DNA from: a virus
Reading direction: 5' to 3' (one strand)
IMG/VR virus record: IMGVR_UViG_3300030118_003002
Location: 1-64,000 of that record
Length of the DNA stretch: 64,000 nucleotides
This document shows positions 1-64,000 of this stretch, piece by piece (the first letter of the stretch is position 1; each line of letters begins with the position of its first letter). The notes below the pieces were generated by a model. That model did not search any database and was not told the origin of the DNA. It worked only from the letters and a program-made list of their open reading frames with translations. Both the position numbers and the translations under genes were made by a program.

Positions 1-6
1 AAGAAA

Positions 7-219
7 ATGAAATCTGATTCTCAAATAGAAAAGGAGATACTTGCAGAAATTAAAAAAGAAGGTGGGGCATTAGGAATGAAAAACCTAAAAGCAATTGCGC
101 CTAGAAAAGATTTACTAAGAATATTGAATGCTATGCTAAGAAAGAAAGTAATATATCAGCATAATGACGGAGACATTTATACTCATAAACCAAGTAAAGG
201 TAGGGGATTCACTGCATAA
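7..219 (+). CDS. small basic protein, possible winged-helix; may be 5'-truncated by the window edge
   Basis: Frame is open to position 1; helix-helix-beta-hairpin pattern (LLRILNAMLRKKVIYQHNDGDIY). Confidence 0.5.
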   Translation: MKSDSQIEKEILAEIKKEGGALGMKNLKAIAPRKDLLRILNAMLRKKVIYQHNDGDIYTHKPSKGRGFTA

Positions 220-247
220 ATTGGGAAGAATAAACTGAGGTGATAAT

Positions 248-649
248 ATGGGTTGGCAAATTATCCTCAAACAATTGGCTTGTCCTAGAGCAACTCAAGA
301 TTTGATGCTTAATACTAAAAATAGAGATGCCGCAGTTAAAAACCCTAACATTAGATATGGCCCACTTAATCTAGAAGATGAAGAATATTGGGAAGAATAT
401 GCTGAAAGATGGAATACTACTGCTGATGTAGCAAAAGAATCTAATTGTAGTAATTGTATTGCATTTGATATATCCCCAAGAATGGATGATTGTATGCCTT
501 TAACTACCGATGAAGATGGTCGCTTAGGATATTGTTGGATGCATCATTTCAAATGTCATTCTGCTAGAACTTGTTATACTTGGGCTAAAGGTGGTCCAAT
601 TGATGATGATAAAACTTCTAAAGAAAATCAAATGAGGGGTGAAAAGTAA
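248..649 (+). CDS. Cys/His-rich conserved viral protein with N-terminal WxxILK tag
   Basis: GAGGTGA SD; MGWQIILKQ start; CSNC...C...CWMHHFKCH...C. Confidence 0.8.
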   Translation: MGWQIILKQLACPRATQDLMLNTKNRDAAVKNPNIRYGPLNLEDEEYWEEYAERWNTTADVAKESNCSNCIAFDISPRMDDCMPLTTDEDGRLGYCWMHHFKCHSARTCYTWAKGGPIDDDKTSKENQMRGEK

Positions 650-1134
650 TGACTTTACAACAAAGATATGATAGTCTTGATAGACATGGCAAAAAACTCT
701 TTGATTATTTACGAGCCATGAATGGGACAAGAGTAACTGATTATAAAAAATTGACTGAAAAACAAATGTTAGATGAAGTTGATAAAAAAATGAGAGTTAG
801 AGATAATCAAGAAGAAGCAAATCGAATATTTTCAAAACCACGAATGTTAAAATGGCAAGAAGTTCTAAAGAAGAAAAAGAAACCATTCAAAGGCTACAAT
901 AAAAAGATTCATGCAAGAACGGGTGGGCTAAGTGCTAAAGGTCGTGCTAAGTTTAAGCGTGAACAAGGCTCTAATCTAAAAGCCCCTGTTACTACTAAAC
1001 CAAGTAAATTGAAGCGTGGTAGTAAAGCCGCTAAAAGACGCAAATCTTTTTGTGCAAGGTCAAGAGGATTTAAGCGTGATGATGGGACATACAGTGAAAA
1101 AGCAAAAGCCGCTAGAAGAAGGTGGAATTGTTAA
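649..1134 (+). CDS. basic viral protein; C-terminal half resembles the phage DUF6321-type domain
   Basis: GGLSAKGRA...SNLKAPV...RRKSFCARS...RRRWNC; internal KWQEVLK motif. Confidence 0.7.
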   Translation: MTLQQRYDSLDRHGKKLFDYLRAMNGTRVTDYKKLTEKQMLDEVDKKMRVRDNQEEANRIFSKPRMLKWQEVLKKKKKPFKGYNKKIHARTGGLSAKGRAKFKREQGSNLKAPVTTKPSKLKRGSKAAKRRKSFCARSRGFKRDDGTYSEKAKAARRRWNC

Positions 1135-1601
1135 TGTGGAGAGATTTGCTAAAGGCTGATTTTGTTGTTAAAACAAATTACCCCGAAGCGGATTTTTGGC
1201 TACAAAAAAGAGGTTCTGAACAGAATGTCGGAAAGCCCATGAGAAAATTTAGTGAGGTTCAAGGTAAATACAACATAGGAATTAAAATTCCTGAAGGAAT
1301 GAATAAAGAATATGTGTATGCACAATTAGCCGCTTTGTTCAGAAAAGGATATTGGAGAACACATTCTTATGGAACTTTGAATTTGCAACATATTAGAACA
1401 GATGATGTTAAGAAGATTTTAGAATCATTTGAAGATAAAGCAGACTACAAAGATACTACATCAGATAAAATAGAAAAGATATATGATAAATGGTTGAAGG
1501 ATTCTAAATTAGTTAGTCAGTTATTAATGTCAAGTAACTCTCTAATTAGAGAGGGTCGAGAAATTAAAAGGTTCTTACAGAAAATGGAGGACATGAGATG
1601 A
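1134..1601 (+). CDS. hypothetical protein with WxxLLK tag; possible HsdS target-recognition-domain-like fragment
   Basis: Start ATG overlaps previous stop (TAATG); MWRDLLKA; ADFWL..RGS...VGKP...YVY...GTLNLQHIR. Confidence 0.65.
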   Translation: MWRDLLKADFVVKTNYPEADFWLQKRGSEQNVGKPMRKFSEVQGKYNIGIKIPEGMNKEYVYAQLAALFRKGYWRTHSYGTLNLQHIRTDDVKKILESFEDKADYKDTTSDKIEKIYDKWLKDSKLVSQLLMSSNSLIREGREIKRFLQKMEDMR

Positions 1602-1747
1602 AATACAAAGACTATCAATGGTGTGGTCGTTGTTATTGTGAACGGAATGATAGACCATACGGTTTCTGCGAATCATGTTGGATAAAGCATGGTCGCCCCA
1701 AACACATGAAAGCATCTATAAGAGAGTCCAAATCTAATGAAAACTAG
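1598..1747 (+). CDS. 49-aa zinc-finger microprotein (not in ORF track)
   Basis: ATGA overlap, GGAGG SD; MKYKDYQWCGRCYC...FCESCWIKHGRP. Confidence 0.6.
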   Translation: MKYKDYQWCGRCYCERNDRPYGFCESCWIKHGRPKHMKASIRESKSNEN

Positions 1748-1758
1748 GGGTGTAATTT

Positions 1759-3408
1759 ATGGCTGATGGCAAGAGGCGATTTTCGTTTAGGCAATTATTT
1801 AGGCGTTCAACTCCCAAACCTGCTGATAGACAGATATACAACATGGGTATTCAAGAAAGACAGAATAACTACATGATGACTGCGCCTATCATTTATTCTA
1901 TGGTTCAACAATCAGTTATTGTTAGAACCTGTATTACTCAATTGAAACAGGAAGTGTATAGGAGAGGATATGTTTGGGAAAAGGCATACGATTCTATATG
2001 CAAAAGTTGTGGTAAAAAACACAACAGACCTGTAACTCAATGCTCAAGATGTGGTTCAGAAGATTTGAAGATGCCCGATGTAAAGCAATTAGAATATGCT
2101 GAAAAGTTCCTAGAAGGATATGTTAACCCATCAGAACAATTATTCATAGATGTATTGAAAGAATTAGAAGACGATTTGAATACTATGGATGATGCATATA
2201 TTGTTCTTGTTAAAGAATACTTTATTGACGGTAATGGTAAAATTAGAATGCACCGTATCAAAGAAGTATTTAGAGGCGACCCTGTAACCATGTTTATCTA
2301 TGCAGATGAAGATGGAGTAAAGGGAACAAAAGGATTTACTTGTATTAATCATAGAGATGTATTGCATACTGAACCTCATCATTCTTGTGAACAGTGCGGA
2401 GGCAATTTATATCCTGTTCATTATGTTAATAGAGCGAATGGTGACGACCAATATTTCTTAGAAGGGGAAGTATTACACTTTAGTAAATACAGTCCTAGCC
2501 GTCTTTATGGTTTCTCTCCTGTAATTACATTATACAATCATATTATGACTCTTATTGCTATGGAGAATTATGTCAATTCAGCATATACTAAGAGCAGAAT
2601 GCCAAGAGGATTGTTGGCAGTTCAAACTCGTAATTTAGATTCAATGAGAGCCTTTTGGCGTGGTGTTAAAGAGAAGATGGAGTCCGACCCTCACTTTATT
2701 CCTGTTATGGGTGTTGAATCAGATAGTGGCGGTAAAGGTGCTATTGAATGGATTAAGTTCATGGACAGTCTGAAAGAAATGGATTATATGTCTGTAAAGG
2801 ATGATTTAAGAGATAGGATTTCAGCATTCTATGGTGTCAGTAAAGTTTTCATGGCTGATAACACTACAAGCGGTGGTTTGAACAATGAAGGTATGCAGAT
2901 TCTAGTTACTAATCGTGCAGTTCAAATGGCGCAGAATGTGTATAATAATTATGTATTCCCTTACTTAGTTAAGCAATTTGGAATAACAGATTGGGTTCTA
3001 AAACTTCCTCCATCAGAAGAAGAAGATGAAATTGCTGAATTAAGGAAAAGAGAAATAGAAGTCAATATTGCGGCTTCTATTAAGAATTTAGGATTTGAAG
3101 TTGATATGGATGAAGAAGGTAACTTTACCTTTGAAAAACCAGAACCCGTTGAAGGTGAAATGGGAGAAGGCGGTAAAGAAGATAAACCGGCTGAAAAAGA
3201 CCCATATGCGGGAACAAACATTGATGCATCACAATTAGGACAAATGCAAGAACAGGCATTAGCGGCAGGTTCTAAACCACAGGAAAATCCCCCAGCCACA
3301 AGGAATAAAGCCTCAATGAATGTAGGGCCAGATAAGCGAATGTCAGGATTACCAGCAGAAGCAGGTAATCAAAATGTGGATAAAAGAACAGAAAGGAGAG
3401 TTGGTTGA
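1759..3408 (+). CDS. portal protein with Zn-ribbon insertions
   Basis: Portal-like motifs (EVLHF..SP..LYGFSP, ISAFYGV...NNEG), 549 aa, first large gene of head module. Confidence 0.9.
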   Translation: MADGKRRFSFRQLFRRSTPKPADRQIYNMGIQERQNNYMMTAPIIYSMVQQSVIVRTCITQLKQEVYRRGYVWEKAYDSICKSCGKKHNRPVTQCSRCGSEDLKMPDVKQLEYAEKFLEGYVNPSEQLFIDVLKELEDDLNTMDDAYIVLVKEYFIDGNGKIRMHRIKEVFRGDPVTMFIYADEDGVKGTKGFTCINHRDVLHTEPHHSCEQCGGNLYPVHYVNRANGDDQYFLEGEVLHFSKYSPSRLYGFSPVITLYNHIMTLIAMENYVNSAYTKSRMPRGLLAVQTRNLDSMRAFWRGVKEKMESDPHFIPVMGVESDSGGKGAIEWIKFMDSLKEMDYMSVKDDLRDRISAFYGVSKVFMADNTTSGGLNNEGMQILVTNRAVQMAQNVYNNYVFPYLVKQFGITDWVLKLPPSEEEDEIAELRKREIEVNIAASIKNLGFEVDMDEEGNFTFEKPEPVEGEMGEGGKEDKPAEKDPYAGTNIDASQLGQMQEQALAAGSKPQENPPATRNKASMNVGPDKRMSGLPAEAGNQNVDKRTERRVG

Positions 3409-3409
3409 T

Positions 3410-3739
3410 ATGACTTGGGAAAATATATTGAGAATTGAAAAGTTTAGAAATCCTTTTAAATCACAAAAAAAGGGAAGAGAAAAAATGCCTATCGAACTTT
3501 TTCAACGAAGGCATAGATTAAGTCCCGAAGTTATGAAAGAAGTTAGACAAAAAATACGACCATTAACCAATTTATACAAACAAAAAGTTCCTGAATTTGA
3601 GGCTAATGAAGAAAGCACACTTTGGATAATTTCTAAACATTTGACGGGCAAACAATCAAGAAATCCTGATGCTGATACTATTAATACCATAGATGAAATT
3701 ATTAGGAATTTAACAGATATGATAAATAGAAAAAGGTGA
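3410..3739 (+). CDS. hypothetical protein with WxxILR tag
   Basis: ATG 3410 right after portal stop; MTWENILRIEK. Confidence 0.7.
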   Translation: MTWENILRIEKFRNPFKSQKKGREKMPIELFQRRHRLSPEVMKEVRQKIRPLTNLYKQKVPEFEANEESTLWIISKHLTGKQSRNPDADTINTIDEIIRNLTDMINRKR

Positions 3740-3743
3740 TTAA

Positions 3744-3971
3744 ATGTCAGAAGATTTGAAACAAAAAGAAATGAGACTGAAAAAAGAACTAGCAAAGGTC
3801 AGAACGCAGAATGCGGCAGATAATCGAAAGGTAACAGTTAGCCGTGATTATTCCGTTGGTGGACTTCCACCGGACACTTCACACAAACCTATCAATTCAT
3901 CTAACGATGTTCCTGATGTGGTTCTTTTACCAAAGCATAAAAGAGGAAAAAAAGAGAATATACCTTTCTGA
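3744..3971 (+). CDS. hypothetical head-module protein
   Basis: AGGTGA SD, 75 aa. Confidence 0.7.
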   Translation: MSEDLKQKEMRLKKELAKVRTQNAADNRKVTVSRDYSVGGLPPDTSHKPINSSNDVPDVVLLPKHKRGKKENIPF

Positions 3972-3980
3972 TGTGATAAT

Positions 3981-6900
3981 ATGTCATGGAAAGCGGTTTT
4001 GGCAGGGCGTGAAAACGACCCATCCTTTTTACTCAAATCATTAGTTGAGGATATAGAAAAGGCTATGGAAAGACAACCAAGACCTAGCCCATACCCTGCC
4101 GGTATGGGAGAAGGAAAGAATATAGAGGGAGGTATTAATGACATTAATGATTTCGCTAATAGAGCATTGTATCTTTACTTCAAAGGAAGACCTAAAGCAA
4201 AAGACGGATATGGCAGACCTAAAGACAAACCTAAGTTATCCCCCGAAGACAGCAGAAAGTTGAGAATACAAGTAAAAGAAGGTATCAAAAAAGATATTGA
4301 GAATTATTACGAAGAACTGAAAAAGAAAGTTAGTTCTGAAAAAATAGATTGGAAAGAACTGAAAGAAGAATGGTTAATTGATAATTTTTATTTCAGTGTT
4401 CCTAAAGGTGAAAAAAGAACAATTAATAGGAAATTTTTTGATGATAAAACTGCTGAACTCCCAAAGAAATTAAAACCTGAAAATTTAGACCCTTTATCCC
4501 AACCTATTAGGCAAAATATCATTAGAGTGTTAATTGTAGGAGATAGAGAACTACAACCCGAATACAAAAAAGCAAAAGAAGTTTTAGCAGAAAGAAAAAA
4601 AGAGTTAAAACAATGGGAAGATAGAGAAAAGGGAATCCGAGATTCTGACCTTGAAGATTATAAAAATACGCTAAGTAGGAAAAAATCAAATGTTATGTTG
4701 GCTACACAAGATGTTAAATGGTTAGAAGGCCAAATTGCAGAAGTTAAAAGTAAGCAATTTTCTAAAAAGCAATTATTTGCACAGTATGGTGGAGAGGCTA
4801 AATTCAAAAAAATAATTAAAGATTCTAAAAAAGCATTTATTGATAAAATGAAAGAACAAGAAATCAAAGTAATTGATGATGCTATCGAAAAAATACAAAA
4901 TGAAGTTGTAAGGTGGGTAACATCTTCCGAAAGAGATAACATTACCTTTATGGAAATTTATTCTGACCTTGAAGGAAAATCAGAATTGAAACAATTAAAG
5001 AAATTACTTCAAGATGAAGAAATGAAATCATTCTTTAATTCTCTTGAGAAGGTTAGATACGAACTCCCTAAAAAATGGAAGAAAATGACACCGAAGGAAA
5101 AGAATGATTGGAAACTTCAAAACAAAAGAAAATTCCAAGACAGTTATCAAAGAATACTCAAGAACTTAAAGGCTCTTAAAAATAAGTATTCTAAAATGGA
5201 AAGTAACACAACGATTAAAAGAAAGATTGATAACATAACTTCTGTCATTAATACTCTTGTTAAAAGATTCGATATGAAAAATTGGTCTAAAAGCGATAGA
5301 GAAGCAGAAGAAACAAAAAGAGAAAGAGGAACTTCTTTCAGAAGAACTAGCGATAGATTAACTGATGCACAAAGAAAAGAAAGTGAAAAATTTGAATTAA
5401 CTGCATTATACGAAGTCTTATTTAGTGACCCTGAATTGCTAGATAAAGGCAACATTAAAAGCAAATTTAAATCTTTTCTCTCTAGCGGTGATGTTGATGT
5501 GAGCGCACCAACTAAAAAATTATGGAAAGATTTCACTAGTAAATTAGAAGTATTTACTAAATCCCAAAATCCAGAAAAAGATTTTGTTAAGTTTATTGCT
5601 TCCAATGAATTATATCTTATTGATGTGGTTAATCTTCTTCAAACTAAAAGAAATAAAACGAAGATACCTGCAAAGAAATTAGTTCTTCAAAAACCTAAAA
5701 AAGAGAAAAAAGAAGAGATTGCAAGATTACCTCCAAGTAAGCGTAGGAAAGAAAAAGACCCTTTCAAAAAATCATATGTTCCTAGAGAACATGGAAGGAT
5801 GGGAGAATTAGCCTCACTTGGACAAGGCACAGGTTATGTTCCTAGAGCGCATGGCGCAAAACAAGAAGTCACCATAGCAGGGAAAAAAGAATCAAAGCCA
5901 ATTGGTAGCAATACAAAGGCTATGGAAGAAAGAATGAAGAAGTTAGGCAGACAATATAAACAAAAGATGCGAACTGATTTCAAAAAATTAAAAGAAAAAA
6001 TGAATACAATCAACACAGATGAATTTGATAAATATTTTAGTGAAGCAAAATCTGTCATGGATGCTGATTTATTTGCTTGGATTGACAAAACCAATAAAGG
6101 TATAGGATTACGGCCTTTTGCTTATGATAGTGAAGATAAAGGTTTTTCTGAGATTGAAGAATCTTCTAAAAAAATAATGAAGTTATTGAATAGCAAAATG
6201 CAATATGAAGGGGAAGAAATTAAAGTATTGAATTTAATCAATAAATTGGCAAGAAAGGTTTACAAAAAACAAGCAGGTGCGATTGTGTCTGCAAAAAGAA
6301 AGAGGATTTCTGAAGGATTGAAAGAAATTAAAGAATCAACAATTAGAAATATACAAAATCAAAAGAAAGTCGATTTCGAAATTCCTAGATTATTAAAATT
6401 AAAATTCAAGCAAGAAGGAATAAAACTTAAAAAATATTTCTATAATATTTTTGAAGCAACAGATACAAAAGATGGATTTGAGATAGATTTGCCTGAATTT
6501 AATTCCGGTAAAGCAAATAATTTTATTCGAATATCAGAAAATCTTAGTAACGAATTAACTGAAATTGAAAAGAAGTTATTTGATAAATGGAAAGAAATAT
6601 CTGAAAAACTAACGGAAGAATCAAAAGAAGAAGATGAAGCGAAAGAAAAAAGAACTGTTGGTCAAAGAGTTGGAGCATTATATATCGCAACGAGAGAATT
6701 AAACAAAATAGAAGATAATATCTATGAATATGATGAATTAATAGATAAAACTATGAGGCAAATCGGAATATTAGAAGTTGAAATTGAGGCTTTTATAGAA
6801 TTGTTTGAAAAAGCACAGAAGAAAGGGTTTATATCAGTAGCAACTAAAAGAACTTTACCCGACAAAGAACAGAAAGCATTAGCAGCCAAATATAATGAAA

Positions 6901-7049
6901 AAATACAAGATGCTAAAAGAAGCATGAAAAGAAAACTCAAGTTAATTCCTAACTTTAAAAAAGCAATTAAAAAATTAGATAAGTTAGGCGAAGGATGGAA
7001 AAAATCTCTTGAAAATATTAAAGAATCAACTAGGGGGAAAGAAGAATGA
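3981..7049 (+). CDS. large Lys/Glu-rich helical protein (1022 aa), possible internal head protein
   Basis: Long ORF; N-terminus MSWKAVL...FLLKS...IEKA; no catalytic motif recognised. Confidence 0.75.
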   Translation: MSWKAVLAGRENDPSFLLKSLVEDIEKAMERQPRPSPYPAGMGEGKNIEGGINDINDFANRALYLYFKGRPKAKDGYGRPKDKPKLSPEDSRKLRIQVKEGIKKDIENYYEELKKKVSSEKIDWKELKEEWLIDNFYFSVPKGEKRTINRKFFDDKTAELPKKLKPENLDPLSQPIRQNIIRVLIVGDRELQPEYKKAKEVLAERKKELKQWEDREKGIRDSDLEDYKNTLSRKKSNVMLATQDVKWLEGQIAEVKSKQFSKKQLFAQYGGEAKFKKIIKDSKKAFIDKMKEQEIKVIDDAIEKIQNEVVRWVTSSERDNITFMEIYSDLEGKSELKQLKKLLQDEEMKSFFNSLEKVRYELPKKWKKMTPKEKNDWKLQNKRKFQDSYQRILKNLKALKNKYSKMESNTTIKRKIDNITSVINTLVKRFDMKNWSKSDREAEETKRERGTSFRRTSDRLTDAQRKESEKFELTALYEVLFSDPELLDKGNIKSKFKSFLSSGDVDVSAPTKKLWKDFTSKLEVFTKSQNPEKDFVKFIASNELYLIDVVNLLQTKRNKTKIPAKKLVLQKPKKEKKEEIARLPPSKRRKEKDPFKKSYVPREHGRMGELASLGQGTGYVPRAHGAKQEVTIAGKKESKPIGSNTKAMEERMKKLGRQYKQKMRTDFKKLKEKMNTINTDEFDKYFSEAKSVMDADLFAWIDKTNKGIGLRPFAYDSEDKGFSEIEESSKKIMKLLNSKMQYEGEEIKVLNLINKLARKVYKKQAGAIVSAKRKRISEGLKEIKESTIRNIQNQKKVDFEIPRLLKLKFKQEGIKLKKYFYNIFEATDTKDGFEIDLPEFNSGKANNFIRISENLSNELTEIEKKLFDKWKEISEKLTEESKEEDEAKEKRTVGQRVGALYIATRELNKIEDNIYEYDELIDKTMRQIGILEVEIEAFIELFEKAQKKGFISVATKRTLPDKEQKALAAKYNEKIQDAKRSMKRKLKLIPNFKKAIKKLDKLGEGWKKSLENIKESTRGKEE

Positions 7050-7411
7050 CATGGGATTATTATGATGAACAGGAAGAATATATTCTAAAGGAGAAAAAAT
7101 CTCCGGAAAAAACTATTCTTAATAGTTTAGATAGCAAGCAAACTAAGAAACTAAAAAAGACTTTACAAGCGGCAGAACCTACTGAATTTTTTGGACAGGA
7201 CTTCACTAAAATGGGTGAACTGATAGATGTTCTAAAAGAATTAGATTTTATGAAGTCGGACAAAAAACTCAACAAGCGCATGAAAAGCATGGATGAGCGT
7301 AACCTTGATATTGTAGCCACTGCTACCAAACTCCGTAAGGATTACGAAACCTTGTATCGTCAATTGCGAGAAATGATTTATCCAAAGAAAAAAGGTGGAA
7401 AAAATGAGTGA
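7046..7411 (+). CDS. hypothetical head-module protein
   Basis: ATGA overlap, helical 121 aa. Confidence 0.75.
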   Translation: MTWDYYDEQEEYILKEKKSPEKTILNSLDSKQTKKLKKTLQAAEPTEFFGQDFTKMGELIDVLKELDFMKSDKKLNKRMKSMDERNLDIVATATKLRKDYETLYRQLREMIYPKKKGGKNE

Positions 7412-7643
7412 ATTAAATGAAGATGTATTGGCGATTTTGAAAGCCTTAACTGATAAAATAGAACAACTAGAACAGACCGTATATCATAAGGACAACCTTT
7501 TGATGAAATCCGGTCTTGTAGTTACAACAAGTCCAAGCCCTAAAATGAATAATACCATTGGTAGTGCTTCTGCTATTGGTGATGTTTCAAGCATGGATTG
7601 GTCAGATATTCATAAAATGATGGAAAAGGTAGGTGGACAATAA
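7404..7643 (+). CDS. small coiled-coil protein sharing the scaffold C-terminal motif (mini-scaffold/adaptor)
   Basis: Ends SSMDWSDIHKMMEKV versus protease/scaffold ASMEWSDIHKMVNNI. Confidence 0.75.
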   Translation: MSELNEDVLAILKALTDKIEQLEQTVYHKDNLLMKSGLVVTTSPSPKMNNTIGSASAIGDVSSMDWSDIHKMMEKVGGQ

Positions 7644-8113
7644 TGCCGGAAAGAGTAACTAAAGAAGAAAGAATTGTTAGTCTTGCAATTGAAAAAGCAA
7701 GAAGGGCAAAGGAATTATTGCAACAAGAAAGTGTTCACGAAAGGCTTCCTCTTGATGATGAAATAGAAGTTGAGAAAATTAAAAGACCTAAAGTAACTAA
7801 TGTAAAGCCTAAGAATCAAACCCAAAAGAAAGAAGGGTATGGTCTTGCTGGCGAAACTACTGAACATAAAATCAAAAAGGCTGAATCAAATTTACCGGAT
7901 GAAGTAAAAAAAGCGTTAGATAAAGTGGCCGAAGAAATAAGAAAGGCTTTTGACGATGTTGACCTTAAATCTTTATTACCGCTTGTAGCACCTCAAGGAA
8001 GGGCAAGGCAAAGGTATTTTGATAAAGAAGAAATGATTGAGACATTGGTTAAAAAAGCGATTGATGCACTAAAAAAACAAAAGAGAACAAGCCGTTTTGA
8101 TGGGAAATTGTGA
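7643..8113 (+). CDS. hypothetical head-module protein
   Basis: TAATG coupling; 156 aa. Confidence 0.7.
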   Translation: MPERVTKEERIVSLAIEKARRAKELLQQESVHERLPLDDEIEVEKIKRPKVTNVKPKNQTQKKEGYGLAGETTEHKIKKAESNLPDEVKKALDKVAEEIRKAFDDVDLKSLLPLVAPQGRARQRYFDKEEMIETLVKKAIDALKKQKRTSRFDGKL

Positions 8114-8119
8114 TGACCT

Positions 8120-11059
8120 ATGCCTAAATCCGGCCTTCTATTTGAGAAGAAGGGTAACGCTTCTAATCAAATACTTCAATTGTTTGAAAGAGTTAGGGTT
8201 GCCTATCTTTCTGCAAGAACCGACCCGAAAGAGTATGGTTCAAAATGGAGAAGTGCTATTGAATACATCAAAGAAGAATATGATGATTCGGGGAAGTTTG
8301 GAGAAGAATTGAAACGCTACATTGATGATAAGGATTTGAATAATGAAGATGCTTCCGATGTAACTACTACTATTGCTGAAAAGATATACGAAGCAGTAAA
8401 AAAACTTCGATATGCTTCTGATGAAGTTTCTGACCCTTTTGCTAAACACTTCAAAGATAATGTTCTTGAAGCGTTATTAGAATCACCGGAAACAATGGTT
8501 AAATTCTTGCATTATGCTATGAGAAATGACAATAAAGCACTTAATCCATCCATTTACAGCGTTAAAGACATGAAACCTGACACCATTACGGATGGTCTTA
8601 TGGGACTTGACCTAGAAGTGGATGATATTCCCCTCTATATTATTGAGCATTATGGGGATGGAAAAGACTCAAAGAAGGTGGAAAAGAAAGTTAAGTCTGC
8701 TATGGCTATGTTAGAACTATTATTCTTTTCTAAACACAATGAAGAAGATTGGGAAGAGTTAGAAGATATTGACATGGAAACTGATACACCTAAAAAAATG
8801 ATTGAAAAATCAGAAACAGAAAAGGGTAAGACAGATTTCATTACTCCTAACAAACCTATGTATAGAATATTTGACATTGAAGACATGGAAGAGTTAAAAG
8901 GATTTAGCGGTGAATATATTGTTCAAGAAAAATATGACGGTATGAGAATACAGGTTCATAAAATAGACAACAAGATTAAAGTTTATTCCTATAATGAAAA
9001 AGATATTACTGATAAATGTAAAGAAATTGTTGAAGAAATGAAGAAGAAACACTTTGGGGATTGTATTCTAGATGGTGAATTAATATTATTTGATGGAAAG
9101 GATGCACTACATAGAGCAGACACTATTGCTCATGTGTTTAAGGGTAAATATCCCGATGCTAAACTAAAAGCACATATGTTCGACATTATGCGACACAATG
9201 ATAAAAATATTGCAGATGAACCTTTGAGTGATAGATTGAACACAATGTTCAATAATTATTCTGTTCATTCGAGTGAATATCTAAACTTCCCTTCTAAGAA
9301 AGATACTCGATTAGCGGATTCGATTAAAGAAGTTGAACAGTATTCAAAAGAAATAATGGATATGCCTACTGCCGAAGGTGTAGTCATTAAAGATTCAACT
9401 TCCACATATTACATAGGGACTAAGAAAAATCCTAAATGGATTAAATGGAAGAAATTTGTTGATTTAGATTTAATTGTATTAGATAAAAAGAAAACTAAAT
9501 CTAAACTTTATTCATATACATTAGGGGCTGGACCGGCTGATGAAGGACAAGAAATTAATGGTCTTAAATATATGAATGTAGGAAAAGCATTGAATACTAA
9601 AATATCTGTTGATATTGGAGATATTGTTCGTGTAAAAGTTGATGAGGTAAAAAAGAAAGGAGATGCTTATTCGATTTATTCTGCTAAAGTAATAGAAGTT
9701 CCGGAAGTGGAATATCCTGATAAATTGGTCACACTTGAGTTGTTATCTAAAGATACAAAGAAATCTTTGAATTACGATGTAAAAGCATTAGAAAAGGGAG
9801 TAAGTGTTACTGATTATATTCACGGTGAAACTAATGTTATTATTAAAGGTGACATGGATGGGTTTACTATTTACGGGTTTGATGAAAGTAACTTAATGTC
9901 TAAAAATGCTTTAGCGAATTTAGATGAATGGAAAAGTCAAGCAGAAGCGATAATGAAAACAAAACAGTCTAGATTAACTGTTGCGGCTTTTCAACATCTA
10001 AAAGAAAGAGGTGCAAAAACCCCTAAAGAGTTACATGATTTCTTAGTTAAAAATCATTCTAAAATATATGAAGATATTTTAGAAAGTAAAATGAATAGAC
10101 TTTCTAATTGGATGGATGAAAGAGATGGTATTTCTTTTGATAAGAAAGAAAAGAAATTAATTGCAGACCCCGATAAGATTATGCAAGATGAAGAAGAAAT
10201 TAAAAAATCCTTTTTACTCAAAAATCAAAGACTTCTCCAAGAAGCAAAAGAATTAGAAGAAGAAGTTACTATTAGTGCTGATGCTGATATGGAAGGAGAC
10301 TGTTGTTCTAAACTTAAATCAGACTATTTATCTATACTTAAAGAAAGTTTAGATACATTAGTAAAAGAGTATGGTGGTTATAAAAAATATGTTAAAGCAC
10401 GAAGCAATCCTTCAAACACATATGATTATGCCCCGACATTAGAAGAAGAACATGAAGAAATGGAAACAACTGTTTTAGACTTGTCTTGTGAAGAATTAGT
10501 CAAGGAATTGACTGAATTCTTTGAAGAAGAAGGCTATGAAGACATAGGACAACTTCTCGATGAATATAAAAATTGTCAGTTCGGAGAAGGATTCTCAGAT
10601 AAATATGCTATGTTAAAAGCATATAAGACTCCAAAAAAACTTCAAGAGGGTAATTTCAAATTATATCTAAGGGATGATGAAAACTTAAACTTAGTAATTA
10701 AGTTAGAAGATGAAACACTTAATTGGTTAATAGACTTAGAAAAAGACGATGATATATTCAGATTGTTTGGAAAGGCGAATAAATACCCTGCCCAAATAGC
10801 AACTAACATTTCCAAGAAGAAAATTATAGATTCTGGAGAAATAGGACTCGGTGTTCAGAAAGAAGGCTATCACGAATATTTCTTGAGAGGTAATAAGTTT
10901 GAAACTAAACTGCACTTTAGAGTAATAGAAGTGGATGGAAAGGAAATGTGGTTGGCTTGGACAGGGTATAAACAGAAGCCAGCAGATAAAGACACTGATG
11001 CTGGATTATGGAATATTTACGAAGATAAGTATAAAAAATTGCCACTTCCACCTAAATGA
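8120..11059 (+). CDS. lig: multidomain ATP-dependent DNA ligase in the head module
   Basis: Motif I QEKYDGMR, III ILDGEL, IIIa MFDIM, IV EGVVIK, V WIKWK, OB domain; extra N- and C-terminal domains. Confidence 0.9.
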   Translation: MPKSGLLFEKKGNASNQILQLFERVRVAYLSARTDPKEYGSKWRSAIEYIKEEYDDSGKFGEELKRYIDDKDLNNEDASDVTTTIAEKIYEAVKKLRYASDEVSDPFAKHFKDNVLEALLESPETMVKFLHYAMRNDNKALNPSIYSVKDMKPDTITDGLMGLDLEVDDIPLYIIEHYGDGKDSKKVEKKVKSAMAMLELLFFSKHNEEDWEELEDIDMETDTPKKMIEKSETEKGKTDFITPNKPMYRIFDIEDMEELKGFSGEYIVQEKYDGMRIQVHKIDNKIKVYSYNEKDITDKCKEIVEEMKKKHFGDCILDGELILFDGKDALHRADTIAHVFKGKYPDAKLKAHMFDIMRHNDKNIADEPLSDRLNTMFNNYSVHSSEYLNFPSKKDTRLADSIKEVEQYSKEIMDMPTAEGVVIKDSTSTYYIGTKKNPKWIKWKKFVDLDLIVLDKKKTKSKLYSYTLGAGPADEGQEINGLKYMNVGKALNTKISVDIGDIVRVKVDEVKKKGDAYSIYSAKVIEVPEVEYPDKLVTLELLSKDTKKSLNYDVKALEKGVSVTDYIHGETNVIIKGDMDGFTIYGFDESNLMSKNALANLDEWKSQAEAIMKTKQSRLTVAAFQHLKERGAKTPKELHDFLVKNHSKIYEDILESKMNRLSNWMDERDGISFDKKEKKLIADPDKIMQDEEEIKKSFLLKNQRLLQEAKELEEEVTISADADMEGDCCSKLKSDYLSILKESLDTLVKEYGGYKKYVKARSNPSNTYDYAPTLEEEHEEMETTVLDLSCEELVKELTEFFEEEGYEDIGQLLDEYKNCQFGEGFSDKYAMLKAYKTPKKLQEGNFKLYLRDDENLNLVIKLEDETLNWLIDLEKDDDIFRLFGKANKYPAQIATNISKKKIIDSGEIGLGVQKEGYHEYFLRGNKFETKLHFRVIEVDGKEMWLAWTGYKQKPADKDTDAGLWNIYEDKYKKLPLPPK

Positions 11060-11079
11060 ACCGTGTCTTTAATATAGTG
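11059..11079 (+). promoter_or_regulatory. putative archaeal-type late promoter (AACCG-N4-TTTAATA)
   Basis: TATA-like box about 30 nt upstream of protease start in a rare intergenic gap; same layout at 14706. Confidence 0.5.
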
Positions 11080-11105
11080 AAAGAAATTACAAGGGGTTGA
11101 AGAAC

Positions 11106-12344
11106 ATGAGCATTAGTGTCATGGCAACAAGGAATGATGATTTCAGAATTCTAAAAAGCGATGATTTAATGATTGGAGGATATGCAAGTATTGAAATCGT
11201 GGATAAACAAAACGATTTAATTACATTAAATGCATTAAAAACCGCAGTTACAAAATTCATGGAAGATAAAAAATTCAGAAATGTAATGACAAATCATTCA
11301 AATGTTCAAGTTGGAGAAGTTGTGGACTCTTATAGAGATAAAACCGGAAAACTATGGAAATCGGAAGTTGATGATGTAGGATTCTTTGTAGTAATTAAAT
11401 TAAGAGATGACATAGAAAAAGCCAAAGAGGTTGGGAGAGGTATTCGCAAAGGCACATTAAGGTCTTTTAGCATAGGTGGACAGGCATTACAAAAAGTAAA
11501 GAAAAGCCACGGTGAATTAGGGGAGTATAACGAGATAAGCAAATTAGAACTCCATGAAGTAACAATATGTGAAAAAGGCATTAATCCCGAAGCGAAGTTT
11601 GATATTCTGAAACAAGATATTGGAGATGAAAAAATGAGTGATAAACTAGAAAAAGCACTAAATGAATTAGATACTCTTCTAAAAGAAGTTGAGAGTCTAA
11701 AGGGAGATGATGAGGAGTCTATGGATTCCAATTCTGAAATGATGGAAGAAAATGCTGAATACATGGAAATGGCTGATGATGGCGATATGGAGAGAGGCGA
11801 TTACATGAAAGGCGATGATGAAGATGATGAGAAAGAAGGAACACACCCTTCTTACAAGGATGATGCAGAAAAAGCATACCTAAGAACACTTGATGGAGCA
11901 GGTAATCAAATTGGTGAACCAGCAGATAGAATCGTCATTAACAACGGAAAGCCAACTGCTTCCGATATGCCGGTTGTAAAAGCATTTGAAAACAATGAAT
12001 TTGATACACTAAACCTATCAAATGCAAACATTGAGAAGGCTTACGAAGCATTCCGTCAAGAAAAACTTGAGGAACTAGCATACGATAACCTTCGCAAGTC
12101 TTTTGAAACTCGCTTTAGCAGTGAAGTTTCAAACCGTGAGAACATTCTCGCAAAGTCACAATATGACGCACAGGCTGAAATTGCTTCCATTAAAGAAGAA
12201 TTTAGCGAACTAAGAAAGTCTCTTACTGCTGAAAAGGAAACTATCCTAAAAGCACAAGAAGAGTCAGTAATTAAAATGCCATCAATTGATGATATTGCAT
12301 CAATGGAATGGAGCGATATTCACAAAATGGTGAACAATATTTGA
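11106..12344 (+). CDS. HK97-type prohead protease fused to C-terminal scaffold
   Basis: IGGYAS..IVDKQND, H in MTNHSN, RSFSIGG, LHEVTIC..GINPEA; acidic coiled-coil tail; directly upstream of MCP. Confidence 0.9.
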   Translation: MSISVMATRNDDFRILKSDDLMIGGYASIEIVDKQNDLITLNALKTAVTKFMEDKKFRNVMTNHSNVQVGEVVDSYRDKTGKLWKSEVDDVGFFVVIKLRDDIEKAKEVGRGIRKGTLRSFSIGGQALQKVKKSHGELGEYNEISKLELHEVTICEKGINPEAKFDILKQDIGDEKMSDKLEKALNELDTLLKEVESLKGDDEESMDSNSEMMEENAEYMEMADDGDMERGDYMKGDDEDDEKEGTHPSYKDDAEKAYLRTLDGAGNQIGEPADRIVINNGKPTASDMPVVKAFENNEFDTLNLSNANIEKAYEAFRQEKLEELAYDNLRKSFETRFSSEVSNRENILAKSQYDAQAEIASIKEEFSELRKSLTAEKETILKAQEESVIKMPSIDDIASMEWSDIHKMVNNI

Positions 12345-12354
12345 GGTGATTAAG

Positions 12355-13689
12355 ATGACAGGATATATTAACACAATAGCAGATTTAGAAGCACAAACAT
12401 ACGGAATGAATCTTCCAGCCGGAAATGCCTTGCTAAAGCAAGCAGGTATGGTTGGTGGAATACACACAGGACATGACGGTTCTCCGTCATTTAGCGGTTC
12501 AGCCGTTTCTGATGTGTCAGCACTATACAATGTCGTTTATGGACAAAAAGTTTGGTCTATGCTAAACCGTGAAGTAAACGCACTTTCAATGATTTCAAAG
12601 AGACCATACACTTCAAGCGGTTGGAGAGTATTAAAGAGCAGACCTGCTGGTGGTAGCGGTAATCTATTTACTGTTGATAAAGCAAATGTTTCCCTAACAT
12701 TGGGAGAATTGGGTTCAGACACACCAAGAGCAGATTCTATTGGTGGTGTTCCAGAAAATGCTGGACTTTCAACTGCACAAGATGGATTAGGGCCAATTGC
12801 GCCAACATACGCTCAATTGAACATGAGTCCTAAAGTCGTTGCACATCAATTTGATTTCAGCGAATTGGCTATGGAAATGGCACAGATTGATGATGGAATT
12901 GGCGATATTAGAGCGCAAATGCGTGAAGATATGGGTAAGCACCATGCTGAAGTGCAGAACAAAATGCTTGTAATGCCACTAGAGTTTTATGGTGAATCAG
13001 CACTATTGCCAAATATTGCTAACAATTACACTTCGCTATTGAAGGTTATTACTTCAAAGGCTGAATTAGACCTATTGGATGCACAATCTTCTCTAATGAC
13101 AGATGGTGCTACTGCAACAAATGTAAGCCACATTTACGGAACTAACCGTGATAGTGCTTCTTTCCTTGATGCAGAAGTGGATGCAGGTTCAACTTATGCG
13201 GCAACAGGAGTTAGAGCATTAACTCTAACTTTGCTAAATAACATGGTTCGAAATCTAAGACTTGCTGGTGGTTCACCAAAGGTTATTCTAACCGGATATG
13301 ATACCATTCAAGCACTTGCAGACCTATTGCAGAGTCAAGAAAGATTTATGGATAGAAAGGAAATTGTTCCAACAGTGAACGGTGTTCGTGGAACAAAGGG
13401 TCAAGAAGTAGGATTTAGAGTAGCAACATACTACGATATTCCGCTAATTCCTGTAAAGGACATGACAACTACCGGACTAGCATCATCTAAACTATCAGAC
13501 CTACTATTCCTTGATACAGACCATCTATGGCTATCAGTTATGAAGCCAACTCAATACTTTGAAGATGGTATCGCTAATGGAAACCCATTCGGTGTAGGAA
13601 CATTAGGTAACAGGGCTTTGTATAGAACAATCGGTGAAGTCGGTTGTTCTTTCTTCAAGGGTCAAGGAAAAATTACTAACATACAGTGA
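12355..13689 (+). CDS. major capsid protein (HK97 fold)
   Basis: Position after protease; about 445 aa; YGQKVWSMLN, GGSPKVILTG, YYDIPLIP, QGKITNI features typical of archaeal caudoviral MCPs. Confidence 0.9.
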   Translation: MTGYINTIADLEAQTYGMNLPAGNALLKQAGMVGGIHTGHDGSPSFSGSAVSDVSALYNVVYGQKVWSMLNREVNALSMISKRPYTSSGWRVLKSRPAGGSGNLFTVDKANVSLTLGELGSDTPRADSIGGVPENAGLSTAQDGLGPIAPTYAQLNMSPKVVAHQFDFSELAMEMAQIDDGIGDIRAQMREDMGKHHAEVQNKMLVMPLEFYGESALLPNIANNYTSLLKVITSKAELDLLDAQSSLMTDGATATNVSHIYGTNRDSASFLDAEVDAGSTYAATGVRALTLTLLNNMVRNLRLAGGSPKVILTGYDTIQALADLLQSQERFMDRKEIVPTVNGVRGTKGQEVGFRVATYYDIPLIPVKDMTTTGLASSKLSDLLFLDTDHLWLSVMKPTQYFEDGIANGNPFGVGTLGNRALYRTIGEVGCSFFKGQGKITNIQ

Positions 13690-13709
13690 GGAAATAAGGA
13701 GAGGATAAT

Positions 13710-13973
13710 ATGGCATTTGCAACAGAAATACATTTAGAAATGAATTTAGAAGGAAACAGGAGAATTGTTTGTGGTCAAACCACTAGCGATTCAACAGACG
13801 GAAATATCGAAACAGGGCTTTCAAGCGTTGATTCTCTAGTATTCACCCATAAGGGTTCTGCTGAAGAAGCAGCCGCAGCAGTAATTAACGCTGATTTGCC
13901 ACTTGCAAGCGGTGATGTAGCAATACATTGTGTTAGCGGTGATGTAGTATATTTCATGGCTATTGGTCAGTGA
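13710..13973 (+). CDS. putative capsid decoration/minor virion protein
   Basis: Small acidic beta-rich protein directly after MCP. Confidence 0.55.
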   Translation: MAFATEIHLEMNLEGNRRIVCGQTTSDSTDGNIETGLSSVDSLVFTHKGSAEEAAAAVINADLPLASGDVAIHCVSGDVVYFMAIGQ

Positions 13974-13983
13974 GGTGTTTTAA

Positions 13984-14343
13984 TTGGCACTAGAATATAC
14001 AGTAACTCTTTTGGGCGACCATAAAGGTATTACTCGCCCTAAAGTTAGTGGTGATGAATATGTGGTTGACGCACTATTAGATGTGACTTCTCATGTGCAG
14101 GCAGGGGCAGAAATCCCTGCTTCTGCATTTGGTCTATCAACAATACATTGTGTATCAATTACCGGACATGAGGGTGCTAACGATGTTTACCCACAGATTC
14201 TAACTTCAACAGGCGGTCTTTATGAATCAGACAGTTCTTTCTTGATTATATTTACTAATCTAGACGGAACAAACGCTACTGCGGCTTCTGATGATGGCGA
14301 CCCAACTTGTGCAACAAGACTTAGAATTTGGGGCAATCTTTGA
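13984..14343 (+). CDS. putative capsid decoration/minor virion protein
   Basis: GAGGTG SD + TTG start; beta-rich. Confidence 0.55.
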   Translation: MALEYTVTLLGDHKGITRPKVSGDEYVVDALLDVTSHVQAGAEIPASAFGLSTIHCVSITGHEGANDVYPQILTSTGGLYESDSSFLIIFTNLDGTNATAASDDGDPTCATRLRIWGNL

Positions 14344-14353
14344 GGTGAATTAA

Positions 14354-14701
14354 TTGGTTAAACTTAAATTAACCCCTAATTCAACAATAGGATTACTACA
14401 AGTTACACCAAACGATACTATCACAAGAGAAAAAGAAATAGAAGTTAGCGTTGCCTTTGCGATTAATCGCATTGGCGACCCTAACTATCTATTCACTTTT
14501 GAAGAATGTGACCGTTTGGATTTAGAAAAAGCCGATGAAAAATTATTGGCTAGTGCTTGTTCGGGATTAGGTAAAGACGAATTAACGGCAGAAATGCTGG
14601 TAAAAACTCTATTACCGCCTAAAGTAGTCCCTAAGAAAAAGACTACTACCAAAAAGACTACTGCTAGTAAATCTTCTAGCAAATCAAGTCTTACGGAATA
14701 A
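14354..14701 (+). CDS. hypothetical protein with Lys/Thr/Ser-rich tail
   Basis: GAGGTGA SD + TTG start. Confidence 0.65.
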   Translation: MVKLKLTPNSTIGLLQVTPNDTITREKEIEVSVAFAINRIGDPNYLFTFEECDRLDLEKADEKLLASACSGLGKDELTAEMLVKTLLPPKVVPKKKTTTKKTTASKSSSKSSLTE

Positions 14702-14705
14702 TAAC

Positions 14706-14724
14706 AACCGGCATATTAAATAGT
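14706..14724 (+). promoter_or_regulatory. putative promoter (AACCG-N4-ATTAAATA)
   Basis: Intergenic; same spacing as the 11059 element. Confidence 0.45.
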
Positions 14725-14753
14725 CAGCGTTAGCCTCGCTGTATTTAGAAGGG

Positions 14754-15062
14754 GTGATGAACATGGGTTATTCATGCAGGTCAAGCGGTGTTTTAGGTGC
14801 TAGCAAATTAATTGTTACAGGAAGAACAAAACTAGTTAGCGTTCACGCTGCTCTTTTTGTTACGGGCGGAGACGCAGTAACCATTAATGTATTCGATGGA
14901 ACTGATAATACAGGAACTAAAATAGCCATGATTTCAAGTGCAACCAACGGTTATCATAATTTAGAATATGATATGCATGGTGTTCTGTGCAATACAGGAT
15001 TATTCCTAGAAGTAGCAGAAGCCGGTTCATCCACCGTTAATGTTTCTATTGAATTTAACTGA
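14754..15062 (+). CDS. small beta-sandwich virion protein (putative)
   Basis: Alternating hydrophobic beta pattern; start could be 14757 or 14763. Confidence 0.6.
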   Translation: MMNMGYSCRSSGVLGASKLIVTGRTKLVSVHAALFVTGGDAVTINVFDGTDNTGTKIAMISSATNGYHNLEYDMHGVLCNTGLFLEVAEAGSSTVNVSIEFN

Positions 15063-15071
15063 GGTGGTCGG

Positions 15072-15461
15072 ATGGCGGCACTAAATCAAGATACTAGACT
15101 AATTATGACTATACTATTCGTTGGCACTGTTAGCGGTGCTAATGTATATTTTTATGCTAACTACGGAGTCAATTTCCCATACACTACATTAGCCCATGCG
15201 ACACTGTTTGGTCTAATTACTGTTGGTGGAATTATGTGCCTAAAGGCTATCTTTGATTTATCACTTAATGATAAGATAGAATTGAGATTGTTAGATAGAA
15301 GAATTAATGCTTATTGGGAGCGCAGGGCGAGAGATGAGCAACAAAGACAAAAACTTACAGAAACTATGAAGCAATACAATACTACTGTTATTGCACCAAG
15401 CACCACAATGTATGAAACCGAAAACACAATTTCAAATGACTTTTTGGCTAAACTACAATGA
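15072..15461 (+). CDS. membrane protein, 2 TM helices plus cytoplasmic coiled coil
   Basis: LIMTILFVGTVSGANVYFY and ATLFGLITVGGIMCL segments. Confidence 0.75.
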   Translation: MAALNQDTRLIMTILFVGTVSGANVYFYANYGVNFPYTTLAHATLFGLITVGGIMCLKAIFDLSLNDKIELRLLDRRINAYWERRARDEQQRQKLTETMKQYNTTVIAPSTTMYETENTISNDFLAKLQ

Positions 15462-15470
15462 GGTGGTTGA

Positions 15471-15686
15471 ATGTTTAATGACATAATGGGTTTTACAGAA
15501 ACCGACTATGTTTATAATCAAAGCAGAGCGCATTCTGCTGATATGTTTTTTATGAAGATGAGAATGTGGTTTTGGGTCACTTGCGCCTCTTTGTCATTTT
15601 TCTTCTTAGGAAACATAATGGGAGTTTTTGACATAAATGTTGTTGGTTGGCTATTAGACAACCTTTGGCATTCTTGGGAGGTTTAA
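15471..15686 (+). CDS. small membrane protein
   Basis: MWFWVTCASLSFFFLGNIMGVF hydrophobic segment; GAGGTGG SD. Confidence 0.7.
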   Translation: MFNDIMGFTETDYVYNQSRAHSADMFFMKMRMWFWVTCASLSFFFLGNIMGVFDINVVGWLLDNLWHSWEV

Positions 15687-15688
15687 TC

Positions 15689-16351
15689 TTGTCAGTGATG
15701 ACAGGTTTCGCTATTCTTGTTGGAGAAGCGATGATAGGTTTTTGGAAAAAAATACATGCAATTAATTTTGGAGTTTATGGCGCAACAATGGTAGGTAAAA
15801 CAACATTAAGCCATCAATTGAGAACAAGAGGAGAAGTGCAGCAAATTAATGAAAGGACTGTTGGATTACATAGACCAACAAGAAAAACAATTAAGATAGA
15901 TGGAGATATGCACACAATAAGAAGTTCTGATATAGGAGGAGAAGCGATATATTGGAAAGAATGGGCTAAAGACATGAGAATGAGAAAACCCAAATACATT
16001 ATTTTTATGATAGACCATAGACATTTAGATAGCGGAGTTAATTTAGACCATCAAGTAGCGTGGAAGTTTTTGGTTGATGTTATTATTAATCATAGATGGC
16101 CGAATGGTAAAAAGAAAAAAGAAAAGGACTATCCTTTAGCAGTAGGAATATGGGCTAATAAATATGATATATGGGGAGAAAAACATAAATCAGAAAAGTC
16201 TATTGAAAAACATGAAATTTTTGAACCTTTCAAATACGGAATGAGGCAACTAAATGATAAAGGAATACCGACATTCAAATACATAGTATCAGCAAAATCA
16301 GACCCCGAAATGGTGTATAAAGGAATCACTACAATGATAAAGGACTATTGA
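15689..16351 (+). CDS. Ras-superfamily (Arf/Sar-like) small GTPase
   Basis: G1 GATMVGKTT, G2 RTVG, G3 DIGGE, G4 NKYD, G5 SAK; hydrophobic N-terminal helix; GGAGGT SD before TTG 15689. Confidence 0.85.
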   Translation: MSVMTGFAILVGEAMIGFWKKIHAINFGVYGATMVGKTTLSHQLRTRGEVQQINERTVGLHRPTRKTIKIDGDMHTIRSSDIGGEAIYWKEWAKDMRMRKPKYIIFMIDHRHLDSGVNLDHQVAWKFLVDVIINHRWPNGKKKKEKDYPLAVGIWANKYDIWGEKHKSEKSIEKHEIFEPFKYGMRQLNDKGIPTFKYIVSAKSDPEMVYKGITTMIKDY

Positions 16352-16356
16352 TGATT

Positions 16357-16716
16357 ATGTGGAAGATGATTCTAAAAACAAACCATCTAGATAGTATTAA
16401 GGAAACTGCCGAACAATATTTTTTGAAGTTAAATAGTGGGGAGAAAGTAAAGATTTTTTTGACCAAACATTTTAGTGACAATTTACAATCAAGATTCCCC
16501 GATATTAAAATAAAAAGAATCAAAAACGCTATCGAAAGAAAACTTAATCGAGGACAACTACCGGAAAAAACTACAATCATTGTAAAATTAGTTAGGCAGA
16601 AAAAGAAAGACGCATATTTAGTAATTAAAAGATATAGCAGAAATATTCATGTAAAGACAATTAGACATATGCGAGAAGACCAAAAGAAACGATTTTCAAT
16701 AATAGAAGAAAACTGA
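16357..16716 (+). CDS. basic hypothetical protein with WxxILK tag
   Basis: MWKMILKT; C-terminal VKT motif. Confidence 0.65.
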   Translation: MWKMILKTNHLDSIKETAEQYFLKLNSGEKVKIFLTKHFSDNLQSRFPDIKIKRIKNAIERKLNRGQLPEKTTIIVKLVRQKKKDAYLVIKRYSRNIHVKTIRHMREDQKKRFSIIEEN

Positions 16717-16725
16717 GGAATAAAT

Positions 16726-17406
16726 ATGGCATATCAACAACCGAACCTAATAGGAACTAATGTTTCAATAACTCCTAATTCAAGCAACCCAAGTCAATTA
16801 AATTCATTTTCTATGAATAAGTTTTTACCTAAACTGCAACAATTTAGAGCAGGTGGAAACATAACAGAATACAAATATGATGCTATTAAACCTAAAAAGC
16901 AACTAAAAGAAATAAAAAAGATTCTATTACCGGAAAAGAAAAGTTTTCTCAAAATAAAATACGGTTATAAATTTAATTTCAAAGATGTATGTATTGTTTG
17001 TGGAACACATCATGTTTGGGAAGCCGGAGATTTTCTAAGACCGCCTATTCCTTTAGATAAAGTTACCAAAGGAAGGCCGATGAGAGGCACTTATTGTCCT
17101 AAACATGCAGCAATACACAAGCAGATGGAAATGCTGCAACAACAAATACTTGCTGATGAACATGGTTTAGACTTCAAGGCGTTTATTCCTAAATTAAAAA
17201 CTCCTCAACTTATGAAGAAAACTCCTCTTGTAACCCTAAGTAAAGAAGATGTTGCTAGTCTCACTTCAACCGGATGGCTTATTAAACCACCCACCTTAGC
17301 GGATAGTGAAACGACTATGGCAGAAATTGTCCGTTTGGTTGTTGAAATAGGATTATCAACGGAAAGATTAAATTATCTTTTAAGTAGCAACAATAAGGAG
17401 GAATGA
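16726..17406 (+). CDS. hypothetical protein with Zn-binding motif
   Basis: CIVC...CPKH. Confidence 0.7.
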   Translation: MAYQQPNLIGTNVSITPNSSNPSQLNSFSMNKFLPKLQQFRAGGNITEYKYDAIKPKKQLKEIKKILLPEKKSFLKIKYGYKFNFKDVCIVCGTHHVWEAGDFLRPPIPLDKVTKGRPMRGTYCPKHAAIHKQMEMLQQQILADEHGLDFKAFIPKLKTPQLMKKTPLVTLSKEDVASLTSTGWLIKPPTLADSETTMAEIVRLVVEIGLSTERLNYLLSSNNKEE

Positions 17407-18062
17407 ATATGGGATTTTTAGGAACAAGTAATGGGGCAGTAATGGGTGCAGTTCAAGCACAATCAGAACAACAATTCAAAAATGTTAGTAATTTACTTTC
17501 ATTACAAGAAAATCATGTTGAGGAGTTTTTCCAATATCATGGTCAACAATTTTTTGCTGCATTAGAACAATTGATGGAAGATGTAGTAGCAAGGTCGGTT
17601 AGTAAGATGCTAACTCAATTAGTATTTGTTCAAGATTCAACATCGGGAACAATGAAATTACAATCCGGTGCTTTGGCAGAATTTGAAAGAATTACAAAAG
17701 AAAACATTGATTTAGATTTAACAAGACTATTAGATTCAGCAATCAATACAGAAGTTATCAATCAAAGAAAGATGGCAAAACAACAATACCTAGAATCTCA
17801 AGGGTTCTCAACACCAAATGCACAGGTTTCTGCTGGTGCGGCAATTGCTGGTGTAACAGGTAATATGCAACAGTATAACCAAGTAAATAGCGCAGTAAAT
17901 AACGGTTCGGGCTACCCTGTCCCTCCAAATGGAACAGACGGATATGGCAGACCTTATTGGATTGATGCTAATGGTCAAATGTCATATGAACCCCCACAAA
18001 GCGGTTTAGGATTAGGTTCAGCAATACAAAAAGGTGCGGCTTGGGCTAAATGGCTAATGTGA
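17403..18062 (+). CDS. Gln/Gly-rich protein with amphipathic C-terminus
   Basis: ATGA coupling; ends GLGSAIQKGAAWAKWLM. Confidence 0.7.
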   Translation: MNMGFLGTSNGAVMGAVQAQSEQQFKNVSNLLSLQENHVEEFFQYHGQQFFAALEQLMEDVVARSVSKMLTQLVFVQDSTSGTMKLQSGALAEFERITKENIDLDLTRLLDSAINTEVINQRKMAKQQYLESQGFSTPNAQVSAGAAIAGVTGNMQQYNQVNSAVNNGSGYPVPPNGTDGYGRPYWIDANGQMSYEPPQSGLGLGSAIQKGAAWAKWLM

Positions 18063-18073
18063 GTTGATTCACA

Positions 18074-19846
18074 ATGGATATTATTTACAGTGGTGCTGGT
18101 GGTAGGTCTATTGATTGGACTACCAAATACGCCACAAGCGAAATGAAGAAATTCATTTTCGGCAGTAAATACTTAGAAACTAGAAAAAAGGACTATAATG
18201 ACATTAAAAATTATATTGAAGGCGTTCCTAAAATAAACGATACTTTAGATAAAAAGGAATTTGATAAAATTAATGATGATGCTATAACTAAAATTAAAGC
18301 AACTAAAATTAAAGATATGGCAGTTCCTTTTGACAATGTTTATTTTCTAGATTTAGTGGGAAAATATACAATACAACAATTAGGAAACGATAGAGTTTTA
18401 GATGAAATTACAGGAGAAACTAGCCGTGTTGATTTTGAAGATGTAATTCAAGATGGATGGCGTGGTGATATGGACACTTACTATAATGAATTATGGAAAA
18501 GTGGAAAGGTTAGTGAAAAAACTAGCAAAAATAAAGAAGTAAAAACTATTATTTTAGATGAAACAGATTTAGAATCAGTTACACCAAATGTAGGAAAACC
18601 TAGAACTAAAATAGAAAAAATCAGTAGTTTAGGTTTTGAGTATATTTATGGTGATAAAATAAATAGAAATATTAATTTAAGAGAAAAGGGTTTAGGAAAG
18701 GAAGGACAATCAATAAAACCTGCACAAAAATTTGGACTAGAAGGGAAAAAAGTTATCCCTGATGATTTAATGCAATCTTATGATAAGTTTTATCAAAGAG
18801 TAAAAATCAGTGATGAGGGAAAGGTAAAACGCACTACTTTTGACATACCTTATATTTTTACTAGAAGTCTTTATTTTGCAGAAGAAATGAAAGAATCTGT
18901 GGAAGAAAAAATATCCAAAGTAAATAAAATAATTAAGGATTTCAATATTACCTTTACAGACAAAGATGAAGATAAAACATATGAACAAAAAAAATTAGAA
19001 TCTTTAACTAAATCTCTTAAAAATGCAAAAAAATATTTAAGAATGACAGCCAATTTGCGAAAAGAAATAAAAGACCAAATGAAAGTTTATAATAAAACTG
19101 ATGATTTGCTAGATTCTGTTAGGGAAAAAATAGAAAATGCTGAACAATTAACAGATGAAGAATTAAACAGTATTAGCGAAATAGGTGAATTAGAAAGATT
19201 AATGGGTAAAAAGAAAGTAAAGATTAACTTTAAAGATGAATATCTTAAATTTACTGATAAAAAAACTATGCCCGAAGATGAATATTTGTTAGAACTTTTC
19301 GATGAATTAACTGATGTTTATGATAATGTAATTAATAAAAGAGTAGTTGAATGGTTGGAAAAATATGAGGAATTAGGTCTTAAACTTAATAAAGAATTTG
19401 AAAAGAATATGCCTGAATTACCTAAAACAAAATTAACTTCGAAGGAACAAAGAGAAGCATTTAATAATCCTAAATCATTTATTAAAAACGATAAAGACAT
19501 TATAAGAGCATTAAATGATTTAAAGGTAGTATATAGAATAGAATTAAAAGTTACTAAAGAAACAAAGAAAAACAAAGATAAAGAAGTAACTACCTACACT
19601 GTCAATACATTCATGTTAACTATGAAAGAAGAATTAGTTCCTCCTATTGTTCCTAAAGGAACGGGTGGGGGTTCAGAAGCCTCACCATTTAGACAAAGAG
19701 GCGTAACAAGGAGAGCCTCACCTAGTAAAGAAACCCCTAGTCCTTTAGCAATAGAAGGAAAAAAATCTTACGAAGTAAAAAACGATATTAATTTATTTGC
19801 AAAAAGAATTAATAAAAAATTAAGACAATTGGAGTTAGTGATATAA
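18074..19846 (+). CDS. Lys/Glu-rich hypothetical protein (590 aa)
   Basis: Long ORF, no motif recognised. Confidence 0.7.
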   Translation: MDIIYSGAGGRSIDWTTKYATSEMKKFIFGSKYLETRKKDYNDIKNYIEGVPKINDTLDKKEFDKINDDAITKIKATKIKDMAVPFDNVYFLDLVGKYTIQQLGNDRVLDEITGETSRVDFEDVIQDGWRGDMDTYYNELWKSGKVSEKTSKNKEVKTIILDETDLESVTPNVGKPRTKIEKISSLGFEYIYGDKINRNINLREKGLGKEGQSIKPAQKFGLEGKKVIPDDLMQSYDKFYQRVKISDEGKVKRTTFDIPYIFTRSLYFAEEMKESVEEKISKVNKIIKDFNITFTDKDEDKTYEQKKLESLTKSLKNAKKYLRMTANLRKEIKDQMKVYNKTDDLLDSVREKIENAEQLTDEELNSISEIGELERLMGKKKVKINFKDEYLKFTDKKTMPEDEYLLELFDELTDVYDNVINKRVVEWLEKYEELGLKLNKEFEKNMPELPKTKLTSKEQREAFNNPKSFIKNDKDIIRALNDLKVVYRIELKVTKETKKNKDKEVTTYTVNTFMLTMKEELVPPIVPKGTGGGSEASPFRQRGVTRRASPSKETPSPLAIEGKKSYEVKNDINLFAKRINKKLRQLELVI

Positions 19847-20961
19847 TGCCCGTAGCATCCTCCCCTAGTGACTATACCGCAATCAATGTTGACTATTCAA
19901 CAGGTAATGGATTTTATACAGATAAGGATGCCGTTTCTGATATGCTACAAGTTCCAGCATTTTCTTCTTCCACATATCCTTCTCAAGCACAAGTCGGTGC
20001 TATTATCAAAAACATAGAAGGTATTGTTGATGATAAAGTAAAGAGGTCATACAGACCAATTATTTATGAAAACGAATTCCATAACTTTGAGTTTATTCGT
20101 CATCCTATGCAATCTTATTATGGTGGCTATGTTGGATTCATTCAGTTAGATACTATGAAAGTTAAGAAGATTATTTCTCTAAAGGTTTGGCAAGGAAATC
20201 AATATCAAGAGTTAGCATCGGCTTCCGCATCTATTACATTAGACAGTAGCGGATATAATAATCTAAGAAGCATTACATTACAATTACCTAATAGTGGTGA
20301 TTCGTGGGTATTGTATCATCATGCAGAAGGAAGTTTAGCGGCACATAATACATTCCATAATGGCTTCGGTTCTAAAACAACCGCAAAGGAAATATGTCAT
20401 TTGATTAATGAAGAATACCCTGCTAGCACTGCACAATTTACAGGAGCAACAAGAGACAAAGTATTGACTTCTTCACCTAATGGTCTAAACATAAGTGACT
20501 TCTTTTATGCTAGCACAGACCCCGATAACAGTAATAAAATCAACATTTCTAGCCTTTTATCCGGTGAAGACGGTTCGGCTTGCACTCTTACAATAGCAGA
20601 TAAAGCAGGTCAAGATTCAAGCACTACATCAACGCCATTTACTGATATGCAAGATATGAAAAGACTTGGTTCTTTTTGGACTATTGGGGATGAAGGTCGA
20701 GTATTCTTCCTTAGAGATTATCCTTACCATACTCAAAATTCAATCATTGTGACCTATATTGCTGGCAGTAGCCGTGTTCCTTCCGCTATACACAAAGCAA
20801 CAACAATGTTAGTAGCGGCTGAAATATTACGACATGACGACCAAACAATAATGATTGCTGAAACAGGCGGTAATATTAGCACTAAAGAGAAATATGATAT
20901 TCTGACAAAAGAAGCGATGGATATACTGAAAGGTAAAGGTGACTTAGTGTTCTTACTTTGA
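19846..20961 (+). CDS. head-tail adaptor/connector protein
   Basis: N-terminal YT...V..ML and C-terminal IIVTYIAG...VPSAIHKA..MLVA pattern of gp6/gp15-like adaptors. Confidence 0.7.
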   Translation: MPVASSPSDYTAINVDYSTGNGFYTDKDAVSDMLQVPAFSSSTYPSQAQVGAIIKNIEGIVDDKVKRSYRPIIYENEFHNFEFIRHPMQSYYGGYVGFIQLDTMKVKKIISLKVWQGNQYQELASASASITLDSSGYNNLRSITLQLPNSGDSWVLYHHAEGSLAAHNTFHNGFGSKTTAKEICHLINEEYPASTAQFTGATRDKVLTSSPNGLNISDFFYASTDPDNSNKINISSLLSGEDGSACTLTIADKAGQDSSTTSTPFTDMQDMKRLGSFWTIGDEGRVFFLRDYPYHTQNSIIVTYIAGSSRVPSAIHKATTMLVAAEILRHDDQTIMIAETGGNISTKEKYDILTKEAMDILKGKGDLVFLL

Positions 20962-20973
20962 TTAGGTGTTATT

Positions 20974-21192
20974 ATGGCAAGAAGCATGGCGGTTTCACTT
21001 AAAGACTTCAATAGGTATTTAGCCATTGAAAAGGAAAGACAAGCCGCTTTACAAGAGGTATCAGAAATATTAGGATTCGATATTAGTTTCAGCGAAGAAG
21101 AAATGATTAACAATGCTAGTGAAAGTTACTCAAAAGCAGTTAGTGAACAAATAAAAAAGGAGGCGGCTGAATGGATGAAGTTTCGCTTTTGA
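20974..21192 (+). CDS. hypothetical neck-region protein
   Basis: AGGTG SD, 72 aa. Confidence 0.6.
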   Translation: MARSMAVSLKDFNRYLAIEKERQAALQEVSEILGFDISFSEEEMINNASESYSKAVSEQIKKEAAEWMKFRF

Positions 21193-21680
21193 TTGATTTA
21201 GTTAGCACTAATTGGGCTAGTTCCGCTACTACTTTACAAAGTGCTGGCACTATTTCAGCAGACCACGCTGGAACTCCTAACTTTGTTGATGTTAGAACAT
21301 TACAAAAAAATAGAGGAGTTAGGTATGATTTAACCGCTAAAGATGTAATTATATTCTTTGAGGATGGACAAAACCTAGAATATCCTACTACTCATTTTGA
21401 TGTTAGACATGAGACATATACATTTACTATGCACATTCGAACAATACATGATGAAAGGGCTGGAACTGACGCTGCATTTGGCAAAGATAGGCTAAGGGCT
21501 TTATACTTGATTGCTCGTCATGCAATTGAACGGGGGCGAAGGGGCTATACTGCAAGTGATGGTTCTAAGTTTAATCAAATATTTATTGGTTCTAGAAATG
21601 AAAGTAATGACCGTTCAAAACGATTATTTGGATATAAAGTAAACATTGAAGCAAAAAGATTCGCATTAACACTCCCTTAG
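21171..21680 (+). CDS. putative tail completion/terminator protein
   Basis: Size and position immediately before the tail tube. Confidence 0.55.
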   Translation: MDEVSLLIDLVSTNWASSATTLQSAGTISADHAGTPNFVDVRTLQKNRGVRYDLTAKDVIIFFEDGQNLEYPTTHFDVRHETYTFTMHIRTIHDERAGTDAAFGKDRLRALYLIARHAIERGRRGYTASDGSKFNQIFIGSRNESNDRSKRLFGYKVNIEAKRFALTLP

Positions 21681-21710
21681 TAAGTTTGTAAAGGAAAGGA
21701 GAGATTAATT

Positions 21711-23360
21711 ATGTCAGCAGAAGATATATTTTTAGGAAGTCAAGCAAGTTTAACGATGATTCCCGAAGTGGATTTATACATACCGTTAGACCATAGCAAT
21801 AGCACAGGAAGCGGAGAAAATTCAGGAAACACAAATACCATAAGAGCGCATAATGATTGGGAAGCGCACTTTTTGATGGTAAATAATTTATACACAGGAT
21901 GCACTGTTGAATTATATGCAACAGGCGCACCAACAACTGTAATTTCAACTCATACTATTTCCTCAAATACTGAAAAAGACATAGTTCTCTCTCCCGACCC
22001 AAGAACAATCGTTTCGGGTGATTTCATCCATATTAGAGGATATGGTGCGCCATGTGTCGGTTTATACACAGGCTCAACTAAAAGATTGAATGCTGATAAT
22101 TGGCTAGGTCTATTAGAAACAGGAACATTCCCTAATCTTGAAGTGGAAATGAAACAATTGAATCTTTCACTTGGAGGTTCAAGAAATTTTACTCATCAAT
22201 ATAAGGGAGTAAAAACTGCTTCCGGTGGTAATTTAGCAGTGATGGCTAATCATGGTGCTTGGCTTTACTATGCTTTAGGTAAATGCACAGAAATTACTGC
22301 TACCTTTGAGGCAAGTAATCCCGCTAACAAACTAACAGGTCATGGTGCAAATACAACAAAAGATGATAGAAGGAATGTTTATCTTGATACTACTAATGGC
22401 GGTGCTGAAACAGGAACGATTACTTCAAGCGAATTTTTGGAACAAGGGCCAATTTTCTATAAAACCGCAAGAGGTTCAAATACATTAGTTCCTCCTTTAC
22501 TACACGGTTTTGATTTGAACACTAATATGGAATTATTGAACAGACCTACATCATCTGCAACAAATGTAGCAAATCCTATCACATATAAGTTTGAAGAAGC
22601 AAACGGGGAAAAACTTCCTTCTTTTGCTCTTGAACAAACATTGGCTAAATCTAGCACATTGACTACTAGAACTTCTCCAAGCGGGGCTTCGGAAGATACT
22701 ACCTTCGTTAGAATTGCTACCGGAAATAGGGTAAATACATTCACTATGACCGCTAATGAAAATGAAGAAGTTAAAATGACTATGGATTTGAATACAAGAA
22801 CAGTTCATAAATTAGACCAAGACGAAAACTATGAAGCAAGGGGCGGGATAACAGATAATCGCCAATTGTTTAATTTCGAACAGGCCAATAATACTAGCAC
22901 AACTGATAAAGACGCTGAGTTTTTAGAGCCGTTTTTCTTCTCAAGTGGTGTGTTTAGTATCTTTGGGCAACAATTCCTAAAGGTTACTAACCTTACTTTA
23001 ACTATCAATAACAACTTACAAGATAAAAGATATATTGGTATTGGTAACAAAGACATAAAAGAAGGTATTCCCGCACAAAGAAATTATGAAGTTTCATTTA
23101 CTGCTATGGTAACTGATGATAAACTGTTTGAAGAATTGTTTAATGAAACAGAAACAGATAATACTTCTTCAACTCTTCTTACTTTACAATTTGATAAAGC
23201 AAATGGAGAACAAATACTTATTAAATTAGCAGATTATCACCTAAATGCTGCTAACTTTACTATTCCTGAAGATAAAGGGCCAATTACTGTTGAAGGAACA
23301 GTAATGCCTAGAAGTTTAGAATCATGCACAGTTAAAACTCATTGGGTATTGCAGGGGTGA
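21711..23360 (+). CDS. major tail (tube) protein
   Basis: LPSFALE...G..VNTFTM, LTLTINNNL...R.YEVSF tube motifs; upstream of chaperones and TMP. Confidence 0.8.
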   Translation: MSAEDIFLGSQASLTMIPEVDLYIPLDHSNSTGSGENSGNTNTIRAHNDWEAHFLMVNNLYTGCTVELYATGAPTTVISTHTISSNTEKDIVLSPDPRTIVSGDFIHIRGYGAPCVGLYTGSTKRLNADNWLGLLETGTFPNLEVEMKQLNLSLGGSRNFTHQYKGVKTASGGNLAVMANHGAWLYYALGKCTEITATFEASNPANKLTGHGANTTKDDRRNVYLDTTNGGAETGTITSSEFLEQGPIFYKTARGSNTLVPPLLHGFDLNTNMELLNRPTSSATNVANPITYKFEEANGEKLPSFALEQTLAKSSTLTTRTSPSGASEDTTFVRIATGNRVNTFTMTANENEEVKMTMDLNTRTVHKLDQDENYEARGGITDNRQLFNFEQANNTSTTDKDAEFLEPFFFSSGVFSIFGQQFLKVTNLTLTINNNLQDKRYIGIGNKDIKEGIPAQRNYEVSFTAMVTDDKLFEELFNETETDNTSSTLLTLQFDKANGEQILIKLADYHLNAANFTIPEDKGPITVEGTVMPRSLESCTVKTHWVLQG

Positions 23361-23365
23361 TTAAA

Positions 23366-23500
23366 ATGGTATCAAAATCAGAAAAAGGAATTTTAGTTCG
23401 AGAAAGACTAGAAGAAGCCTCTAAGAAAAAGAAACCTGCTAAAAAAGAAACTACTGAGGTAAAAAAAGAAGAACCTAAGAAGTCTAAATTAGCAGAATAA
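23366..23500 (+). CDS. 44-aa Lys/Glu-rich microprotein (not in ORF track)
   Basis: GGGGTGA SD; MVSKSEKGILVRERLEEASKKKK. Confidence 0.55.
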   Translation: MVSKSEKGILVRERLEEASKKKKPAKKETTEVKKEEPKKSKLAE

Positions 23501-23505
23501 TATTC

Positions 23506-23537
23506 CACCAACACCGTTTGTTTGTTTGTTGGTTTTG
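23506..23537 (+). terminator. possible hairpin/T-rich terminator after tail tube gene
   Basis: ACCAACA...TGTTGGT inverted repeat with TTTG repeats. Confidence 0.35.
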
Positions 23538-23549
23538 AAGGTGGATAAT

Positions 23550-23915
23550 ATGGAAAAGAAAATTATAAGTAATAAAAATGTGCTTTTTGCATTGAACGAA
23601 TCGACACTACATTATGTTAAAGTGTCAGCAGAATTAGACGAATATATCAAGGTATGGGTTAAAGAACCTACTTGGCTTGAAGCCGAAAAAGCCTTGAATT
23701 CCGTCATGAAAATTAACTCTCGCACTCAATCTTTCGACCTTGATATAAATGCCATGTATAGGTATATGGTCGAAAACTTCATTGAAAAGACAGAACCTTC
23801 ATTATCAACAATTGATATGTTGCGTCTTAGCCCTTATGTTGGCAACCAATTAAAAGAAATTCTTCCTAACCCTATGAGTCTGATGCAGGAGGATGAAGAA
23901 AAAAAGGATGATTAA
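23550..23915 (+). CDS. tail assembly chaperone
   Basis: Between tail tube and TMP; ends in A-run GAAAAAAAG. Confidence 0.7.
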   Translation: MEKKIISNKNVLFALNESTLHYVKVSAELDEYIKVWVKEPTWLEAEKALNSVMKINSRTQSFDLDINAMYRYMVENFIEKTEPSLSTIDMLRLSPYVGNQLKEILPNPMSLMQEDEEKKDD

Positions 23916-24123
23916 GGGTGCGTTTAAGGGAAAAGAAACTGACCCTAAAACAGCATCTTTAGTCACCGTATATATGCTTTCTAAGGCTTTAGCAATAAGT
24001 CCGTTAGAAGTGTATAAAATGCCTGTTAGTCTTGTTAAAGATTTATTACAGGTTCATTCAGTTGTTGAGGAATTTAAGTCAGAAGAAATAGATAAAGCAC
24101 AAAGAAAGGCAAAGGTGAGATAA
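23893..24123 (+). CDS. second tail assembly chaperone segment (gpT-like)
   Basis: Overlaps previous ORF in +1 frame; L..SP.EV..MP pattern. Confidence 0.65.
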   Translation: MKKKRMIKGAFKGKETDPKTASLVTVYMLSKALAISPLEVYKMPVSLVKDLLQVHSVVEEFKSEEIDKAQRKAKVR

Positions 24124-26300
24124 TGTCTGAGGCCGAGCAAAGCATCAATAATGTTTCACAATCTATTACTGATTTATCTGCAACACTTTCTGAAAATGCT
24201 AAAAGATTCGCATTAAGCAGTAGTAGGATTGTCGAATGGTCTAAATCAACAGGAAAAGCAGGTAAGCGTTGGACTACATTTAGTCGTTTAACTTCCGGAA
24301 CAGGTCTTTGGAAGTTTCAGAATTATTTGCGTGGAACACTAGAAGTTATTGGTGCTTTTGGTGAAAGAACTGATGAGGCTATTAAGGCTCAAACAGAACA
24401 AGAAAAGGCATTGGCTAAAAGTATTCAAGGAGTAAGAAATATCAGAAAAGAATACAATGCTTTAAGTGAAGTAGTTAAAAATCAAACTAATCTCGATAAG
24501 AATTTGATGAATCTTAAAAATAAAGAAGACAAAGAAATTAAAAAACGAAGGACAAACCAAATAAAAACACAAGGCGAAGTGAGAAAACAAAATAAATTGT
24601 TACAGGAAAGATTAGAAAGACAAAAAGAAATCCAAGAAGAGATTGCTAATGTGGAAAAAGGTCGAAATTTTGCAGGTAAAGTAAAGGAACTTAAAGAACT
24701 GAATAAGTTGGAAAAAATGGCAACTGCGCAATTAGAAGAATCAAAAAAATTACTTGAAGAGAAACAACAAAAATTAGATGATATGAAAAGTGTTGAATCT
24801 ATTCGAGAAGAATTTGAAGCACAAAGGCAAAATATTAAGGAATTAGCAAAATATAGTGATGCACAAATACAGGCTTTAGAATCCACCACCGCTTTTAATA
24901 CTGCTATAATTGCAGGGAAAACAGATGCAGAAGCCTATGCTGATGCTTTCAAACAAATAGGTGAAAATGTTGAATTAAACCAAAAATCATTCGATGCATT
25001 TAAGAAAAAGCAACAAGAAGTGTTGAAAATACAAGAAGCGTTTGATAAAGGAACTCAAAGTGCTGAATTTTCTAAGTTAGGAAAAGATGTTAGAGACCAA
25101 CGAGATAAACTCAAAGATACAAGAAAGAAAGAATCAGAAGAGTTTAAACAAAAGGTCGGAGAAGGAGCAAAAGGCACTTTTCAAGTAGCAAAAAAAGGAA
25201 CAGTAGGTCTGCTTAAAAATGTTAATCCTAAAACACTGTTTAAAAATGTTAAAAAATCTGCTAAATTTACAACAGAAACATACAAGAAAATTAGGAAGGC
25301 GGAAAGAATACAAAAAATGAGACTCAAATTACAGATGAAAGCCATAGCATTCCAACAATTTATGAAGCCGATTCTTAACATGGCATTTAAGTTCTTAATA
25401 TTTGGTATATTGGGAATGATTGCGGTGTTAGCAATTGCTAAAGTTGCTTATGATATTATGGGAGTAATGTCTAGTTTTGGAGTATTTGATGATATTAAAG
25501 AAATAATAGGTCATGTGATAACCATAGGAGGGGCAATATTCGGAATTATAGGGTCATTTTTATCTGGTGATTTTGAGTCTATGTTTGATTATTTAGGAAC
25601 TATAATGTCGTCTTTAATGAGTATAGGTTGGAATTTAATAACGATATTTGCAAAAGGGCTTTTCGCAATTGCGGTTGGTTTATTTTATTCTCTTATAGAA
25701 GGAATAACTTGGTTCTTTGGCGGTGGTTGGAAAGTAGCATTACCCGCAATTCTTAAATTAGGATTAATAATACTTGCTTTATACTTCGTAAAGTATCTAT
25801 TAAGTCAAGCATTACTAATAATAGCAATATACGCTTTACCTATTATGATGTGGGTATTGCTTGGTGCGCTCCTCACCGCATTATTTATGAAACTTTACAA
25901 AGAATTTGAAATGATTAGAAATATTGCTGATGGTGCTGTCGCTTATTTGGAAATGGCATGGGATTTTGTCACAGGCATTTGGAAAGCAATAAGAGGTTCT
26001 ATCAACGATGTATTAGATTGGTTCGGTGCAGATAAATTGGCAACGGGAGGTTTAACTGACGGTAATACAACATTAGTTGGAGAAAACGGGCCAGAAAGAG
26101 TAAGATTACCAGCAGGTTCAAGAGTTTATTCTAATTCACAAAGCAGGTCAATGACAGGCGGTTCAACAGTAATTAATAATCATATTACTATTAATGCAAA
26201 AGATACTTCTGATGCAGAATTAAGAAGAATTGCAGAAAAGATAGGCAATATGGTAAACAATAAAATGAACAGAACAGTATCTTCAAGAACATTAGGGTGA
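24123..26300 (+). CDS. tape measure protein
   Basis: Coiled coil, long hydrophobic repeat region, LATGG...LVGENGPE motif. Confidence 0.85.
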   Translation: MSEAEQSINNVSQSITDLSATLSENAKRFALSSSRIVEWSKSTGKAGKRWTTFSRLTSGTGLWKFQNYLRGTLEVIGAFGERTDEAIKAQTEQEKALAKSIQGVRNIRKEYNALSEVVKNQTNLDKNLMNLKNKEDKEIKKRRTNQIKTQGEVRKQNKLLQERLERQKEIQEEIANVEKGRNFAGKVKELKELNKLEKMATAQLEESKKLLEEKQQKLDDMKSVESIREEFEAQRQNIKELAKYSDAQIQALESTTAFNTAIIAGKTDAEAYADAFKQIGENVELNQKSFDAFKKKQQEVLKIQEAFDKGTQSAEFSKLGKDVRDQRDKLKDTRKKESEEFKQKVGEGAKGTFQVAKKGTVGLLKNVNPKTLFKNVKKSAKFTTETYKKIRKAERIQKMRLKLQMKAIAFQQFMKPILNMAFKFLIFGILGMIAVLAIAKVAYDIMGVMSSFGVFDDIKEIIGHVITIGGAIFGIIGSFLSGDFESMFDYLGTIMSSLMSIGWNLITIFAKGLFAIAVGLFYSLIEGITWFFGGGWKVALPAILKLGLIILALYFVKYLLSQALLIIAIYALPIMMWVLLGALLTALFMKLYKEFEMIRNIADGAVAYLEMAWDFVTGIWKAIRGSINDVLDWFGADKLATGGLTDGNTTLVGENGPERVRLPAGSRVYSNSQSRSMTGGSTVINNHITINAKDTSDAELRRIAEKIGNMVNNKMNRTVSSRTLG

Positions 26301-26304
26301 TTAA

Positions 26305-26943
26305 ATGACATATGTATATTTGAAATTTGGGCAGTATGCTGAACAGGAAACTAATGATTTAACAGTTAATACTATTCCGTTGAATGTTACATCGGTTGGA
26401 GTTTCTGTAAGTAAAACTATTCCTTCTTTTCCTATTCCTTTCTCCGGTGTTGTAACGGGTGAATCTGTAACGGCTGCTTTAGATTTAGGTATGGCTACTA
26501 AGCAAATAGATTTAAGCGGCTTTATTTCTGAAACAACAATCAAGAAAACAAAAACTGCTACTGATACTTCCGCAGAAGATGATGAGACGGCCTTAACTTA
26601 TACTGCTCATGAAATTGCACAAATGATTGCATCAAGTGTTGATTCAACAGGATTACAACCCAACCAAGCAATAAACGAATTAGTTATTCTTTATCCTTCT
26701 AAAGTAGGAAATAACTATGCCGCAAGAACAACAGAAACATTAGTTCCTTTTAATTTCGCATCAAGAGGAGAAGAAGGATTTGGAGACAATTTAGGAGTAT
26801 CATTCAAAGGTTCTGATTTCCCCGATTCTTCAACGGCTTCGGGAGTAGCAGGTTTTATTCGCAGTTTTAGTTTTAATATGGAAGCAGAAACAATTGATAT
26901 TAGTTTTTCAATGCAATTTGAAGTAGCAGTAGTTGGGCCGTGA
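26305..26943 (+). CDS. distal tail/baseplate protein (putative)
   Basis: Position after TMP; beta-rich. Confidence 0.55.
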   Translation: MTYVYLKFGQYAEQETNDLTVNTIPLNVTSVGVSVSKTIPSFPIPFSGVVTGESVTAALDLGMATKQIDLSGFISETTIKKTKTATDTSAEDDETALTYTAHEIAQMIASSVDSTGLQPNQAINELVILYPSKVGNNYAARTTETLVPFNFASRGEEGFGDNLGVSFKGSDFPDSSTASGVAGFIRSFSFNMEAETIDISFSMQFEVAVVGP

Positions 26944-26947
26944 TAAA

Positions 26948-28207
26948 ATGTATGAAGTTTTAACAGGAGAACAACGCTCATTGGTTTTTCCAATAATGTG
27001 TAATGCTTTTGTTAAAATGGATTATACAGATAATATACCAAATACAGGTAATGCAGCAACATTTGATGATGTAGCCTATGGTTTATGGGCGCATGAAGGT
27101 TCTTTTTCTTTTGAAGCATTAATTACTCCTTATGAGATTAATGGTAATAGCACTCATCAGACAGAAGTTGACCATTCTAATACTGCTTTAGGTGTAGGAA
27201 ATACTAGAAATGATAGTAAAAAAATAATGGCTGGTTTGTTACAAGAAACATTTGATTTAGGAGTAAGTGATGCTAATGACAGTGGAGAAATGCAAAATGA
27301 ATTGTATTTATCGAGAGCAAATAGAATGACACATGAAATGATGATTTTCAATAATGATAACTTTACAATATCTTTACTTAATTCAACTTCACATACCCAA
27401 AATAATCCGGCAGAATATAAGATTAAAACTACCGTCAAAATAGGAACTACAACCAAAACTACTACTTCTGATATTGTTATCAAGCCAAGTCAAGGACATT
27501 CTTTCAGATATAATAGCACTAACGGTTCTGATTTATTTGCTGGTTTCAATAAAGCAGGGAGGGTTATGTTTGCTAAAGTGGCTACTTCAACAAGCGCATT
27601 CAATAATGATGTTGGTTTTATTGTGGGAGCGACTAATCCAATAGTTGTCGGAAACGAGTTATTTGTTAAAACTTCTGACACTGATGCAAACGCTAACAAA
27701 GGAGCAGGTCACTTTACTTCTTTTGGCAAAGTCCATTCTTCAAGTAGCGGAGATATTGAAATGGTGAATGGTGTAGGGGTTGATGCTGGCTTTGGTGCTG
27801 GAACGGACATATACATACCAACATACAAACACGCATCATACATAGACCAAATGTTTCATGTGGGTTTTACCTTTAACAATAAAACCAAAAAGATTGGAAT
27901 ATATCTTAACGGAGCATTAATCAAAGAAGATACGCATACTGCAAGTGGAACATTTTCTTTTGCTAGAACAGATACTTACATGGGTTCTAATGGGTTGAAT
28001 GATAGAACAGTAAGCGGTATTAATGATGCACATAGTAGCGGAACTGCTTCGGGTAGTAGTGCCGCTACAACTTGCAAACAGTTTATGGGCGAATTTCACG
28101 AATTAGCAATAGTAGGTAAGGTTAGAAAATTTTCAGAAATAGATAATCTTATGCCTAATTTAGATGATACTTTGCTTTATCTAAGATTTGAGGAGGTGGA
28201 TTTATGA
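26948..28207 (+). CDS. tail protein with LamG/concanavalin-A-like domain
   Basis: FSFEALITP...FHVGFTF...IYLNG...YMG...FMGEFHELAI...LLYLRFEE. Confidence 0.75.
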   Translation: MYEVLTGEQRSLVFPIMCNAFVKMDYTDNIPNTGNAATFDDVAYGLWAHEGSFSFEALITPYEINGNSTHQTEVDHSNTALGVGNTRNDSKKIMAGLLQETFDLGVSDANDSGEMQNELYLSRANRMTHEMMIFNNDNFTISLLNSTSHTQNNPAEYKIKTTVKIGTTTKTTTSDIVIKPSQGHSFRYNSTNGSDLFAGFNKAGRVMFAKVATSTSAFNNDVGFIVGATNPIVVGNELFVKTSDTDANANKGAGHFTSFGKVHSSSSGDIEMVNGVGVDAGFGAGTDIYIPTYKHASYIDQMFHVGFTFNNKTKKIGIYLNGALIKEDTHTASGTFSFARTDTYMGSNGLNDRTVSGINDAHSSGTASGSSAATTCKQFMGEFHELAIVGKVRKFSEIDNLMPNLDDTLLYLRFEEVDL

Positions 28208-31200
28208 GTCGTATTTTTGCCGAAGGAAGCGGAGTAGTTAAAGAAATTACTGAACAAGTTACAACTAATGGAAATAACAGTTTAACAGATGTTGATGGAA
28301 CATATTATATTGGCATGGGAGTTACAGGAACAGGCATTCCCGACAATACATATATTACTGCTACTACATTAGGAAGTAATACATTAACCATTTCTAATAA
28401 TGCTACAACATCGGGACAAACCCCAACTCTTGCATTTAACAAAACTAATTATGATACTGCTACTAATCCTAGATTCAAAACATTTGGAGCATATTCGGGA
28501 AGTGAAAGGTTATACACTCTTGTCTATGAACAACCGCCAAATGGCAGTTCGGAAACATTTGTTCAGCAATTAGCAACAGGAGATAGTGCAGATACAGAAT
28601 ATCTTAATTTAGAAACAACAGAAGGGTATAAAATAGTATCTTATGATTTTAATACAGGGGCGGGTTTAGAGTTATCCCTTAATGCTAACTTTGACTATTT
28701 TGTTTTAGTTCATTCTGATGATTATACCAAACATCACTTTGCTAAAATAACTGATACTATTACAGAAAATAATACTAACTATTTAGGTAATATAGAAAAC
28801 ACTGTTGTAGGTTTTGAATTTGAACCAAAATTAGGAAATGAAATAGAAAGAAATACTAAATTTATGGTTTTTAAAGGGCCACCAAAGACTAATAATCTAA
28901 GAGGTTGTAAATTATTAGCAGTTTCAGCAGGTATTAAAGTGGATTTACAAAATGAATTAGTTTGTGCTAGACCGTTGTTTTATTTCTTTAACGATAACCT
29001 AGATAAAGATAATGAATTAGACCATAATACTAAATATTTTATGGAGTTTATTGGGGCGAATGCTACAACAATAACTCCGAATGTATCTAATACTTTTGTT
29101 ACAATTAATGATAATAAAGAAGTTATTAAAGATTATAGTAAATATACACATACAGTGAAAGTAGTTGATAATCTAAAACAGTTTGATTACCCTGCATATG
29201 CTGAATCTGGTAATCTTCCCTTTTCTTTACCTAATGAATCAAATGGTAGTAATTCCTATCCTCTTACTATACCTACTGTTTTTTCAGATTATAATGATTG
29301 TTTTCCTAATGCAAGAAGGGATAGTGATTTAGATATATCTTCAGTTGCTCATCCGGACTTTTCTCTTGGAAGTTCCGCATTAATTTTTACAGGGCCAAAA
29401 AGATACATTCATTATGATTTTTCACCAACAAGAGCAAATAAAACATACAATCTTTTTGATTTACATGTTTTGGATTCTGCTGATAATAGAGGTTCTTATT
29501 TTGAAGGCAAAATGATTGATAATAAAAATATGTTAGATAAAAAATTAAAAAGGCTAGATAAAGTTAGAGTTAGGCATAGATTACATAAAGGAAGGTTCAA
29601 TGATTGGTTTGCACTAAAAGCAAAAGTAAAATCTTCTTTAGGCTCAAATGAATATAGATTTACCACTGAATATGATTTAAGCACTATATTTAATGTAGGC
29701 GATGAAGTTAAATTAGGAAATTCTTTATTGTCTCCTATTCTGATTGTTGACACAATAGATGCTATCAATAATTTCGGCACTACGGGAAAAGAACAAGATA
29801 TTACCTTTAGAGCAGAAAGTCGAACAGAATTAGCAGAAGCCTTTACTAACACAGGATATACTTTGCCAGAAGGAGATGTTATTTACAGAAGGGCTTGGAA
29901 TACTACCGATGGAACATTATTAACTACTTTTGATATTATAGAAAATAGAAACAACAATTTGTATATTAAATTAATATCCAAAGATTTTGCTTTCTTAGAA
30001 GCAACAGTTACGGCTTCGGATGCAAATAAACAATTATTAACTTTAAGTTTCGGTTCAACCAGCCAAAGTAGCACAGAATCGGCTTTAGATTATATGGAAG
30101 GTTCTTATTACATAGAAGTTGAAAAGTTCACAGGTTCTATCGAAAAAATAGTTAAAGGTAAACAAGATGGACAAACTGTATTTACTATTTCAGGAAGGTC
30201 TGATATTAGGAAATTATTAGGCCCAATTATTAATAAAAATACATTACACTCAGAAGATATTATTTATTCCACAAGTAGTCCTTTTGAAAGATTAGGCCAT
30301 GTTCCTAAATATTCTTCTGTCGCAACAACGGTGGTTTGTTCTTTTGATAGTAAAGTTGTGAGTTTTGGGGCGGCACATAATTTAGCAGTAGGCGACCATA
30401 TTTACGCTAATCATGCTGAACACGGAACTATTTCATATATTGGTGAAGTGGCTTCTTTAGGAGAAATAGATGGTAGTAATGCTGATACGGCAGTTACTCT
30501 AAAGGATTTTTCTTTAGCACAAAGTAGCACTAATCCAACAGCAGAAGACTTCGGATTTGTAGCATTAACTGATTATTATGTTTTTAATAAAGCACTGTCT
30601 TCAAATACTGCAATTGATTCAGCAGCAACATTAGCAGGTGCTTCAACAAAAGGACTTTACTTTACAAGCGGAAAAAAAATATTATCCGATGGTTCAGAAA
30701 GCACTACACTAGTAGGTGCAAGTTGTAGCACTAATCCAAAAGCAGTGGGATATTACATAAGCGATACAGAATCAATTTTATCCGATGCTAAGTTTCAAGC
30801 AAGACTTGATGATAATGCTAGCGGAACAACCACTTCGACAGACAAAACTTACGAAGATTTTGATACGGTAAATACATTATTAGATTTTACAGTATTAAAA
30901 ACCATATCGGATGATAATAGAACTGTTGTTACTTTAGCACCATATATGCCTTTAACTTTAGGAAGAGTGGATATTAATTATGCTAATACACAAGACACTA
31001 CATTCAATGCAACTACTTTAGGCACAATAGATTCTATTCCTGTTAATGGTGATGGATGCAGCACTATTAGCGTAGGAACTTCTAGTTATAATGCTCTAAG
31101 CGGAACAGACCCTTTGAAGTATCATGGTGAACCTGTTTATGCTGATGATACTTTCATAGGAAGGTTTATTTTTTCTAAATTCAAAATGAGCAATAGTCAT

Positions 31201-34200
31201 TGTGAAATACATTTAGATGCTGAAGTTCCTTCTAGTATTATAGGTAAAACTGTTAAAACAATTTCGGCAACAGGAAACTTCGGTGAGACTACTAAACAAA
31301 CACATGAATTAAATTTATTAAATGGAGGACATTTACATGGAGGAAAAACGATAGGTGTTCTTCATCCGATGTATAGAAATCTTAGTTCTTCCGCAACGGG
31401 TAAAAATGAAGTTACTTTAATGAATTATTTATTTAATTATAAAAATGCAAGTAATGGAATAAATCAAGCAAGCGATGATATACAGTCTGTTACTTATATT
31501 GAAAAATTTGGCGCACCGTTGTATAGAATATACAATTTAGAAAAAGGTAATTATAATAGAGTCGGTAATTCTATTGCTATAACATTTAGAAGGGCGAATT
31601 TTCCTCTTAGCAGATATTATACAGAAACTCTCAGCAAAGTTCCCTTTTATGCGTCATCATATAAGATAAACTTTGGGAAAACGATAGATGCAACAAGCGG
31701 GTCGCTTGTTTACGATAGTCATATAACAGGTGTAGGTAAAACAGATAAAAATGCTAATAATCACATTTTACCAGAATCAAGAGGATTAACTAATGTTTTA
31801 GGTTCAAGATTTTTTAATACAGTTACTCGTCATAAGAATGCAAATCGGACAGATGTAGTTTTTGCTCCAGATATATCGCAAGACGGACAATATGGCAATC
31901 CGTTTGTTGCAGAGGCTTTTCTTTACCAAATAGACCCAAAAGTGAATAGAATGTTTTTGTTTGTAAATTCAGATAGGCAGCCCTATTCTGCAACAAGACA
32001 TGATAGCCTAATGTTAGCAGGTAAAGATATTACTAATTATAATTTCTTTGGTCTTCAAAAACCTTCCTTAACAGATATTTCGGAAGCAAAAGAATCAGTC
32101 ATGGGTTCAACAACTACGCTCAATTTAACTGACGATGATTTTATTTCCTCGACCATAGTTTCTTCAAGTAAAACAGTTTCTAGTTTAAGTCGCTTTTCTT
32201 TAATGAGATTAACAGAAGTAGTTATAGATTGGGCTTTTAATCAAATAGACCCCGAAAATATTCCATCTTCGGATAGAGCATTACCTTTCTTTACTTATGC
32301 TTCTTATGATTGGGATTTAATAACAGGCGGTTCGGGCTATTGGACAAGTAGCACAAATAACCAAGTGCAAGTCGCTGATTATTCAGGTGCAACATTAACT
32401 GCTGATGTTGATTTAACACCATTAAGCCTAAAGGAATTTGATATTATAGTTGACTCTAATGGGCGAATGTTAGGTAGGGTTAGTAGTGTAGGAGGGACAG
32501 GAAACAAAGTAATTACATTCAAATCGGATATTAAAAAGACCAACCAAAACGCCTACTTTGTTGGTGATTTGTATAGAATAAAAGCATTAGAAGATGGCGG
32601 CTTCCCTACTGAAAATTCCGCTAGAATATTAGGTCGTGGAAAGAAAACTAGTGCGTTTTTTGACAGCCCAATACATATGCTAAAGTCTATTGTAGTAAAT
32701 GATGTTGATGAATATGGAAAATCAGGTTCTCCTTGGCATGATTACCATAGCCATAGTTTAGACGCAGGTGCAGCAGACCATCACGAATTGAATACAATGC
32801 TTCCAATAGCGGTCTTTTTGAATAATGTAAATGAAGACCAAAGCGGAAATCTCGCAGATGCAGATATTATTAGTGGAACGGCTCATACTAAACACCCATT
32901 TACTTTATTTGCGAATATGGATAACATGGATGATAATACCGCTACTGCTACTATTGATGTTGAAAGCGCACTATACAACGGTTTTCTTCCTTTATTTTTA
33001 GATGATTTTGATATTGAAAACGGAGGGGGTAAGAAACAAAATCCAGCAGAAAAGGGTATGGTTGGACAACCTATTACTTCCACTACTAAGTATGAAATTG
33101 ATGGAGGGCTTTCAGCAGGTGATATTGGTCTATTCGGAATGAGAACATTCTTAAATTATGCTCATTTTGAAAATTCACGAAATGCCGGAAACGCTACAAC
33201 AGGGCAACATAGTTCAGTAAATAAAGAAACGGCTCAAGGAGTTATGTTAAGTTTCAAACCTAGATTGTATTTTGATGAAACCGCTACGGCTGTCAATGCT
33301 GCTGGAAACACATCATTCTATCATTACATTATTGATGTTGATGCTAATAAAACAGTAAATCATTTTGATGATTCAGATTCGGATGATTTAGTGGAGTTTT
33401 CAGGCGATTGGAAAAATTCCTATACTAAAAAATCTAGAGTTAATAGAATGAGTCTTAGACACATGAATGACTTAACAGGGTGTTATTTAGTTTCTGAAAA
33501 AGGCAAATATCTTGAAGAAGGTGCAGTTGTAACAAATAGCCTAGAAGTTGCTACTCCAATATCTTTAGATGAAGTTTCTCCTACCACAATAGCCTATGTT
33601 GTTTCTCACGAAGTTGAAACTACTAACACTAATTTAAGACATAATATAATTACCGATAAAGCCCTACCTAACGGGTTTTATAGAATAATGCAACCTAACC
33701 ATACTTGTTTTTATGACTTTTCACCCAAAGAAATAGTGCTTAATACTTTATCTTCAAAATATACAAAGAAAACGGGAGAAAATGCTTGCTATGCTGATAT
33801 TAATTCTTACATAACAACAGGAGAAAAAGCCCCTAGACAAGTAGGTAATTTCAATAATACAGGAGGTAATGAAGCCGCATTATCTATGTATGTTGTTGCT
33901 GATATTGATAGGCAAAGTAGTAGTTCTAACCATGTAGTATTAAGAGAAGGAAATCATTTTGAAAGCATTTTAGAAACAAAGGCGCATGATATGTGTGTAG
34001 CAGACGGAAATACTCATTTTAGAACTTCAATAGAATATATAGATAGCGGATTAGATATAGGGCATACTCTTAAATTTTCAGAAATGAAAGAACAATTAGG
34101 TGTAGTTTCTATTTCTGAAGTATTTGATTTGACTTTGGCTAAGGAACTAGATATAGATTTAGATAGGGCAACAATAGGAAGCACAGTTATTATCGGTAAT

Positions 34201-35097
34201 GAATCGGAAGATTTAATAAATGATTTATTGGAAGAACAAGGAATTGTGTTCGAAAACACTACTCCAGAATATCCTATATTTGTTGCTCCTAATTATCAAG
34301 GGATTGACTTATTTTCAGCAATTAATTATCTATTAGATAAAAAAGAAAAGGTCATATTTCACGATAATGACAATTTTAAGATAAAAGCAAAAGAAGATTC
34401 ATTCTTCGATACAGGAGTTTTTGTTAGCGATACTTCAGATGTTGAGTTATATGACTATGAAAAAAAGGAAGACTTATTTAATTTGAAAAATGAAATTGTA
34501 GTGTATGGTGCTAGACACAAAGCAGTTAGAAGCAATTTCCAAAGCATAAAAGAAGATGGAAAGAAAACTTTAGAAATATATGATGACAAATTAACAACGC
34601 AAGAAGAAGTTAATACCAGAGCAGACCAAGAATTAGAATTACATACTACTTTGAATGAAAATATAACAATAGAAGTAGGACATAAACATTTATCACAGAT
34701 AAGAGCAGGGGATTCGTTAGAATTAGAAATACCTAGAGAAAATATACCTAGAAATAAATACAAAGTAGTTCAAAATGAACATTTATTAACAGGAAATATG
34801 AGATTACAGTTAGGAAGATATAGTAAAATTTTAGAAGATAGATTTGCAGAATTAGCAATTGAGGCTAGAGAAATAAGAAGTTCTATTAGAGAAAAAAGAT
34901 TTGATGAAAGTAGCGTAGGTTTTGTTGACAATACTAAGGTTAAAATTAAACCTATCCGATTCATTATTAGAGAGAGAAGTAGCAGTGGTGGTGCAGTGTT
35001 AGGTTTTGGAACACATCTAAATACCAACACCCGACCACTAGGACATGAGGATGGACAAGGCGTTACTCACACAATATTATTGGAGGAAGAGTTTTGA
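28204..35097 (+). CDS. very large tail tip/baseplate hub protein (2297 aa)
   Basis: Thr/Ser/Asn-rich; hub-like C-terminus (NEIVVYG...A..EL...AGD.LEL). Confidence 0.7.
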   Translation: MSRIFAEGSGVVKEITEQVTTNGNNSLTDVDGTYYIGMGVTGTGIPDNTYITATTLGSNTLTISNNATTSGQTPTLAFNKTNYDTATNPRFKTFGAYSGSERLYTLVYEQPPNGSSETFVQQLATGDSADTEYLNLETTEGYKIVSYDFNTGAGLELSLNANFDYFVLVHSDDYTKHHFAKITDTITENNTNYLGNIENTVVGFEFEPKLGNEIERNTKFMVFKGPPKTNNLRGCKLLAVSAGIKVDLQNELVCARPLFYFFNDNLDKDNELDHNTKYFMEFIGANATTITPNVSNTFVTINDNKEVIKDYSKYTHTVKVVDNLKQFDYPAYAESGNLPFSLPNESNGSNSYPLTIPTVFSDYNDCFPNARRDSDLDISSVAHPDFSLGSSALIFTGPKRYIHYDFSPTRANKTYNLFDLHVLDSADNRGSYFEGKMIDNKNMLDKKLKRLDKVRVRHRLHKGRFNDWFALKAKVKSSLGSNEYRFTTEYDLSTIFNVGDEVKLGNSLLSPILIVDTIDAINNFGTTGKEQDITFRAESRTELAEAFTNTGYTLPEGDVIYRRAWNTTDGTLLTTFDIIENRNNNLYIKLISKDFAFLEATVTASDANKQLLTLSFGSTSQSSTESALDYMEGSYYIEVEKFTGSIEKIVKGKQDGQTVFTISGRSDIRKLLGPIINKNTLHSEDIIYSTSSPFERLGHVPKYSSVATTVVCSFDSKVVSFGAAHNLAVGDHIYANHAEHGTISYIGEVASLGEIDGSNADTAVTLKDFSLAQSSTNPTAEDFGFVALTDYYVFNKALSSNTAIDSAATLAGASTKGLYFTSGKKILSDGSESTTLVGASCSTNPKAVGYYISDTESILSDAKFQARLDDNASGTTTSTDKTYEDFDTVNTLLDFTVLKTISDDNRTVVTLAPYMPLTLGRVDINYANTQDTTFNATTLGTIDSIPVNGDGCSTISVGTSSYNALSGTDPLKYHGEPVYADDTFIGRFIFSKFKMSNSHCEIHLDAEVPSSIIGKTVKTISATGNFGETTKQTHELNLLNGGHLHGGKTIGVLHPMYRNLSSSATGKNEVTLMNYLFNYKNASNGINQASDDIQSVTYIEKFGAPLYRIYNLEKGNYNRVGNSIAITFRRANFPLSRYYTETLSKVPFYASSYKINFGKTIDATSGSLVYDSHITGVGKTDKNANNHILPESRGLTNVLGSRFFNTVTRHKNANRTDVVFAPDISQDGQYGNPFVAEAFLYQIDPKVNRMFLFVNSDRQPYSATRHDSLMLAGKDITNYNFFGLQKPSLTDISEAKESVMGSTTTLNLTDDDFISSTIVSSSKTVSSLSRFSLMRLTEVVIDWAFNQIDPENIPSSDRALPFFTYASYDWDLITGGSGYWTSSTNNQVQVADYSGATLTADVDLTPLSLKEFDIIVDSNGRMLGRVSSVGGTGNKVITFKSDIKKTNQNAYFVGDLYRIKALEDGGFPTENSARILGRGKKTSAFFDSPIHMLKSIVVNDVDEYGKSGSPWHDYHSHSLDAGAADHHELNTMLPIAVFLNNVNEDQSGNLADADIISGTAHTKHPFTLFANMDNMDDNTATATIDVESALYNGFLPLFLDDFDIENGGGKKQNPAEKGMVGQPITSTTKYEIDGGLSAGDIGLFGMRTFLNYAHFENSRNAGNATTGQHSSVNKETAQGVMLSFKPRLYFDETATAVNAAGNTSFYHYIIDVDANKTVNHFDDSDSDDLVEFSGDWKNSYTKKSRVNRMSLRHMNDLTGCYLVSEKGKYLEEGAVVTNSLEVATPISLDEVSPTTIAYVVSHEVETTNTNLRHNIITDKALPNGFYRIMQPNHTCFYDFSPKEIVLNTLSSKYTKKTGENACYADINSYITTGEKAPRQVGNFNNTGGNEAALSMYVVADIDRQSSSSNHVVLREGNHFESILETKAHDMCVADGNTHFRTSIEYIDSGLDIGHTLKFSEMKEQLGVVSISEVFDLTLAKELDIDLDRATIGSTVIIGNESEDLINDLLEEQGIVFENTTPEYPIFVAPNYQGIDLFSAINYLLDKKEKVIFHDNDNFKIKAKEDSFFDTGVFVSDTSDVELYDYEKKEDLFNLKNEIVVYGARHKAVRSNFQSIKEDGKKTLEIYDDKLTTQEEVNTRADQELELHTTLNENITIEVGHKHLSQIRAGDSLELEIPRENIPRNKYKVVQNEHLLTGNMRLQLGRYSKILEDRFAELAIEAREIRSSIREKRFDESSVGFVDNTKVKIKPIRFIIRERSSSGGAVLGFGTHLNTNTRPLGHEDGQGVTHTILLEEEF

Positions 35098-35447
35098 TAA
35101 CAAATAAATTCAAATCATTAATGGCAGACCAATTAGTTACACTACTAAGTAATGCTAGAATAGGGCAGGGTGGTAATTCAACAAGCCCTGCCGCAACGGA
35201 TTTAGATGTTGATATAGAGGCGGCTGATGGAGCATATACTAAATCAGCAATTAAATCCGGTGAAAATACTGTTGAGTATAGTTTAAGAATAGCAGGTTCT
35301 AATACTAATTTAACAGGTAAAAGTATTAGAGAAGCAGCCTTTTTCGATTCAAATGATAATATGTTGGCTAGATTAAATTTTAATGCAATCGGGCCAATAT
35401 CAAATACTAGTGATTTAGAAATATTTTTTATATTAGAGGTGGAATGA
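35094..35447 (+). CDS. small baseplate/tail-fibre attachment protein
   Basis: IGQGG.ST.P..TDL...IREAAFFD...MLAR pattern. Confidence 0.65.
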   Translation: MITNKFKSLMADQLVTLLSNARIGQGGNSTSPAATDLDVDIEAADGAYTKSAIKSGENTVEYSLRIAGSNTNLTGKSIREAAFFDSNDNMLARLNFNAIGPISNTSDLEIFFILEVE

Positions 35448-35448
35448 A

Positions 35449-37923
35449 ATGGCAATAGAAAACCCGCACCATTATAGCACTACATCAGGAGTAACTACAA
35501 CAACGCAAATATCTGACGATATTGATTATCCGCATTCTGGATTAATCAAAGCATTAAGTCAAGGTATTAGAGGAAACTATGCTATTAAGGGAAGTGCTAC
35601 TGATTTTGATATTACATTAACTTCTAGCACTTATACACAAATAGCAGTAACAACAGGTAAAGCATATAGGGATGGTAAATTAGTTACAATAACACAATTA
35701 AGTGCTACTAATTTAACAGGTGTCCATGCAACAGAAGATGTTTACCAATTGTTAGTTGCTCAAGCAAATAATACAATGACATTAAGAGGTTCTAATTCAG
35801 TTACTAACAGAATACCAGATTTAACAGATGGCGATATTCCTATTGCAGTGATTAAATTAGTTGCAGGTTCGGCTCAAGGTTCTAATGCTACTACTGATAG
35901 ATTAGTGCAATTTTTAACTACAAGTAAAGTTAGTAATGATTTAAGCATTGGCTATGATAATTCGGGATATACTGAAATGTCTAAAATAAGTGCTGCTTCT
36001 GGCGGAACAACCGTTGAAGTCCCTACTGCTGGTGGAGATTTTATTATTGATAATACAGATGCGGATAAAAAAATTGTAGCGAGATTAGGAAGCGATACTT
36101 CCGCTACTGCTTTTGAAGTTAGAAATAATTCTGATGCGGCTAAATTAACCGTTGGTGGAGATGGATTAGTAGCCACTGCTGGTAACATTAAAGTCGGTGG
36201 AAATGTAATTCAAGCATCTGACGGTGGTTCAACAATTACAATGGACACTTCTGATAATGTGACTATTGGTGGTGGATTAACCACTACAACCACTGCTACT
36301 GTTGGAACTGATTTAACAGTTACAGGTGGAGATATTAATTTAGGTAACGGGCAAGATGGAACAATAAATGTTAATGCTCTTGGTGCAGGTAATAATGCTA
36401 GAAACTTAACAATAACAAGCGGTAATGTTACTGCTGGTTCGGGAACTGCTGATAGAACAGGTGGTGATTTAACTTTATCTTCCGGTGCTGGTTCGGGAAC
36501 AGGGACTTCATCAATGATATTCAAAACTGCAATAGCAGGTTCTAGCGGAACTTCTGCTACAACGCCAGCAGAAAGAATGAGAATACATACTAATGGTAAT
36601 GTTGGTATTGGAACTGCTTCTCCTTCTGCGGAATTACATATTGAAGCGGCTTCTAATCCTACATTAAGAATACAAGAAACAGGGCAAACAGGCTATTTAG
36701 AATCCACTTCGGTAGTTGATTCACAAGCAAGAATAAAAGCAATTAATAATACTGCATCTGAACCTGTAACATTGGATATAAGCCCTGTTACGGCTTCAAC
36801 AGGAACAGAACAAAATATAAGAGTATTTAGAGATTCAGATGCAGCAGTTGATGGTAATTTTAGAATTCTTAGAGTCGGAACTACTGATTCTGTTGTTCAT
36901 GTTTATTCTGATAAAGATGGAACGGCACATACTATGACAGTGAACGGTGCAACAACAATTGAAACTGATTTGAAATTAAGCACTTCTTCTGATAATGCAA
37001 TTATCGAAAATGTAACTCAAGATAAAGATATTATATTTCAAGTAAATGATGGGGGTTCTGCAAATACAGAAGTAATGAGAATTGATGGTTCGACTTCAAG
37101 CGTAGGTATTGGCGAAACTTCTCCCGATGCACCACTTCATGTTACGCACTCAGGAACTACTAATTCAATGATTATTGAGTCAACAGACGGTAGTGCTACT
37201 TCTGCACCTGACTTAGTTTTGTATAGAAATAGTTCAACCGAGGCTGATAATGATGTATTAGGCGTTATAATTTTTAGAGGTAATGATTCTAACTCCGAAG
37301 AAGATTATGCGGCAATACAAACACAAGCAGCAGATGTTACCGATGGTTCAACGGATGCAAGAATGAAGGTTTATCTTAAAAAGGGCGGGACTAGTAGCAA
37401 TCATTCTTTTGAATTAGTAGGTCAAACACTTGGAATTAGGGAAACTAGTTCTGTTGATTCTTTACAAGCCAATGCGGGACACGGCAGAATATGGGTAAAA
37501 AATGATAATCCTAATCATTTATATTTTACAAACGATGCCGATGATGATATTAAACTATCAGAAGAAATTATTATTATTTCATTATCAGATGAAACAACTG
37601 CTTTGTCAACAGGAACAGGAAAAGCCTCTTTCCATATGCCTTTTGCTATGGATTTAACCGCAGTTAAAGCATCTGTAAATACTGCATCAGCAGGTCAGAC
37701 AATAACTGTTGATATTAACGAAGGCGGTTCAACAATATTAAGCACTAAATTAACAATAGATGCGGGAGAAAAAACATCTTCAACTGCTGCTACGGCTGCG
37801 GTAATTAGCGATGCGGCTTTAGCCGATAATGCAGAAATTACTTTTGATATAGACCAAGTGGGAAGTTCTGGTAATGAAGGAAAAGGGCTTAAAGTTACAT
37901 TGTATGGATATAGGACTTCGTGA
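35449..37923 (+). CDS. tail fibre / receptor-binding protein
   Basis: Gly/Thr-rich; two MRI...VGIG..SP...LH repeats. Confidence 0.8.
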   Translation: MAIENPHHYSTTSGVTTTTQISDDIDYPHSGLIKALSQGIRGNYAIKGSATDFDITLTSSTYTQIAVTTGKAYRDGKLVTITQLSATNLTGVHATEDVYQLLVAQANNTMTLRGSNSVTNRIPDLTDGDIPIAVIKLVAGSAQGSNATTDRLVQFLTTSKVSNDLSIGYDNSGYTEMSKISAASGGTTVEVPTAGGDFIIDNTDADKKIVARLGSDTSATAFEVRNNSDAAKLTVGGDGLVATAGNIKVGGNVIQASDGGSTITMDTSDNVTIGGGLTTTTTATVGTDLTVTGGDINLGNGQDGTINVNALGAGNNARNLTITSGNVTAGSGTADRTGGDLTLSSGAGSGTGTSSMIFKTAIAGSSGTSATTPAERMRIHTNGNVGIGTASPSAELHIEAASNPTLRIQETGQTGYLESTSVVDSQARIKAINNTASEPVTLDISPVTASTGTEQNIRVFRDSDAAVDGNFRILRVGTTDSVVHVYSDKDGTAHTMTVNGATTIETDLKLSTSSDNAIIENVTQDKDIIFQVNDGGSANTEVMRIDGSTSSVGIGETSPDAPLHVTHSGTTNSMIIESTDGSATSAPDLVLYRNSSTEADNDVLGVIIFRGNDSNSEEDYAAIQTQAADVTDGSTDARMKVYLKKGGTSSNHSFELVGQTLGIRETSSVDSLQANAGHGRIWVKNDNPNHLYFTNDADDDIKLSEEIIIISLSDETTALSTGTGKASFHMPFAMDLTAVKASVNTASAGQTITVDINEGGSTILSTKLTIDAGEKTSSTAATAAVISDAALADNAEITFDIDQVGSSGNEGKGLKVTLYGYRTS

Positions 37924-37927
37924 TAAA

Positions 37928-38350
37928 ATGGGAGTAATAATAATTAATTCTTATACAGGAGGAGGTTCAGCCCCTTTAGCGGTTTCTATTGATGAAGGTT
38001 CTATACAAGAATTAGCGGTAAATCCAGCACCAGCGACAGGTAGCCAAACTTCATTTACAACGGCTCAAGGAGATTTAAGTGCTACGGCAGTTGCAACAGG
38101 AGGAAGTGGAGTTTATACTTATACTTGGTCTGTTCTAAGAAAAGTCCTTGACACTTCCGGAAGTGGTTTTTCAGTTAATTCAACAGGAACTACAAATGCT
38201 GCAACATGGAATACTTTAACAATTGATGGTGTAAGACCCGCATCAGCAGGTGTTTTTGATGCAGTATTTGAAATTCAGTGTGTAGTGAATGATGGTTCTA
38301 GTAATGCTGCCGTTGTTAGAGACTTTATAGTTGTTGGAGAAGCATTGTGA
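37928..38350 (+). CDS. Ig/PKD-like fibre-associated protein
   Basis: ATGGSGVYTYTWS...CVVNDG motif; last + strand gene. Confidence 0.65.
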   Translation: MGVIIINSYTGGGSAPLAVSIDEGSIQELAVNPAPATGSQTSFTTAQGDLSATAVATGGSGVYTYTWSVLRKVLDTSGSGFSVNSTGTTNAATWNTLTIDGVRPASAGVFDAVFEIQCVVNDGSSNAAVVRDFIVVGEAL

Positions 38351-38374
38351 ATACTCCAATTTAGAGTATTTTTT
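38350..38374 (+). terminator. putative terminator of the structural operon
   Basis: AATACTC/GAGTATT inverted repeat running into a T-tract. Confidence 0.45.
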
Positions 38375-38378
38375 CAAG

Positions 38379-38432
38379 AAAAAAAATGACAAAAAAAATG
38401 GGGGAAGTAGCCTATTAAAGACTACCTCCCCC
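38379..38432 (-). terminator. hairpin + oligo-U terminator of the replication operon
   Basis: Minus strand GGGGGAGGTAGTC-loop-GGCTACTTCCCCC (13 bp with two G:U) followed by two T8 tracts. Confidence 0.75.
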
Positions 38433-38573
38433 TTTAGTTTTGTTAGACCAAATGCCGCCACATTCTCGGCATTCCCACAATTTAATTTTATCATTAGAAC
38501 CTATGTAAAATCCTAATATACGCTTCGCTAATGTAGGCGTATTACAATACTTACAAGTTTGCTTTAAACTCAT
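38415..38573 (-). CDS. 52-aa Zn-ribbon microprotein (not in ORF track)
   Basis: MSLKQTCKYC...WECRECGGIW; ATGA coupling. Confidence 0.65.
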   Translation of the reverse strand: MSLKQTCKYCNTPTLAKRILGFYIGSNDKIKLWECRECGGIWSNKTKGGGSL

Positions 38574-38725
38574 TTATTGTTGTCACCTTCTTTTTCTCCT
38601 ACTAATCTTCTCATATACTCTTCAACACTTTGGTCTGTAATATTATTACCACCAAAAGCAGCAAAGAACAATAATGTGATGACTACTAGGAAAATAAGTA
38701 GGCCAAACCATTCTGCTGTTGACAT
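38570..38725 (-). CDS. 51-aa single-pass membrane protein (not in ORF track)
   Basis: MSTAEWFGLLIFLVVITLLFFAAFGG; TAATG coupling. Confidence 0.65.
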   Translation of the reverse strand: MSTAEWFGLLIFLVVITLLFFAAFGGNNITDQSVEEYMRRLVGEKEGDNNK

Positions 38726-39327
38726 TACCATTCCACTCCTAATTCCACAAATTCTTCTTTTTCAATAGAAAACGCTTTAACAATACCATTATCCTGTCCA
38801 TACTTCCAAAGGTCATATACTAATTGAGTATCTTTCATGCAATACTCAACGACTTCATCGTATCTTCCCATTTTCCATAATTTAGGTGCATCAGCACTTT
38901 CCATTAGTTTAGCATCATCTAAAGAACATTTTACAAGGTTCTTTAATTGTATTCTTTCACCGTGTTCTTTGAGAATATATTTACTTGTATCAATATATTT
39001 TTCTTCATTTAGATATTTATGAATGCAATAAATATCCATAGAGTCTCTAAGAATAGGTAAATCAAAGGCCACTATATTATGACCTAGCACACTTCCTCCT
39101 TTTTGCAAATGATTATCTAAATCATATTTTAATTCAGAAAGAGGTTTAATTACATGACCAGACTTAGCAAAAGAATCAACAGGTTCATCAACATAAACAG
39201 TGCCATTTGAACCATCCCAAGTGGCAACAGTTGATACTTGAAACATGTGGGTATTACCAAACCCACCTATGTCATGTGACATATTCTTTGTTTCAATATC
39301 TAACGCTAATACAGACATTATAATCAC
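38725..39327 (-). CDS. DnaQ/RNase H-like 3'-5' exonuclease (DEDDy)
   Basis: LDIET, GHNIVAFD, YCMKD. Confidence 0.85.
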   Translation of the reverse strand: MIIMSVLALDIETKNMSHDIGGFGNTHMFQVSTVATWDGSNGTVYVDEPVDSFAKSGHVIKPLSELKYDLDNHLQKGGSVLGHNIVAFDLPILRDSMDIYCIHKYLNEEKYIDTSKYILKEHGERIQLKNLVKCSLDDAKLMESADAPKLWKMGRYDEVVEYCMKDTQLVYDLWKYGQDNGIVKAFSIEKEEFVELGVEW

Positions 39328-39554
39328 TCAGAACCATTAGACCACAGTTTAGAAATCTTCTTTGCTTCTGCATCTTCAACAGGTTCATTGTCGCCAATTC
39401 TTCTTTTTAGAAACGCAACAATGTTTGTCCCTGCAATACTTAGCATAGAACAGCATTCCCAGCCTTCATCTCCATATGTGTCTAAAGTCTCAATAATTAC
39501 TTTTGGCCCTTTAGTTACATCAAACACTACATATTGGTTTTCCCATTTTGTCAT
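39324..39554 (-). CDS. DUF4177-like small protein
   Basis: KWE.....LDTYGDEGWE...AFLKR. Confidence 0.6.
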   Translation of the reverse strand: MTKWENQYVVFDVTKGPKVIIETLDTYGDEGWECCSMLSIAGTNIVAFLKRRIGDNEPVEDAEAKKISKLWSNGSE

Positions 39555-41089
39555 TTTTTACCCTCCTTTAATCTAATAAATACAGACCTTCCCATTTTAT
39601 CTGTTTCAAAGTGATGTTCATTCTGATTCCACAATTCATATATTCTAGCCTTTTTAAGACCTACTTTATTCATAAGAGTATCAAGGAATAGTTTTTTACT
39701 AACATAACCTTCTTCATCTTTATCCATTTCTGTGAATACTTTAATAAATTGAGGTTCTTGTGCTTTTTCAGCCATGCCCCTTCGCCTTACTCTTAGGCTT
39801 CGTTCTAACCAATCCACAAGTGTCATATAACATTGTCGCACGATGGTAGCGGCTTGACGGACATTATAGCCGGTCACTAGGAAACGGTCTTGTTCTTTAG
39901 CAATAGACCGGCTTTGCGCTACGCTACAAAGAACAGACATTTTAATTAGAATTTTAAGCAAACGGGTAGTAAAATTAGATGCAATCTTTCTAACTTCGGG
40001 TGAAGCAGATTGAATATACAATTCCATACCTTCGTATTCTAATTCTAATACATCATTAAATTCAGGTGAAAACTTCATAACTTTAAGCCCGTTTTTATCC
40101 ACAGACTCCCATCTTTCTTTTACCATACAATATATCTTAAAGAACGCATTTGCGTGTTTTTCAATTGGCATGTCTGTATTCATAATTTTACCAGCATATG
40201 ATATTTGCTTTCTTCTCATTTTATCTTGAATAAAGTGAGGAACATCCCAAATAAACAGAAGCATTCTTTGAAGAACACCTTTTTCTGTCATTACTGATTC
40301 TAATTCATGTGGTGGATAAGTCATAGCCAAAACAGAACGCTCGCAAAAACACATCATTGTATCGCCTTCTTTCAACTTTTTAGATACAACCCAATTTTCA
40401 CCGTGTAATGTATTCATAAAAGTATTAAGCATTACAATAGCATCTTGTTTATGCTGGCTTTCCTTAAACACACCAGAATATTCGAATTCATCCCAATGCG
40501 CTAAACCACTACCTTCTAATTCACCTGCAACTCTTTTTTGTCTAAACTCACCCTTAGTTTCGCTATCTTCTTCTCTATCTAACTCTTCTTTGTAATGCCC
40601 AATTAATGCAGCATCGGTATAAAGAGTGGTTGAAAAGACATTAAAATTCTTAGGTTTCTTAGGCACAAAATCACCTTCGTATTCAGCAGGTATCAATTCT
40701 GCTAAAGGGTGGCTATTAGTGTCATTAATCTGCTTAAATACTCTATTAGCAACAGGGCCAACAAAATTGTATAATGTTGATTTACCCGTTCCAGAAGTTT
40801 GAATTTGACAGAAATGAACTCTTGAATCTTCAATACTGAAACCATTAGGAATACTAATATAATCTTTACATATTTGCCCTAAGATTACAAAGTAGCAAAT
40901 TGCCGCAGGTATTTCATTATAATGCGCTACATTAGTAGCATCTTTTTGAAACTCTTGAACAATTGCAGGTAATTGACCCGCAAAGAACTTTGTATTTTCT
41001 TCATACTGTTCCATGTATTTTTCTTCATTTTCGCCTTCATACATCAAGGCAGTTTTAACATCTTCAATTTTAATTATTTCATCATTCAT
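39551..41089 (-). CDS. AAA+ ATPase, probable MCM-like replicative helicase
   Basis: Walker A QTSGTGKST, Walker B HWDEFE, LQRM arginine finger, TTR sensor, C-terminal wHTH. Confidence 0.7.
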   Translation of the reverse strand: MNDEIIKIEDVKTALMYEGENEEKYMEQYEENTKFFAGQLPAIVQEFQKDATNVAHYNEIPAAICYFVILGQICKDYISIPNGFSIEDSRVHFCQIQTSGTGKSTLYNFVGPVANRVFKQINDTNSHPLAELIPAEYEGDFVPKKPKNFNVFSTTLYTDAALIGHYKEELDREEDSETKGEFRQKRVAGELEGSGLAHWDEFEYSGVFKESQHKQDAIVMLNTFMNTLHGENWVVSKKLKEGDTMMCFCERSVLAMTYPPHELESVMTEKGVLQRMLLFIWDVPHFIQDKMRRKQISYAGKIMNTDMPIEKHANAFFKIYCMVKERWESVDKNGLKVMKFSPEFNDVLELEYEGMELYIQSASPEVRKIASNFTTRLLKILIKMSVLCSVAQSRSIAKEQDRFLVTGYNVRQAATIVRQCYMTLVDWLERSLRVRRRGMAEKAQEPQFIKVFTEMDKDEEGYVSKKLFLDTLMNKVGLKKARIYELWNQNEHHFETDKMGRSVFIRLKEGKK

Positions 41090-41790
41090 ATTTTCACCTT
41101 ATCTTCACTGTTTAATGTGTCTAAAATTCTTTTAGCAGTTTTTTCTCCTATACCATCCATGTGACACAATTCATGGACAGACTGCTCTCCTATTTCCATA
41201 ATACAACCATACTCTTTAATTAGAGCCTTTGCTTTTTTATAGGAAACACCTTTAATGCTTGTTAAAACATCTAATCTTAAATCATCGGTAGTGATTCTTT
41301 TGAATACTTCCGGCCTAATTACATCTCTAATAATAGGTTTCATTTTACAAATAGCGGATATAATTAATGCCGCTTCTTCTTCAGAAGAAACCCAAAAAGC
41401 CTTTACATCAGTATCTAATGTAATTCTTCCTATTGCTCCTAGAAATTTATTATTTAACATTATTGTTCTAGCAGGTTCTTGAATCTTAGATTTTGTATGC
41501 CTTTTAACATTATAAATCGCTTCATCTAAAGAACCATAAATAATGACTATATTTGTTTTGTAGTGTCTATCCATATTATCTATCTGAGTCCATATTCTTT
41601 TATTCATTACTGAACCTAAAAAATCTGTTGATGATTTTGCTTCAAAACAAACATCATCAAAAACATAGTCTCCAATCTCAAGCCACTTTTTTTCTGTTTT
41701 GATTCCTAAACTCCTACATTTAGTCTCAACTAAATGCACTAATTTAGAACCTTGTCTTTCTCGACTATCTATTATCAACATAATTAACAA
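41086..41790 (-). CDS. ERCC4/XPF-family structure-specific nuclease with HhH domain
   Basis: IIDSRE, GDY, EAKS..DF, GIGEKTA. Confidence 0.85.
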   Translation of the reverse strand: MLIMLIIDSRERQGSKLVHLVETKCRSLGIKTEKKWLEIGDYVFDDVCFEAKSSTDFLGSVMNKRIWTQIDNMDRHYKTNIVIIYGSLDEAIYNVKRHTKSKIQEPARTIMLNNKFLGAIGRITLDTDVKAFWVSSEEEAALIISAICKMKPIIRDVIRPEVFKRITTDDLRLDVLTSIKGVSYKKAKALIKEYGCIMEIGEQSVHELCHMDGIGEKTAKRILDTLNSEDKVKI

Positions 41791-41953
41791 CCTTCCTTAT
41801 TTCTTCCATACATTCTTTAGCGATATAATATCTTTGTTTATAAGAATTAATAGTCTGTTTTCTATAATATTTAGAAATCTCTAAATCGTAAATATCAATG
41901 TATAATTTAATTTGCTCAAATGTTTTTTGAATATCTTCTTTCATATTACTCAC
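41765..41953 (-). CDS. hypothetical protein
   Basis: Fills gap in - strand operon. Confidence 0.55.
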   Translation of the reverse strand: MSNMKEDIQKTFEQIKLYIDIYDLEISKYYRKQTINSYKQRYYIAKECMEEIRKVVNYVDNR

Positions 41954-42989
41954 CTAAATAATCTGGGTATCTCCAACATTTACCAACACAATAACCATCA
42001 GAAATTAACTTATTACAGAAAGGAGTTTTATAATTCCCAAACACTGTAAATTTAGCATGTTTTCTTGTAGTGGCTTCATCCCAATCTAACCATATTTCGT
42101 CATTAGATTCGGCCAACTGTTTTATTTCAGCAACAACTAAGTCCAATACTTCTTGTTTTTCCTTTAAAGAATTGATAGGTCGTCTCCCTGTTAGCAAGTC
42201 TCTATACCAAGAAACAAGATATGCTCTAGCCATATGCGAAGGATTCTCCGTCATAATAGCACTATGTAAGCAGGGCAATATAGGCAATTTACCTGTGTAT
42301 TTTGCGACACTAATTTCGCCCTCGACTGTATCAATAGGGGGTGCTTTTGGAAAAACTACCTTCTTATTGCCGCCCATCTGAAACCGTAAAAGGCGGGGTT
42401 TGGTTGCTAACTCAAGAATATGCTCAAGATTAAAAGAAAGGTCATCAATAATTAAAGGAATGCAATAATACGGATTACCTTCTTTATCAGAAGATGACAT
42501 ATTAACTGTGTTAGGAACTCTTCTCAATCTTGTTGGTTGTCCTACTCTATCATCTAAAGTATTCTTTCCGCTAAAAGATTGTTTAAGCACTTCTTTCATT
42601 CCTCTAAAGAATGTTTGAATATCTCTAATACTTTCTGTTGGCTCTCCAAATAAAAATAAATGGAAACCTCTCCCCGAAAAGAAGATAGTATGCTTCCAAT
42701 CATTTTGGATAACCTTTTGCATTATCATTTGTAAATCTCTCCATGCTAATTCTAAATCATTATCATGTCCGTCAAAATCTAAAAAAATCCTATCAAGAAT
42801 AACTGATGATTCTATTTTTGCTGTTTCCGAAAAGTGTTCAAAGTCGTAAACGGTTGTATAAACATTTGTCCTATTATTTTGAGCATTAATAAACTTAACA
42901 TATTCATTCCTCGATGAGACTACTTTTCTTTTCATTTGTGGGGCGTTCTTTATGTGACTCCCCGCCCAAACTTCCCTCGGATATTTCAT
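41946..42989 (-). CDS. priS: archaeo-eukaryotic primase, PriS fused to PriL-like Fe-S domain
   Basis: FLDFD, SGRGFH, RLRRVPNT; C-terminal LPCL...H..R...C...C...C. Confidence 0.85.
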   Translation of the reverse strand: MKYPREVWAGSHIKNAPQMKRKVVSSRNEYVKFINAQNNRTNVYTTVYDFEHFSETAKIESSVILDRIFLDFDGHDNDLELAWRDLQMIMQKVIQNDWKHTIFFSGRGFHLFLFGEPTESIRDIQTFFRGMKEVLKQSFSGKNTLDDRVGQPTRLRRVPNTVNMSSSDKEGNPYYCIPLIIDDLSFNLEHILELATKPRLLRFQMGGNKKVVFPKAPPIDTVEGEISVAKYTGKLPILPCLHSAIMTENPSHMARAYLVSWYRDLLTGRRPINSLKEKQEVLDLVVAEIKQLAESNDEIWLDWDEATTRKHAKFTVFGNYKTPFCNKLISDGYCVGKCWRYPDYLGE

Positions 42990-43278
42990 TATTTTTACCT
43001 CCAAAATTCACTGTTGCCGTATTTAGCATATTTCTAATTACTCCGGCTATTTCACCAGATAGTTTAGCATAAATCGCTTCTCTCATTACATCTTCAAATG
43101 TATGACCTACGAAGTTTTCGTTTATTCTTACTTCTCTAACCAAATCAAATCTTTCAATTAGTTTTGATTCAGAATATATTTCATTACAAAGTTTATTGAT
43201 AGTATCTTTTAGATTAGATATTTCTGTAAATGTCCAATTTCTTGACAATACTTTTTCTTTTATCATATCTTCATTCAT
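42904..43278 (-). CDS. hypothetical protein
   Basis: ATGA coupling; 3' end overlaps primase start. Confidence 0.6.
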   Translation of the reverse strand: MNEDMIKEKVLSRNWTFTEISNLKDTINKLCNEIYSESKLIERFDLVREVRINENFVGHTFEDVMREAIYAKLSGEIAGVIRNMLNTATVNFGGKNNEISEGSLGGESHKERPTNEKKSSLIEE

Positions 43279-43457
43279 TCATTTCCCTCCTTGCGATTTA
43301 AATATTCTTGTATTCTTACAGGAATAACAATATTACTATTGCATTTATCACAACATCTCCCATTTGTTACGGGTTGAGCATTATGTCCACTATCCCAATA
43401 AACTTCGCCATTATGGTATTTCTTTTCTATTTCTTCTTTACATATACTACATTTCAT
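43275..43457 (-). CDS. small zinc-finger protein
   Basis: CSIC...HNAQP...GRCCDKCN. Confidence 0.7.
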   Translation of the reverse strand: MKCSICKEEIEKKYHNGEVYWDSGHNAQPVTNGRCCDKCNSNIVIPVRIQEYLNRKEGNE

Positions 43458-43461
43458 TTAA

Positions 43462-44367
43462 TCACACCCATGTATCAGTTTGTGCCGCATCACAAATACC
43501 AAAGAAAGAACAATGCGAACAAGTCTTATAGAAAAACTTTGCAGGGAAATGCGAGTTTTCATAAGACCAAATCAACTTAGCAATATTATTCATTACAGAA
43601 GTCATTGTTCTTTTCTTTACGCCTTCCGAAAATACATAATTAGAAACCGGATAATACCAGCCCCAATGAGTTACTTTCTTATTGGGGTCTAATCCGTTTT
43701 TAATCAATACTTCATCTTCTGCGCTTTCAATAAGTAATTGATAGAATGCCATTTCCTTTCTCATGCTTGTTGATTTGTAGTCTTTCCAAGCACCGGTTTT
43801 GTATTCAAAAGGAATATACCCTCCATCTTCTTCAAAGATTCTATCAATAATACCTTGAATATGTATTTTGTAGTCTCGCTTTAGAGGAAACTTAGGGTTT
43901 GTATCTTTATCAATTGTTATATTGGCATCGAATTTTCCTTCGTTACAAACAGGTAAGTATTCATCAATCTTATTTGCATCCCTCGCTTCAATGAACCTCT
44001 CGGCTTCAAACGCTGATTGAGTAATTGAAATATCCAAGTAATCATCAATAGGATGAAGACTTTGACAATACTCATACAACTCATTAGCAGTCATTGATTC
44101 TGCTTTCTTAACATCAAAGTCATTGAAAAAATTCTCTCTTGAATTGTGGCAAATTGTTCCTTTCAACATAGCCTCCGTTTGGTCTTGAGGCAATCTTTGA
44201 ATATAAGAAAAATCATACTTTTTAGCACACCAATCAAAAGAACCTAAAGAAGATTTAGTTATTTTTAATATAGGTTTGCTAGGGTCATCATAATTTTCAG
44301 GCTTCCAATCATAAGTAAAATCCTGCATAGCAGAAATTATTGCATTATATTTTTCATCGTTATTCAT
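43462..44367 (-). CDS. Cas4/RecB-like PD-(D/E)xK exonuclease with Fe-S cysteines
   Basis: WC, GTICH, GIIDRI, EYKTG, CSHCSFFGIC. Confidence 0.85.
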   Translation of the reverse strand: MNNDEKYNAIISAMQDFTYDWKPENYDDPSKPILKITKSSLGSFDWCAKKYDFSYIQRLPQDQTEAMLKGTICHNSRENFFNDFDVKKAESMTANELYEYCQSLHPIDDYLDISITQSAFEAERFIEARDANKIDEYLPVCNEGKFDANITIDKDTNPKFPLKRDYKIHIQGIIDRIFEEDGGYIPFEYKTGAWKDYKSTSMRKEMAFYQLLIESAEDEVLIKNGLDPNKKVTHWGWYYPVSNYVFSEGVKKRTMTSVMNNIAKLIWSYENSHFPAKFFYKTCSHCSFFGICDAAQTDTWV

Positions 44368-44368
44368 A

Positions 44369-45250
44369 TTACCACCAATCATCTAATTTCTTTTGTATTT
44401 TACCTGTTCTAATACTCGACAAATCCCAATCCATCGCCTTGTAAATAGGTTCGGCTTTCTTTATCACCTGTTCGGCATAATGTCGCCAATCGGGTTCATA
44501 ACTTTCAAGGTCTGCATAAGTAGTTCCGGAAACATATTCCGCTTGTCTTTTTTCTCCTGTTAGTGGATGAATGTATGTCTTATGCAAATTCCTTGCTTTC
44601 ATAAATAAATATGAATCATCAAACTCAGCATTTGTGTTTTGCCAAGCATATAATATACCAGCAATACCCTCACCAAAAGAGGGTTTTGCATTGTCTAATG
44701 TTCTGAATAATTTACCTTCCACACCGCATTTTTTACACCATTTAATGTGTTCTTTTATGCTATGCTTAGTTCCGCAATCCGGACATTTTACAGTAAGTCT
44801 ATTGCTCTTTAGTCTAGACCTTTTAATAATAGAATTAATAGGTATTTCGCCATTCAGAACAGAAGAATAAGTATTGTGTAAATACTTATTTATCTCGTCT
44901 TGAGTATTCTGATTCACCCACATTTTTAATACAGTAGTTTGAACTTCTTTTGCCATCTTAGTCTCACTAACTCTTTTAGCAGTAAAACCTGTCATGGTGA
45001 ATTTGGGTTCATCTAACCATACTCCATCTTCCCAAGATACTAACCCTGCATTACGATTCTTTACCGTTCCTACACCTAAAGCAGAAAAATACTTTTCAAA
45101 CTCTAACTGAACAGGGTGTTCATCTAAACCTAATACATTAGGAAAATGTTCTCTAACACTTGCTTCTATTTCTTTGATAGCAGTTTGAGCCTTTTCAACT
45201 GAATCAATCTGAACATAGATTGAATCCGTATGCCCATAAACTACTTTCAT
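44369..45250 (-). CDS. polB: family B DNA polymerase, C-terminal subunit (split gene)
   Basis: YGHTDS (motif C), LEFEK, KNRNAG, GFTAKR; CxxC..CxxC insertion. Confidence 0.85.
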   Translation of the reverse strand: MKVVYGHTDSIYVQIDSVEKAQTAIKEIEASVREHFPNVLGLDEHPVQLEFEKYFSALGVGTVKNRNAGLVSWEDGVWLDEPKFTMTGFTAKRVSETKMAKEVQTTVLKMWVNQNTQDEINKYLHNTYSSVLNGEIPINSIIKRSRLKSNRLTVKCPDCGTKHSIKEHIKWCKKCGVEGKLFRTLDNAKPSFGEGIAGILYAWQNTNAEFDDSYLFMKARNLHKTYIHPLTGEKRQAEYVSGTTYADLESYEPDWRHYAEQVIKKAEPIYKAMDWDLSSIRTGKIQKKLDDWW

Positions 45251-45531
45251 ACTCCGCCCACCTTATCGGGTGCATATATTAGATTATTGAATGTTAATTC
45301 GGGATGCAACTTTTGTAGGTCGTTTTGCATTTCGTGAATCGCTTTTGCTACATTGTATGTTTGCGAATCCTCATTATGTTGCCTATCCAACTCTATTTCC
45401 AATCTTTCAATTGTATTTTGCAATCTTTCAATCTTCTCATCCAATTCATCTATTCTATTAACAAGACCTTCATTTTCCATAGTCAGTCTTTTGATTTCTT
45501 CATTTAATTTATCTAATTCATATCTATTCAT
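45247..45531 (-). CDS. coiled-coil protein between polB halves
   Basis: Heptad pattern; ATGA overlaps at both ends. Confidence 0.7.
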   Translation of the reverse strand: MNRYELDKLNEEIKRLTMENEGLVNRIDELDEKIERLQNTIERLEIELDRQHNEDSQTYNVAKAIHEMQNDLQKLHPELTFNNLIYAPDKVGGV

Positions 45532-45659
45532 AATATCACCGTTACTATTGTTAAGATGGTTGCTATGTTCACGATATTTACCATCATCAATATCTTATTT
45601 GATTTTGCTATCATAGCCAGCAATTCTTCTAATAATTCATTCGTCTTGTCCATCATCAT
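45528..45659 (-). CDS. 43-aa tail-anchored membrane microprotein (not in ORF track)
   Basis: MMMDKTNELLEELLAMIAKSNKILMMVNIVNIATILTIVTVIL. Confidence 0.6.
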   Translation of the reverse strand: MMMDKTNELLEELLAMIAKSNKILMMVNIVNIATILTIVTVIL

Positions 45660-45807
45660 GGTTAACACCTTGTTCTATTTCGGTAATGATAGCATGACGC
45701 TTCAAGTTATTCATCATTTGAAATATCTCCTTTACTTCTTGTAAAGTAATATTCCAAGTTTCTTCTGTATCATACGATACTTTTACAGTTACATATTTAG
45801 TTTTCAT
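45637..45807 (-). CDS. 56-aa hypothetical protein (not in ORF track)
   Basis: TAATG coupling, GGAGG SD; MKTKYVTVKVSYDTEETW. Confidence 0.6.
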   Translation of the reverse strand: MKTKYVTVKVSYDTEETWNITLQEVKEIFQMMNNLKRHAIITEIEQGVNHDDGQDE

Positions 45808-46016
45808 TATCTTTTCCTCCTAGAATAAAGATTTCTGCCATCATGCATTCCTATTACATCACAATTTCTTTTAAGAAAATTAGCAATAGAACCAGAACAA
45901 GGAACGCAGTTAGTTCCATGTTTATCAACAAGCCTCTCTCTTACATGAACCGCAGTAAAGGGTTCATCCCAAAATTCAATCAAATTCATTATCCATTTTT
46001 TACATCTTTGTTTCAT
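45807..46016 (-). CDS. small wHTH-like protein
   Basis: FTA..V...L...VP...SIANFL pattern. Confidence 0.55.
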   Translation of the reverse strand: MKQRCKKWIMNLIEFWDEPFTAVHVRERLVDKHGTNCVPCSGSIANFLKRNCDVIGMHDGRNLYSRRKR

Positions 46017-46147
46017 TCAAACAACTCCTTATGACCGCAATTATTACATTGTAATTTTGCTTTATCTTTCATTAATCTATAACCTACTTTTGGTTTCTTA
46101 TACCAAACTATTTCCATTTTACCCTTCTTACAATAAATGCATTTCAT
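46013..46147 (-). CDS. 44-aa Zn-ribbon microprotein (not in ORF track)
   Basis: MKCIYC...LQCNNCGHKE; ATG overlaps the polB N-half stop. Confidence 0.65.
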   Translation of the reverse strand: MKCIYCKKGKMEIVWYKKPKVGYRLMKDKAKLQCNNCGHKELFE

Positions 46148-47814
46148 ATTTTCATCTCCTTTGCTTTGAAGGCAGCCAATCTAATTGCTTCTCTAGCACT
46201 AGCAGTAATACTAGCCGCTAAATCAGCATCAGCCCAACTAAAACCGGTATAGCCAATGATTCCGTAAAATGAAGCCATTAGTCTCTTTACTGCCATTTGA
46301 TTGTTATACCACTTGATATAGTCACTGTTATTATTGTTCTCTCTCGCCTCACGCATAAGTCGCTTATATTCATTTCGGAGTTGCTTTAACTCTAAAACAG
46401 ATTGAGGTAATAAGCCTAGTTTATCAGTTTTATAGAATCTATAATCTGATTCAGTTACTTCCGAGAAATCTCTAGGAGTAAGAAGATTGACCGATAATTC
46501 AGTTACTTCATTAGATTTAGTCTCCCATGAAATGTTTCTAGCAATCATCATAGCAGGGTATAGACCTGCATAATCAAAAGCCGCCACATTAAGATGTAGT
46601 CCGTTAGTGTTTTCACTTAATGGGTCATAAATCATAGCCCCTTGATAGGACTTCTTTTCTGCTTTCTTATTACCTGTTGGTGCTTTCCACCAAGCATTAC
46701 GCATGAAGTAAATAGAACCCATATGACTTGCATAAAAACAAGCATCAAATGGTGCTTTCAGTAATCTTTGTAGTGCAATAATCGCTTCGCTACAATAATT
46801 AGTTTCATCTATTTCAACAATTAATTCAACATCTTTTAGAGCATACTGCAAATAAGTTTCAGTATCTTCTAACCAAGCCCTACGATAGAATTCGTTTGGG
46901 TCGGGAAACTTTTCTGAAACTAACTTCTTCTTGTTAAGTAAAGATTCAGATACATAGTCCAAAGATAAAGAAGGTAATGTTCCTCTTTGCGAGTCATTCC
47001 ATTGTCTTTCAAAAGCCATGTCTAATGAGAGGGTTATGCGACCCCCTATGGGTTGTTCTATTGGTGAGAACCCCTTTTCACCTTTAGTATATTTGAAGCC
47101 CTTCTTAGTCTGTTTAACACCATCTATGCGGTTAATCGGTGACATTCTATTAGGGTTAATTCCTAAAGCACAACACCTTTCAAGCAATTTAGGTATATCA
47201 GCAAAGTTACCGAACCAAGCAATTAGCATATCGGGGTCTTTGTCTATCATTGTATTAATGAAATCTTCAAGCATATGTTTTTCATTACGACAATAATATA
47301 CATTATTTATCTCTAAAGAATTATCAAATATGTCTATTGGACATTTTTCAGTAGGAAACCATACCCATTGATGGTATTCTTCATCATAATTATCATACAT
47401 TACAATAGTAGTAATTTCATTATGGTGTTCTCCTCCTTGTTGCCATTCCATATCCCAATACCATTTACGCATTTTATACTCCGGCATTTCCGAAATACAA
47501 TCAACTGCATATCTAAATGTATATGGAACATCTGCTTCATATGTTTGCTTAAACATTTTTCTAGCAGAAAAAACATCAAAAGAGTTTTCAACATATACTC
47601 TCTTTAATCTATCACCATCTAGATTCACCCATTCTCCTCTTTCATATTCAAACTCTCGTTTGATATACTTAGAAGGAGAATATGTTGTATGTTCCTTTTC
47701 GTTTTCCTTCACATAAAAGTAGGGTCTAAATCTTTCCAATTCGAATTTTTTCTCGTTATTCTCTCTCCAAGATTTGTATATGTGTTTTCCATCTAAACAC
47801 CTACTAATTATCAT
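46144..47814 (-). CDS. polB: family B DNA polymerase, N-terminal subunit (exonuclease + motifs A, B)
   Basis: YEADV, WDME (ExoI), YALKD (ExoIII), FDYAGLYP (A), KRLMASFYG (B). Confidence 0.9.
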   Translation of the reverse strand: MIISRCLDGKHIYKSWRENNEKKFELERFRPYFYVKENEKEHTTYSPSKYIKREFEYERGEWVNLDGDRLKRVYVENSFDVFSARKMFKQTYEADVPYTFRYAVDCISEMPEYKMRKWYWDMEWQQGGEHHNEITTIVMYDNYDEEYHQWVWFPTEKCPIDIFDNSLEINNVYYCRNEKHMLEDFINTMIDKDPDMLIAWFGNFADIPKLLERCCALGINPNRMSPINRIDGVKQTKKGFKYTKGEKGFSPIEQPIGGRITLSLDMAFERQWNDSQRGTLPSLSLDYVSESLLNKKKLVSEKFPDPNEFYRRAWLEDTETYLQYALKDVELIVEIDETNYCSEAIIALQRLLKAPFDACFYASHMGSIYFMRNAWWKAPTGNKKAEKKSYQGAMIYDPLSENTNGLHLNVAAFDYAGLYPAMMIARNISWETKSNEVTELSVNLLTPRDFSEVTESDYRFYKTDKLGLLPQSVLELKQLRNEYKRLMREARENNNNSDYIKWYNNQMAVKRLMASFYGIIGYTGFSWADADLAASITASAREAIRLAAFKAKEMKI

Positions 47815-48609
47815 TCAGTCAACTCCTGTAAAGGGTGCTTTTACAATCATCTTATTTTCCCCAACAATCAAAAGAGGAAACTCATCCTTTACATAAAAGT
47901 TAAGCAATCCTTGTCCTCTCAAGAATCTATGAAGTGGACTTGAATACTGCAAAGTAGCAGCATCACCTATTGATTGAGTCGGGTGTAAAACCTGTTCATA
48001 ACTATTAGCAGTTCCATTTTCACTGCTAATCTGAACCGTAGCATGAACACCTGCGTCATTATCAACAGGTAAATAATTCAAAAGATAGACACCGCTTTTA
48101 ACCAATTCACAACCACTAACTGCTTCATCAAATGATATATCAGTTATTTGAAATGCACCTTCAAAGTTTGAAGAACCAAACTTCCATAGATTATTAATCA
48201 CAGGTTCATATGTTACATCAGCAACCATTTGTTTGATTCTTTCAATAGCATCAATGTTAGGATGATTAACTGCGGCTGGAATAGAAGCGGATTTATTTCC
48301 GCCACTAACTCCCAAAAAGTCACCATAACTAAGAGTAATAATACCATTAAACTTCTTCAAGTAAGGTATAATCATAGCGGCATTACCAATAAATGTGCCT
48401 TCTTCTAATGTTTCTTCAACAGGCAAAGATACCGTTAACCCAAATGTAGTGTCACCATTCCATAGGGTTAAGGTATCGTTTGCCAATTCCATTAAAACAT
48501 ATTCTCCTAACTTAGAGTTAGTTAAACCACTGTCTCCTAAATACATTCCTTTTCCTTGTATATCTTCTAATCCTTTTATTAATATCTTTGGTGTTATTCT
48601 AAACTTCAA
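47815..48609 (-). CDS. probable PCNA-like sliding clamp
   Basis: About 260 aa, two-domain beta/alpha pattern, ends FPLLI...MIVKAP; adjacent to polB and near RFC. Confidence 0.65.
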   Translation of the reverse strand: MKFRITPKILIKGLEDIQGKGMYLGDSGLTNSKLGEYVLMELANDTLTLWNGDTTFGLTVSLPVEETLEEGTFIGNAAMIIPYLKKFNGIITLSYGDFLGVSGGNKSASIPAAVNHPNIDAIERIKQMVADVTYEPVINNLWKFGSSNFEGAFQITDISFDEAVSGCELVKSGVYLLNYLPVDNDAGVHATVQISSENGTANSYEQVLHPTQSIGDAATLQYSSPLHRFLRGQGLLNFYVKDEFPLLIVGENKMIVKAPFTGVD

Positions 48610-49424
48610 ATGTTACCCTCCTTTAATTCAGGAATACCGTTCCAAACGATATTAGGCGGTGTGCCTTGTCTAATAGTCCAAGTAGTGCCAACCAAATTAC
48701 CATTTGTTCGGCTACCAACTAATTCAGCCAAATAGTGCATTTCGCCTTTTATTTTCTTTCTTGAACAATGTATTTCTTGTTCTAGTTTTCCTCCCCAATC
48801 TTTCCAATTAGCAATCATACCAATCGGAGAGCCGTCTTGATACTTTTCTGTTTCATGAGTAATATAAATTACATCACAATCAAGAAGATATATCGAATCT
48901 AATAGGTGATAGAAAGTCTTGTTTCTAGCACCATACTGATACGGCATAACCTTTGTGACTAAAGTAGGATTAGGGTTAATTTTCAATATACATGAATCTA
49001 ACCATGTATCAACACCGTCTAATACAAAAACGGGTCTTTCTCCTTCTTCAATCTTAGACCTAACATATTTGATAAACATATGCGAATTGTCTTCGCTCTT
49101 TGTTATATCAATTACATTGTCTTTATTCATTTCAATGGGACAGAACACTTGTATGCGCTCAGTCGCTTCGTGATGTTCACGCCATGTTGATTCAACACCT
49201 TTATCCCAATCTAAAACATAAATTGGTCTATCGGGGAAATCTAAAGCAATTCCTGTCTTTCCTGTTTTGGGATGACCCCAAATACCTAATACTAATCTTG
49301 AATTAACTTGCTTTCTTTTTTCAGCCATCATTTGCTGAAACTTGTTGTTAAAATCTTCTTGCGCTTTTCCAAAACTCATATTACTAGCATTACCTTGTCT
49401 GTTCGTTAAACTCATCTTCTTCAC
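48606..49424 (-). CDS. RecA-fold ATPase (RadA/Sak4-like recombinase)
   Basis: GHPKTGKT, VLDWDKG, FVLDGV, YITHE. Confidence 0.75.
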   Translation of the reverse strand: MKKMSLTNRQGNASNMSFGKAQEDFNNKFQQMMAEKRKQVNSRLVLGIWGHPKTGKTGIALDFPDRPIYVLDWDKGVESTWREHHEATERIQVFCPIEMNKDNVIDITKSEDNSHMFIKYVRSKIEEGERPVFVLDGVDTWLDSCILKINPNPTLVTKVMPYQYGARNKTFYHLLDSIYLLDCDVIYITHETEKYQDGSPIGMIANWKDWGGKLEQEIHCSRKKIKGEMHYLAELVGSRTNGNLVGTTWTIRQGTPPNIVWNGIPELKEGNI

Positions 49425-49665
49425 CTAATTCATCTATATCTATTTCTATTTTATTTCCATGAACCTTAGTCCATTCTTCTATTATTACTTTAAGTTCTTC
49501 TCTAGAGCAAACATATCTTGCTTCTTTCGAACCTATGTGCATCTTTAGCCAATAGGTTTCATATTCTGTTGCATTCTCTTTCCAAGTTAGGAAGTCAACA
49601 TTTATCAAATCAATGATATAACTATTACCCTTGATTAGAAACCTTCCTTCTAATATTCCATTCAT
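49390..49665 (-). CDS. hypothetical protein
   Basis: GAGGT SD before ATG 49665 (MNGILEG). Confidence 0.6.
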   Translation of the reverse strand: MNGILEGRFLIKGNSYIIDLINVDFLTWKENATEYETYWLKMHIGSKEARYVCSREELKVIIEEWTKVHGNKIEIDIDELGEEDEFNEQTR

Positions 49666-49684
49666 TTTAATACCTCTTAAATCT

Positions 49685-49765
49685 AAACAGGGCTTCGCAC
49701 CCATTTGAGCATCTATTTCTCCACAAGTTTATGCTTACACTTGTATGCCTCATTTGGAGTTAAAT
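49685..49765 (-). ncRNA. candidate structured RNA element (pseudoknot + T-loop-like hairpin)
   Basis: Several complementary segments in one of very few intergenic gaps. Confidence 0.35.
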
Positions 49766-50980
49766 TCAATAAGTTTCAAACCAATCAAAATCGGTTTCAA
49801 CCGGTTGGTTCACTTCAACAGGTGAACCTCTCTTTTCTGTTACATATAGTCCGGTAACATTAATTGTTACAGGGTCAGCCCCTTCATCAGTTATTCGCTG
49901 TGAAGTTCTTCCTACAATAATAACAGAAGAACCAATACCAAAGTCCAACTCAACATTAGACGGAATCCAACAAGTAGTCATATTGTTATCGTTATCATAG
50001 TCGAATTCAGCATTTAGGTCAGTTATATTCAAAATACGATTACCATTCTTTGTAGGCATCATATTCATATTACAGACTGTTCCATCAGTAATAACGAAAC
50101 GCTCACTAGTAGGTAGTGTCTGCCTAAGAATGTGCGCTCTATCAATTTCAACCAATGGTGTTAAATGGCTACCAAAGTTATTTGCTAGACATTCTTCGAA
50201 ATCGTAATTATCCATATTTCTATAATCAGAATTGTCTGGATTTAAGTCAGCATTTCTAATTAGACTTGCTTTAGTCACATCAGTCATACCATACAAATTA
50301 TTACCATCATCACTAGGAATTGCTACAAAGTGAACAAAATCATAGGTATTTGGAGTAAAGTCAACTCCACCTTGATTCTTATATGAGAAATTATATTTCT
50401 TCATTTCTCCACCTTCAACACTTCCATAAAATACCCCGCTTCTTCTAAATTGCTCCAAAGGAAGCGGCTTACCGTAGTTACGGTTTTCTCCGCCATTTTG
50501 GTATCTTTCTGTATTATCTAAAGGAATAACCCATACACCATCTTCCATTTCTTCAGCAGTGGCAGGTCTTTCAGTTACAGTCTTTTGTTGTAGTTCCCCT
50601 TTGTAGTAGCGGGTAATTTGCCAGCCCGTAGCAGTTTCTTCAACATTAGCAACAATACCTTCTTGCAAAGCATTATCGGCATCTCTCCTGTATTCTTCCT
50701 TAGCCTTATTTCTGTTCCAACTCATCATGTCTCTCGGTTCTTCAAGAGCCACAAAGAAACCAAATGCTTTCTTTACAAGTGAACCACTTGATGAATTGTT
50801 TGGTTTATTAGCCCTTTTACTTTGAGCAACATAATTACGCCAAAGTCCCTTTGCCAAAGGGTCGTCTGTTCCTATTCCATTTTCTGCACAAATGCTTTCA
50901 AATTTAGCAATTGCATCTTCAACGCTCATATCAATATATTGCACAGATTTTTCTATTTCATTCTTCATTTCTTCATTCAT
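49766..50980 (-). CDS. probable OB-fold ssDNA-binding protein (RPA-like)
   Basis: C-terminal OB-like segment (VITDGTV...CWIP...FGIGSSVIIVGR), acidic-aromatic tail DFDWF; start likely 50980. Confidence 0.6.
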   Translation of the reverse strand: MNEEMKNEIEKSVQYIDMSVEDAIAKFESICAENGIGTDDPLAKGLWRNYVAQSKRANKPNNSSSGSLVKKAFGFFVALEEPRDMMSWNRNKAKEEYRRDADNALQEGIVANVEETATGWQITRYYKGELQQKTVTERPATAEEMEDGVWVIPLDNTERYQNGGENRNYGKPLPLEQFRRSGVFYGSVEGGEMKKYNFSYKNQGGVDFTPNTYDFVHFVAIPSDDGNNLYGMTDVTKASLIRNADLNPDNSDYRNMDNYDFEECLANNFGSHLTPLVEIDRAHILRQTLPTSERFVITDGTVCNMNMMPTKNGNRILNITDLNAEFDYDNDNNMTTCWIPSNVELDFGIGSSVIIVGRTSQRITDEGADPVTINVTGLYVTEKRGSPVEVNQPVETDFDWFETY

Positions 50981-51000
50981 ATTTTTCCCTCTTTTTTTTC

Positions 51001-51915
51001 TCAAATTAATTGTCCTACCATCCAAGATAATATTACCTTTGGTGTCATGGTAGTGGAACGCCATTCGCTTTCTCCTATTGTTCTTAGTAACTTAAATTTA
51101 GTTAGATTATCTAATCCTTCTGAATTAATTATTGTATCGTGAATACCAACACAAATCTCTTTTACTGTTCTTCCTTCATAAATTAAATTATGAAGTAATG
51201 TAAGAGATTCATTTGGTTTTTTATCTAGTATTAGCATTAGTATTTTGTTATATTCTTGTAGTGAATTTTCTATTTGCTTTGTTAATGAAAAGCCGGATGA
51301 TTTAGCCGCTTGTAATTCCGTAATCGCCCTACGCATATCACCGTCTAAGGAGGCTATAAAGGGAGTCAACTCATCATCCGAAAAACTAGTCACCTGTTCA
51401 TTTCGAAGTATTTCCTTGATTACTTCTAATACTACTTCATTAGATAGTGGCTTAAAATGATAGTTAGCACACCGGCTTTGTAGTGGGTGAATAATCTTGC
51501 TTTTATCATTACAAGTAATAATGAAACGAATATTACCAGAATATCTTTCCATGATTCTTTTCAAAGCATTTTGAGCATCCTTTGTCATACCATCCATTTC
51601 ATCTAATAGACAAATCCTAAAGGGAACATCTCCAATAGTTCCGCTTTGAGCAACCCTTTTGATAGTGGTTCTAATTACTTCTAGTCGCCTATCATCAGAA
51701 GCATTTACTTCAACAAAATTATCTTTAGCATTTTCACCTAAGATACTTTTTGCCAAAGCCAAACCTGCTCCTGTTTTACCTGTCCCAGCATTACCATAAA
51801 GTAATACATTAGGCATATTTCTTTCTTCAACCCATACTTCCGCATCTAAAACAAAATGCTCTTGTCCTTTGATATTTCGCAAAGTCTTAGGTCTATATTT
51901 TTCAGTCCACAACAT
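51001..51915 (-). CDS. rfcS: replication factor C small subunit
   Basis: WTEKYRP, GNAGTGKT, EVNASDDR, LDEMD, AQNAL, LQSRC, GDMR. Confidence 0.95.
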   Translation of the reverse strand: MLWTEKYRPKTLRNIKGQEHFVLDAEVWVEERNMPNVLLYGNAGTGKTGAGLALAKSILGENAKDNFVEVNASDDRRLEVIRTTIKRVAQSGTIGDVPFRICLLDEMDGMTKDAQNALKRIMERYSGNIRFIITCNDKSKIIHPLQSRCANYHFKPLSNEVVLEVIKEILRNEQVTSFSDDELTPFIASLDGDMRRAITELQAAKSSGFSLTKQIENSLQEYNKILMLILDKKPNESLTLLHNLIYEGRTVKEICVGIHDTIINSEGLDNLTKFKLLRTIGESEWRSTTMTPKVILSWMVGQLI

Positions 51916-52195
51916 TTCTCTTCCTCCAATTTGGTAATACTGTTCCGCCAACTTCTCTCTTTACATCTATGTATTCGTAAGAAGGATTTGTTTTCCAAAG
52001 AGTTACTTTGGCATTTTTCCTTGACTTCACAAATAACTTATTCTTAGAAAGAATACAAGCGATTTGTTGAGTAGTAAAAGACCTACCCCTACTACTATGA
52101 CCGTATTCTTTCAATTCATGTATAATTTCTCCAACTCCTAATTCTCTATCTTGTAAGACATAAAACAAGGAATTTACTAACTGTTTATTTCTCAT
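51902..52195 (-). CDS. small wHTH-like protein
   Basis: EII..L...TTQQIACILSK...F pattern. Confidence 0.55.
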   Translation of the reverse strand: MRNKQLVNSLFYVLQDRELGVGEIIHELKEYGHSSRGRSFTTQQIACILSKNKLFVKSRKNAKVTLWKTNPSYEYIDVKREVGGTVLPNWRKRNVVD

Positions 52196-53043
52196 AAATA
52201 TTCCTCCAATGTATTCATTTTTACTTTTATTTTTTCCGTTCTTTTTCTTCTTTTCTTTTCACCTAAGTTAAGAATCCTACAATCAGCATTGTTAAACTTA
52301 GTTTTAACATACTTTACAAATTCTTCATCATTTTTCATCTGCGTAAAGATTCTTTTATCTCCATTCTTGATACCTATTCTTTTTAGAAGTCTAGGTATCT
52401 TAGAATAACTACCTCTTGATGGCATATTGATTCTTCCATAGACATTACCGCTATGGCAATAAGCCAACATCTCATAGAAATAGTTTTGACTCCATCTTCT
52501 TTTTACTACACCATCAATAAATAATATCTTATTAGGGTGAATGTTTTCAACAAGCCAAGACATAATCTGTGTGTCGGCTGGTTTATTGTGTTTCAATACT
52601 TCCGAAACAATGTCTCTATCAGTTTCTTTTAGATAGAACATAACCAAAGAGTAGGTGTCCATATCTAAAGCAAACGGTTCTTGACAATGCGGTGCTAATT
52701 CTTTGATTGATTCTGCTAAATAGTTATGAGAACCTGCTCTTTTGATTTGGCACTTAGCCTTGATTTCCTTTGGAACATCTTTCTCATTTATCGAAGTTAA
52801 AACTATTTCACCTCTATACCTTCTAATAACATTGAGAATAGAATCTTTATTAGGTTTGTAATGCACATCTTCTATAATAATACCATTCTCTTTAGGTAAA
52901 GAACCTAAATCTTGAATGTTCATTTCGTTTGCATATACAACTAAAGCGTTGGGTAACATACCTTTTGCCTTTGTTGTTTTTCCTGTTCCTGTTTTTCCTG
53001 TTATTAGTATTGGTCTATTGTTATTCAAATTACTCATACCCAT
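52192..53043 (-). CDS. degenerate AAA+ ATPase, probable RFC large-subunit-like
   Basis: ITGKTGTGKT, IIIEDVH; next to rfcS. Confidence 0.6.
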   Translation of the reverse strand: MGMSNLNNNRPILITGKTGTGKTTKAKGMLPNALVVYANEMNIQDLGSLPKENGIIIEDVHYKPNKDSILNVIRRYRGEIVLTSINEKDVPKEIKAKCQIKRAGSHNYLAESIKELAPHCQEPFALDMDTYSLVMFYLKETDRDIVSEVLKHNKPADTQIMSWLVENIHPNKILFIDGVVKRRWSQNYFYEMLAYCHSGNVYGRINMPSRGSYSKIPRLLKRIGIKNGDKRIFTQMKNDEEFVKYVKTKFNNADCRILNLGEKKRRKRTEKIKVKMNTLEEYL

Positions 53044-53447
53044 TATATCAATCCCTTTATACGGAATAATTCTTCCATACCTTCTAGCGTTAAGTGTTTA
53101 TTATCTGAAACTATTCCTACTGCTTTCCTAAACGGAGTCCATAGGTCATTCTTATCAATAAGATGAGGATGGATTAAAACCATCAATCTATACATATTTT
53201 TAATGCCACCAATTTTTAGTATTGGTGCAGGTCTTGATTTAGATTCCTGTTGTATTACAGAAGATTTTATTTCGTGTTGAAGAAGCGTTCTCGACACTGC
53301 TTCAACAAACTTCTCTCTTCCTCTTAACTTAACCATCAATCTAACTCTATAACCTATGTTAGAATTATCATCTCTTATGATTTGTATTTCAGGTTTTCCT
53401 ACACTTAACATAATTCCTACTATCATATCTTTACTATACATATTCAT
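53043..53447 (-). CDS. single-motif LAGLIDADG-fold protein, likely catalytically inactive
   Basis: IVGIMLSVG helix, GYRVRL strand, C-terminal HLTLEG..EL..IK. Confidence 0.6.
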   Translation of the reverse strand: MNMYSKDMIVGIMLSVGKPEIQIIRDDNSNIGYRVRLMVKLRGREKFVEAVSRTLLQHEIKSSVIQQESKSRPAPILKIGGIKNMYRLMVLIHPHLIDKNDLWTPFRKAVGIVSDNKHLTLEGMEELFRIKGLI

Positions 53448-53790
53448 TCGCTCCCATAACTCCTATGAAGTCATGCTTTAATCTCAAATATTCTAATCCT
53501 TCTGAAATTGTTGAAGTTATTAATTCTTCAACATCTGAATTGTCTCCTCGAAAAACGACATTGATTTGCGTTCCTCTATATTGCCCTAAAGCATTTGCTA
53601 ATTCCTCATTAATATATTCTTCAATCATTAACATTACATGGTCATGGCCTTTATGCACTAACCTAAGAGTTAGTCCTTGTTGAATCATCATTAAATCTCT
53701 ATTATCAACTTCTCCATAAACAAGATAAGTATAGGAAGTAACCCCTCCATACTCTTTAATCCATTCTTGGATATGTTCATCTTGAAGCAA
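53434..53790 (-). CDS. hypothetical protein
   Basis: AGGTGA SD + TTG. Confidence 0.6.
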   Translation of the reverse strand: MLQDEHIQEWIKEYGGVTSYTYLVYGEVDNRDLMMIQQGLTLRLVHKGHDHVMLMIEEYINEELANALGQYRGTQINVVFRGDNSDVEELITSTISEGLEYLRLKHDFIGVMGANEYV

Positions 53791-53794
53791 ATAA

Positions 53795-54241
53795 TCACCT
53801 TTCCTTTACATAATCTTCCTGTGAAGGCCAATGCCCGTTAGGTTCTTGGGTGTGACTCAACTCCCACCAATACAAATGTTGCGCTGAAATCCTTTGGTGA
53901 TTTTTAGCATTCGCATTATCTTCAGCCCACACTACCATATCGGAAATAGCACTTTCTAACCATTCAGACAATAAACTAACAAAAGACCTACTGACCGGCA
54001 TTTCAGTGCTATTATTAATCAATTGTTTAAGACTGATTCTAGAAGAGTATTTCTTCTTCTCCGGTTGTTTAGGTTCTATAAACTCACCATCTTCTGTAAA
54101 GTATGGAACAAGATGTTGAAGCATCTTTTTTGGTCTGCCTTGTTCGTGAAGAACATTTTTCAAATAAGCATATCCATCCTTTACATCAATGCAAGTATAT
54201 GTCTCCATATCAATAACTGTCAATTGTCCTTTCTGTATCAT
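53795..54241 (-). CDS. histone-fold protein with N-terminal extension
   Basis: SLKQLI...MPVSRSFVSLLSEWLESAISDMVVWAEDNANAKNHQRISAQHL aligns to the archaeal histone a1-L1-a2-L2-a3 fold. Confidence 0.7.
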   Translation of the reverse strand: MIQKGQLTVIDMETYTCIDVKDGYAYLKNVLHEQGRPKKMLQHLVPYFTEDGEFIEPKQPEKKKYSSRISLKQLINNSTEMPVSRSFVSLLSEWLESAISDMVVWAEDNANAKNHQRISAQHLYWWELSHTQEPNGHWPSQEDYVKER

Positions 54242-54675
54242 TCGGGTTCACTCCTTTGTGTTTGTTTTAACAGGTTCAAAATCAAATCATGGTCTGCACC
54301 ATTTTCTAATTGAACAATAGCCATGTTAACAAATGTCTTATGTCTAAGGATTTCTTGATGTTGTATATCTGCCTCTTTTATTTTAGCATGAATATTACGA
54401 AGGTCATCGTTCAATACAAAACCAGCCTCTTTACTAATCTTCTTATCTATTTTTGCCCTTTGGAATGCAGCATCTTTGGGATATTTTTTGCCTATAATAT
54501 CATATATTCTATGATGTAAATGTCTTAGTTTATTAATAGAAATCTTCATTCGTTTCTTGTATAACTCCAACATTCTTTCAGTTTGCCTTTTGTTTAACTG
54601 TTCTATTGAAAATATATTTCCCTTTTCATCTGCAACATATTTATCATGCGGCTTTGCATATTCATCACCCATCAC
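54238..54675 (-). CDS. hypothetical helical protein
   Basis: GTGA/ATGA coupling. Confidence 0.6.
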   Translation of the reverse strand: MMGDEYAKPHDKYVADEKGNIFSIEQLNKRQTERMLELYKKRMKISINKLRHLHHRIYDIIGKKYPKDAAFQRAKIDKKISKEAGFVLNDDLRNIHAKIKEADIQHQEILRHKTFVNMAIVQLENGADHDLILNLLKQTQRSEPE

Positions 54676-56201
54676 ACCATCTCCATTAAATCATCAAATG
54701 TATTAATATCTGCTACAAACTTATCATCTCTAATTCTAACTAGTCTTGGAAACCTTAATCCCCAATTACCTTGAGCATCTTGTGAAATTAAATCAGCAGT
54801 TACTTCAAGGACAATTCTTGGAATAAAGTGATAAGTGCCATTAGAATGACTATCAATATTTCTTCTTAAATCATTTGTCAATCTAACTAACTGCGAATCA
54901 CTGAAACCACTACCAATAGAACCTAAAGGAACATAATCACCATGTTCACTTCTAACTCCCATAGCGAATGAAGCAAATACATTTGCCCTTCTTCCTTCAC
55001 CATACTTTGCACTAAGAACAACTACATCTAGATTAATTCTAGGGGGTTTGTATTTAGCCCAACCAACGCTTCTTTTACCGGATTCATAAGGCAAAGAGGC
55101 ATCCTTAACTATAATACCTTCAAAGCCGTCATTGATTGCTCTATTGTAAAATGCTAAGGTATCTGTTCCTGTCATTCTATGTGCTTGGTCGGGTAATGTT
55201 TTAATCGCTATTAATCTATCAGAATACGGCAAGTCCATAATGGTGTCCTTACCAAACTTTAGACAATCGAAAATAACCCATTTTACTTTGACCCTTTCTC
55301 TTGCTTCTTCGTGATTCTTAGAATGGACTCTTGTTCCCATTAGTTTATGTTCAGCAGGTGAACCATCTTCATTGATAGGATATATTTCCCCATCAAGAAT
55401 ACAAGTGTGAACATTGTATTTTCTAACTTGTTCGACTACATCTTGAAACTGCGGAGTAACAATATTTCCTTTGCGATTAAAGATAATTACACTATCTCCT
55501 TCTTTGTGAATCTGATACCTATTACCATCATATTTGTAATCAACGATTCTATTAACAGGCCATTTGTTCATAGGTATTTCTTTTGCTAACATAGGTGCTA
55601 CAAAAGAACCATGTTCTAGATTAGTAGGTGGTTCAGAATTAGATTCATAATATCTTACCACATCAGAAATATTGTTAAAGTTACAATGCTTCTTAACTTC
55701 TGATACCTTCTTGTTGTAGTGCTTTGCTATTACTTTCTTAACAATACCACTGTTGATTCCGTTGCGTGGTGTCTTTAACCAATAACGGATAAACCAACGA
55801 CATTCTAATGCGCTCATATTAATAATAGCGTGTTGTATAGTTTTGAAAGATTCAGTTTTGATACCATCACAATCCATAGAAAGCAAACTCAATACACTTG
55901 ATAGCGGAGTTTGTTCTTTTGTTTCTGCTGATATATCCAAGTAATAGATAGCATCTCCTAAATCATCATGTGCTTTGTATTCGCTTTCTATTTCATCTTC
56001 AAAAACATCGTATATCTTAGCCATCCACTTTTTTGCTCTTGATAATCCTATGTTATTATTAGGATATTCTCTAGCCAAAATTGCGAATAGTGCTGGTTTA
56101 TTCTTGAATGTTCCCACTTGTTCCGTTATCATCGAAACTTGTTGTGTTGGTGTTTTCTGGTCTGTGCTTTCTAATAGTCTCGCTAGTCTGTTCATTGTCA
56201 T
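54672..56201 (-). CDS. lig: ATP-dependent DNA ligase (replicative type with N-terminal DNA-binding domain)
   Basis: PMLA, YKYDGNR, ILDGE, EGIIVKD, WAKYK, LRFPR...RDDK. Confidence 0.95.
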   Translation of the reverse strand: MTMNRLARLLESTDQKTPTQQVSMITEQVGTFKNKPALFAILAREYPNNNIGLSRAKKWMAKIYDVFEDEIESEYKAHDDLGDAIYYLDISAETKEQTPLSSVLSLLSMDCDGIKTESFKTIQHAIINMSALECRWFIRYWLKTPRNGINSGIVKKVIAKHYNKKVSEVKKHCNFNNISDVVRYYESNSEPPTNLEHGSFVAPMLAKEIPMNKWPVNRIVDYKYDGNRYQIHKEGDSVIIFNRKGNIVTPQFQDVVEQVRKYNVHTCILDGEIYPINEDGSPAEHKLMGTRVHSKNHEEARERVKVKWVIFDCLKFGKDTIMDLPYSDRLIAIKTLPDQAHRMTGTDTLAFYNRAINDGFEGIIVKDASLPYESGKRSVGWAKYKPPRINLDVVVLSAKYGEGRRANVFASFAMGVRSEHGDYVPLGSIGSGFSDSQLVRLTNDLRRNIDSHSNGTYHFIPRIVLEVTADLISQDAQGNWGLRFPRLVRIRDDKFVADINTFDDLMEMV

Positions 56202-56331
56202 TTATAATCATCTCCATATTTTTATTTACTGTCTTAACCAATTCTTTTAGAAGGCGGCTAATTTTACCTTCGTGCTTTTCAGCATAAGTCCACATAGCAT
56301 TTGCTAAGTAAATCCATTCATTCTTCTTCAT
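56098..56331 (-). CDS. hypothetical protein
   Basis: Fills operon gap. Confidence 0.5.
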   Translation of the reverse strand: MKKNEWIYLANAMWTYAEKHEGKISRLLKELVKTVNKNMEMIINDNEQTSETIRKHRPENTNTTSFDDNGTSGNIQE

Positions 56332-56686
56332 CAGAAGCCGCCCCTTGTTCTATACTATTCATCATTCTAACATAATTAATCATCATAGTCTGCATTACTG
56401 CTGACTCTTCATTTTTATTTTGTTCCATTAAACGATGTAGCATATGAATCATCGAGGCTTGACTGATAGCAGGTGCTAATCTAGCCAAATTGTCGGAATT
56501 AAACATTTCCCAATACATCACAAATGATGCTCTTGGTAAGAACATACCATTCCTAACTACGGCATAATTGCTCTCAAAATGACCCAATGCCGCAGGGTTG
56601 TTCTTAATTTTCTTTTTCATGGCTTTTGCCCATTCAATAAATCTTTTATCATTCGTTACATCTAAAAATATCTTATTCAAATTCAT
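56318..56686 (-). CDS. hypothetical protein
   Basis: ATGA coupling. Confidence 0.65.
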   Translation of the reverse strand: MNLNKIFLDVTNDKRFIEWAKAMKKKIKNNPAALGHFESNYAVVRNGMFLPRASFVMYWEMFNSDNLARLAPAISQASMIHMLHRLMEQNKNEESAVMQTMMINYVRMMNSIEQGAASDEEE

Positions 56687-56964
56687 TCTTCTTCATCTCC
56701 AAATAGTCTATTCAATAATAATAATTTCAACATATGTCCTTGAAACTTACTCCAAGATTTATCAATATGTTCCTTAGTTACTCTCGAACCCCTTCCTTCA
56801 CCCGCACCAACGGGCATTTCTAATTCTATGAATGCAGACCATAAATCAATCAATTCAGTTGAATATCTTCTATGTCTATCTAAAGCACCCATTTCAAATT
56901 GCCTATGCTTATTCGCTTTTCTAACGCTCGCTTTCGCTTGCACTTCACTAATTCTAAATTTCAT
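56683..56964 (-). CDS. hypothetical protein, possible divergent histone fold
   Basis: Short helix, about 27-aa helix, then SRVTKEHID. Confidence 0.55.
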   Translation of the reverse strand: MKFRISEVQAKASVRKANKHRQFEMGALDRHRRYSTELIDLWSAFIELEMPVGAGEGRGSRVTKEHIDKSWSKFQGHMLKLLLLNRLFGDEEE

Positions 56965-57158
56965 TCTAATTCCCTCTTTAATATGTTCAGTAATGTTTTG
57001 GCTTCCTCTATATTTAGACGAATACCTTTTGTTGGTTTGTCATTCTTATACCATCTAATATCCATAACTTCTATGTTCCAATAAATTCCTCTTTTAACAA
57101 GAACTTCATCATTGGCATTTCTAACAATTCTTCCTTTTATTTCCATTGGTTCACTCAC
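56961..57158 (-). CDS. PC4/Sub1-like ssDNA-binding protein
   Basis: MDIRWY...PTKGIRL..EE. Confidence 0.75.
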   Translation of the reverse strand: MSEPMEIKGRIVRNANDEVLVKRGIYWNIEVMDIRWYKNDKPTKGIRLNIEEAKTLLNILKRELE

Positions 57159-57558
57159 TAAACCATCCCTCCTTGAATTTCTCTAACTCCTTTCTTGAAG
57201 TAAAGTATCTCGGTGTATCTAATTCATCTAAACGATTAACAACCCAACAAGCACCACCTAAAGATGATACCTGAACTATTTCATATTGGCCTTCATTTAT
57301 TTCAATGACCTCGATAGTATTCACTTCGGGAACTAAGCCATAATTTCTAGTTATTTCGTTAGCAACATCATGTATATTCTCAATGACATATTTGATAATA
57401 TGCGCTCTTTGAATCGGTATCTTTGGTGCTACTTGAATAGATAACTTTCCGGTCATTTTACAAACCTTACACTTATTACCTTCACAAATAGGACATTTAA
57501 CCTCTGCCGCATGAGGAGCAGGTAAAGTTACAGTTACGGCTCTTTTCTTCATATTCAT
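57151..57558 (-). CDS. protein with DnaJ-type Zn-finger repeats
   Basis: CPICEG..CKVCKMTG. Confidence 0.65.
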   Translation of the reverse strand: MNMKKRAVTVTLPAPHAAEVKCPICEGNKCKVCKMTGKLSIQVAPKIPIQRAHIIKYVIENIHDVANEITRNYGLVPEVNTIEVIEINEGQYEIVQVSSLGGACWVVNRLDELDTPRYFTSRKELEKFKEGWFSE

Positions 57559-59072
57559 TCCTCTCTCAAAACTGCTACTTCGGTAGTTAGGAAAAGTTTT
57601 GCTATTGACATAGCCGCAAGGAAACTGTTTCTAGTTACCTTTACAGGGTCAACAATACCCAATTCAAACATATTTCCCACTTCACCTGTCATAGCATTTA
57701 TTGATTCATTTGTTTCTAAAGGAAGATAATGCAAATCATCAACACTACTGTTATCACATAAAGTAATAAACGGTGCAATTAACGATTCATACACTACATG
57801 ATGACCCTTCTTTGCTACATCTAAAGAATCTCTAGCATTAAGAAGTGCCTTACCTCCACCAATAACAATACCTTCGTCAAGTGCTGCTTTAGTAGCATTA
57901 AGCGCATCATCTAATCTTTCTTTAGTTTCACGCATTTCCATTTGTGAAGATGCACCAACTTGAATAGTAGCAATACCGCCATTCAATCTTGCTATCCGCT
58001 TTTTGTATCGCATCTTGTCATACTTGTCATCTGTTGATTCATACAACTCTTTCAATGAAAATACTTTGTGCTTCTTAGAATCTGAATCAGCATTACCTCC
58101 ACCGATGATAACTGTATTATCTTTTGAAATAATTACTCTATCAGCAGTTCCCAATTCATCTAAAGTAGCCATTGAAGGTTCATCTTCGCTTTCTTCGTTA
58201 AACATTTTACCGCCACAAACAGTTACAATATCGTCTAACTCATCTAATTGAGCATCACCGAAGTTTGGTGCTTTTACCACTGCTACTTCAATTGTCTTTT
58301 GAAGAACATTCATAATTACATTACTTAGTGCAGTGCCTTCCATACCACGACAAATGATTACCAATGGTTTCTTATTCTTAGCACATAATTCTAGCAACGG
58401 AAGTATTTCTTGAAAGTGTCTAATGTTCAGGTTAGATGAAAAGATAACGGGATTATCAAAGGTTACTTTGCCGTCTTCTCCATTACACATCATATGACTT
58501 AGATAGCCTTCATCAAACTCTAAACCGCTTCTTGTGACTATTTGTGTTTTATGAGTTTTAGATTCTTCAACAGTGATGATACCATCACGCCCTACCGCAC
58601 TGATAGCCTCTTGAATTAGAGAACCTAACTCATCATCATTATTAGCCGCAATAGTAGCAACATTCAGAATATCATCATCAAGAATAGGTATTGCGTTATC
58701 TATTAGATAAGAAGCAATAATTTCTTGAGCCTCTTGTAATTCATTTTGAAGCACTCTAATGTTATAATTCTCTTGTTTCTGAATATTCTCAACAAGTGCT
58801 TGAGCAATAATACAAGCAGTTGTTGTTCCATCGCCAGAATTATCTTGTGCTTTGCTTGCTAAGTTTTGCACCATTTGGACTCCCATTTGAACATAAGGGT
58901 CATTACTTGATACATACTTAGTAATTGTAACTCCGTCATTAATTATAACAGGAGGATTACCTTGCAAAATAACTGTTTTTGCTTGTGGCCCTAATGTTGG
59001 TTTAACGGTATTTGCTACTAAATCAATTCCTTCTTTCAATTTCTGTTTTACTTCTTCTCCATTAATTATCAT
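57555..59072 (-). CDS. groEL: group I chaperonin (GroEL-like)
   Basis: TLGP, NDGVTI, GDGTTT, GIITVEE, KAPNFGD, ATKAALDEGIVIGGG, GIVDPVKV. Confidence 0.92.
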   Translation of the reverse strand: MIINGEEVKQKLKEGIDLVANTVKPTLGPQAKTVILQGNPPVIINDGVTITKYVSSNDPYVQMGVQMVQNLASKAQDNSGDGTTTACIIAQALVENIQKQENYNIRVLQNELQEAQEIIASYLIDNAIPILDDDILNVATIAANNDDELGSLIQEAISAVGRDGIITVEESKTHKTQIVTRSGLEFDEGYLSHMMCNGEDGKVTFDNPVIFSSNLNIRHFQEILPLLELCAKNKKPLVIICRGMEGTALSNVIMNVLQKTIEVAVVKAPNFGDAQLDELDDIVTVCGGKMFNEESEDEPSMATLDELGTADRVIISKDNTVIIGGGNADSDSKKHKVFSLKELYESTDDKYDKMRYKKRIARLNGGIATIQVGASSQMEMRETKERLDDALNATKAALDEGIVIGGGKALLNARDSLDVAKKGHHVVYESLIAPFITLCDNSSVDDLHYLPLETNESINAMTGEVGNMFELGIVDPVKVTRNSFLAAMSIAKLFLTTEVAVLREE

Positions 59073-59218
59073 TATAATCTCTCCAATCCATAATATCCTT
59101 CTTCTTGAACAGGCATAGCATTAAAGTTAGCCCAGCATTTTTCGCTACAAAAATATCTCCAACCGGTAGCACCAAACGCTTTGTATCTAATTGCACTTTG
59201 TCCACAATTATCACACAT
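59072..59218 (-). CDS. 48-aa TRASH/treble-clef Zn-finger microprotein (not in ORF track)
   Basis: MCDNCG...YFCSEKC; TAATG coupling at both ends. Confidence 0.65.
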   Translation of the reverse strand: MCDNCGQSAIRYKAFGATGWRYFCSEKCWANFNAMPVQEEGYYGLERL

Positions 59219-59433
59219 TATACCACCGCCAAAATAAACTCATAGGGAATAAACAGAATATCGTTCTGCCTTGTATATTCTCTTTTATCATTAAAAAGAA
59301 CAACCTTATCTCTAAGGCTGGTATCAACCTTACAATCTATTACTCTCCCTTGATTAGCGGCTTTAGTCAAAATACCGCTTTCGCTTTTTGTTTCTTCTAT
59401 TTTCACAATTACATATTCTCCTACTGCTTTCAT
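59218..59433 (-). CDS. groES: co-chaperonin (GroES-like)
   Basis: MKAVGEYVIVK...SESGIL...G.V...DKVVLF...ILAVV. Confidence 0.8.
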   Translation of the reverse strand: MKAVGEYVIVKIEETKSESGILTKAANQGRVIDCKVDTSLRDKVVLFNDKREYTRQNDILFIPYEFILAVV

Positions 59434-59609
59434 TCCGCATCACCTAAAGGGGTTATTTCAAATGGCAACTGCCAAATTGTTTTTGTTCTGTTATTTAGCA
59501 AAAACTGAATAGCGTCATATTCATCTTGATGATGTTGACTATTCTCTCTCATAATATCCAAATAACTTATTATTTCATCTAATACTTCTGCCTTTATTTT
59601 TGTATTCAT
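59430..59609 (-). CDS. 59-aa hypothetical protein (not in ORF track)
   Basis: ATGA overlaps at both ends; MNTKIKAEVLDEII. Confidence 0.55.
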   Translation of the reverse strand: MNTKIKAEVLDEIISYLDIMRENSQHHQDEYDAIQFLLNNRTKTIWQLPFEITPLGDAE

Positions 59610-59878
59610 TCTTCTTCACCTTTGAATTTATTATTTCTCGCCACTTGGCAACATACTCTAATTTTCTGTGTTGACTGCAATCCCCAAAAAGAACCTTCAT
59701 CCCAGCCGAACTTAAATTCAACATAATTACATAATTCTCTTCTTGTCATTCTTTGAAAATCATCATCAATCTTAATACCTAAGATTTTATCATTATCTTC
59801 ATACTTTACAAACTTGTCTAATGTAACATAAACAAGACCCATAAACCATATTGTCTTTTTAAGCATCCATTGTATCAT
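59606..59878 (-). CDS. hypothetical protein
   Basis: ATGA coupling. Confidence 0.6.
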   Translation of the reverse strand: MIQWMLKKTIWFMGLVYVTLDKFVKYEDNDKILGIKIDDDFQRMTRRELCNYVEFKFGWDEGSFWGLQSTQKIRVCCQVARNNKFKGEEE

Positions 59879-60189
59879 TCTTCTTCACCACTGATGTTAA
59901 CCCATCCCTTATTCATATCAGCATCAATATATGTCCAAATATGATTCTTATGGAATTCCATTAAGTCTTTGTAAGAATTACCTTTCTTACCCCAATAAAC
60001 TCCCTTCTTTGGATTAGTAGTATTTTTATCATTAGGGTGTTTTGACATATGCCTTCGCTTTCTTTCACTTAGAGTTATTCTAGTGACTGCCTTAGCATCC
60101 GATTCGCCATATTGTGTTTCTTTATTGAACGGCTTTCCTTTGTATTGTCTAATTGCATTATTTCCACTTTTAATTTTTCTAAATCTCAT
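59875..60189 (-). CDS. basic hypothetical protein
   Basis: ATGA coupling. Confidence 0.6.
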   Translation of the reverse strand: MRFRKIKSGNNAIRQYKGKPFNKETQYGESDAKAVTRITLSERKRRHMSKHPNDKNTTNPKKGVYWGKKGNSYKDLMEFHKNHIWTYIDADMNKGWVNISGEEE

Positions 60190-60731
60190 TCTTCTTCATC
60201 TCCTTTTCTAACCCAAACTTGGGTTCTTTCATATTCATGGTTACGGTATATATCTAATAGATAAGGTTCTTTTTGACTCCAAGAACCATAATGCCCATCT
60301 CCACCTAACACATAAGCAGTCTTCATTAATGGTTGCCAAATACTAACTGTTCTAATATCAGTTCCACTGAAATAAGCACTACCGAATGGGTGTGTGTGAA
60401 TCCAGCACTTAATCGGCAATTTCATTCCAACAGGGTCAATTTGAAAATCAACATAACCGGCTGAACCTGACGAAATATGAATAGCATCATTAGAATCAAT
60501 AACAACTTGAACCTCTAAACCATTCAGTATTTCTGTTGAAGCAAACCAAATATGTTCAAATAAATCTTTTATTTCCATACCTTGTTTATAATAAGCATCA
60601 ATATGATTCTCCGCTTCTGCTCTTGCTATTTCTAAATCAGTTTCTAAATCAACCTTACAATCACACTTACCACCATAATATACTAAATTACCACAATCCA
60701 TGCACTGTTCCGCACTCCAATTTTTTCCCAT
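60186..60731 (-). CDS. JAB/MPN+ (JAMM) metallo-isopeptidase
   Basis: E (GLEVQV)...HTHPFGSAYFSGTD = H-x-H-x7-S-x2-D. Confidence 0.85.
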   Translation of the reverse strand: MGKNWSAEQCMDCGNLVYYGGKCDCKVDLETDLEIARAEAENHIDAYYKQGMEIKDLFEHIWFASTEILNGLEVQVVIDSNDAIHISSGSAGYVDFQIDPVGMKLPIKCWIHTHPFGSAYFSGTDIRTVSIWQPLMKTAYVLGGDGHYGSWSQKEPYLLDIYRNHEYERTQVWVRKGDEEE

Positions 60732-61814
60732 TTATTTCATCTCCATTTTCTTTAATTTTCTTTGGGTCTTTGCTAATTTCTTCTCTAACCGCTTTTGCTT
60801 TTTAGCGTTTCTCTTATCTCTCCAACGCTTCCTAAGCGAAGGTTTTCTTTCTGCTAACTTATTAGCCTCTAACTGTTTCTTGATACCTGCGGCCTCCATA
60901 AGCAACGATTTACTTTCAGCATATGTAAAGTCAAAATGCTTCTCGATATGTTTTGCTATTACCCAATATGGGCGACCAAACTTTTCTCTCGCATCATCAA
61001 TTGACATAGAATGCCACATTACCAACGCTTCTAATGATTCATCATATGTCCAAGGTTTGTTAGTATTAGGATATTCAATACTTTCATTATTCAAGCGAGT
61101 CCAATTTTTAGGTAATTTTCTTGTCGCTGACTCAGGTGCTTCGTGAGAGAATAATGTTCTCTCCGTAGGTATTTCATTTTGAAGAGTATATGTGCCATTC
61201 TTTCTAACTGTCTTAATAGAAGGCGTTAGATGTTTTAGGCTTCTTAACCATCTTTCACGACACGCTCTATGTGTTCTATTCAAATTAGGAGGAAAGCCTT
61301 GTTCTCCATCTTTATGTTCATTCATCCAATTAACCAAAAGAGCATCTTCTTTTGGAGTCCAACGGGTTGAATTACCACTGTATAACAAGTTGGTATTATT
61401 CTTCGCTTTAACATTAAAAGATTGAGTCTCTAATAGTGTAGTCTCTAATAGTTTAATCTGCTCATTAGCGGCCTCTTTATCGAATTCGCCACGCTTTGAG
61501 GCTTCTATTAACTCATTTGTTAATTTAGTAATTTCGCTAGTTTTAGCGTCAGGCAGTGTCATAGAAGCAATATACTTGCATTGTTTTCTTGTGGCAGGGT
61601 CACTTCTCCAATCACTTGTTTTAGGTTCATCATCAAAAGATATGTTATATTGATTGATACATCTTCTAATAGTAGCACCATAATTATCCACTGTTCTATC
61701 AGGATAGCCTTCTTTATCCATTTGAGCCTTAATTTCAGGCCAAGTTCTTTTTTCCACTAAACGCAAATATGCGCCTCTCATTATTTGTTCTGTTGTCCAT
61801 TTCTCTCCTTTCAT
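60732..61814 (-). CDS. Myb/SANT-like repeat DNA-binding protein
   Basis: KWTTEQ...RTVDN, RWTPKEDALL...NRTHRACRERW, PWTYDE...FGRP. Confidence 0.7.
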   Translation of the reverse strand: MKGEKWTTEQIMRGAYLRLVEKRTWPEIKAQMDKEGYPDRTVDNYGATIRRCINQYNISFDDEPKTSDWRSDPATRKQCKYIASMTLPDAKTSEITKLTNELIEASKRGEFDKEAANEQIKLLETTLLETQSFNVKAKNNTNLLYSGNSTRWTPKEDALLVNWMNEHKDGEQGFPPNLNRTHRACRERWLRSLKHLTPSIKTVRKNGTYTLQNEIPTERTLFSHEAPESATRKLPKNWTRLNNESIEYPNTNKPWTYDESLEALVMWHSMSIDDAREKFGRPYWVIAKHIEKHFDFTYAESKSLLMEAAGIKKQLEANKLAERKPSLRKRWRDKRNAKKQKRLEKKLAKTQRKLKKMEMK

Positions 61815-61825
61815 TTTTATTCCTC

Positions 61826-62386
61826 CTATACATTAATTACCATAAAGGATTTTACATCTTCTTTGTTAAACCATCTTTGAATCCATTGTGCGCCAATACC
61901 TGCAATAACAACTTGCATGAAATGAACGCCACTATTACTTCCATCCCATGAATCTCCTTGACAAGAAAATGAACCATCTGGCCCTGCTAATAAAGAATCA
62001 TACATTTTAGGGTCTGCATCAGAAGTAACAAAAGCCCCATTACGACCTTGCGCTCTTAAATCCAACCATTTAATATTTGAATTATACAATGTTCTTCTAA
62101 CTGATAAATTATCAACACAACATACAACTAAATCATATCCTTGCATTTGTTTAGCAGTTAGGATAGGAAACTTGCTTGCATTATTAACACTATTATATCG
62201 AGCATTCATCCTACTTACTTTGTGAAAATTAACATCTTCTTCTGTAAAGTTTTGATATGTTAAATTCTTAGTTTCGACCTTATCGGGGTCTGCTACTGAA
62301 ATATCATACATTCCTACTTTATCTAATAGTGGCACTAGGAAACTCCCAATACCACCTACTCCTATAATCAATATTTTTCTTTTCAT
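61826..62386 (-). CDS. ThiF/MoeB/E1-like adenylating enzyme
   Basis: GVGGIGS, DPDKVETKNL..Q, VDNLSVR, C-terminal SC. Confidence 0.85.
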   Translation of the reverse strand: MKRKILIIGVGGIGSFLVPLLDKVGMYDISVADPDKVETKNLTYQNFTEEDVNFHKVSRMNARYNSVNNASKFPILTAKQMQGYDLVVCCVDNLSVRRTLYNSNIKWLDLRAQGRNGAFVTSDADPKMYDSLLAGPDGSFSCQGDSWDGSNSGVHFMQVVIAGIGAQWIQRWFNKEDVKSFMVINV

Positions 62387-63018
62387 TCTAATCTCTCCAA
62401 TTTTGCATTCCATTTTTTATTATAATTATCTATTTCTTCGTTGTATTTGTTTTTGTAGTGGTCTTTAGGCCACCACTTTGGCATTCTTTTTGCCCTCCAT
62501 TCAGCAAACCTCCATTTACCTTGAAGGTAATAGTGTCTGTAACTATTAATTACGAAGTCCCAATCGGGAATCCTGTTATCTTTAACTAATCTATACTTAT
62601 CATCCATAGCAATAGTTACAGGTGTAGCAAACGACCAATTAGAATCTTCATCAATCGTATATGCTATATCTAGTATTCTAGATTGCGAACCATGAACCTT
62701 ACCGTAGCGATAGGTATATTCTTCACATAATGCTTTACCATGTTCATATAACCATCGAGTATTATGAGGGTTCTGTCTAGCCCATATTGTTGAAGGATGA
62801 TTCAACATAGCAGGTTTCATTAGTCTTGAATTAATATCTCTATGAAACTGCTTTACTTGTGCTAAAGTAGGTTCTTCACCATAATGTTCAATGTAGTCAA
62901 AATACAAAACATTTGTATGTAACATTTGACAAGTTTCCGTTGGCATTTTAACTATGTGTTTGTCTAACATTTCTAGTGCCGCTTCTTGCGGATTTCTTGA
63001 TAGTGCAAATATATTCAC
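62383..63018 (-). CDS. pyrimidine-dimer DNA glycosylase (DenV/endonuclease V)-like protein
   Basis: MNIF.L...DKHIVKMPTETCQML...HPSTIWAR...EYTYRYGKVH...YR.YY. Confidence 0.75.
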   Translation of the reverse strand: MNIFALSRNPQEAALEMLDKHIVKMPTETCQMLHTNVLYFDYIEHYGEEPTLAQVKQFHRDINSRLMKPAMLNHPSTIWARQNPHNTRWLYEHGKALCEEYTYRYGKVHGSQSRILDIAYTIDEDSNWSFATPVTIAMDDKYRLVKDNRIPDWDFVINSYRHYYLQGKWRFAEWRAKRMPKWWPKDHYKNKYNEEIDNYNKKWNAKLERLE

Positions 63019-63194
63019 TTAAATTTCCTCCTTGCTTCTTCAAATATATTATAGTGGTCTTTACGACCAGAAATAATTTGCTTTTTGCAATATTCCTTTC
63101 TTTTATTATTAGTAGTCACATAAGTATTTAGAAAATCCTTTTTCCAATATCTATGCTCGCTTGTCGGTATTACATCTCTCATTCTTATTGTCAT
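63015..63194 (-). CDS. 59-aa basic protein (not in ORF track)
   Basis: GGTGAT SD; GTGA overlap with next gene. Confidence 0.5.
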   Translation of the reverse strand: MTIRMRDVIPTSEHRYWKKDFLNTYVTTNNKRKEYCKKQIISGRKDHYNIFEEARRKFK

Positions 63195-64000
63195 TTATAT
63201 CACCATATTCTATTATATCTCGCCCTTTAATTTCGGACATTCTATTAAATCCTAACATTTGGATTAATTTTTTACTTGTCTTTCCTATTGCTGATAAGGA
63301 AATATCTGTGCTTTCAGAAATATCATTCTTAGTTACACCATAATATCTAAACATATTTGTCGCCACCCAGCATACACTTGCGTAATATGCCTTTGATTTA
63401 TGATAACAATGGTCTTCTATGATAGGTTCTAACTTTAACATCAAATCCATAGCATTAGAATAAAACATCACATCATCTGTTATTCTAGAACAGGTCTGCT
63501 TTAACATAAAAGAAGGGTCTGCTCCGTAAAGTATATTCTTACTCTTAAAGTGGTGAATCATTTTACGCACTAATCTATTCACTACTTTAGTTGAACATGA
63601 ATATTCAGAACATAATTCTTTCATAGGAACAGGTGTTCTATTTTCTTTCAGAACATAAAAGACAACAGCAGTGCATCTAGCCTCTAGTTTGATTTTACCA
63701 AACAAACCTTTCTTCTGTGCTTCTAAGTAACATTCCTTAACTCTATCTTTAAGAGGGTGGTTTATTTGAATAGAAGATAGAATCATATTACAGGTCTGCA
63801 AACCAGCAGTAATATGTCTAGGAATAACATTATTGTTTCCTCTCCTATTAAACTTAAATGAACCCTTTCCTGTTATTATAGAACCCAATTCTCCTCTTTC
63901 AGCAGAATGAACAACCTTTCCGTCATCTATCATTCTGACACTTTCTTCAAACAAATCTGTTACGACCACTAATCCGCAATCGCTACATTCTGTTTCTCCT
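63151..64000 (-). CDS. tfb: transcription factor B (TFIIB)-like protein, 5' end outside window
   Basis: Frame open to the edge: GETECSDCGLVV Zn ribbon, then two cyclin-like repeats with HTH. Confidence 0.8.
   Translation of the reverse strand, partial: GETECSDCGLVVVTDLFEESVRMIDDGKVVHSAERGELGSIITGKGSFKFNRRGNNNVIPRHITAGLQTCNMILSSIQINHPLKDRVKECYLEAQKKGLFGKIKLEARCTAVVFYVLKENRTPVPMKELCSEYSCSTKVVNRLVRKMIHHFKSKNILYGADPSFMLKQTCSRITDDVMFYSNAMDLMLKLEPIIEDHCYHKSKAYYASVCWVATNMFRYYGVTKNDISESTDISLSAIGKTSKKLIQMLGFNRMSEIKGRDIIEYGDINDNKNERCNTDKRA

What the first reader, a model, noticed from the sequence alone, without database searches (positions are those of the whole stretch)
60186..62386. Viral E1-like (ThiF) enzyme and JAB isopeptidase: a ubiquitin-like write/erase pair
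Seen: an intact JAMM motif and a ThiF/E1 adenylation domain with a C-terminal Cys (GSFSCQ) but no Zn CxxC pairs, separated by one Myb-repeat gene. No thiamine or molybdopterin genes, Ubl or E2 is recognisable in the window; they may lie upstream of 64000. Known: E1+JAB pairs define prokaryotic Ubl conjugation, including archaeal SAMPylation and the Bil and CBASS Cap2/Cap3 antiviral systems. Inference: the virus runs its own protein-conjugation system or hijacks and reverses host SAMP/Ubl tagging as counter-defence.
Basis: partly seen in the sequence, partly recalled or inferred. Interest (0 to 1): 0.75.

Follow-up and report, generated by a model that had tools for sequence, protein, structure and literature searches.

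The report
Magrovirus ubiquitin-like tagging gene set
This ocean virus of marine archaea carries its own small ubiquitin-like protein, a stripped-down activating enzyme, a trimming/erasing protease and a conserved one-cysteine partner protein, so it probably tags proteins itself, although the targets are unknown and nothing has been tested at the bench.

Summary
On the minus strand lie a JAMM/JAB peptidase (60186-60731), a variable Myb-like gene, and a short E1/ThiF-like adenylase (61826-62386). The window is the first 64 kb of a complete 96-kb magrovirus genome.

It is 66 aa, ends in PAIVGG, and is predicted with confidence to have a beta-grasp fold. In relatives PAIVGG is near-invariant, and about two thirds carry variable residues, usually two, after GG, as in a precursor.

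E1 and JAB co-occur in 79 of 79 magrovirus loci. In a separate bacterial-phage lineage, Ubl, JAB and E1 form a tight overlapping operon. Ubl-E1 and double-Ubl-E1 fusions occur in Poseidoniales (host-lineage) genomes.

A fourth conserved gene (genome 64037-65287, 416 aa) has one invariant Cys in the motif GPICIDN. It has a homologue directly upstream of the Ubl in the phage lineage. It may be an E2-like carrier, but I did not test its fold here.

The genome has no sulfur-insertion partner enzymes and no tRNA genes.

My best reading is a virus-encoded Ubl conjugation and deconjugation module (about 0.6). A sulfur-carrier role is the main rival.

The scan has already found this module on other magrovirus genomes. 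I found no paper describing it.

The parts
60186..60731 (-). JAMM/JAB metallopeptidase, 181 aa. Predicted to trim the Ubl precursor tail and/or act as a deconjugase. The N-terminal CxxC...CxC zinc-ribbon-like stretch is present in only 3 of 71 homologues.
   Evidence: E73, H112, H114, S122, D125 kept in >=95% of 71 sequences; present downstream of E1 in 79/79 loci; hhalign to phage JABs covers the motif block only (prob 69%).
60732..61814 (-). Myb/SANT-like repeat protein, 360 aa. A variable insert between E1 and JAB, not a conserved part of the module.
   Evidence: Myb_DNA-bind_6 E 0.016, below cut-off; 23-91% identity or absent; E1-JAB spacing -39 to about 2000 bp.
61826..62386 (-). Minimal E1-like adenylation enzyme, 186 aa from M10 (the ORF extends to 62413). 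It has GxGGxGS, D33, K56, D92-N, R97, D109-x-R111 and an invariant S-C142-Q in a low-confidence loop. It has no Zn CxxC pairs, and the Arg finger is replaced by Tyr.
63151..64000 (-). The window ends here, inside a TFIIB-like gene that runs on to genome 64059. The two remaining module parts lie BEYOND the window, in the same coordinate register (the window is genome 1-64000), both on the minus strand.
(a) Genome 64037-65287: a 416-aa protein whose C-terminal ~150 aa carry the only invariant Cys (C363, WKGPICIDN). It is a candidate E2-like carrier; its fold was not tested here.
(b) Genome 68133-68333 (L002:8133-8333): a 66-aa beta-grasp Ubl ending PAIVGG.
   Evidence: (a). Homologous Cys domain in the phage lineage: hhalign prob 88%, E 2.9e-6, controls 0.2-0.5%. 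Weak match in host MAG L176.
(b) (pLDDT 92.8).
TFB-like gene.

Best explanation
The E1 and JAB genes are two parts of a virus-encoded ubiquitin-like modification module. Its other parts lie just beyond the window: a 66-aa beta-grasp Ubl ending in Gly-Gly and a 416-aa protein with one invariant cysteine.

Proposed steps, all inferred except the gene anatomy:
1. In relatives whose Ubl carries extra residues (usually two) after GG, or is fused to E1, the JAMM peptidase cuts after GG. In this genome the Ubl already ends at GG.
2. The 186-aa E1 binds ATP and adenylates Gly66 of the Ubl.
3. The invariant Cys142 (SCQ), in a flexible loop where E1 enzymes carry their catalytic Cys, takes the Ubl as a thioester.
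4. The Ubl passes to Cys363 of the 416-aa protein, acting as an E2-like carrier. Its N-terminal ~260 residues may choose the targets.
5. The Ubl ends on lysines of viral or host proteins.
6. The JAB also removes the tag.

The genes sit in the co-directional early/replication gene block (TFB-like factor, class II RNR, chaperonin, ligase), so they probably act during takeover of the Poseidoniales (MGII) host.
For: - Ubl. Confident beta-grasp model. Foldseek and VIA-align hit lists are dominated by NEDD8, Ub, ISG15, MoaD, CysO, SAMP1 and a bacterial Ubl. PAIVGG is near-invariant, while residues after GG vary (42 of 120 listed homologues end at GG, most others carry 2 residues).
- E1. Above the Pfam cut-off and with an E1 fold. 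Invariant Cys.
- Linkage. JAB accompanies E1 in 79/79 magrovirus loci, and the Ubl was found in 26/30 loci with enough upstream flank. An overlapping Ubl->JAB->E1 operon occurs in about 23 of 29 distinct loci of a bacterial-phage lineage. Ubl-E1 and Ubl-Ubl-E1 fusion proteins exist, the latter in Poseidoniales MAGs.
- Fourth gene. One invariant Cys in 59 homologues. A homologous Cys domain lies directly upstream of the Ubl in 27/29 phage loci.
- Conjugation-type relatives. The phage E1's best curated match is PRTRC_ThiF over its full length. The phage JAB's best match is archaeal desampylase, E 5e-19.
- No sulfur route. The complete genome has no PP-loop TtuA/NcsA-type, rhodanese, MoaE or ThiG match at E<=1 and no tRNA gene.
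- JAB is kept even where the Ubl already ends at GG, as in this genome. That argues for a role beyond trimming.
Against: - No biochemistry exists and no target is known.
- The E2-like nature of the 416-aa protein is not shown here.
- The E1 lacks the usual Arg finger (Tyr or His instead).
- The Ubl's best structural matches include sulfur carriers (MoaD, CysO, TtuB) at modest Z of 4-5.6.
- Ubl+E1+JAB triads are also known from sulfur-transfer pathways (CysO/Mec+, QbsE/QbsD; PMC1779556).
- The magrovirus JAB is below Pfam's gathering score.
Confidence: 0.6

Rival explanations
1. Sulfur-carrier system. The E1 adenylates the Ubl, which is converted to a C-terminal thiocarboxylate that donates sulfur to a cofactor, nucleotide, tRNA or small molecule. 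The JAB trims precursors or releases a C-terminal adduct, as Mec+ does for CysO.
For: Among curated models for the window E1, ThiF types rank first (TIGR02356, PRK08644). MoaD, CysO and TtuB are among the top structural matches of the Ubl. The conserved E1 Cys could form an acyl disulfide, as in ThiF. The Ubl gene sits beside a class II ribonucleotide reductase in magroviruses, and the module lies near one in the phage lineage. Ubl+JAB+E1 triads in sulfur pathways are documented (PMC1779556).
Against: The complete 96-kb genome has no rhodanese, PP-loop thiolase, MoaE or ThiG and no tRNA genes. All ThiF/MoeB equivalog scores are 4-10 fold below their cut-offs. The host keeps a separate canonical MoeB/UbaA-type E1. 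An extra invariant-Cys protein is conserved with the module in two viral lineages. Tandem Ubl-Ubl-E1 fusions look like polyubiquitin precursors.
Confidence: 0.2
2. Counter-defence by interference with host tagging. The viral JAB strips host SAMP/Ubl conjugates, and the viral E1 or Ubl competes with or poisons the host's related module. No productive viral conjugates are made.
For: Poseidoniales genomes carry diverged copies of the same module family. JAB-type deconjugases that reverse Ubl tagging are known in CBASS and Bil biology (PMC10557695). The phage JAB resembles desampylase.
Against: The virus keeps a complete set with its own Ubl and invariant catalytic-type residues in E1. The module is also present in bacterial phages. 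There is no evidence that the host module is a defence system.
Confidence: 0.1
3. Non-conjugating assembly or processing role, as for lambda tail proteins I (Ubl) and K (JAB), or a peptide-modifying E1 of the MccB/PaaA kind that makes a small-molecule product.
For: Phage Ubl+JAB pairs without conjugation are known (PMC1779556). MccB, PaaA and AclA are among the structural matches of the E1.
Against: The genes lie in the replication/early block, not the structural block. An E1 with an invariant Cys is always present. The Ubl is a folded beta-grasp with a strictly conserved GG, not a short precursor peptide.
Confidence: 0.05

Closest known systems
Bacterial Bil (BilABCD) and related Ubl-E2-JAB-E1 operons, including Iyer-Burroughs-Aravind class 6 operons and the PRTRC cassette (PMC1779556, PMC10557695)
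   Same: The parts list is the same: a small GG-terminated beta-grasp Ubl, an E1-like adenylase with a catalytic-type Cys, a JAB peptidase, and a separate Cys protein in the position of an E2. Among curated models the phage-lineage E1 is closest to PRTRC_ThiF over its full length.
   Different: This module is encoded by viruses rather than by a cellular defence island. The E1 is only ~186 aa and lacks the Arg finger and the C-terminal region of MoeB-type enzymes. The Cys protein matches no Prok-E2/UQ_con model and is the C-terminal domain of a 416-aa (virus) or 630-850-aa (phage) protein. All curated family scores are below their cut-offs.
Archaeal SAMP / UbaA / HvJAMM1 (sampylation) and Thermus TtuB/TtuC
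   Same: A GG-terminated beta-grasp modifier, a single E1 and a JAMM desampylase. The host lineage is archaeal. The phage-lineage JAB's best curated match is desampylase NF041370 (E 5e-19).
   Different: UbaA equivalog score is 30.8 against a cut-off of 450. There are no Zn CxxC pairs. SAMPs double as sulfur carriers with cellular partner enzymes, and this viral genome lacks those. A conserved extra Cys protein is present here.
CBASS Cap2 (E1-E2 fusion) / Cap3 (JAB)
   Same: An E1 adenylation domain paired with a JAB isopeptidase. Cap2 is among the best structural matches, and PADLOC E1-E2 models hit the Rossmann part.
   Different: There is no fused E2 domain and no CD-NTase substrate gene. 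A free Ubl is present instead. The magrovirus JAB has no Cap3 hit.
ThiS/ThiF and MoaD/MoeB sulfur-carrier pairs
   Same: The fold of both proteins, the C-terminal GG and the adenylation chemistry.
   Different: Scores are far below equivalog cut-offs. There is no Zn site and there are no ThiG/MoaE partners. A JAB and an extra Cys protein are present. The Ubl misses the Pfam ThiS model.

Membership tests
E1-like superfamily (ThiF/MoeB/Uba adenylation domain) | Pfam PF00899 above the gathering score | tested here: met
   62.7 bits against 28.1; 61.2 bits in the six-frame genome search
E1-like superfamily (ThiF/MoeB/Uba adenylation domain) | Rossmann-type adenylation fold with a Gly-rich loop and Asp/Lys/Asp nucleotide- and Mg-binding residues | tested here: met
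   Model pLDDT 91.2. UBA5 E 3e-12 at TM 0.75, ThiF at TM 0.77, MoeB at TM 0.76. G9, G12, D33, K56 and D92 invariant.
E1-like superfamily (ThiF/MoeB/Uba adenylation domain) | Arg finger in the N-L-x-R-Q motif | tested here: not met
   Tyr (74%) or His at that column. It aligns to the Arg of UBA5 NMNRL.
ThiF / MoeB / UbaA / TcdA curated equivalogs | Score above the NCBIfam cut-off | tested here: not met
   TIGR02356 54.9/275; PRK08644 49.8/159; MoeB 39.4/266; UbaA 30.8/450; TcdA 19.2/304
ThiF / MoeB cofactor pathway | Partner enzymes (ThiG, MoaE, rhodanese, PP-loop thiolase) in the same genome | tested here: not met
   None at E<=1 in the complete 96-kb genome. Host-supplied partners cannot be excluded.
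JAMM/MPN+ (JAB) metallopeptidase | E ... HxHx7Sx2D catalytic motif | tested here: met
   E73, H112, H114, S122 and D125 kept in >=95% of 71 homologues
JAMM/MPN+ (JAB) metallopeptidase | Pfam Prok-JAB/JAB above the gathering score | tested here: not met
   21.5 bits against 25, motif region only. The phage-lineage JABs match desampylase at E 5e-19 and Cap3 models.
Ubiquitin-like beta-grasp modifiers (ThiS/MoaD/SAMP/Ub) | Beta-grasp fold | tested here: met
   pLDDT 92.8 with bb-a-bb-(a)-b order. Top matches are NEDD8, Ub, ISG15 and MoaD (Foldseek prob 0.8-0.98). MoaD Z 5.6, bacterial Ubl 8tyz_B Z 5.1. Z values are modest, as expected for 66 aa.
Ubiquitin-like beta-grasp modifiers (ThiS/MoaD/SAMP/Ub) | Conserved C-terminal Gly-Gly | tested here: met
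   G65 and G66 invariant in 46 aligned sequences. Variable residues follow in about 65% of homologues.
Ubiquitin-like beta-grasp modifiers (ThiS/MoaD/SAMP/Ub) | Pfam ThiS (PF02597) match | tested here: not met
   No hit at E<=0.1 or at E<=1 in the genome
E2 / UBC-fold conjugating enzymes (for the 416-aa protein) | UBC fold | not tested
The Atlas holds no model for this protein and a poor one for the phage homologue. Earlier notes of this scan claim an E2-like fold; I did not verify that.
E2 / UBC-fold conjugating enzymes (for the 416-aa protein) | Sequence match to UQ_con or Prok-E2 families; HPN motif | tested here: not met
   No Pfam, PADLOC, NCBIfam or PDB-sequence hit. No HPN motif. Only G-P-I-C-I-D recalls the E2 motif G-x-I-C-L-D.
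E2 / UBC-fold conjugating enzymes (for the 416-aa protein) | Single conserved catalytic-type Cys | tested here: met
   C363 is the only Cys column at 100% in 59 homologues. The Cys is also invariant in the phage family.
CBASS Cap2/Cap3 | E1 fused to an E2 domain, with a CD-NTase substrate | tested here: not met
   The E1 is 186 aa and stands alone. PADLOC E1-E2 models align only to its N-terminal Rossmann part.
PRTRC cassette (class 6d) | PRTRC_ThiF above cut-off | tested here: not met
   41.5 bits (window E1) and 56.6 bits (phage E1) against 144.75
Bil (BilABCD) | Sequence membership of BilA-D families | not tested
   I identified no Bil-specific profile in the libraries searched. The resemblance is in parts list only.

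The most novel reading that the evidence does not exclude
Magroviruses, a lineage of uncultivated bacterial phages, and Poseidoniales archaea share a previously undescribed four-part ubiquitin-like conjugation system. Its parts are a GG-Ubl (often made as a tailed, tandem or E1-fused precursor), a ~186-aa minimal E1 with an SCQ catalytic Cys, a new family of Cys carrier proteins that may be a highly diverged E2, and a JAMM protease. The viruses would use it to tag host or viral proteins during infection, for example to redirect the host proteasome or transcription machinery. That would be the first virus-run ubiquitin-like tagging system known outside eukaryotic viruses.
Probability: 0.4. Interest if true: 0.85.

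Novelty: new variant of a known kind. Interest (0 to 1): 0.7.

Why it matters
Prokaryotic Ubl-E1-JAB systems are known as cellular sulfur-transfer pathways, archaeal sampylation and, recently, anti-phage defence (Bil, CBASS). Here the same logic sits on the virus side, in some of the most abundant archaeal viruses of the surface ocean and in a lineage of uncultivated phages. The E1 is unusually small and the partner Cys protein belongs to no filed family.

If it conjugates proteins, it would show that viruses of archaea and bacteria manipulate cells by ubiquitin-like tagging. It would provide a minimal E1 for mechanistic work. With its tailed, tandem and E1-fused Ubl precursors, it would also add to the picture of how ubiquitin signalling arose. 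The parts are small and could be tested directly in vitro.

Tried and rejected
So there is no docking test, no context for most representative proteins and no expression evidence.

Searches that found nothing:
- The alignment A2 could not be used on genome contigs.
- For an E2 link of the 416-aa protein, a profile against PDB sequences, Pfam on 40 members at E<=10, PADLOC, NCBIfam, the ESM Atlas and a 5.8-billion-protein profile search (only truncated magrovirus copies) all gave nothing.
- The Ubl profile gave nothing significant against PDB sequences.
- GenBank phage records hold no close relative of either E1. There are only distant crAss-like 'thiamine biosynthesis protein' ThiF hits at about 30% identity over half the protein.

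Readings rejected:
- The Myb-like gene as part of the module: it is variable or absent in relatives.
- The JAB's N-terminal zinc ribbon as a conserved feature: present in 3 of 71.
- Cap2/Cap3 or ThiF/MoeB membership: defining features are not met.

Literature: searches for ThiF, ubiquitin or JAB in three magrovirus papers, and for phage- or virus-encoded ubiquitin-like systems, returned nothing relevant.
Full report
**What the window is.** The window is the first 64,000 bases of a 96,234-base IMG/VR virus record that CheckV rates as complete. Its gene content points to a magrovirus, a tailed virus of Marine Group II (Poseidoniales) archaea:
- a TFIIB-like factor, a Cpn60/TCP-1-family chaperonin, an ATP-dependent DNA ligase and a class II ribonucleotide reductase, with terminase and portal candidates read from the translations only;
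- relatives on 90-98 kb marine contigs;
- a homologue named from Poseidoniales virus YSH_150918.

**The observation.** From 64059 down to about 56300 all genes run on the minus strand, and many starts and stops overlap. The finding covers three of them.
- The JAB, 60186-60731, carries HTHPFGSAYFSGTD. E73, H112, H114, S122 and D125 are each kept in at least 95% of 71 distinct magrovirus homologues.
  - The Pfam hit is partial and below the gathering score.
  - Profile comparison with phage JABs aligns only the motif block.
  - This is therefore a diverged JAMM enzyme, identified by conserved catalytic residues and by its position.
- The E1, 61826-62386, is counted from M10, the start used by homologues. 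It is a clear ThiF-family adenylation domain.
  - Pfam gives 62.7 bits.
  - The model has pLDDT 91.2 and matches UBA5, ThiF, MoeB and Cap2 at TM about 0.75.
  - It is short. It has no CxxC zinc pairs, and it has Tyr where MoeB and UBA5 have the Arg finger.
  - Its S-C-Q cysteine is invariant in 77 sequences at 27-76% identity. That Cys lies in the only low-confidence loop of the model (residues ~135-155). I infer this loop corresponds to the flexible loop where E1 enzymes carry their catalytic Cys.
- The gene between them is at best weakly Myb-like. It is variable or absent in relatives.

**The missing Ubl.** The rest of the genome holds a 66-aa ORF at 68133-68333 (minus strand) ending ...PAIVGG.
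- It has 556 database relatives. Among the 120 listed, PAIVGG is nearly invariant. Forty-two end exactly at GG and most of the rest carry two variable residues after it (NY, NL, VC, SY, SC and others). That is the pattern of a Ubl precursor.
- No Pfam or PDB sequence match exists.
- The AlphaFold model is confident (pLDDT 92.8) and has beta-grasp strand order.
- Its structural neighbours are almost all ubiquitin-family or MoaD-type proteins, at modest scores as expected for 66 residues.

**Do the parts belong together?**
- In 80 magrovirus-like loci, the JAB follows E1 in 79 of the 79 that have enough downstream sequence. Sometimes it is directly adjacent.
- The Ubl is found in 26 of the 30 loci with at least about 6 kb upstream. 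The remaining four probably fall just outside the flank (the same contig as L016 shows it in L005).
- A second viral lineage carries Ubl(GG), JAB (canonical ExxG...HxHx7Sx2D) and E1 as an overlapping operon in most of 29 distinct loci. This lineage comprises contigs of 16-230 kb with a sigma-70 factor, a family A DNA polymerase and an intein-bearing RNR, so they are bacterial phages. Its E1 is 29-54% identical to the L012 phage E1 and about 37% to this virus's E1.
- Six of those 29 show no JAB within 6 kb, and in those the Ubl ends exactly at GG. All seven with a tail or C-terminal fusion on the Ubl have a JAB. The numbers are too small for a statistical test.
- Among 50%-identity representatives, some E1s are fused to one or two N-terminal Ubl domains, each ending LVGG (P0265, P0342, P0380).

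**A fourth component.** Earlier notes of this scan pointed to a ~410-440-aa protein with an E2-like C-terminal domain. I tested what I could.
- In this genome it is the 416-aa gene at 64037-65287.
- Across 59 distinct homologues (33-93% identity) exactly one Cys column is invariant: C363, in W-K-G-P-I-C-I-D-N.
- In the phage lineage, 27 of 29 loci have a 630-850-aa protein directly upstream of the Ubl. Its C-terminus carries an invariant Cys in Y-I-C-I-V-D-K ... N-R-I-Y-A-L-H-N-D.
- Profile-profile comparison of the two C-terminal domains gives 88% probability, E 2.9e-6, with the Cys motifs aligned. Unrelated control pairs give 0.2-0.5%.
- The module is therefore four genes in both viral lineages.
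- Whether the domain is a true E2 is open. Every sequence-based search was empty.

**The host side.**
- The double-Ubl-E1 fusion P0342 is encoded in two Candidatus Poseidoniales MAGs.
- In one of them (L176), a protein weakly matching the Cys-domain profile at the Cys motif precedes the fusion, and a JAB follows it.
- One host genome has three members of the short-E1 family, scoring 125-137 bits with the family HMM. One of these is followed by a JAMM gene. That genome also has a separate canonical MoeB/UbaA-type E1 that scores only 31 bits.
- The viral E1 therefore does not group with the housekeeping cofactor E1.

**Conjugation or sulfur transfer?** For conjugation:
- The complete viral genome has no rhodanese, PP-loop thiolase, MoaE or ThiG at E<=1 and no tRNA gene.
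- The extra invariant-Cys protein is conserved with the module.
- The tandem and fused Ubl precursors need endoproteolytic release.
- The JAB is retained even where the Ubl already ends in GG, as here.
- The phage-lineage enzymes are closest to PRTRC_ThiF and to archaeal desampylase among curated models.

For sulfur transfer:
- ThiF-type models top the window E1's list.
- MoaD, CysO and TtuB are among the Ubl's structural matches.
- The Ubl gene sits beside an RNR gene.
- Ubl+E1+JAB triads are known in sulfur pathways (PMC1779556).
- Host enzymes could supply the missing steps.

I put protein tagging at about 0.6 and a sulfur carrier at about 0.2.

**Comparison with known systems.**
- The parts list matches Bil and class 6 bacterial operons (Ubl, E2, JAB, E1) and, minus the Cys protein, archaeal sampylation.
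- Membership fails for every curated family tested: ThiF, MoeB, UbaA, TcdA, PRTRC_ThiF, Cap2 and Cap3 all score below their cut-offs, and there is no E1-E2 fusion.

**Novelty.** Three magrovirus papers do not mention ThiF, ubiquitin or JAB in their text. Searches for phage- or virus-encoded ubiquitin-like systems found nothing. GenBank phage records hold no close relative. The scan itself has reported the same module on at least 14 other magrovirus genomes, so this window is another instance rather than a first sighting.
- the homologous Cys domain in the bacterial-phage lineage;
- the 79/79 co-occurrence count;
- the separation from the host's canonical E1.

**Limits.** Binding, wider genomic context and expression were therefore not tested.

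Noticed in passing
genome 80099-86603 (+), beyond the window (L003): At least 11 consecutive small genes start with the same N-terminal motif M-(S/T/N)-W-(K/E)-(D/N/E)-I-(I/L)-K and then diverge. They look like a paralogous family or a shared N-terminal signal of unknown role.
   Followed up: partly
window 56318-60731 (-) and elsewhere: Nine of 133 called proteins end in EEE and 16 end in EE. These include JAB and the four genes at 56318-56964 and 59606-60189. The GAAGAA codons sit just before the next gene's overlapping start, so the acidic tails may be a by-product of a purine-rich ribosome-binding or coupling sequence.
   Followed up: partly
window 62383-63018 (-): The gene directly upstream of E1 is a pyrimidine-dimer DNA glycosylase-like protein (Pfam Pyr_excise E 7e-8; PHROG 624 E 2e-49). 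Its stop overlaps the E1 start.
   Followed up: no
window 63151-64000 (-), continuing to genome 64059: A TFIIB-like transcription factor with an N-terminal zinc ribbon lies between the E1 block and the 416-aa Cys protein (weak NCBIfam PRK00423 hit). It is conserved in relatives.
   Followed up: partly
window 57555-59072 and 59218-59433 (-): A Cpn60/TCP-1-family chaperonin (Pfam E 1e-47) is followed upstream by a 71-aa ORF with a faint Cpn10-like match (E 0.008, below cut-off).
   Followed up: no
L012:3130-6507 (+): The class II ribonucleotide reductase of the phage lineage is interrupted by an intein with an HNH endonuclease.
   Followed up: no
L127:4674-5495 (+): In one phage locus the Ubl (ending ...LLKGG) continues without a stop into a ~200-aa Cys-rich extension. 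This is a Ubl-X fusion that would need cleavage after GG.
   Followed up: no
Ubl, genome 68133-68333; alignment A1: Besides GG, the Ubl family keeps G11-H12 invariant (GHTE in magroviruses, GHDE in phages) and H29, H32 and W33 near-invariant in magroviruses. These could form a conserved His-rich surface or metal site of unknown role.
   Followed up: no
window 28204-35097 (+): A single 2297-aa ORF lies in the plus-strand block. I did not examine it.
   Followed up: no
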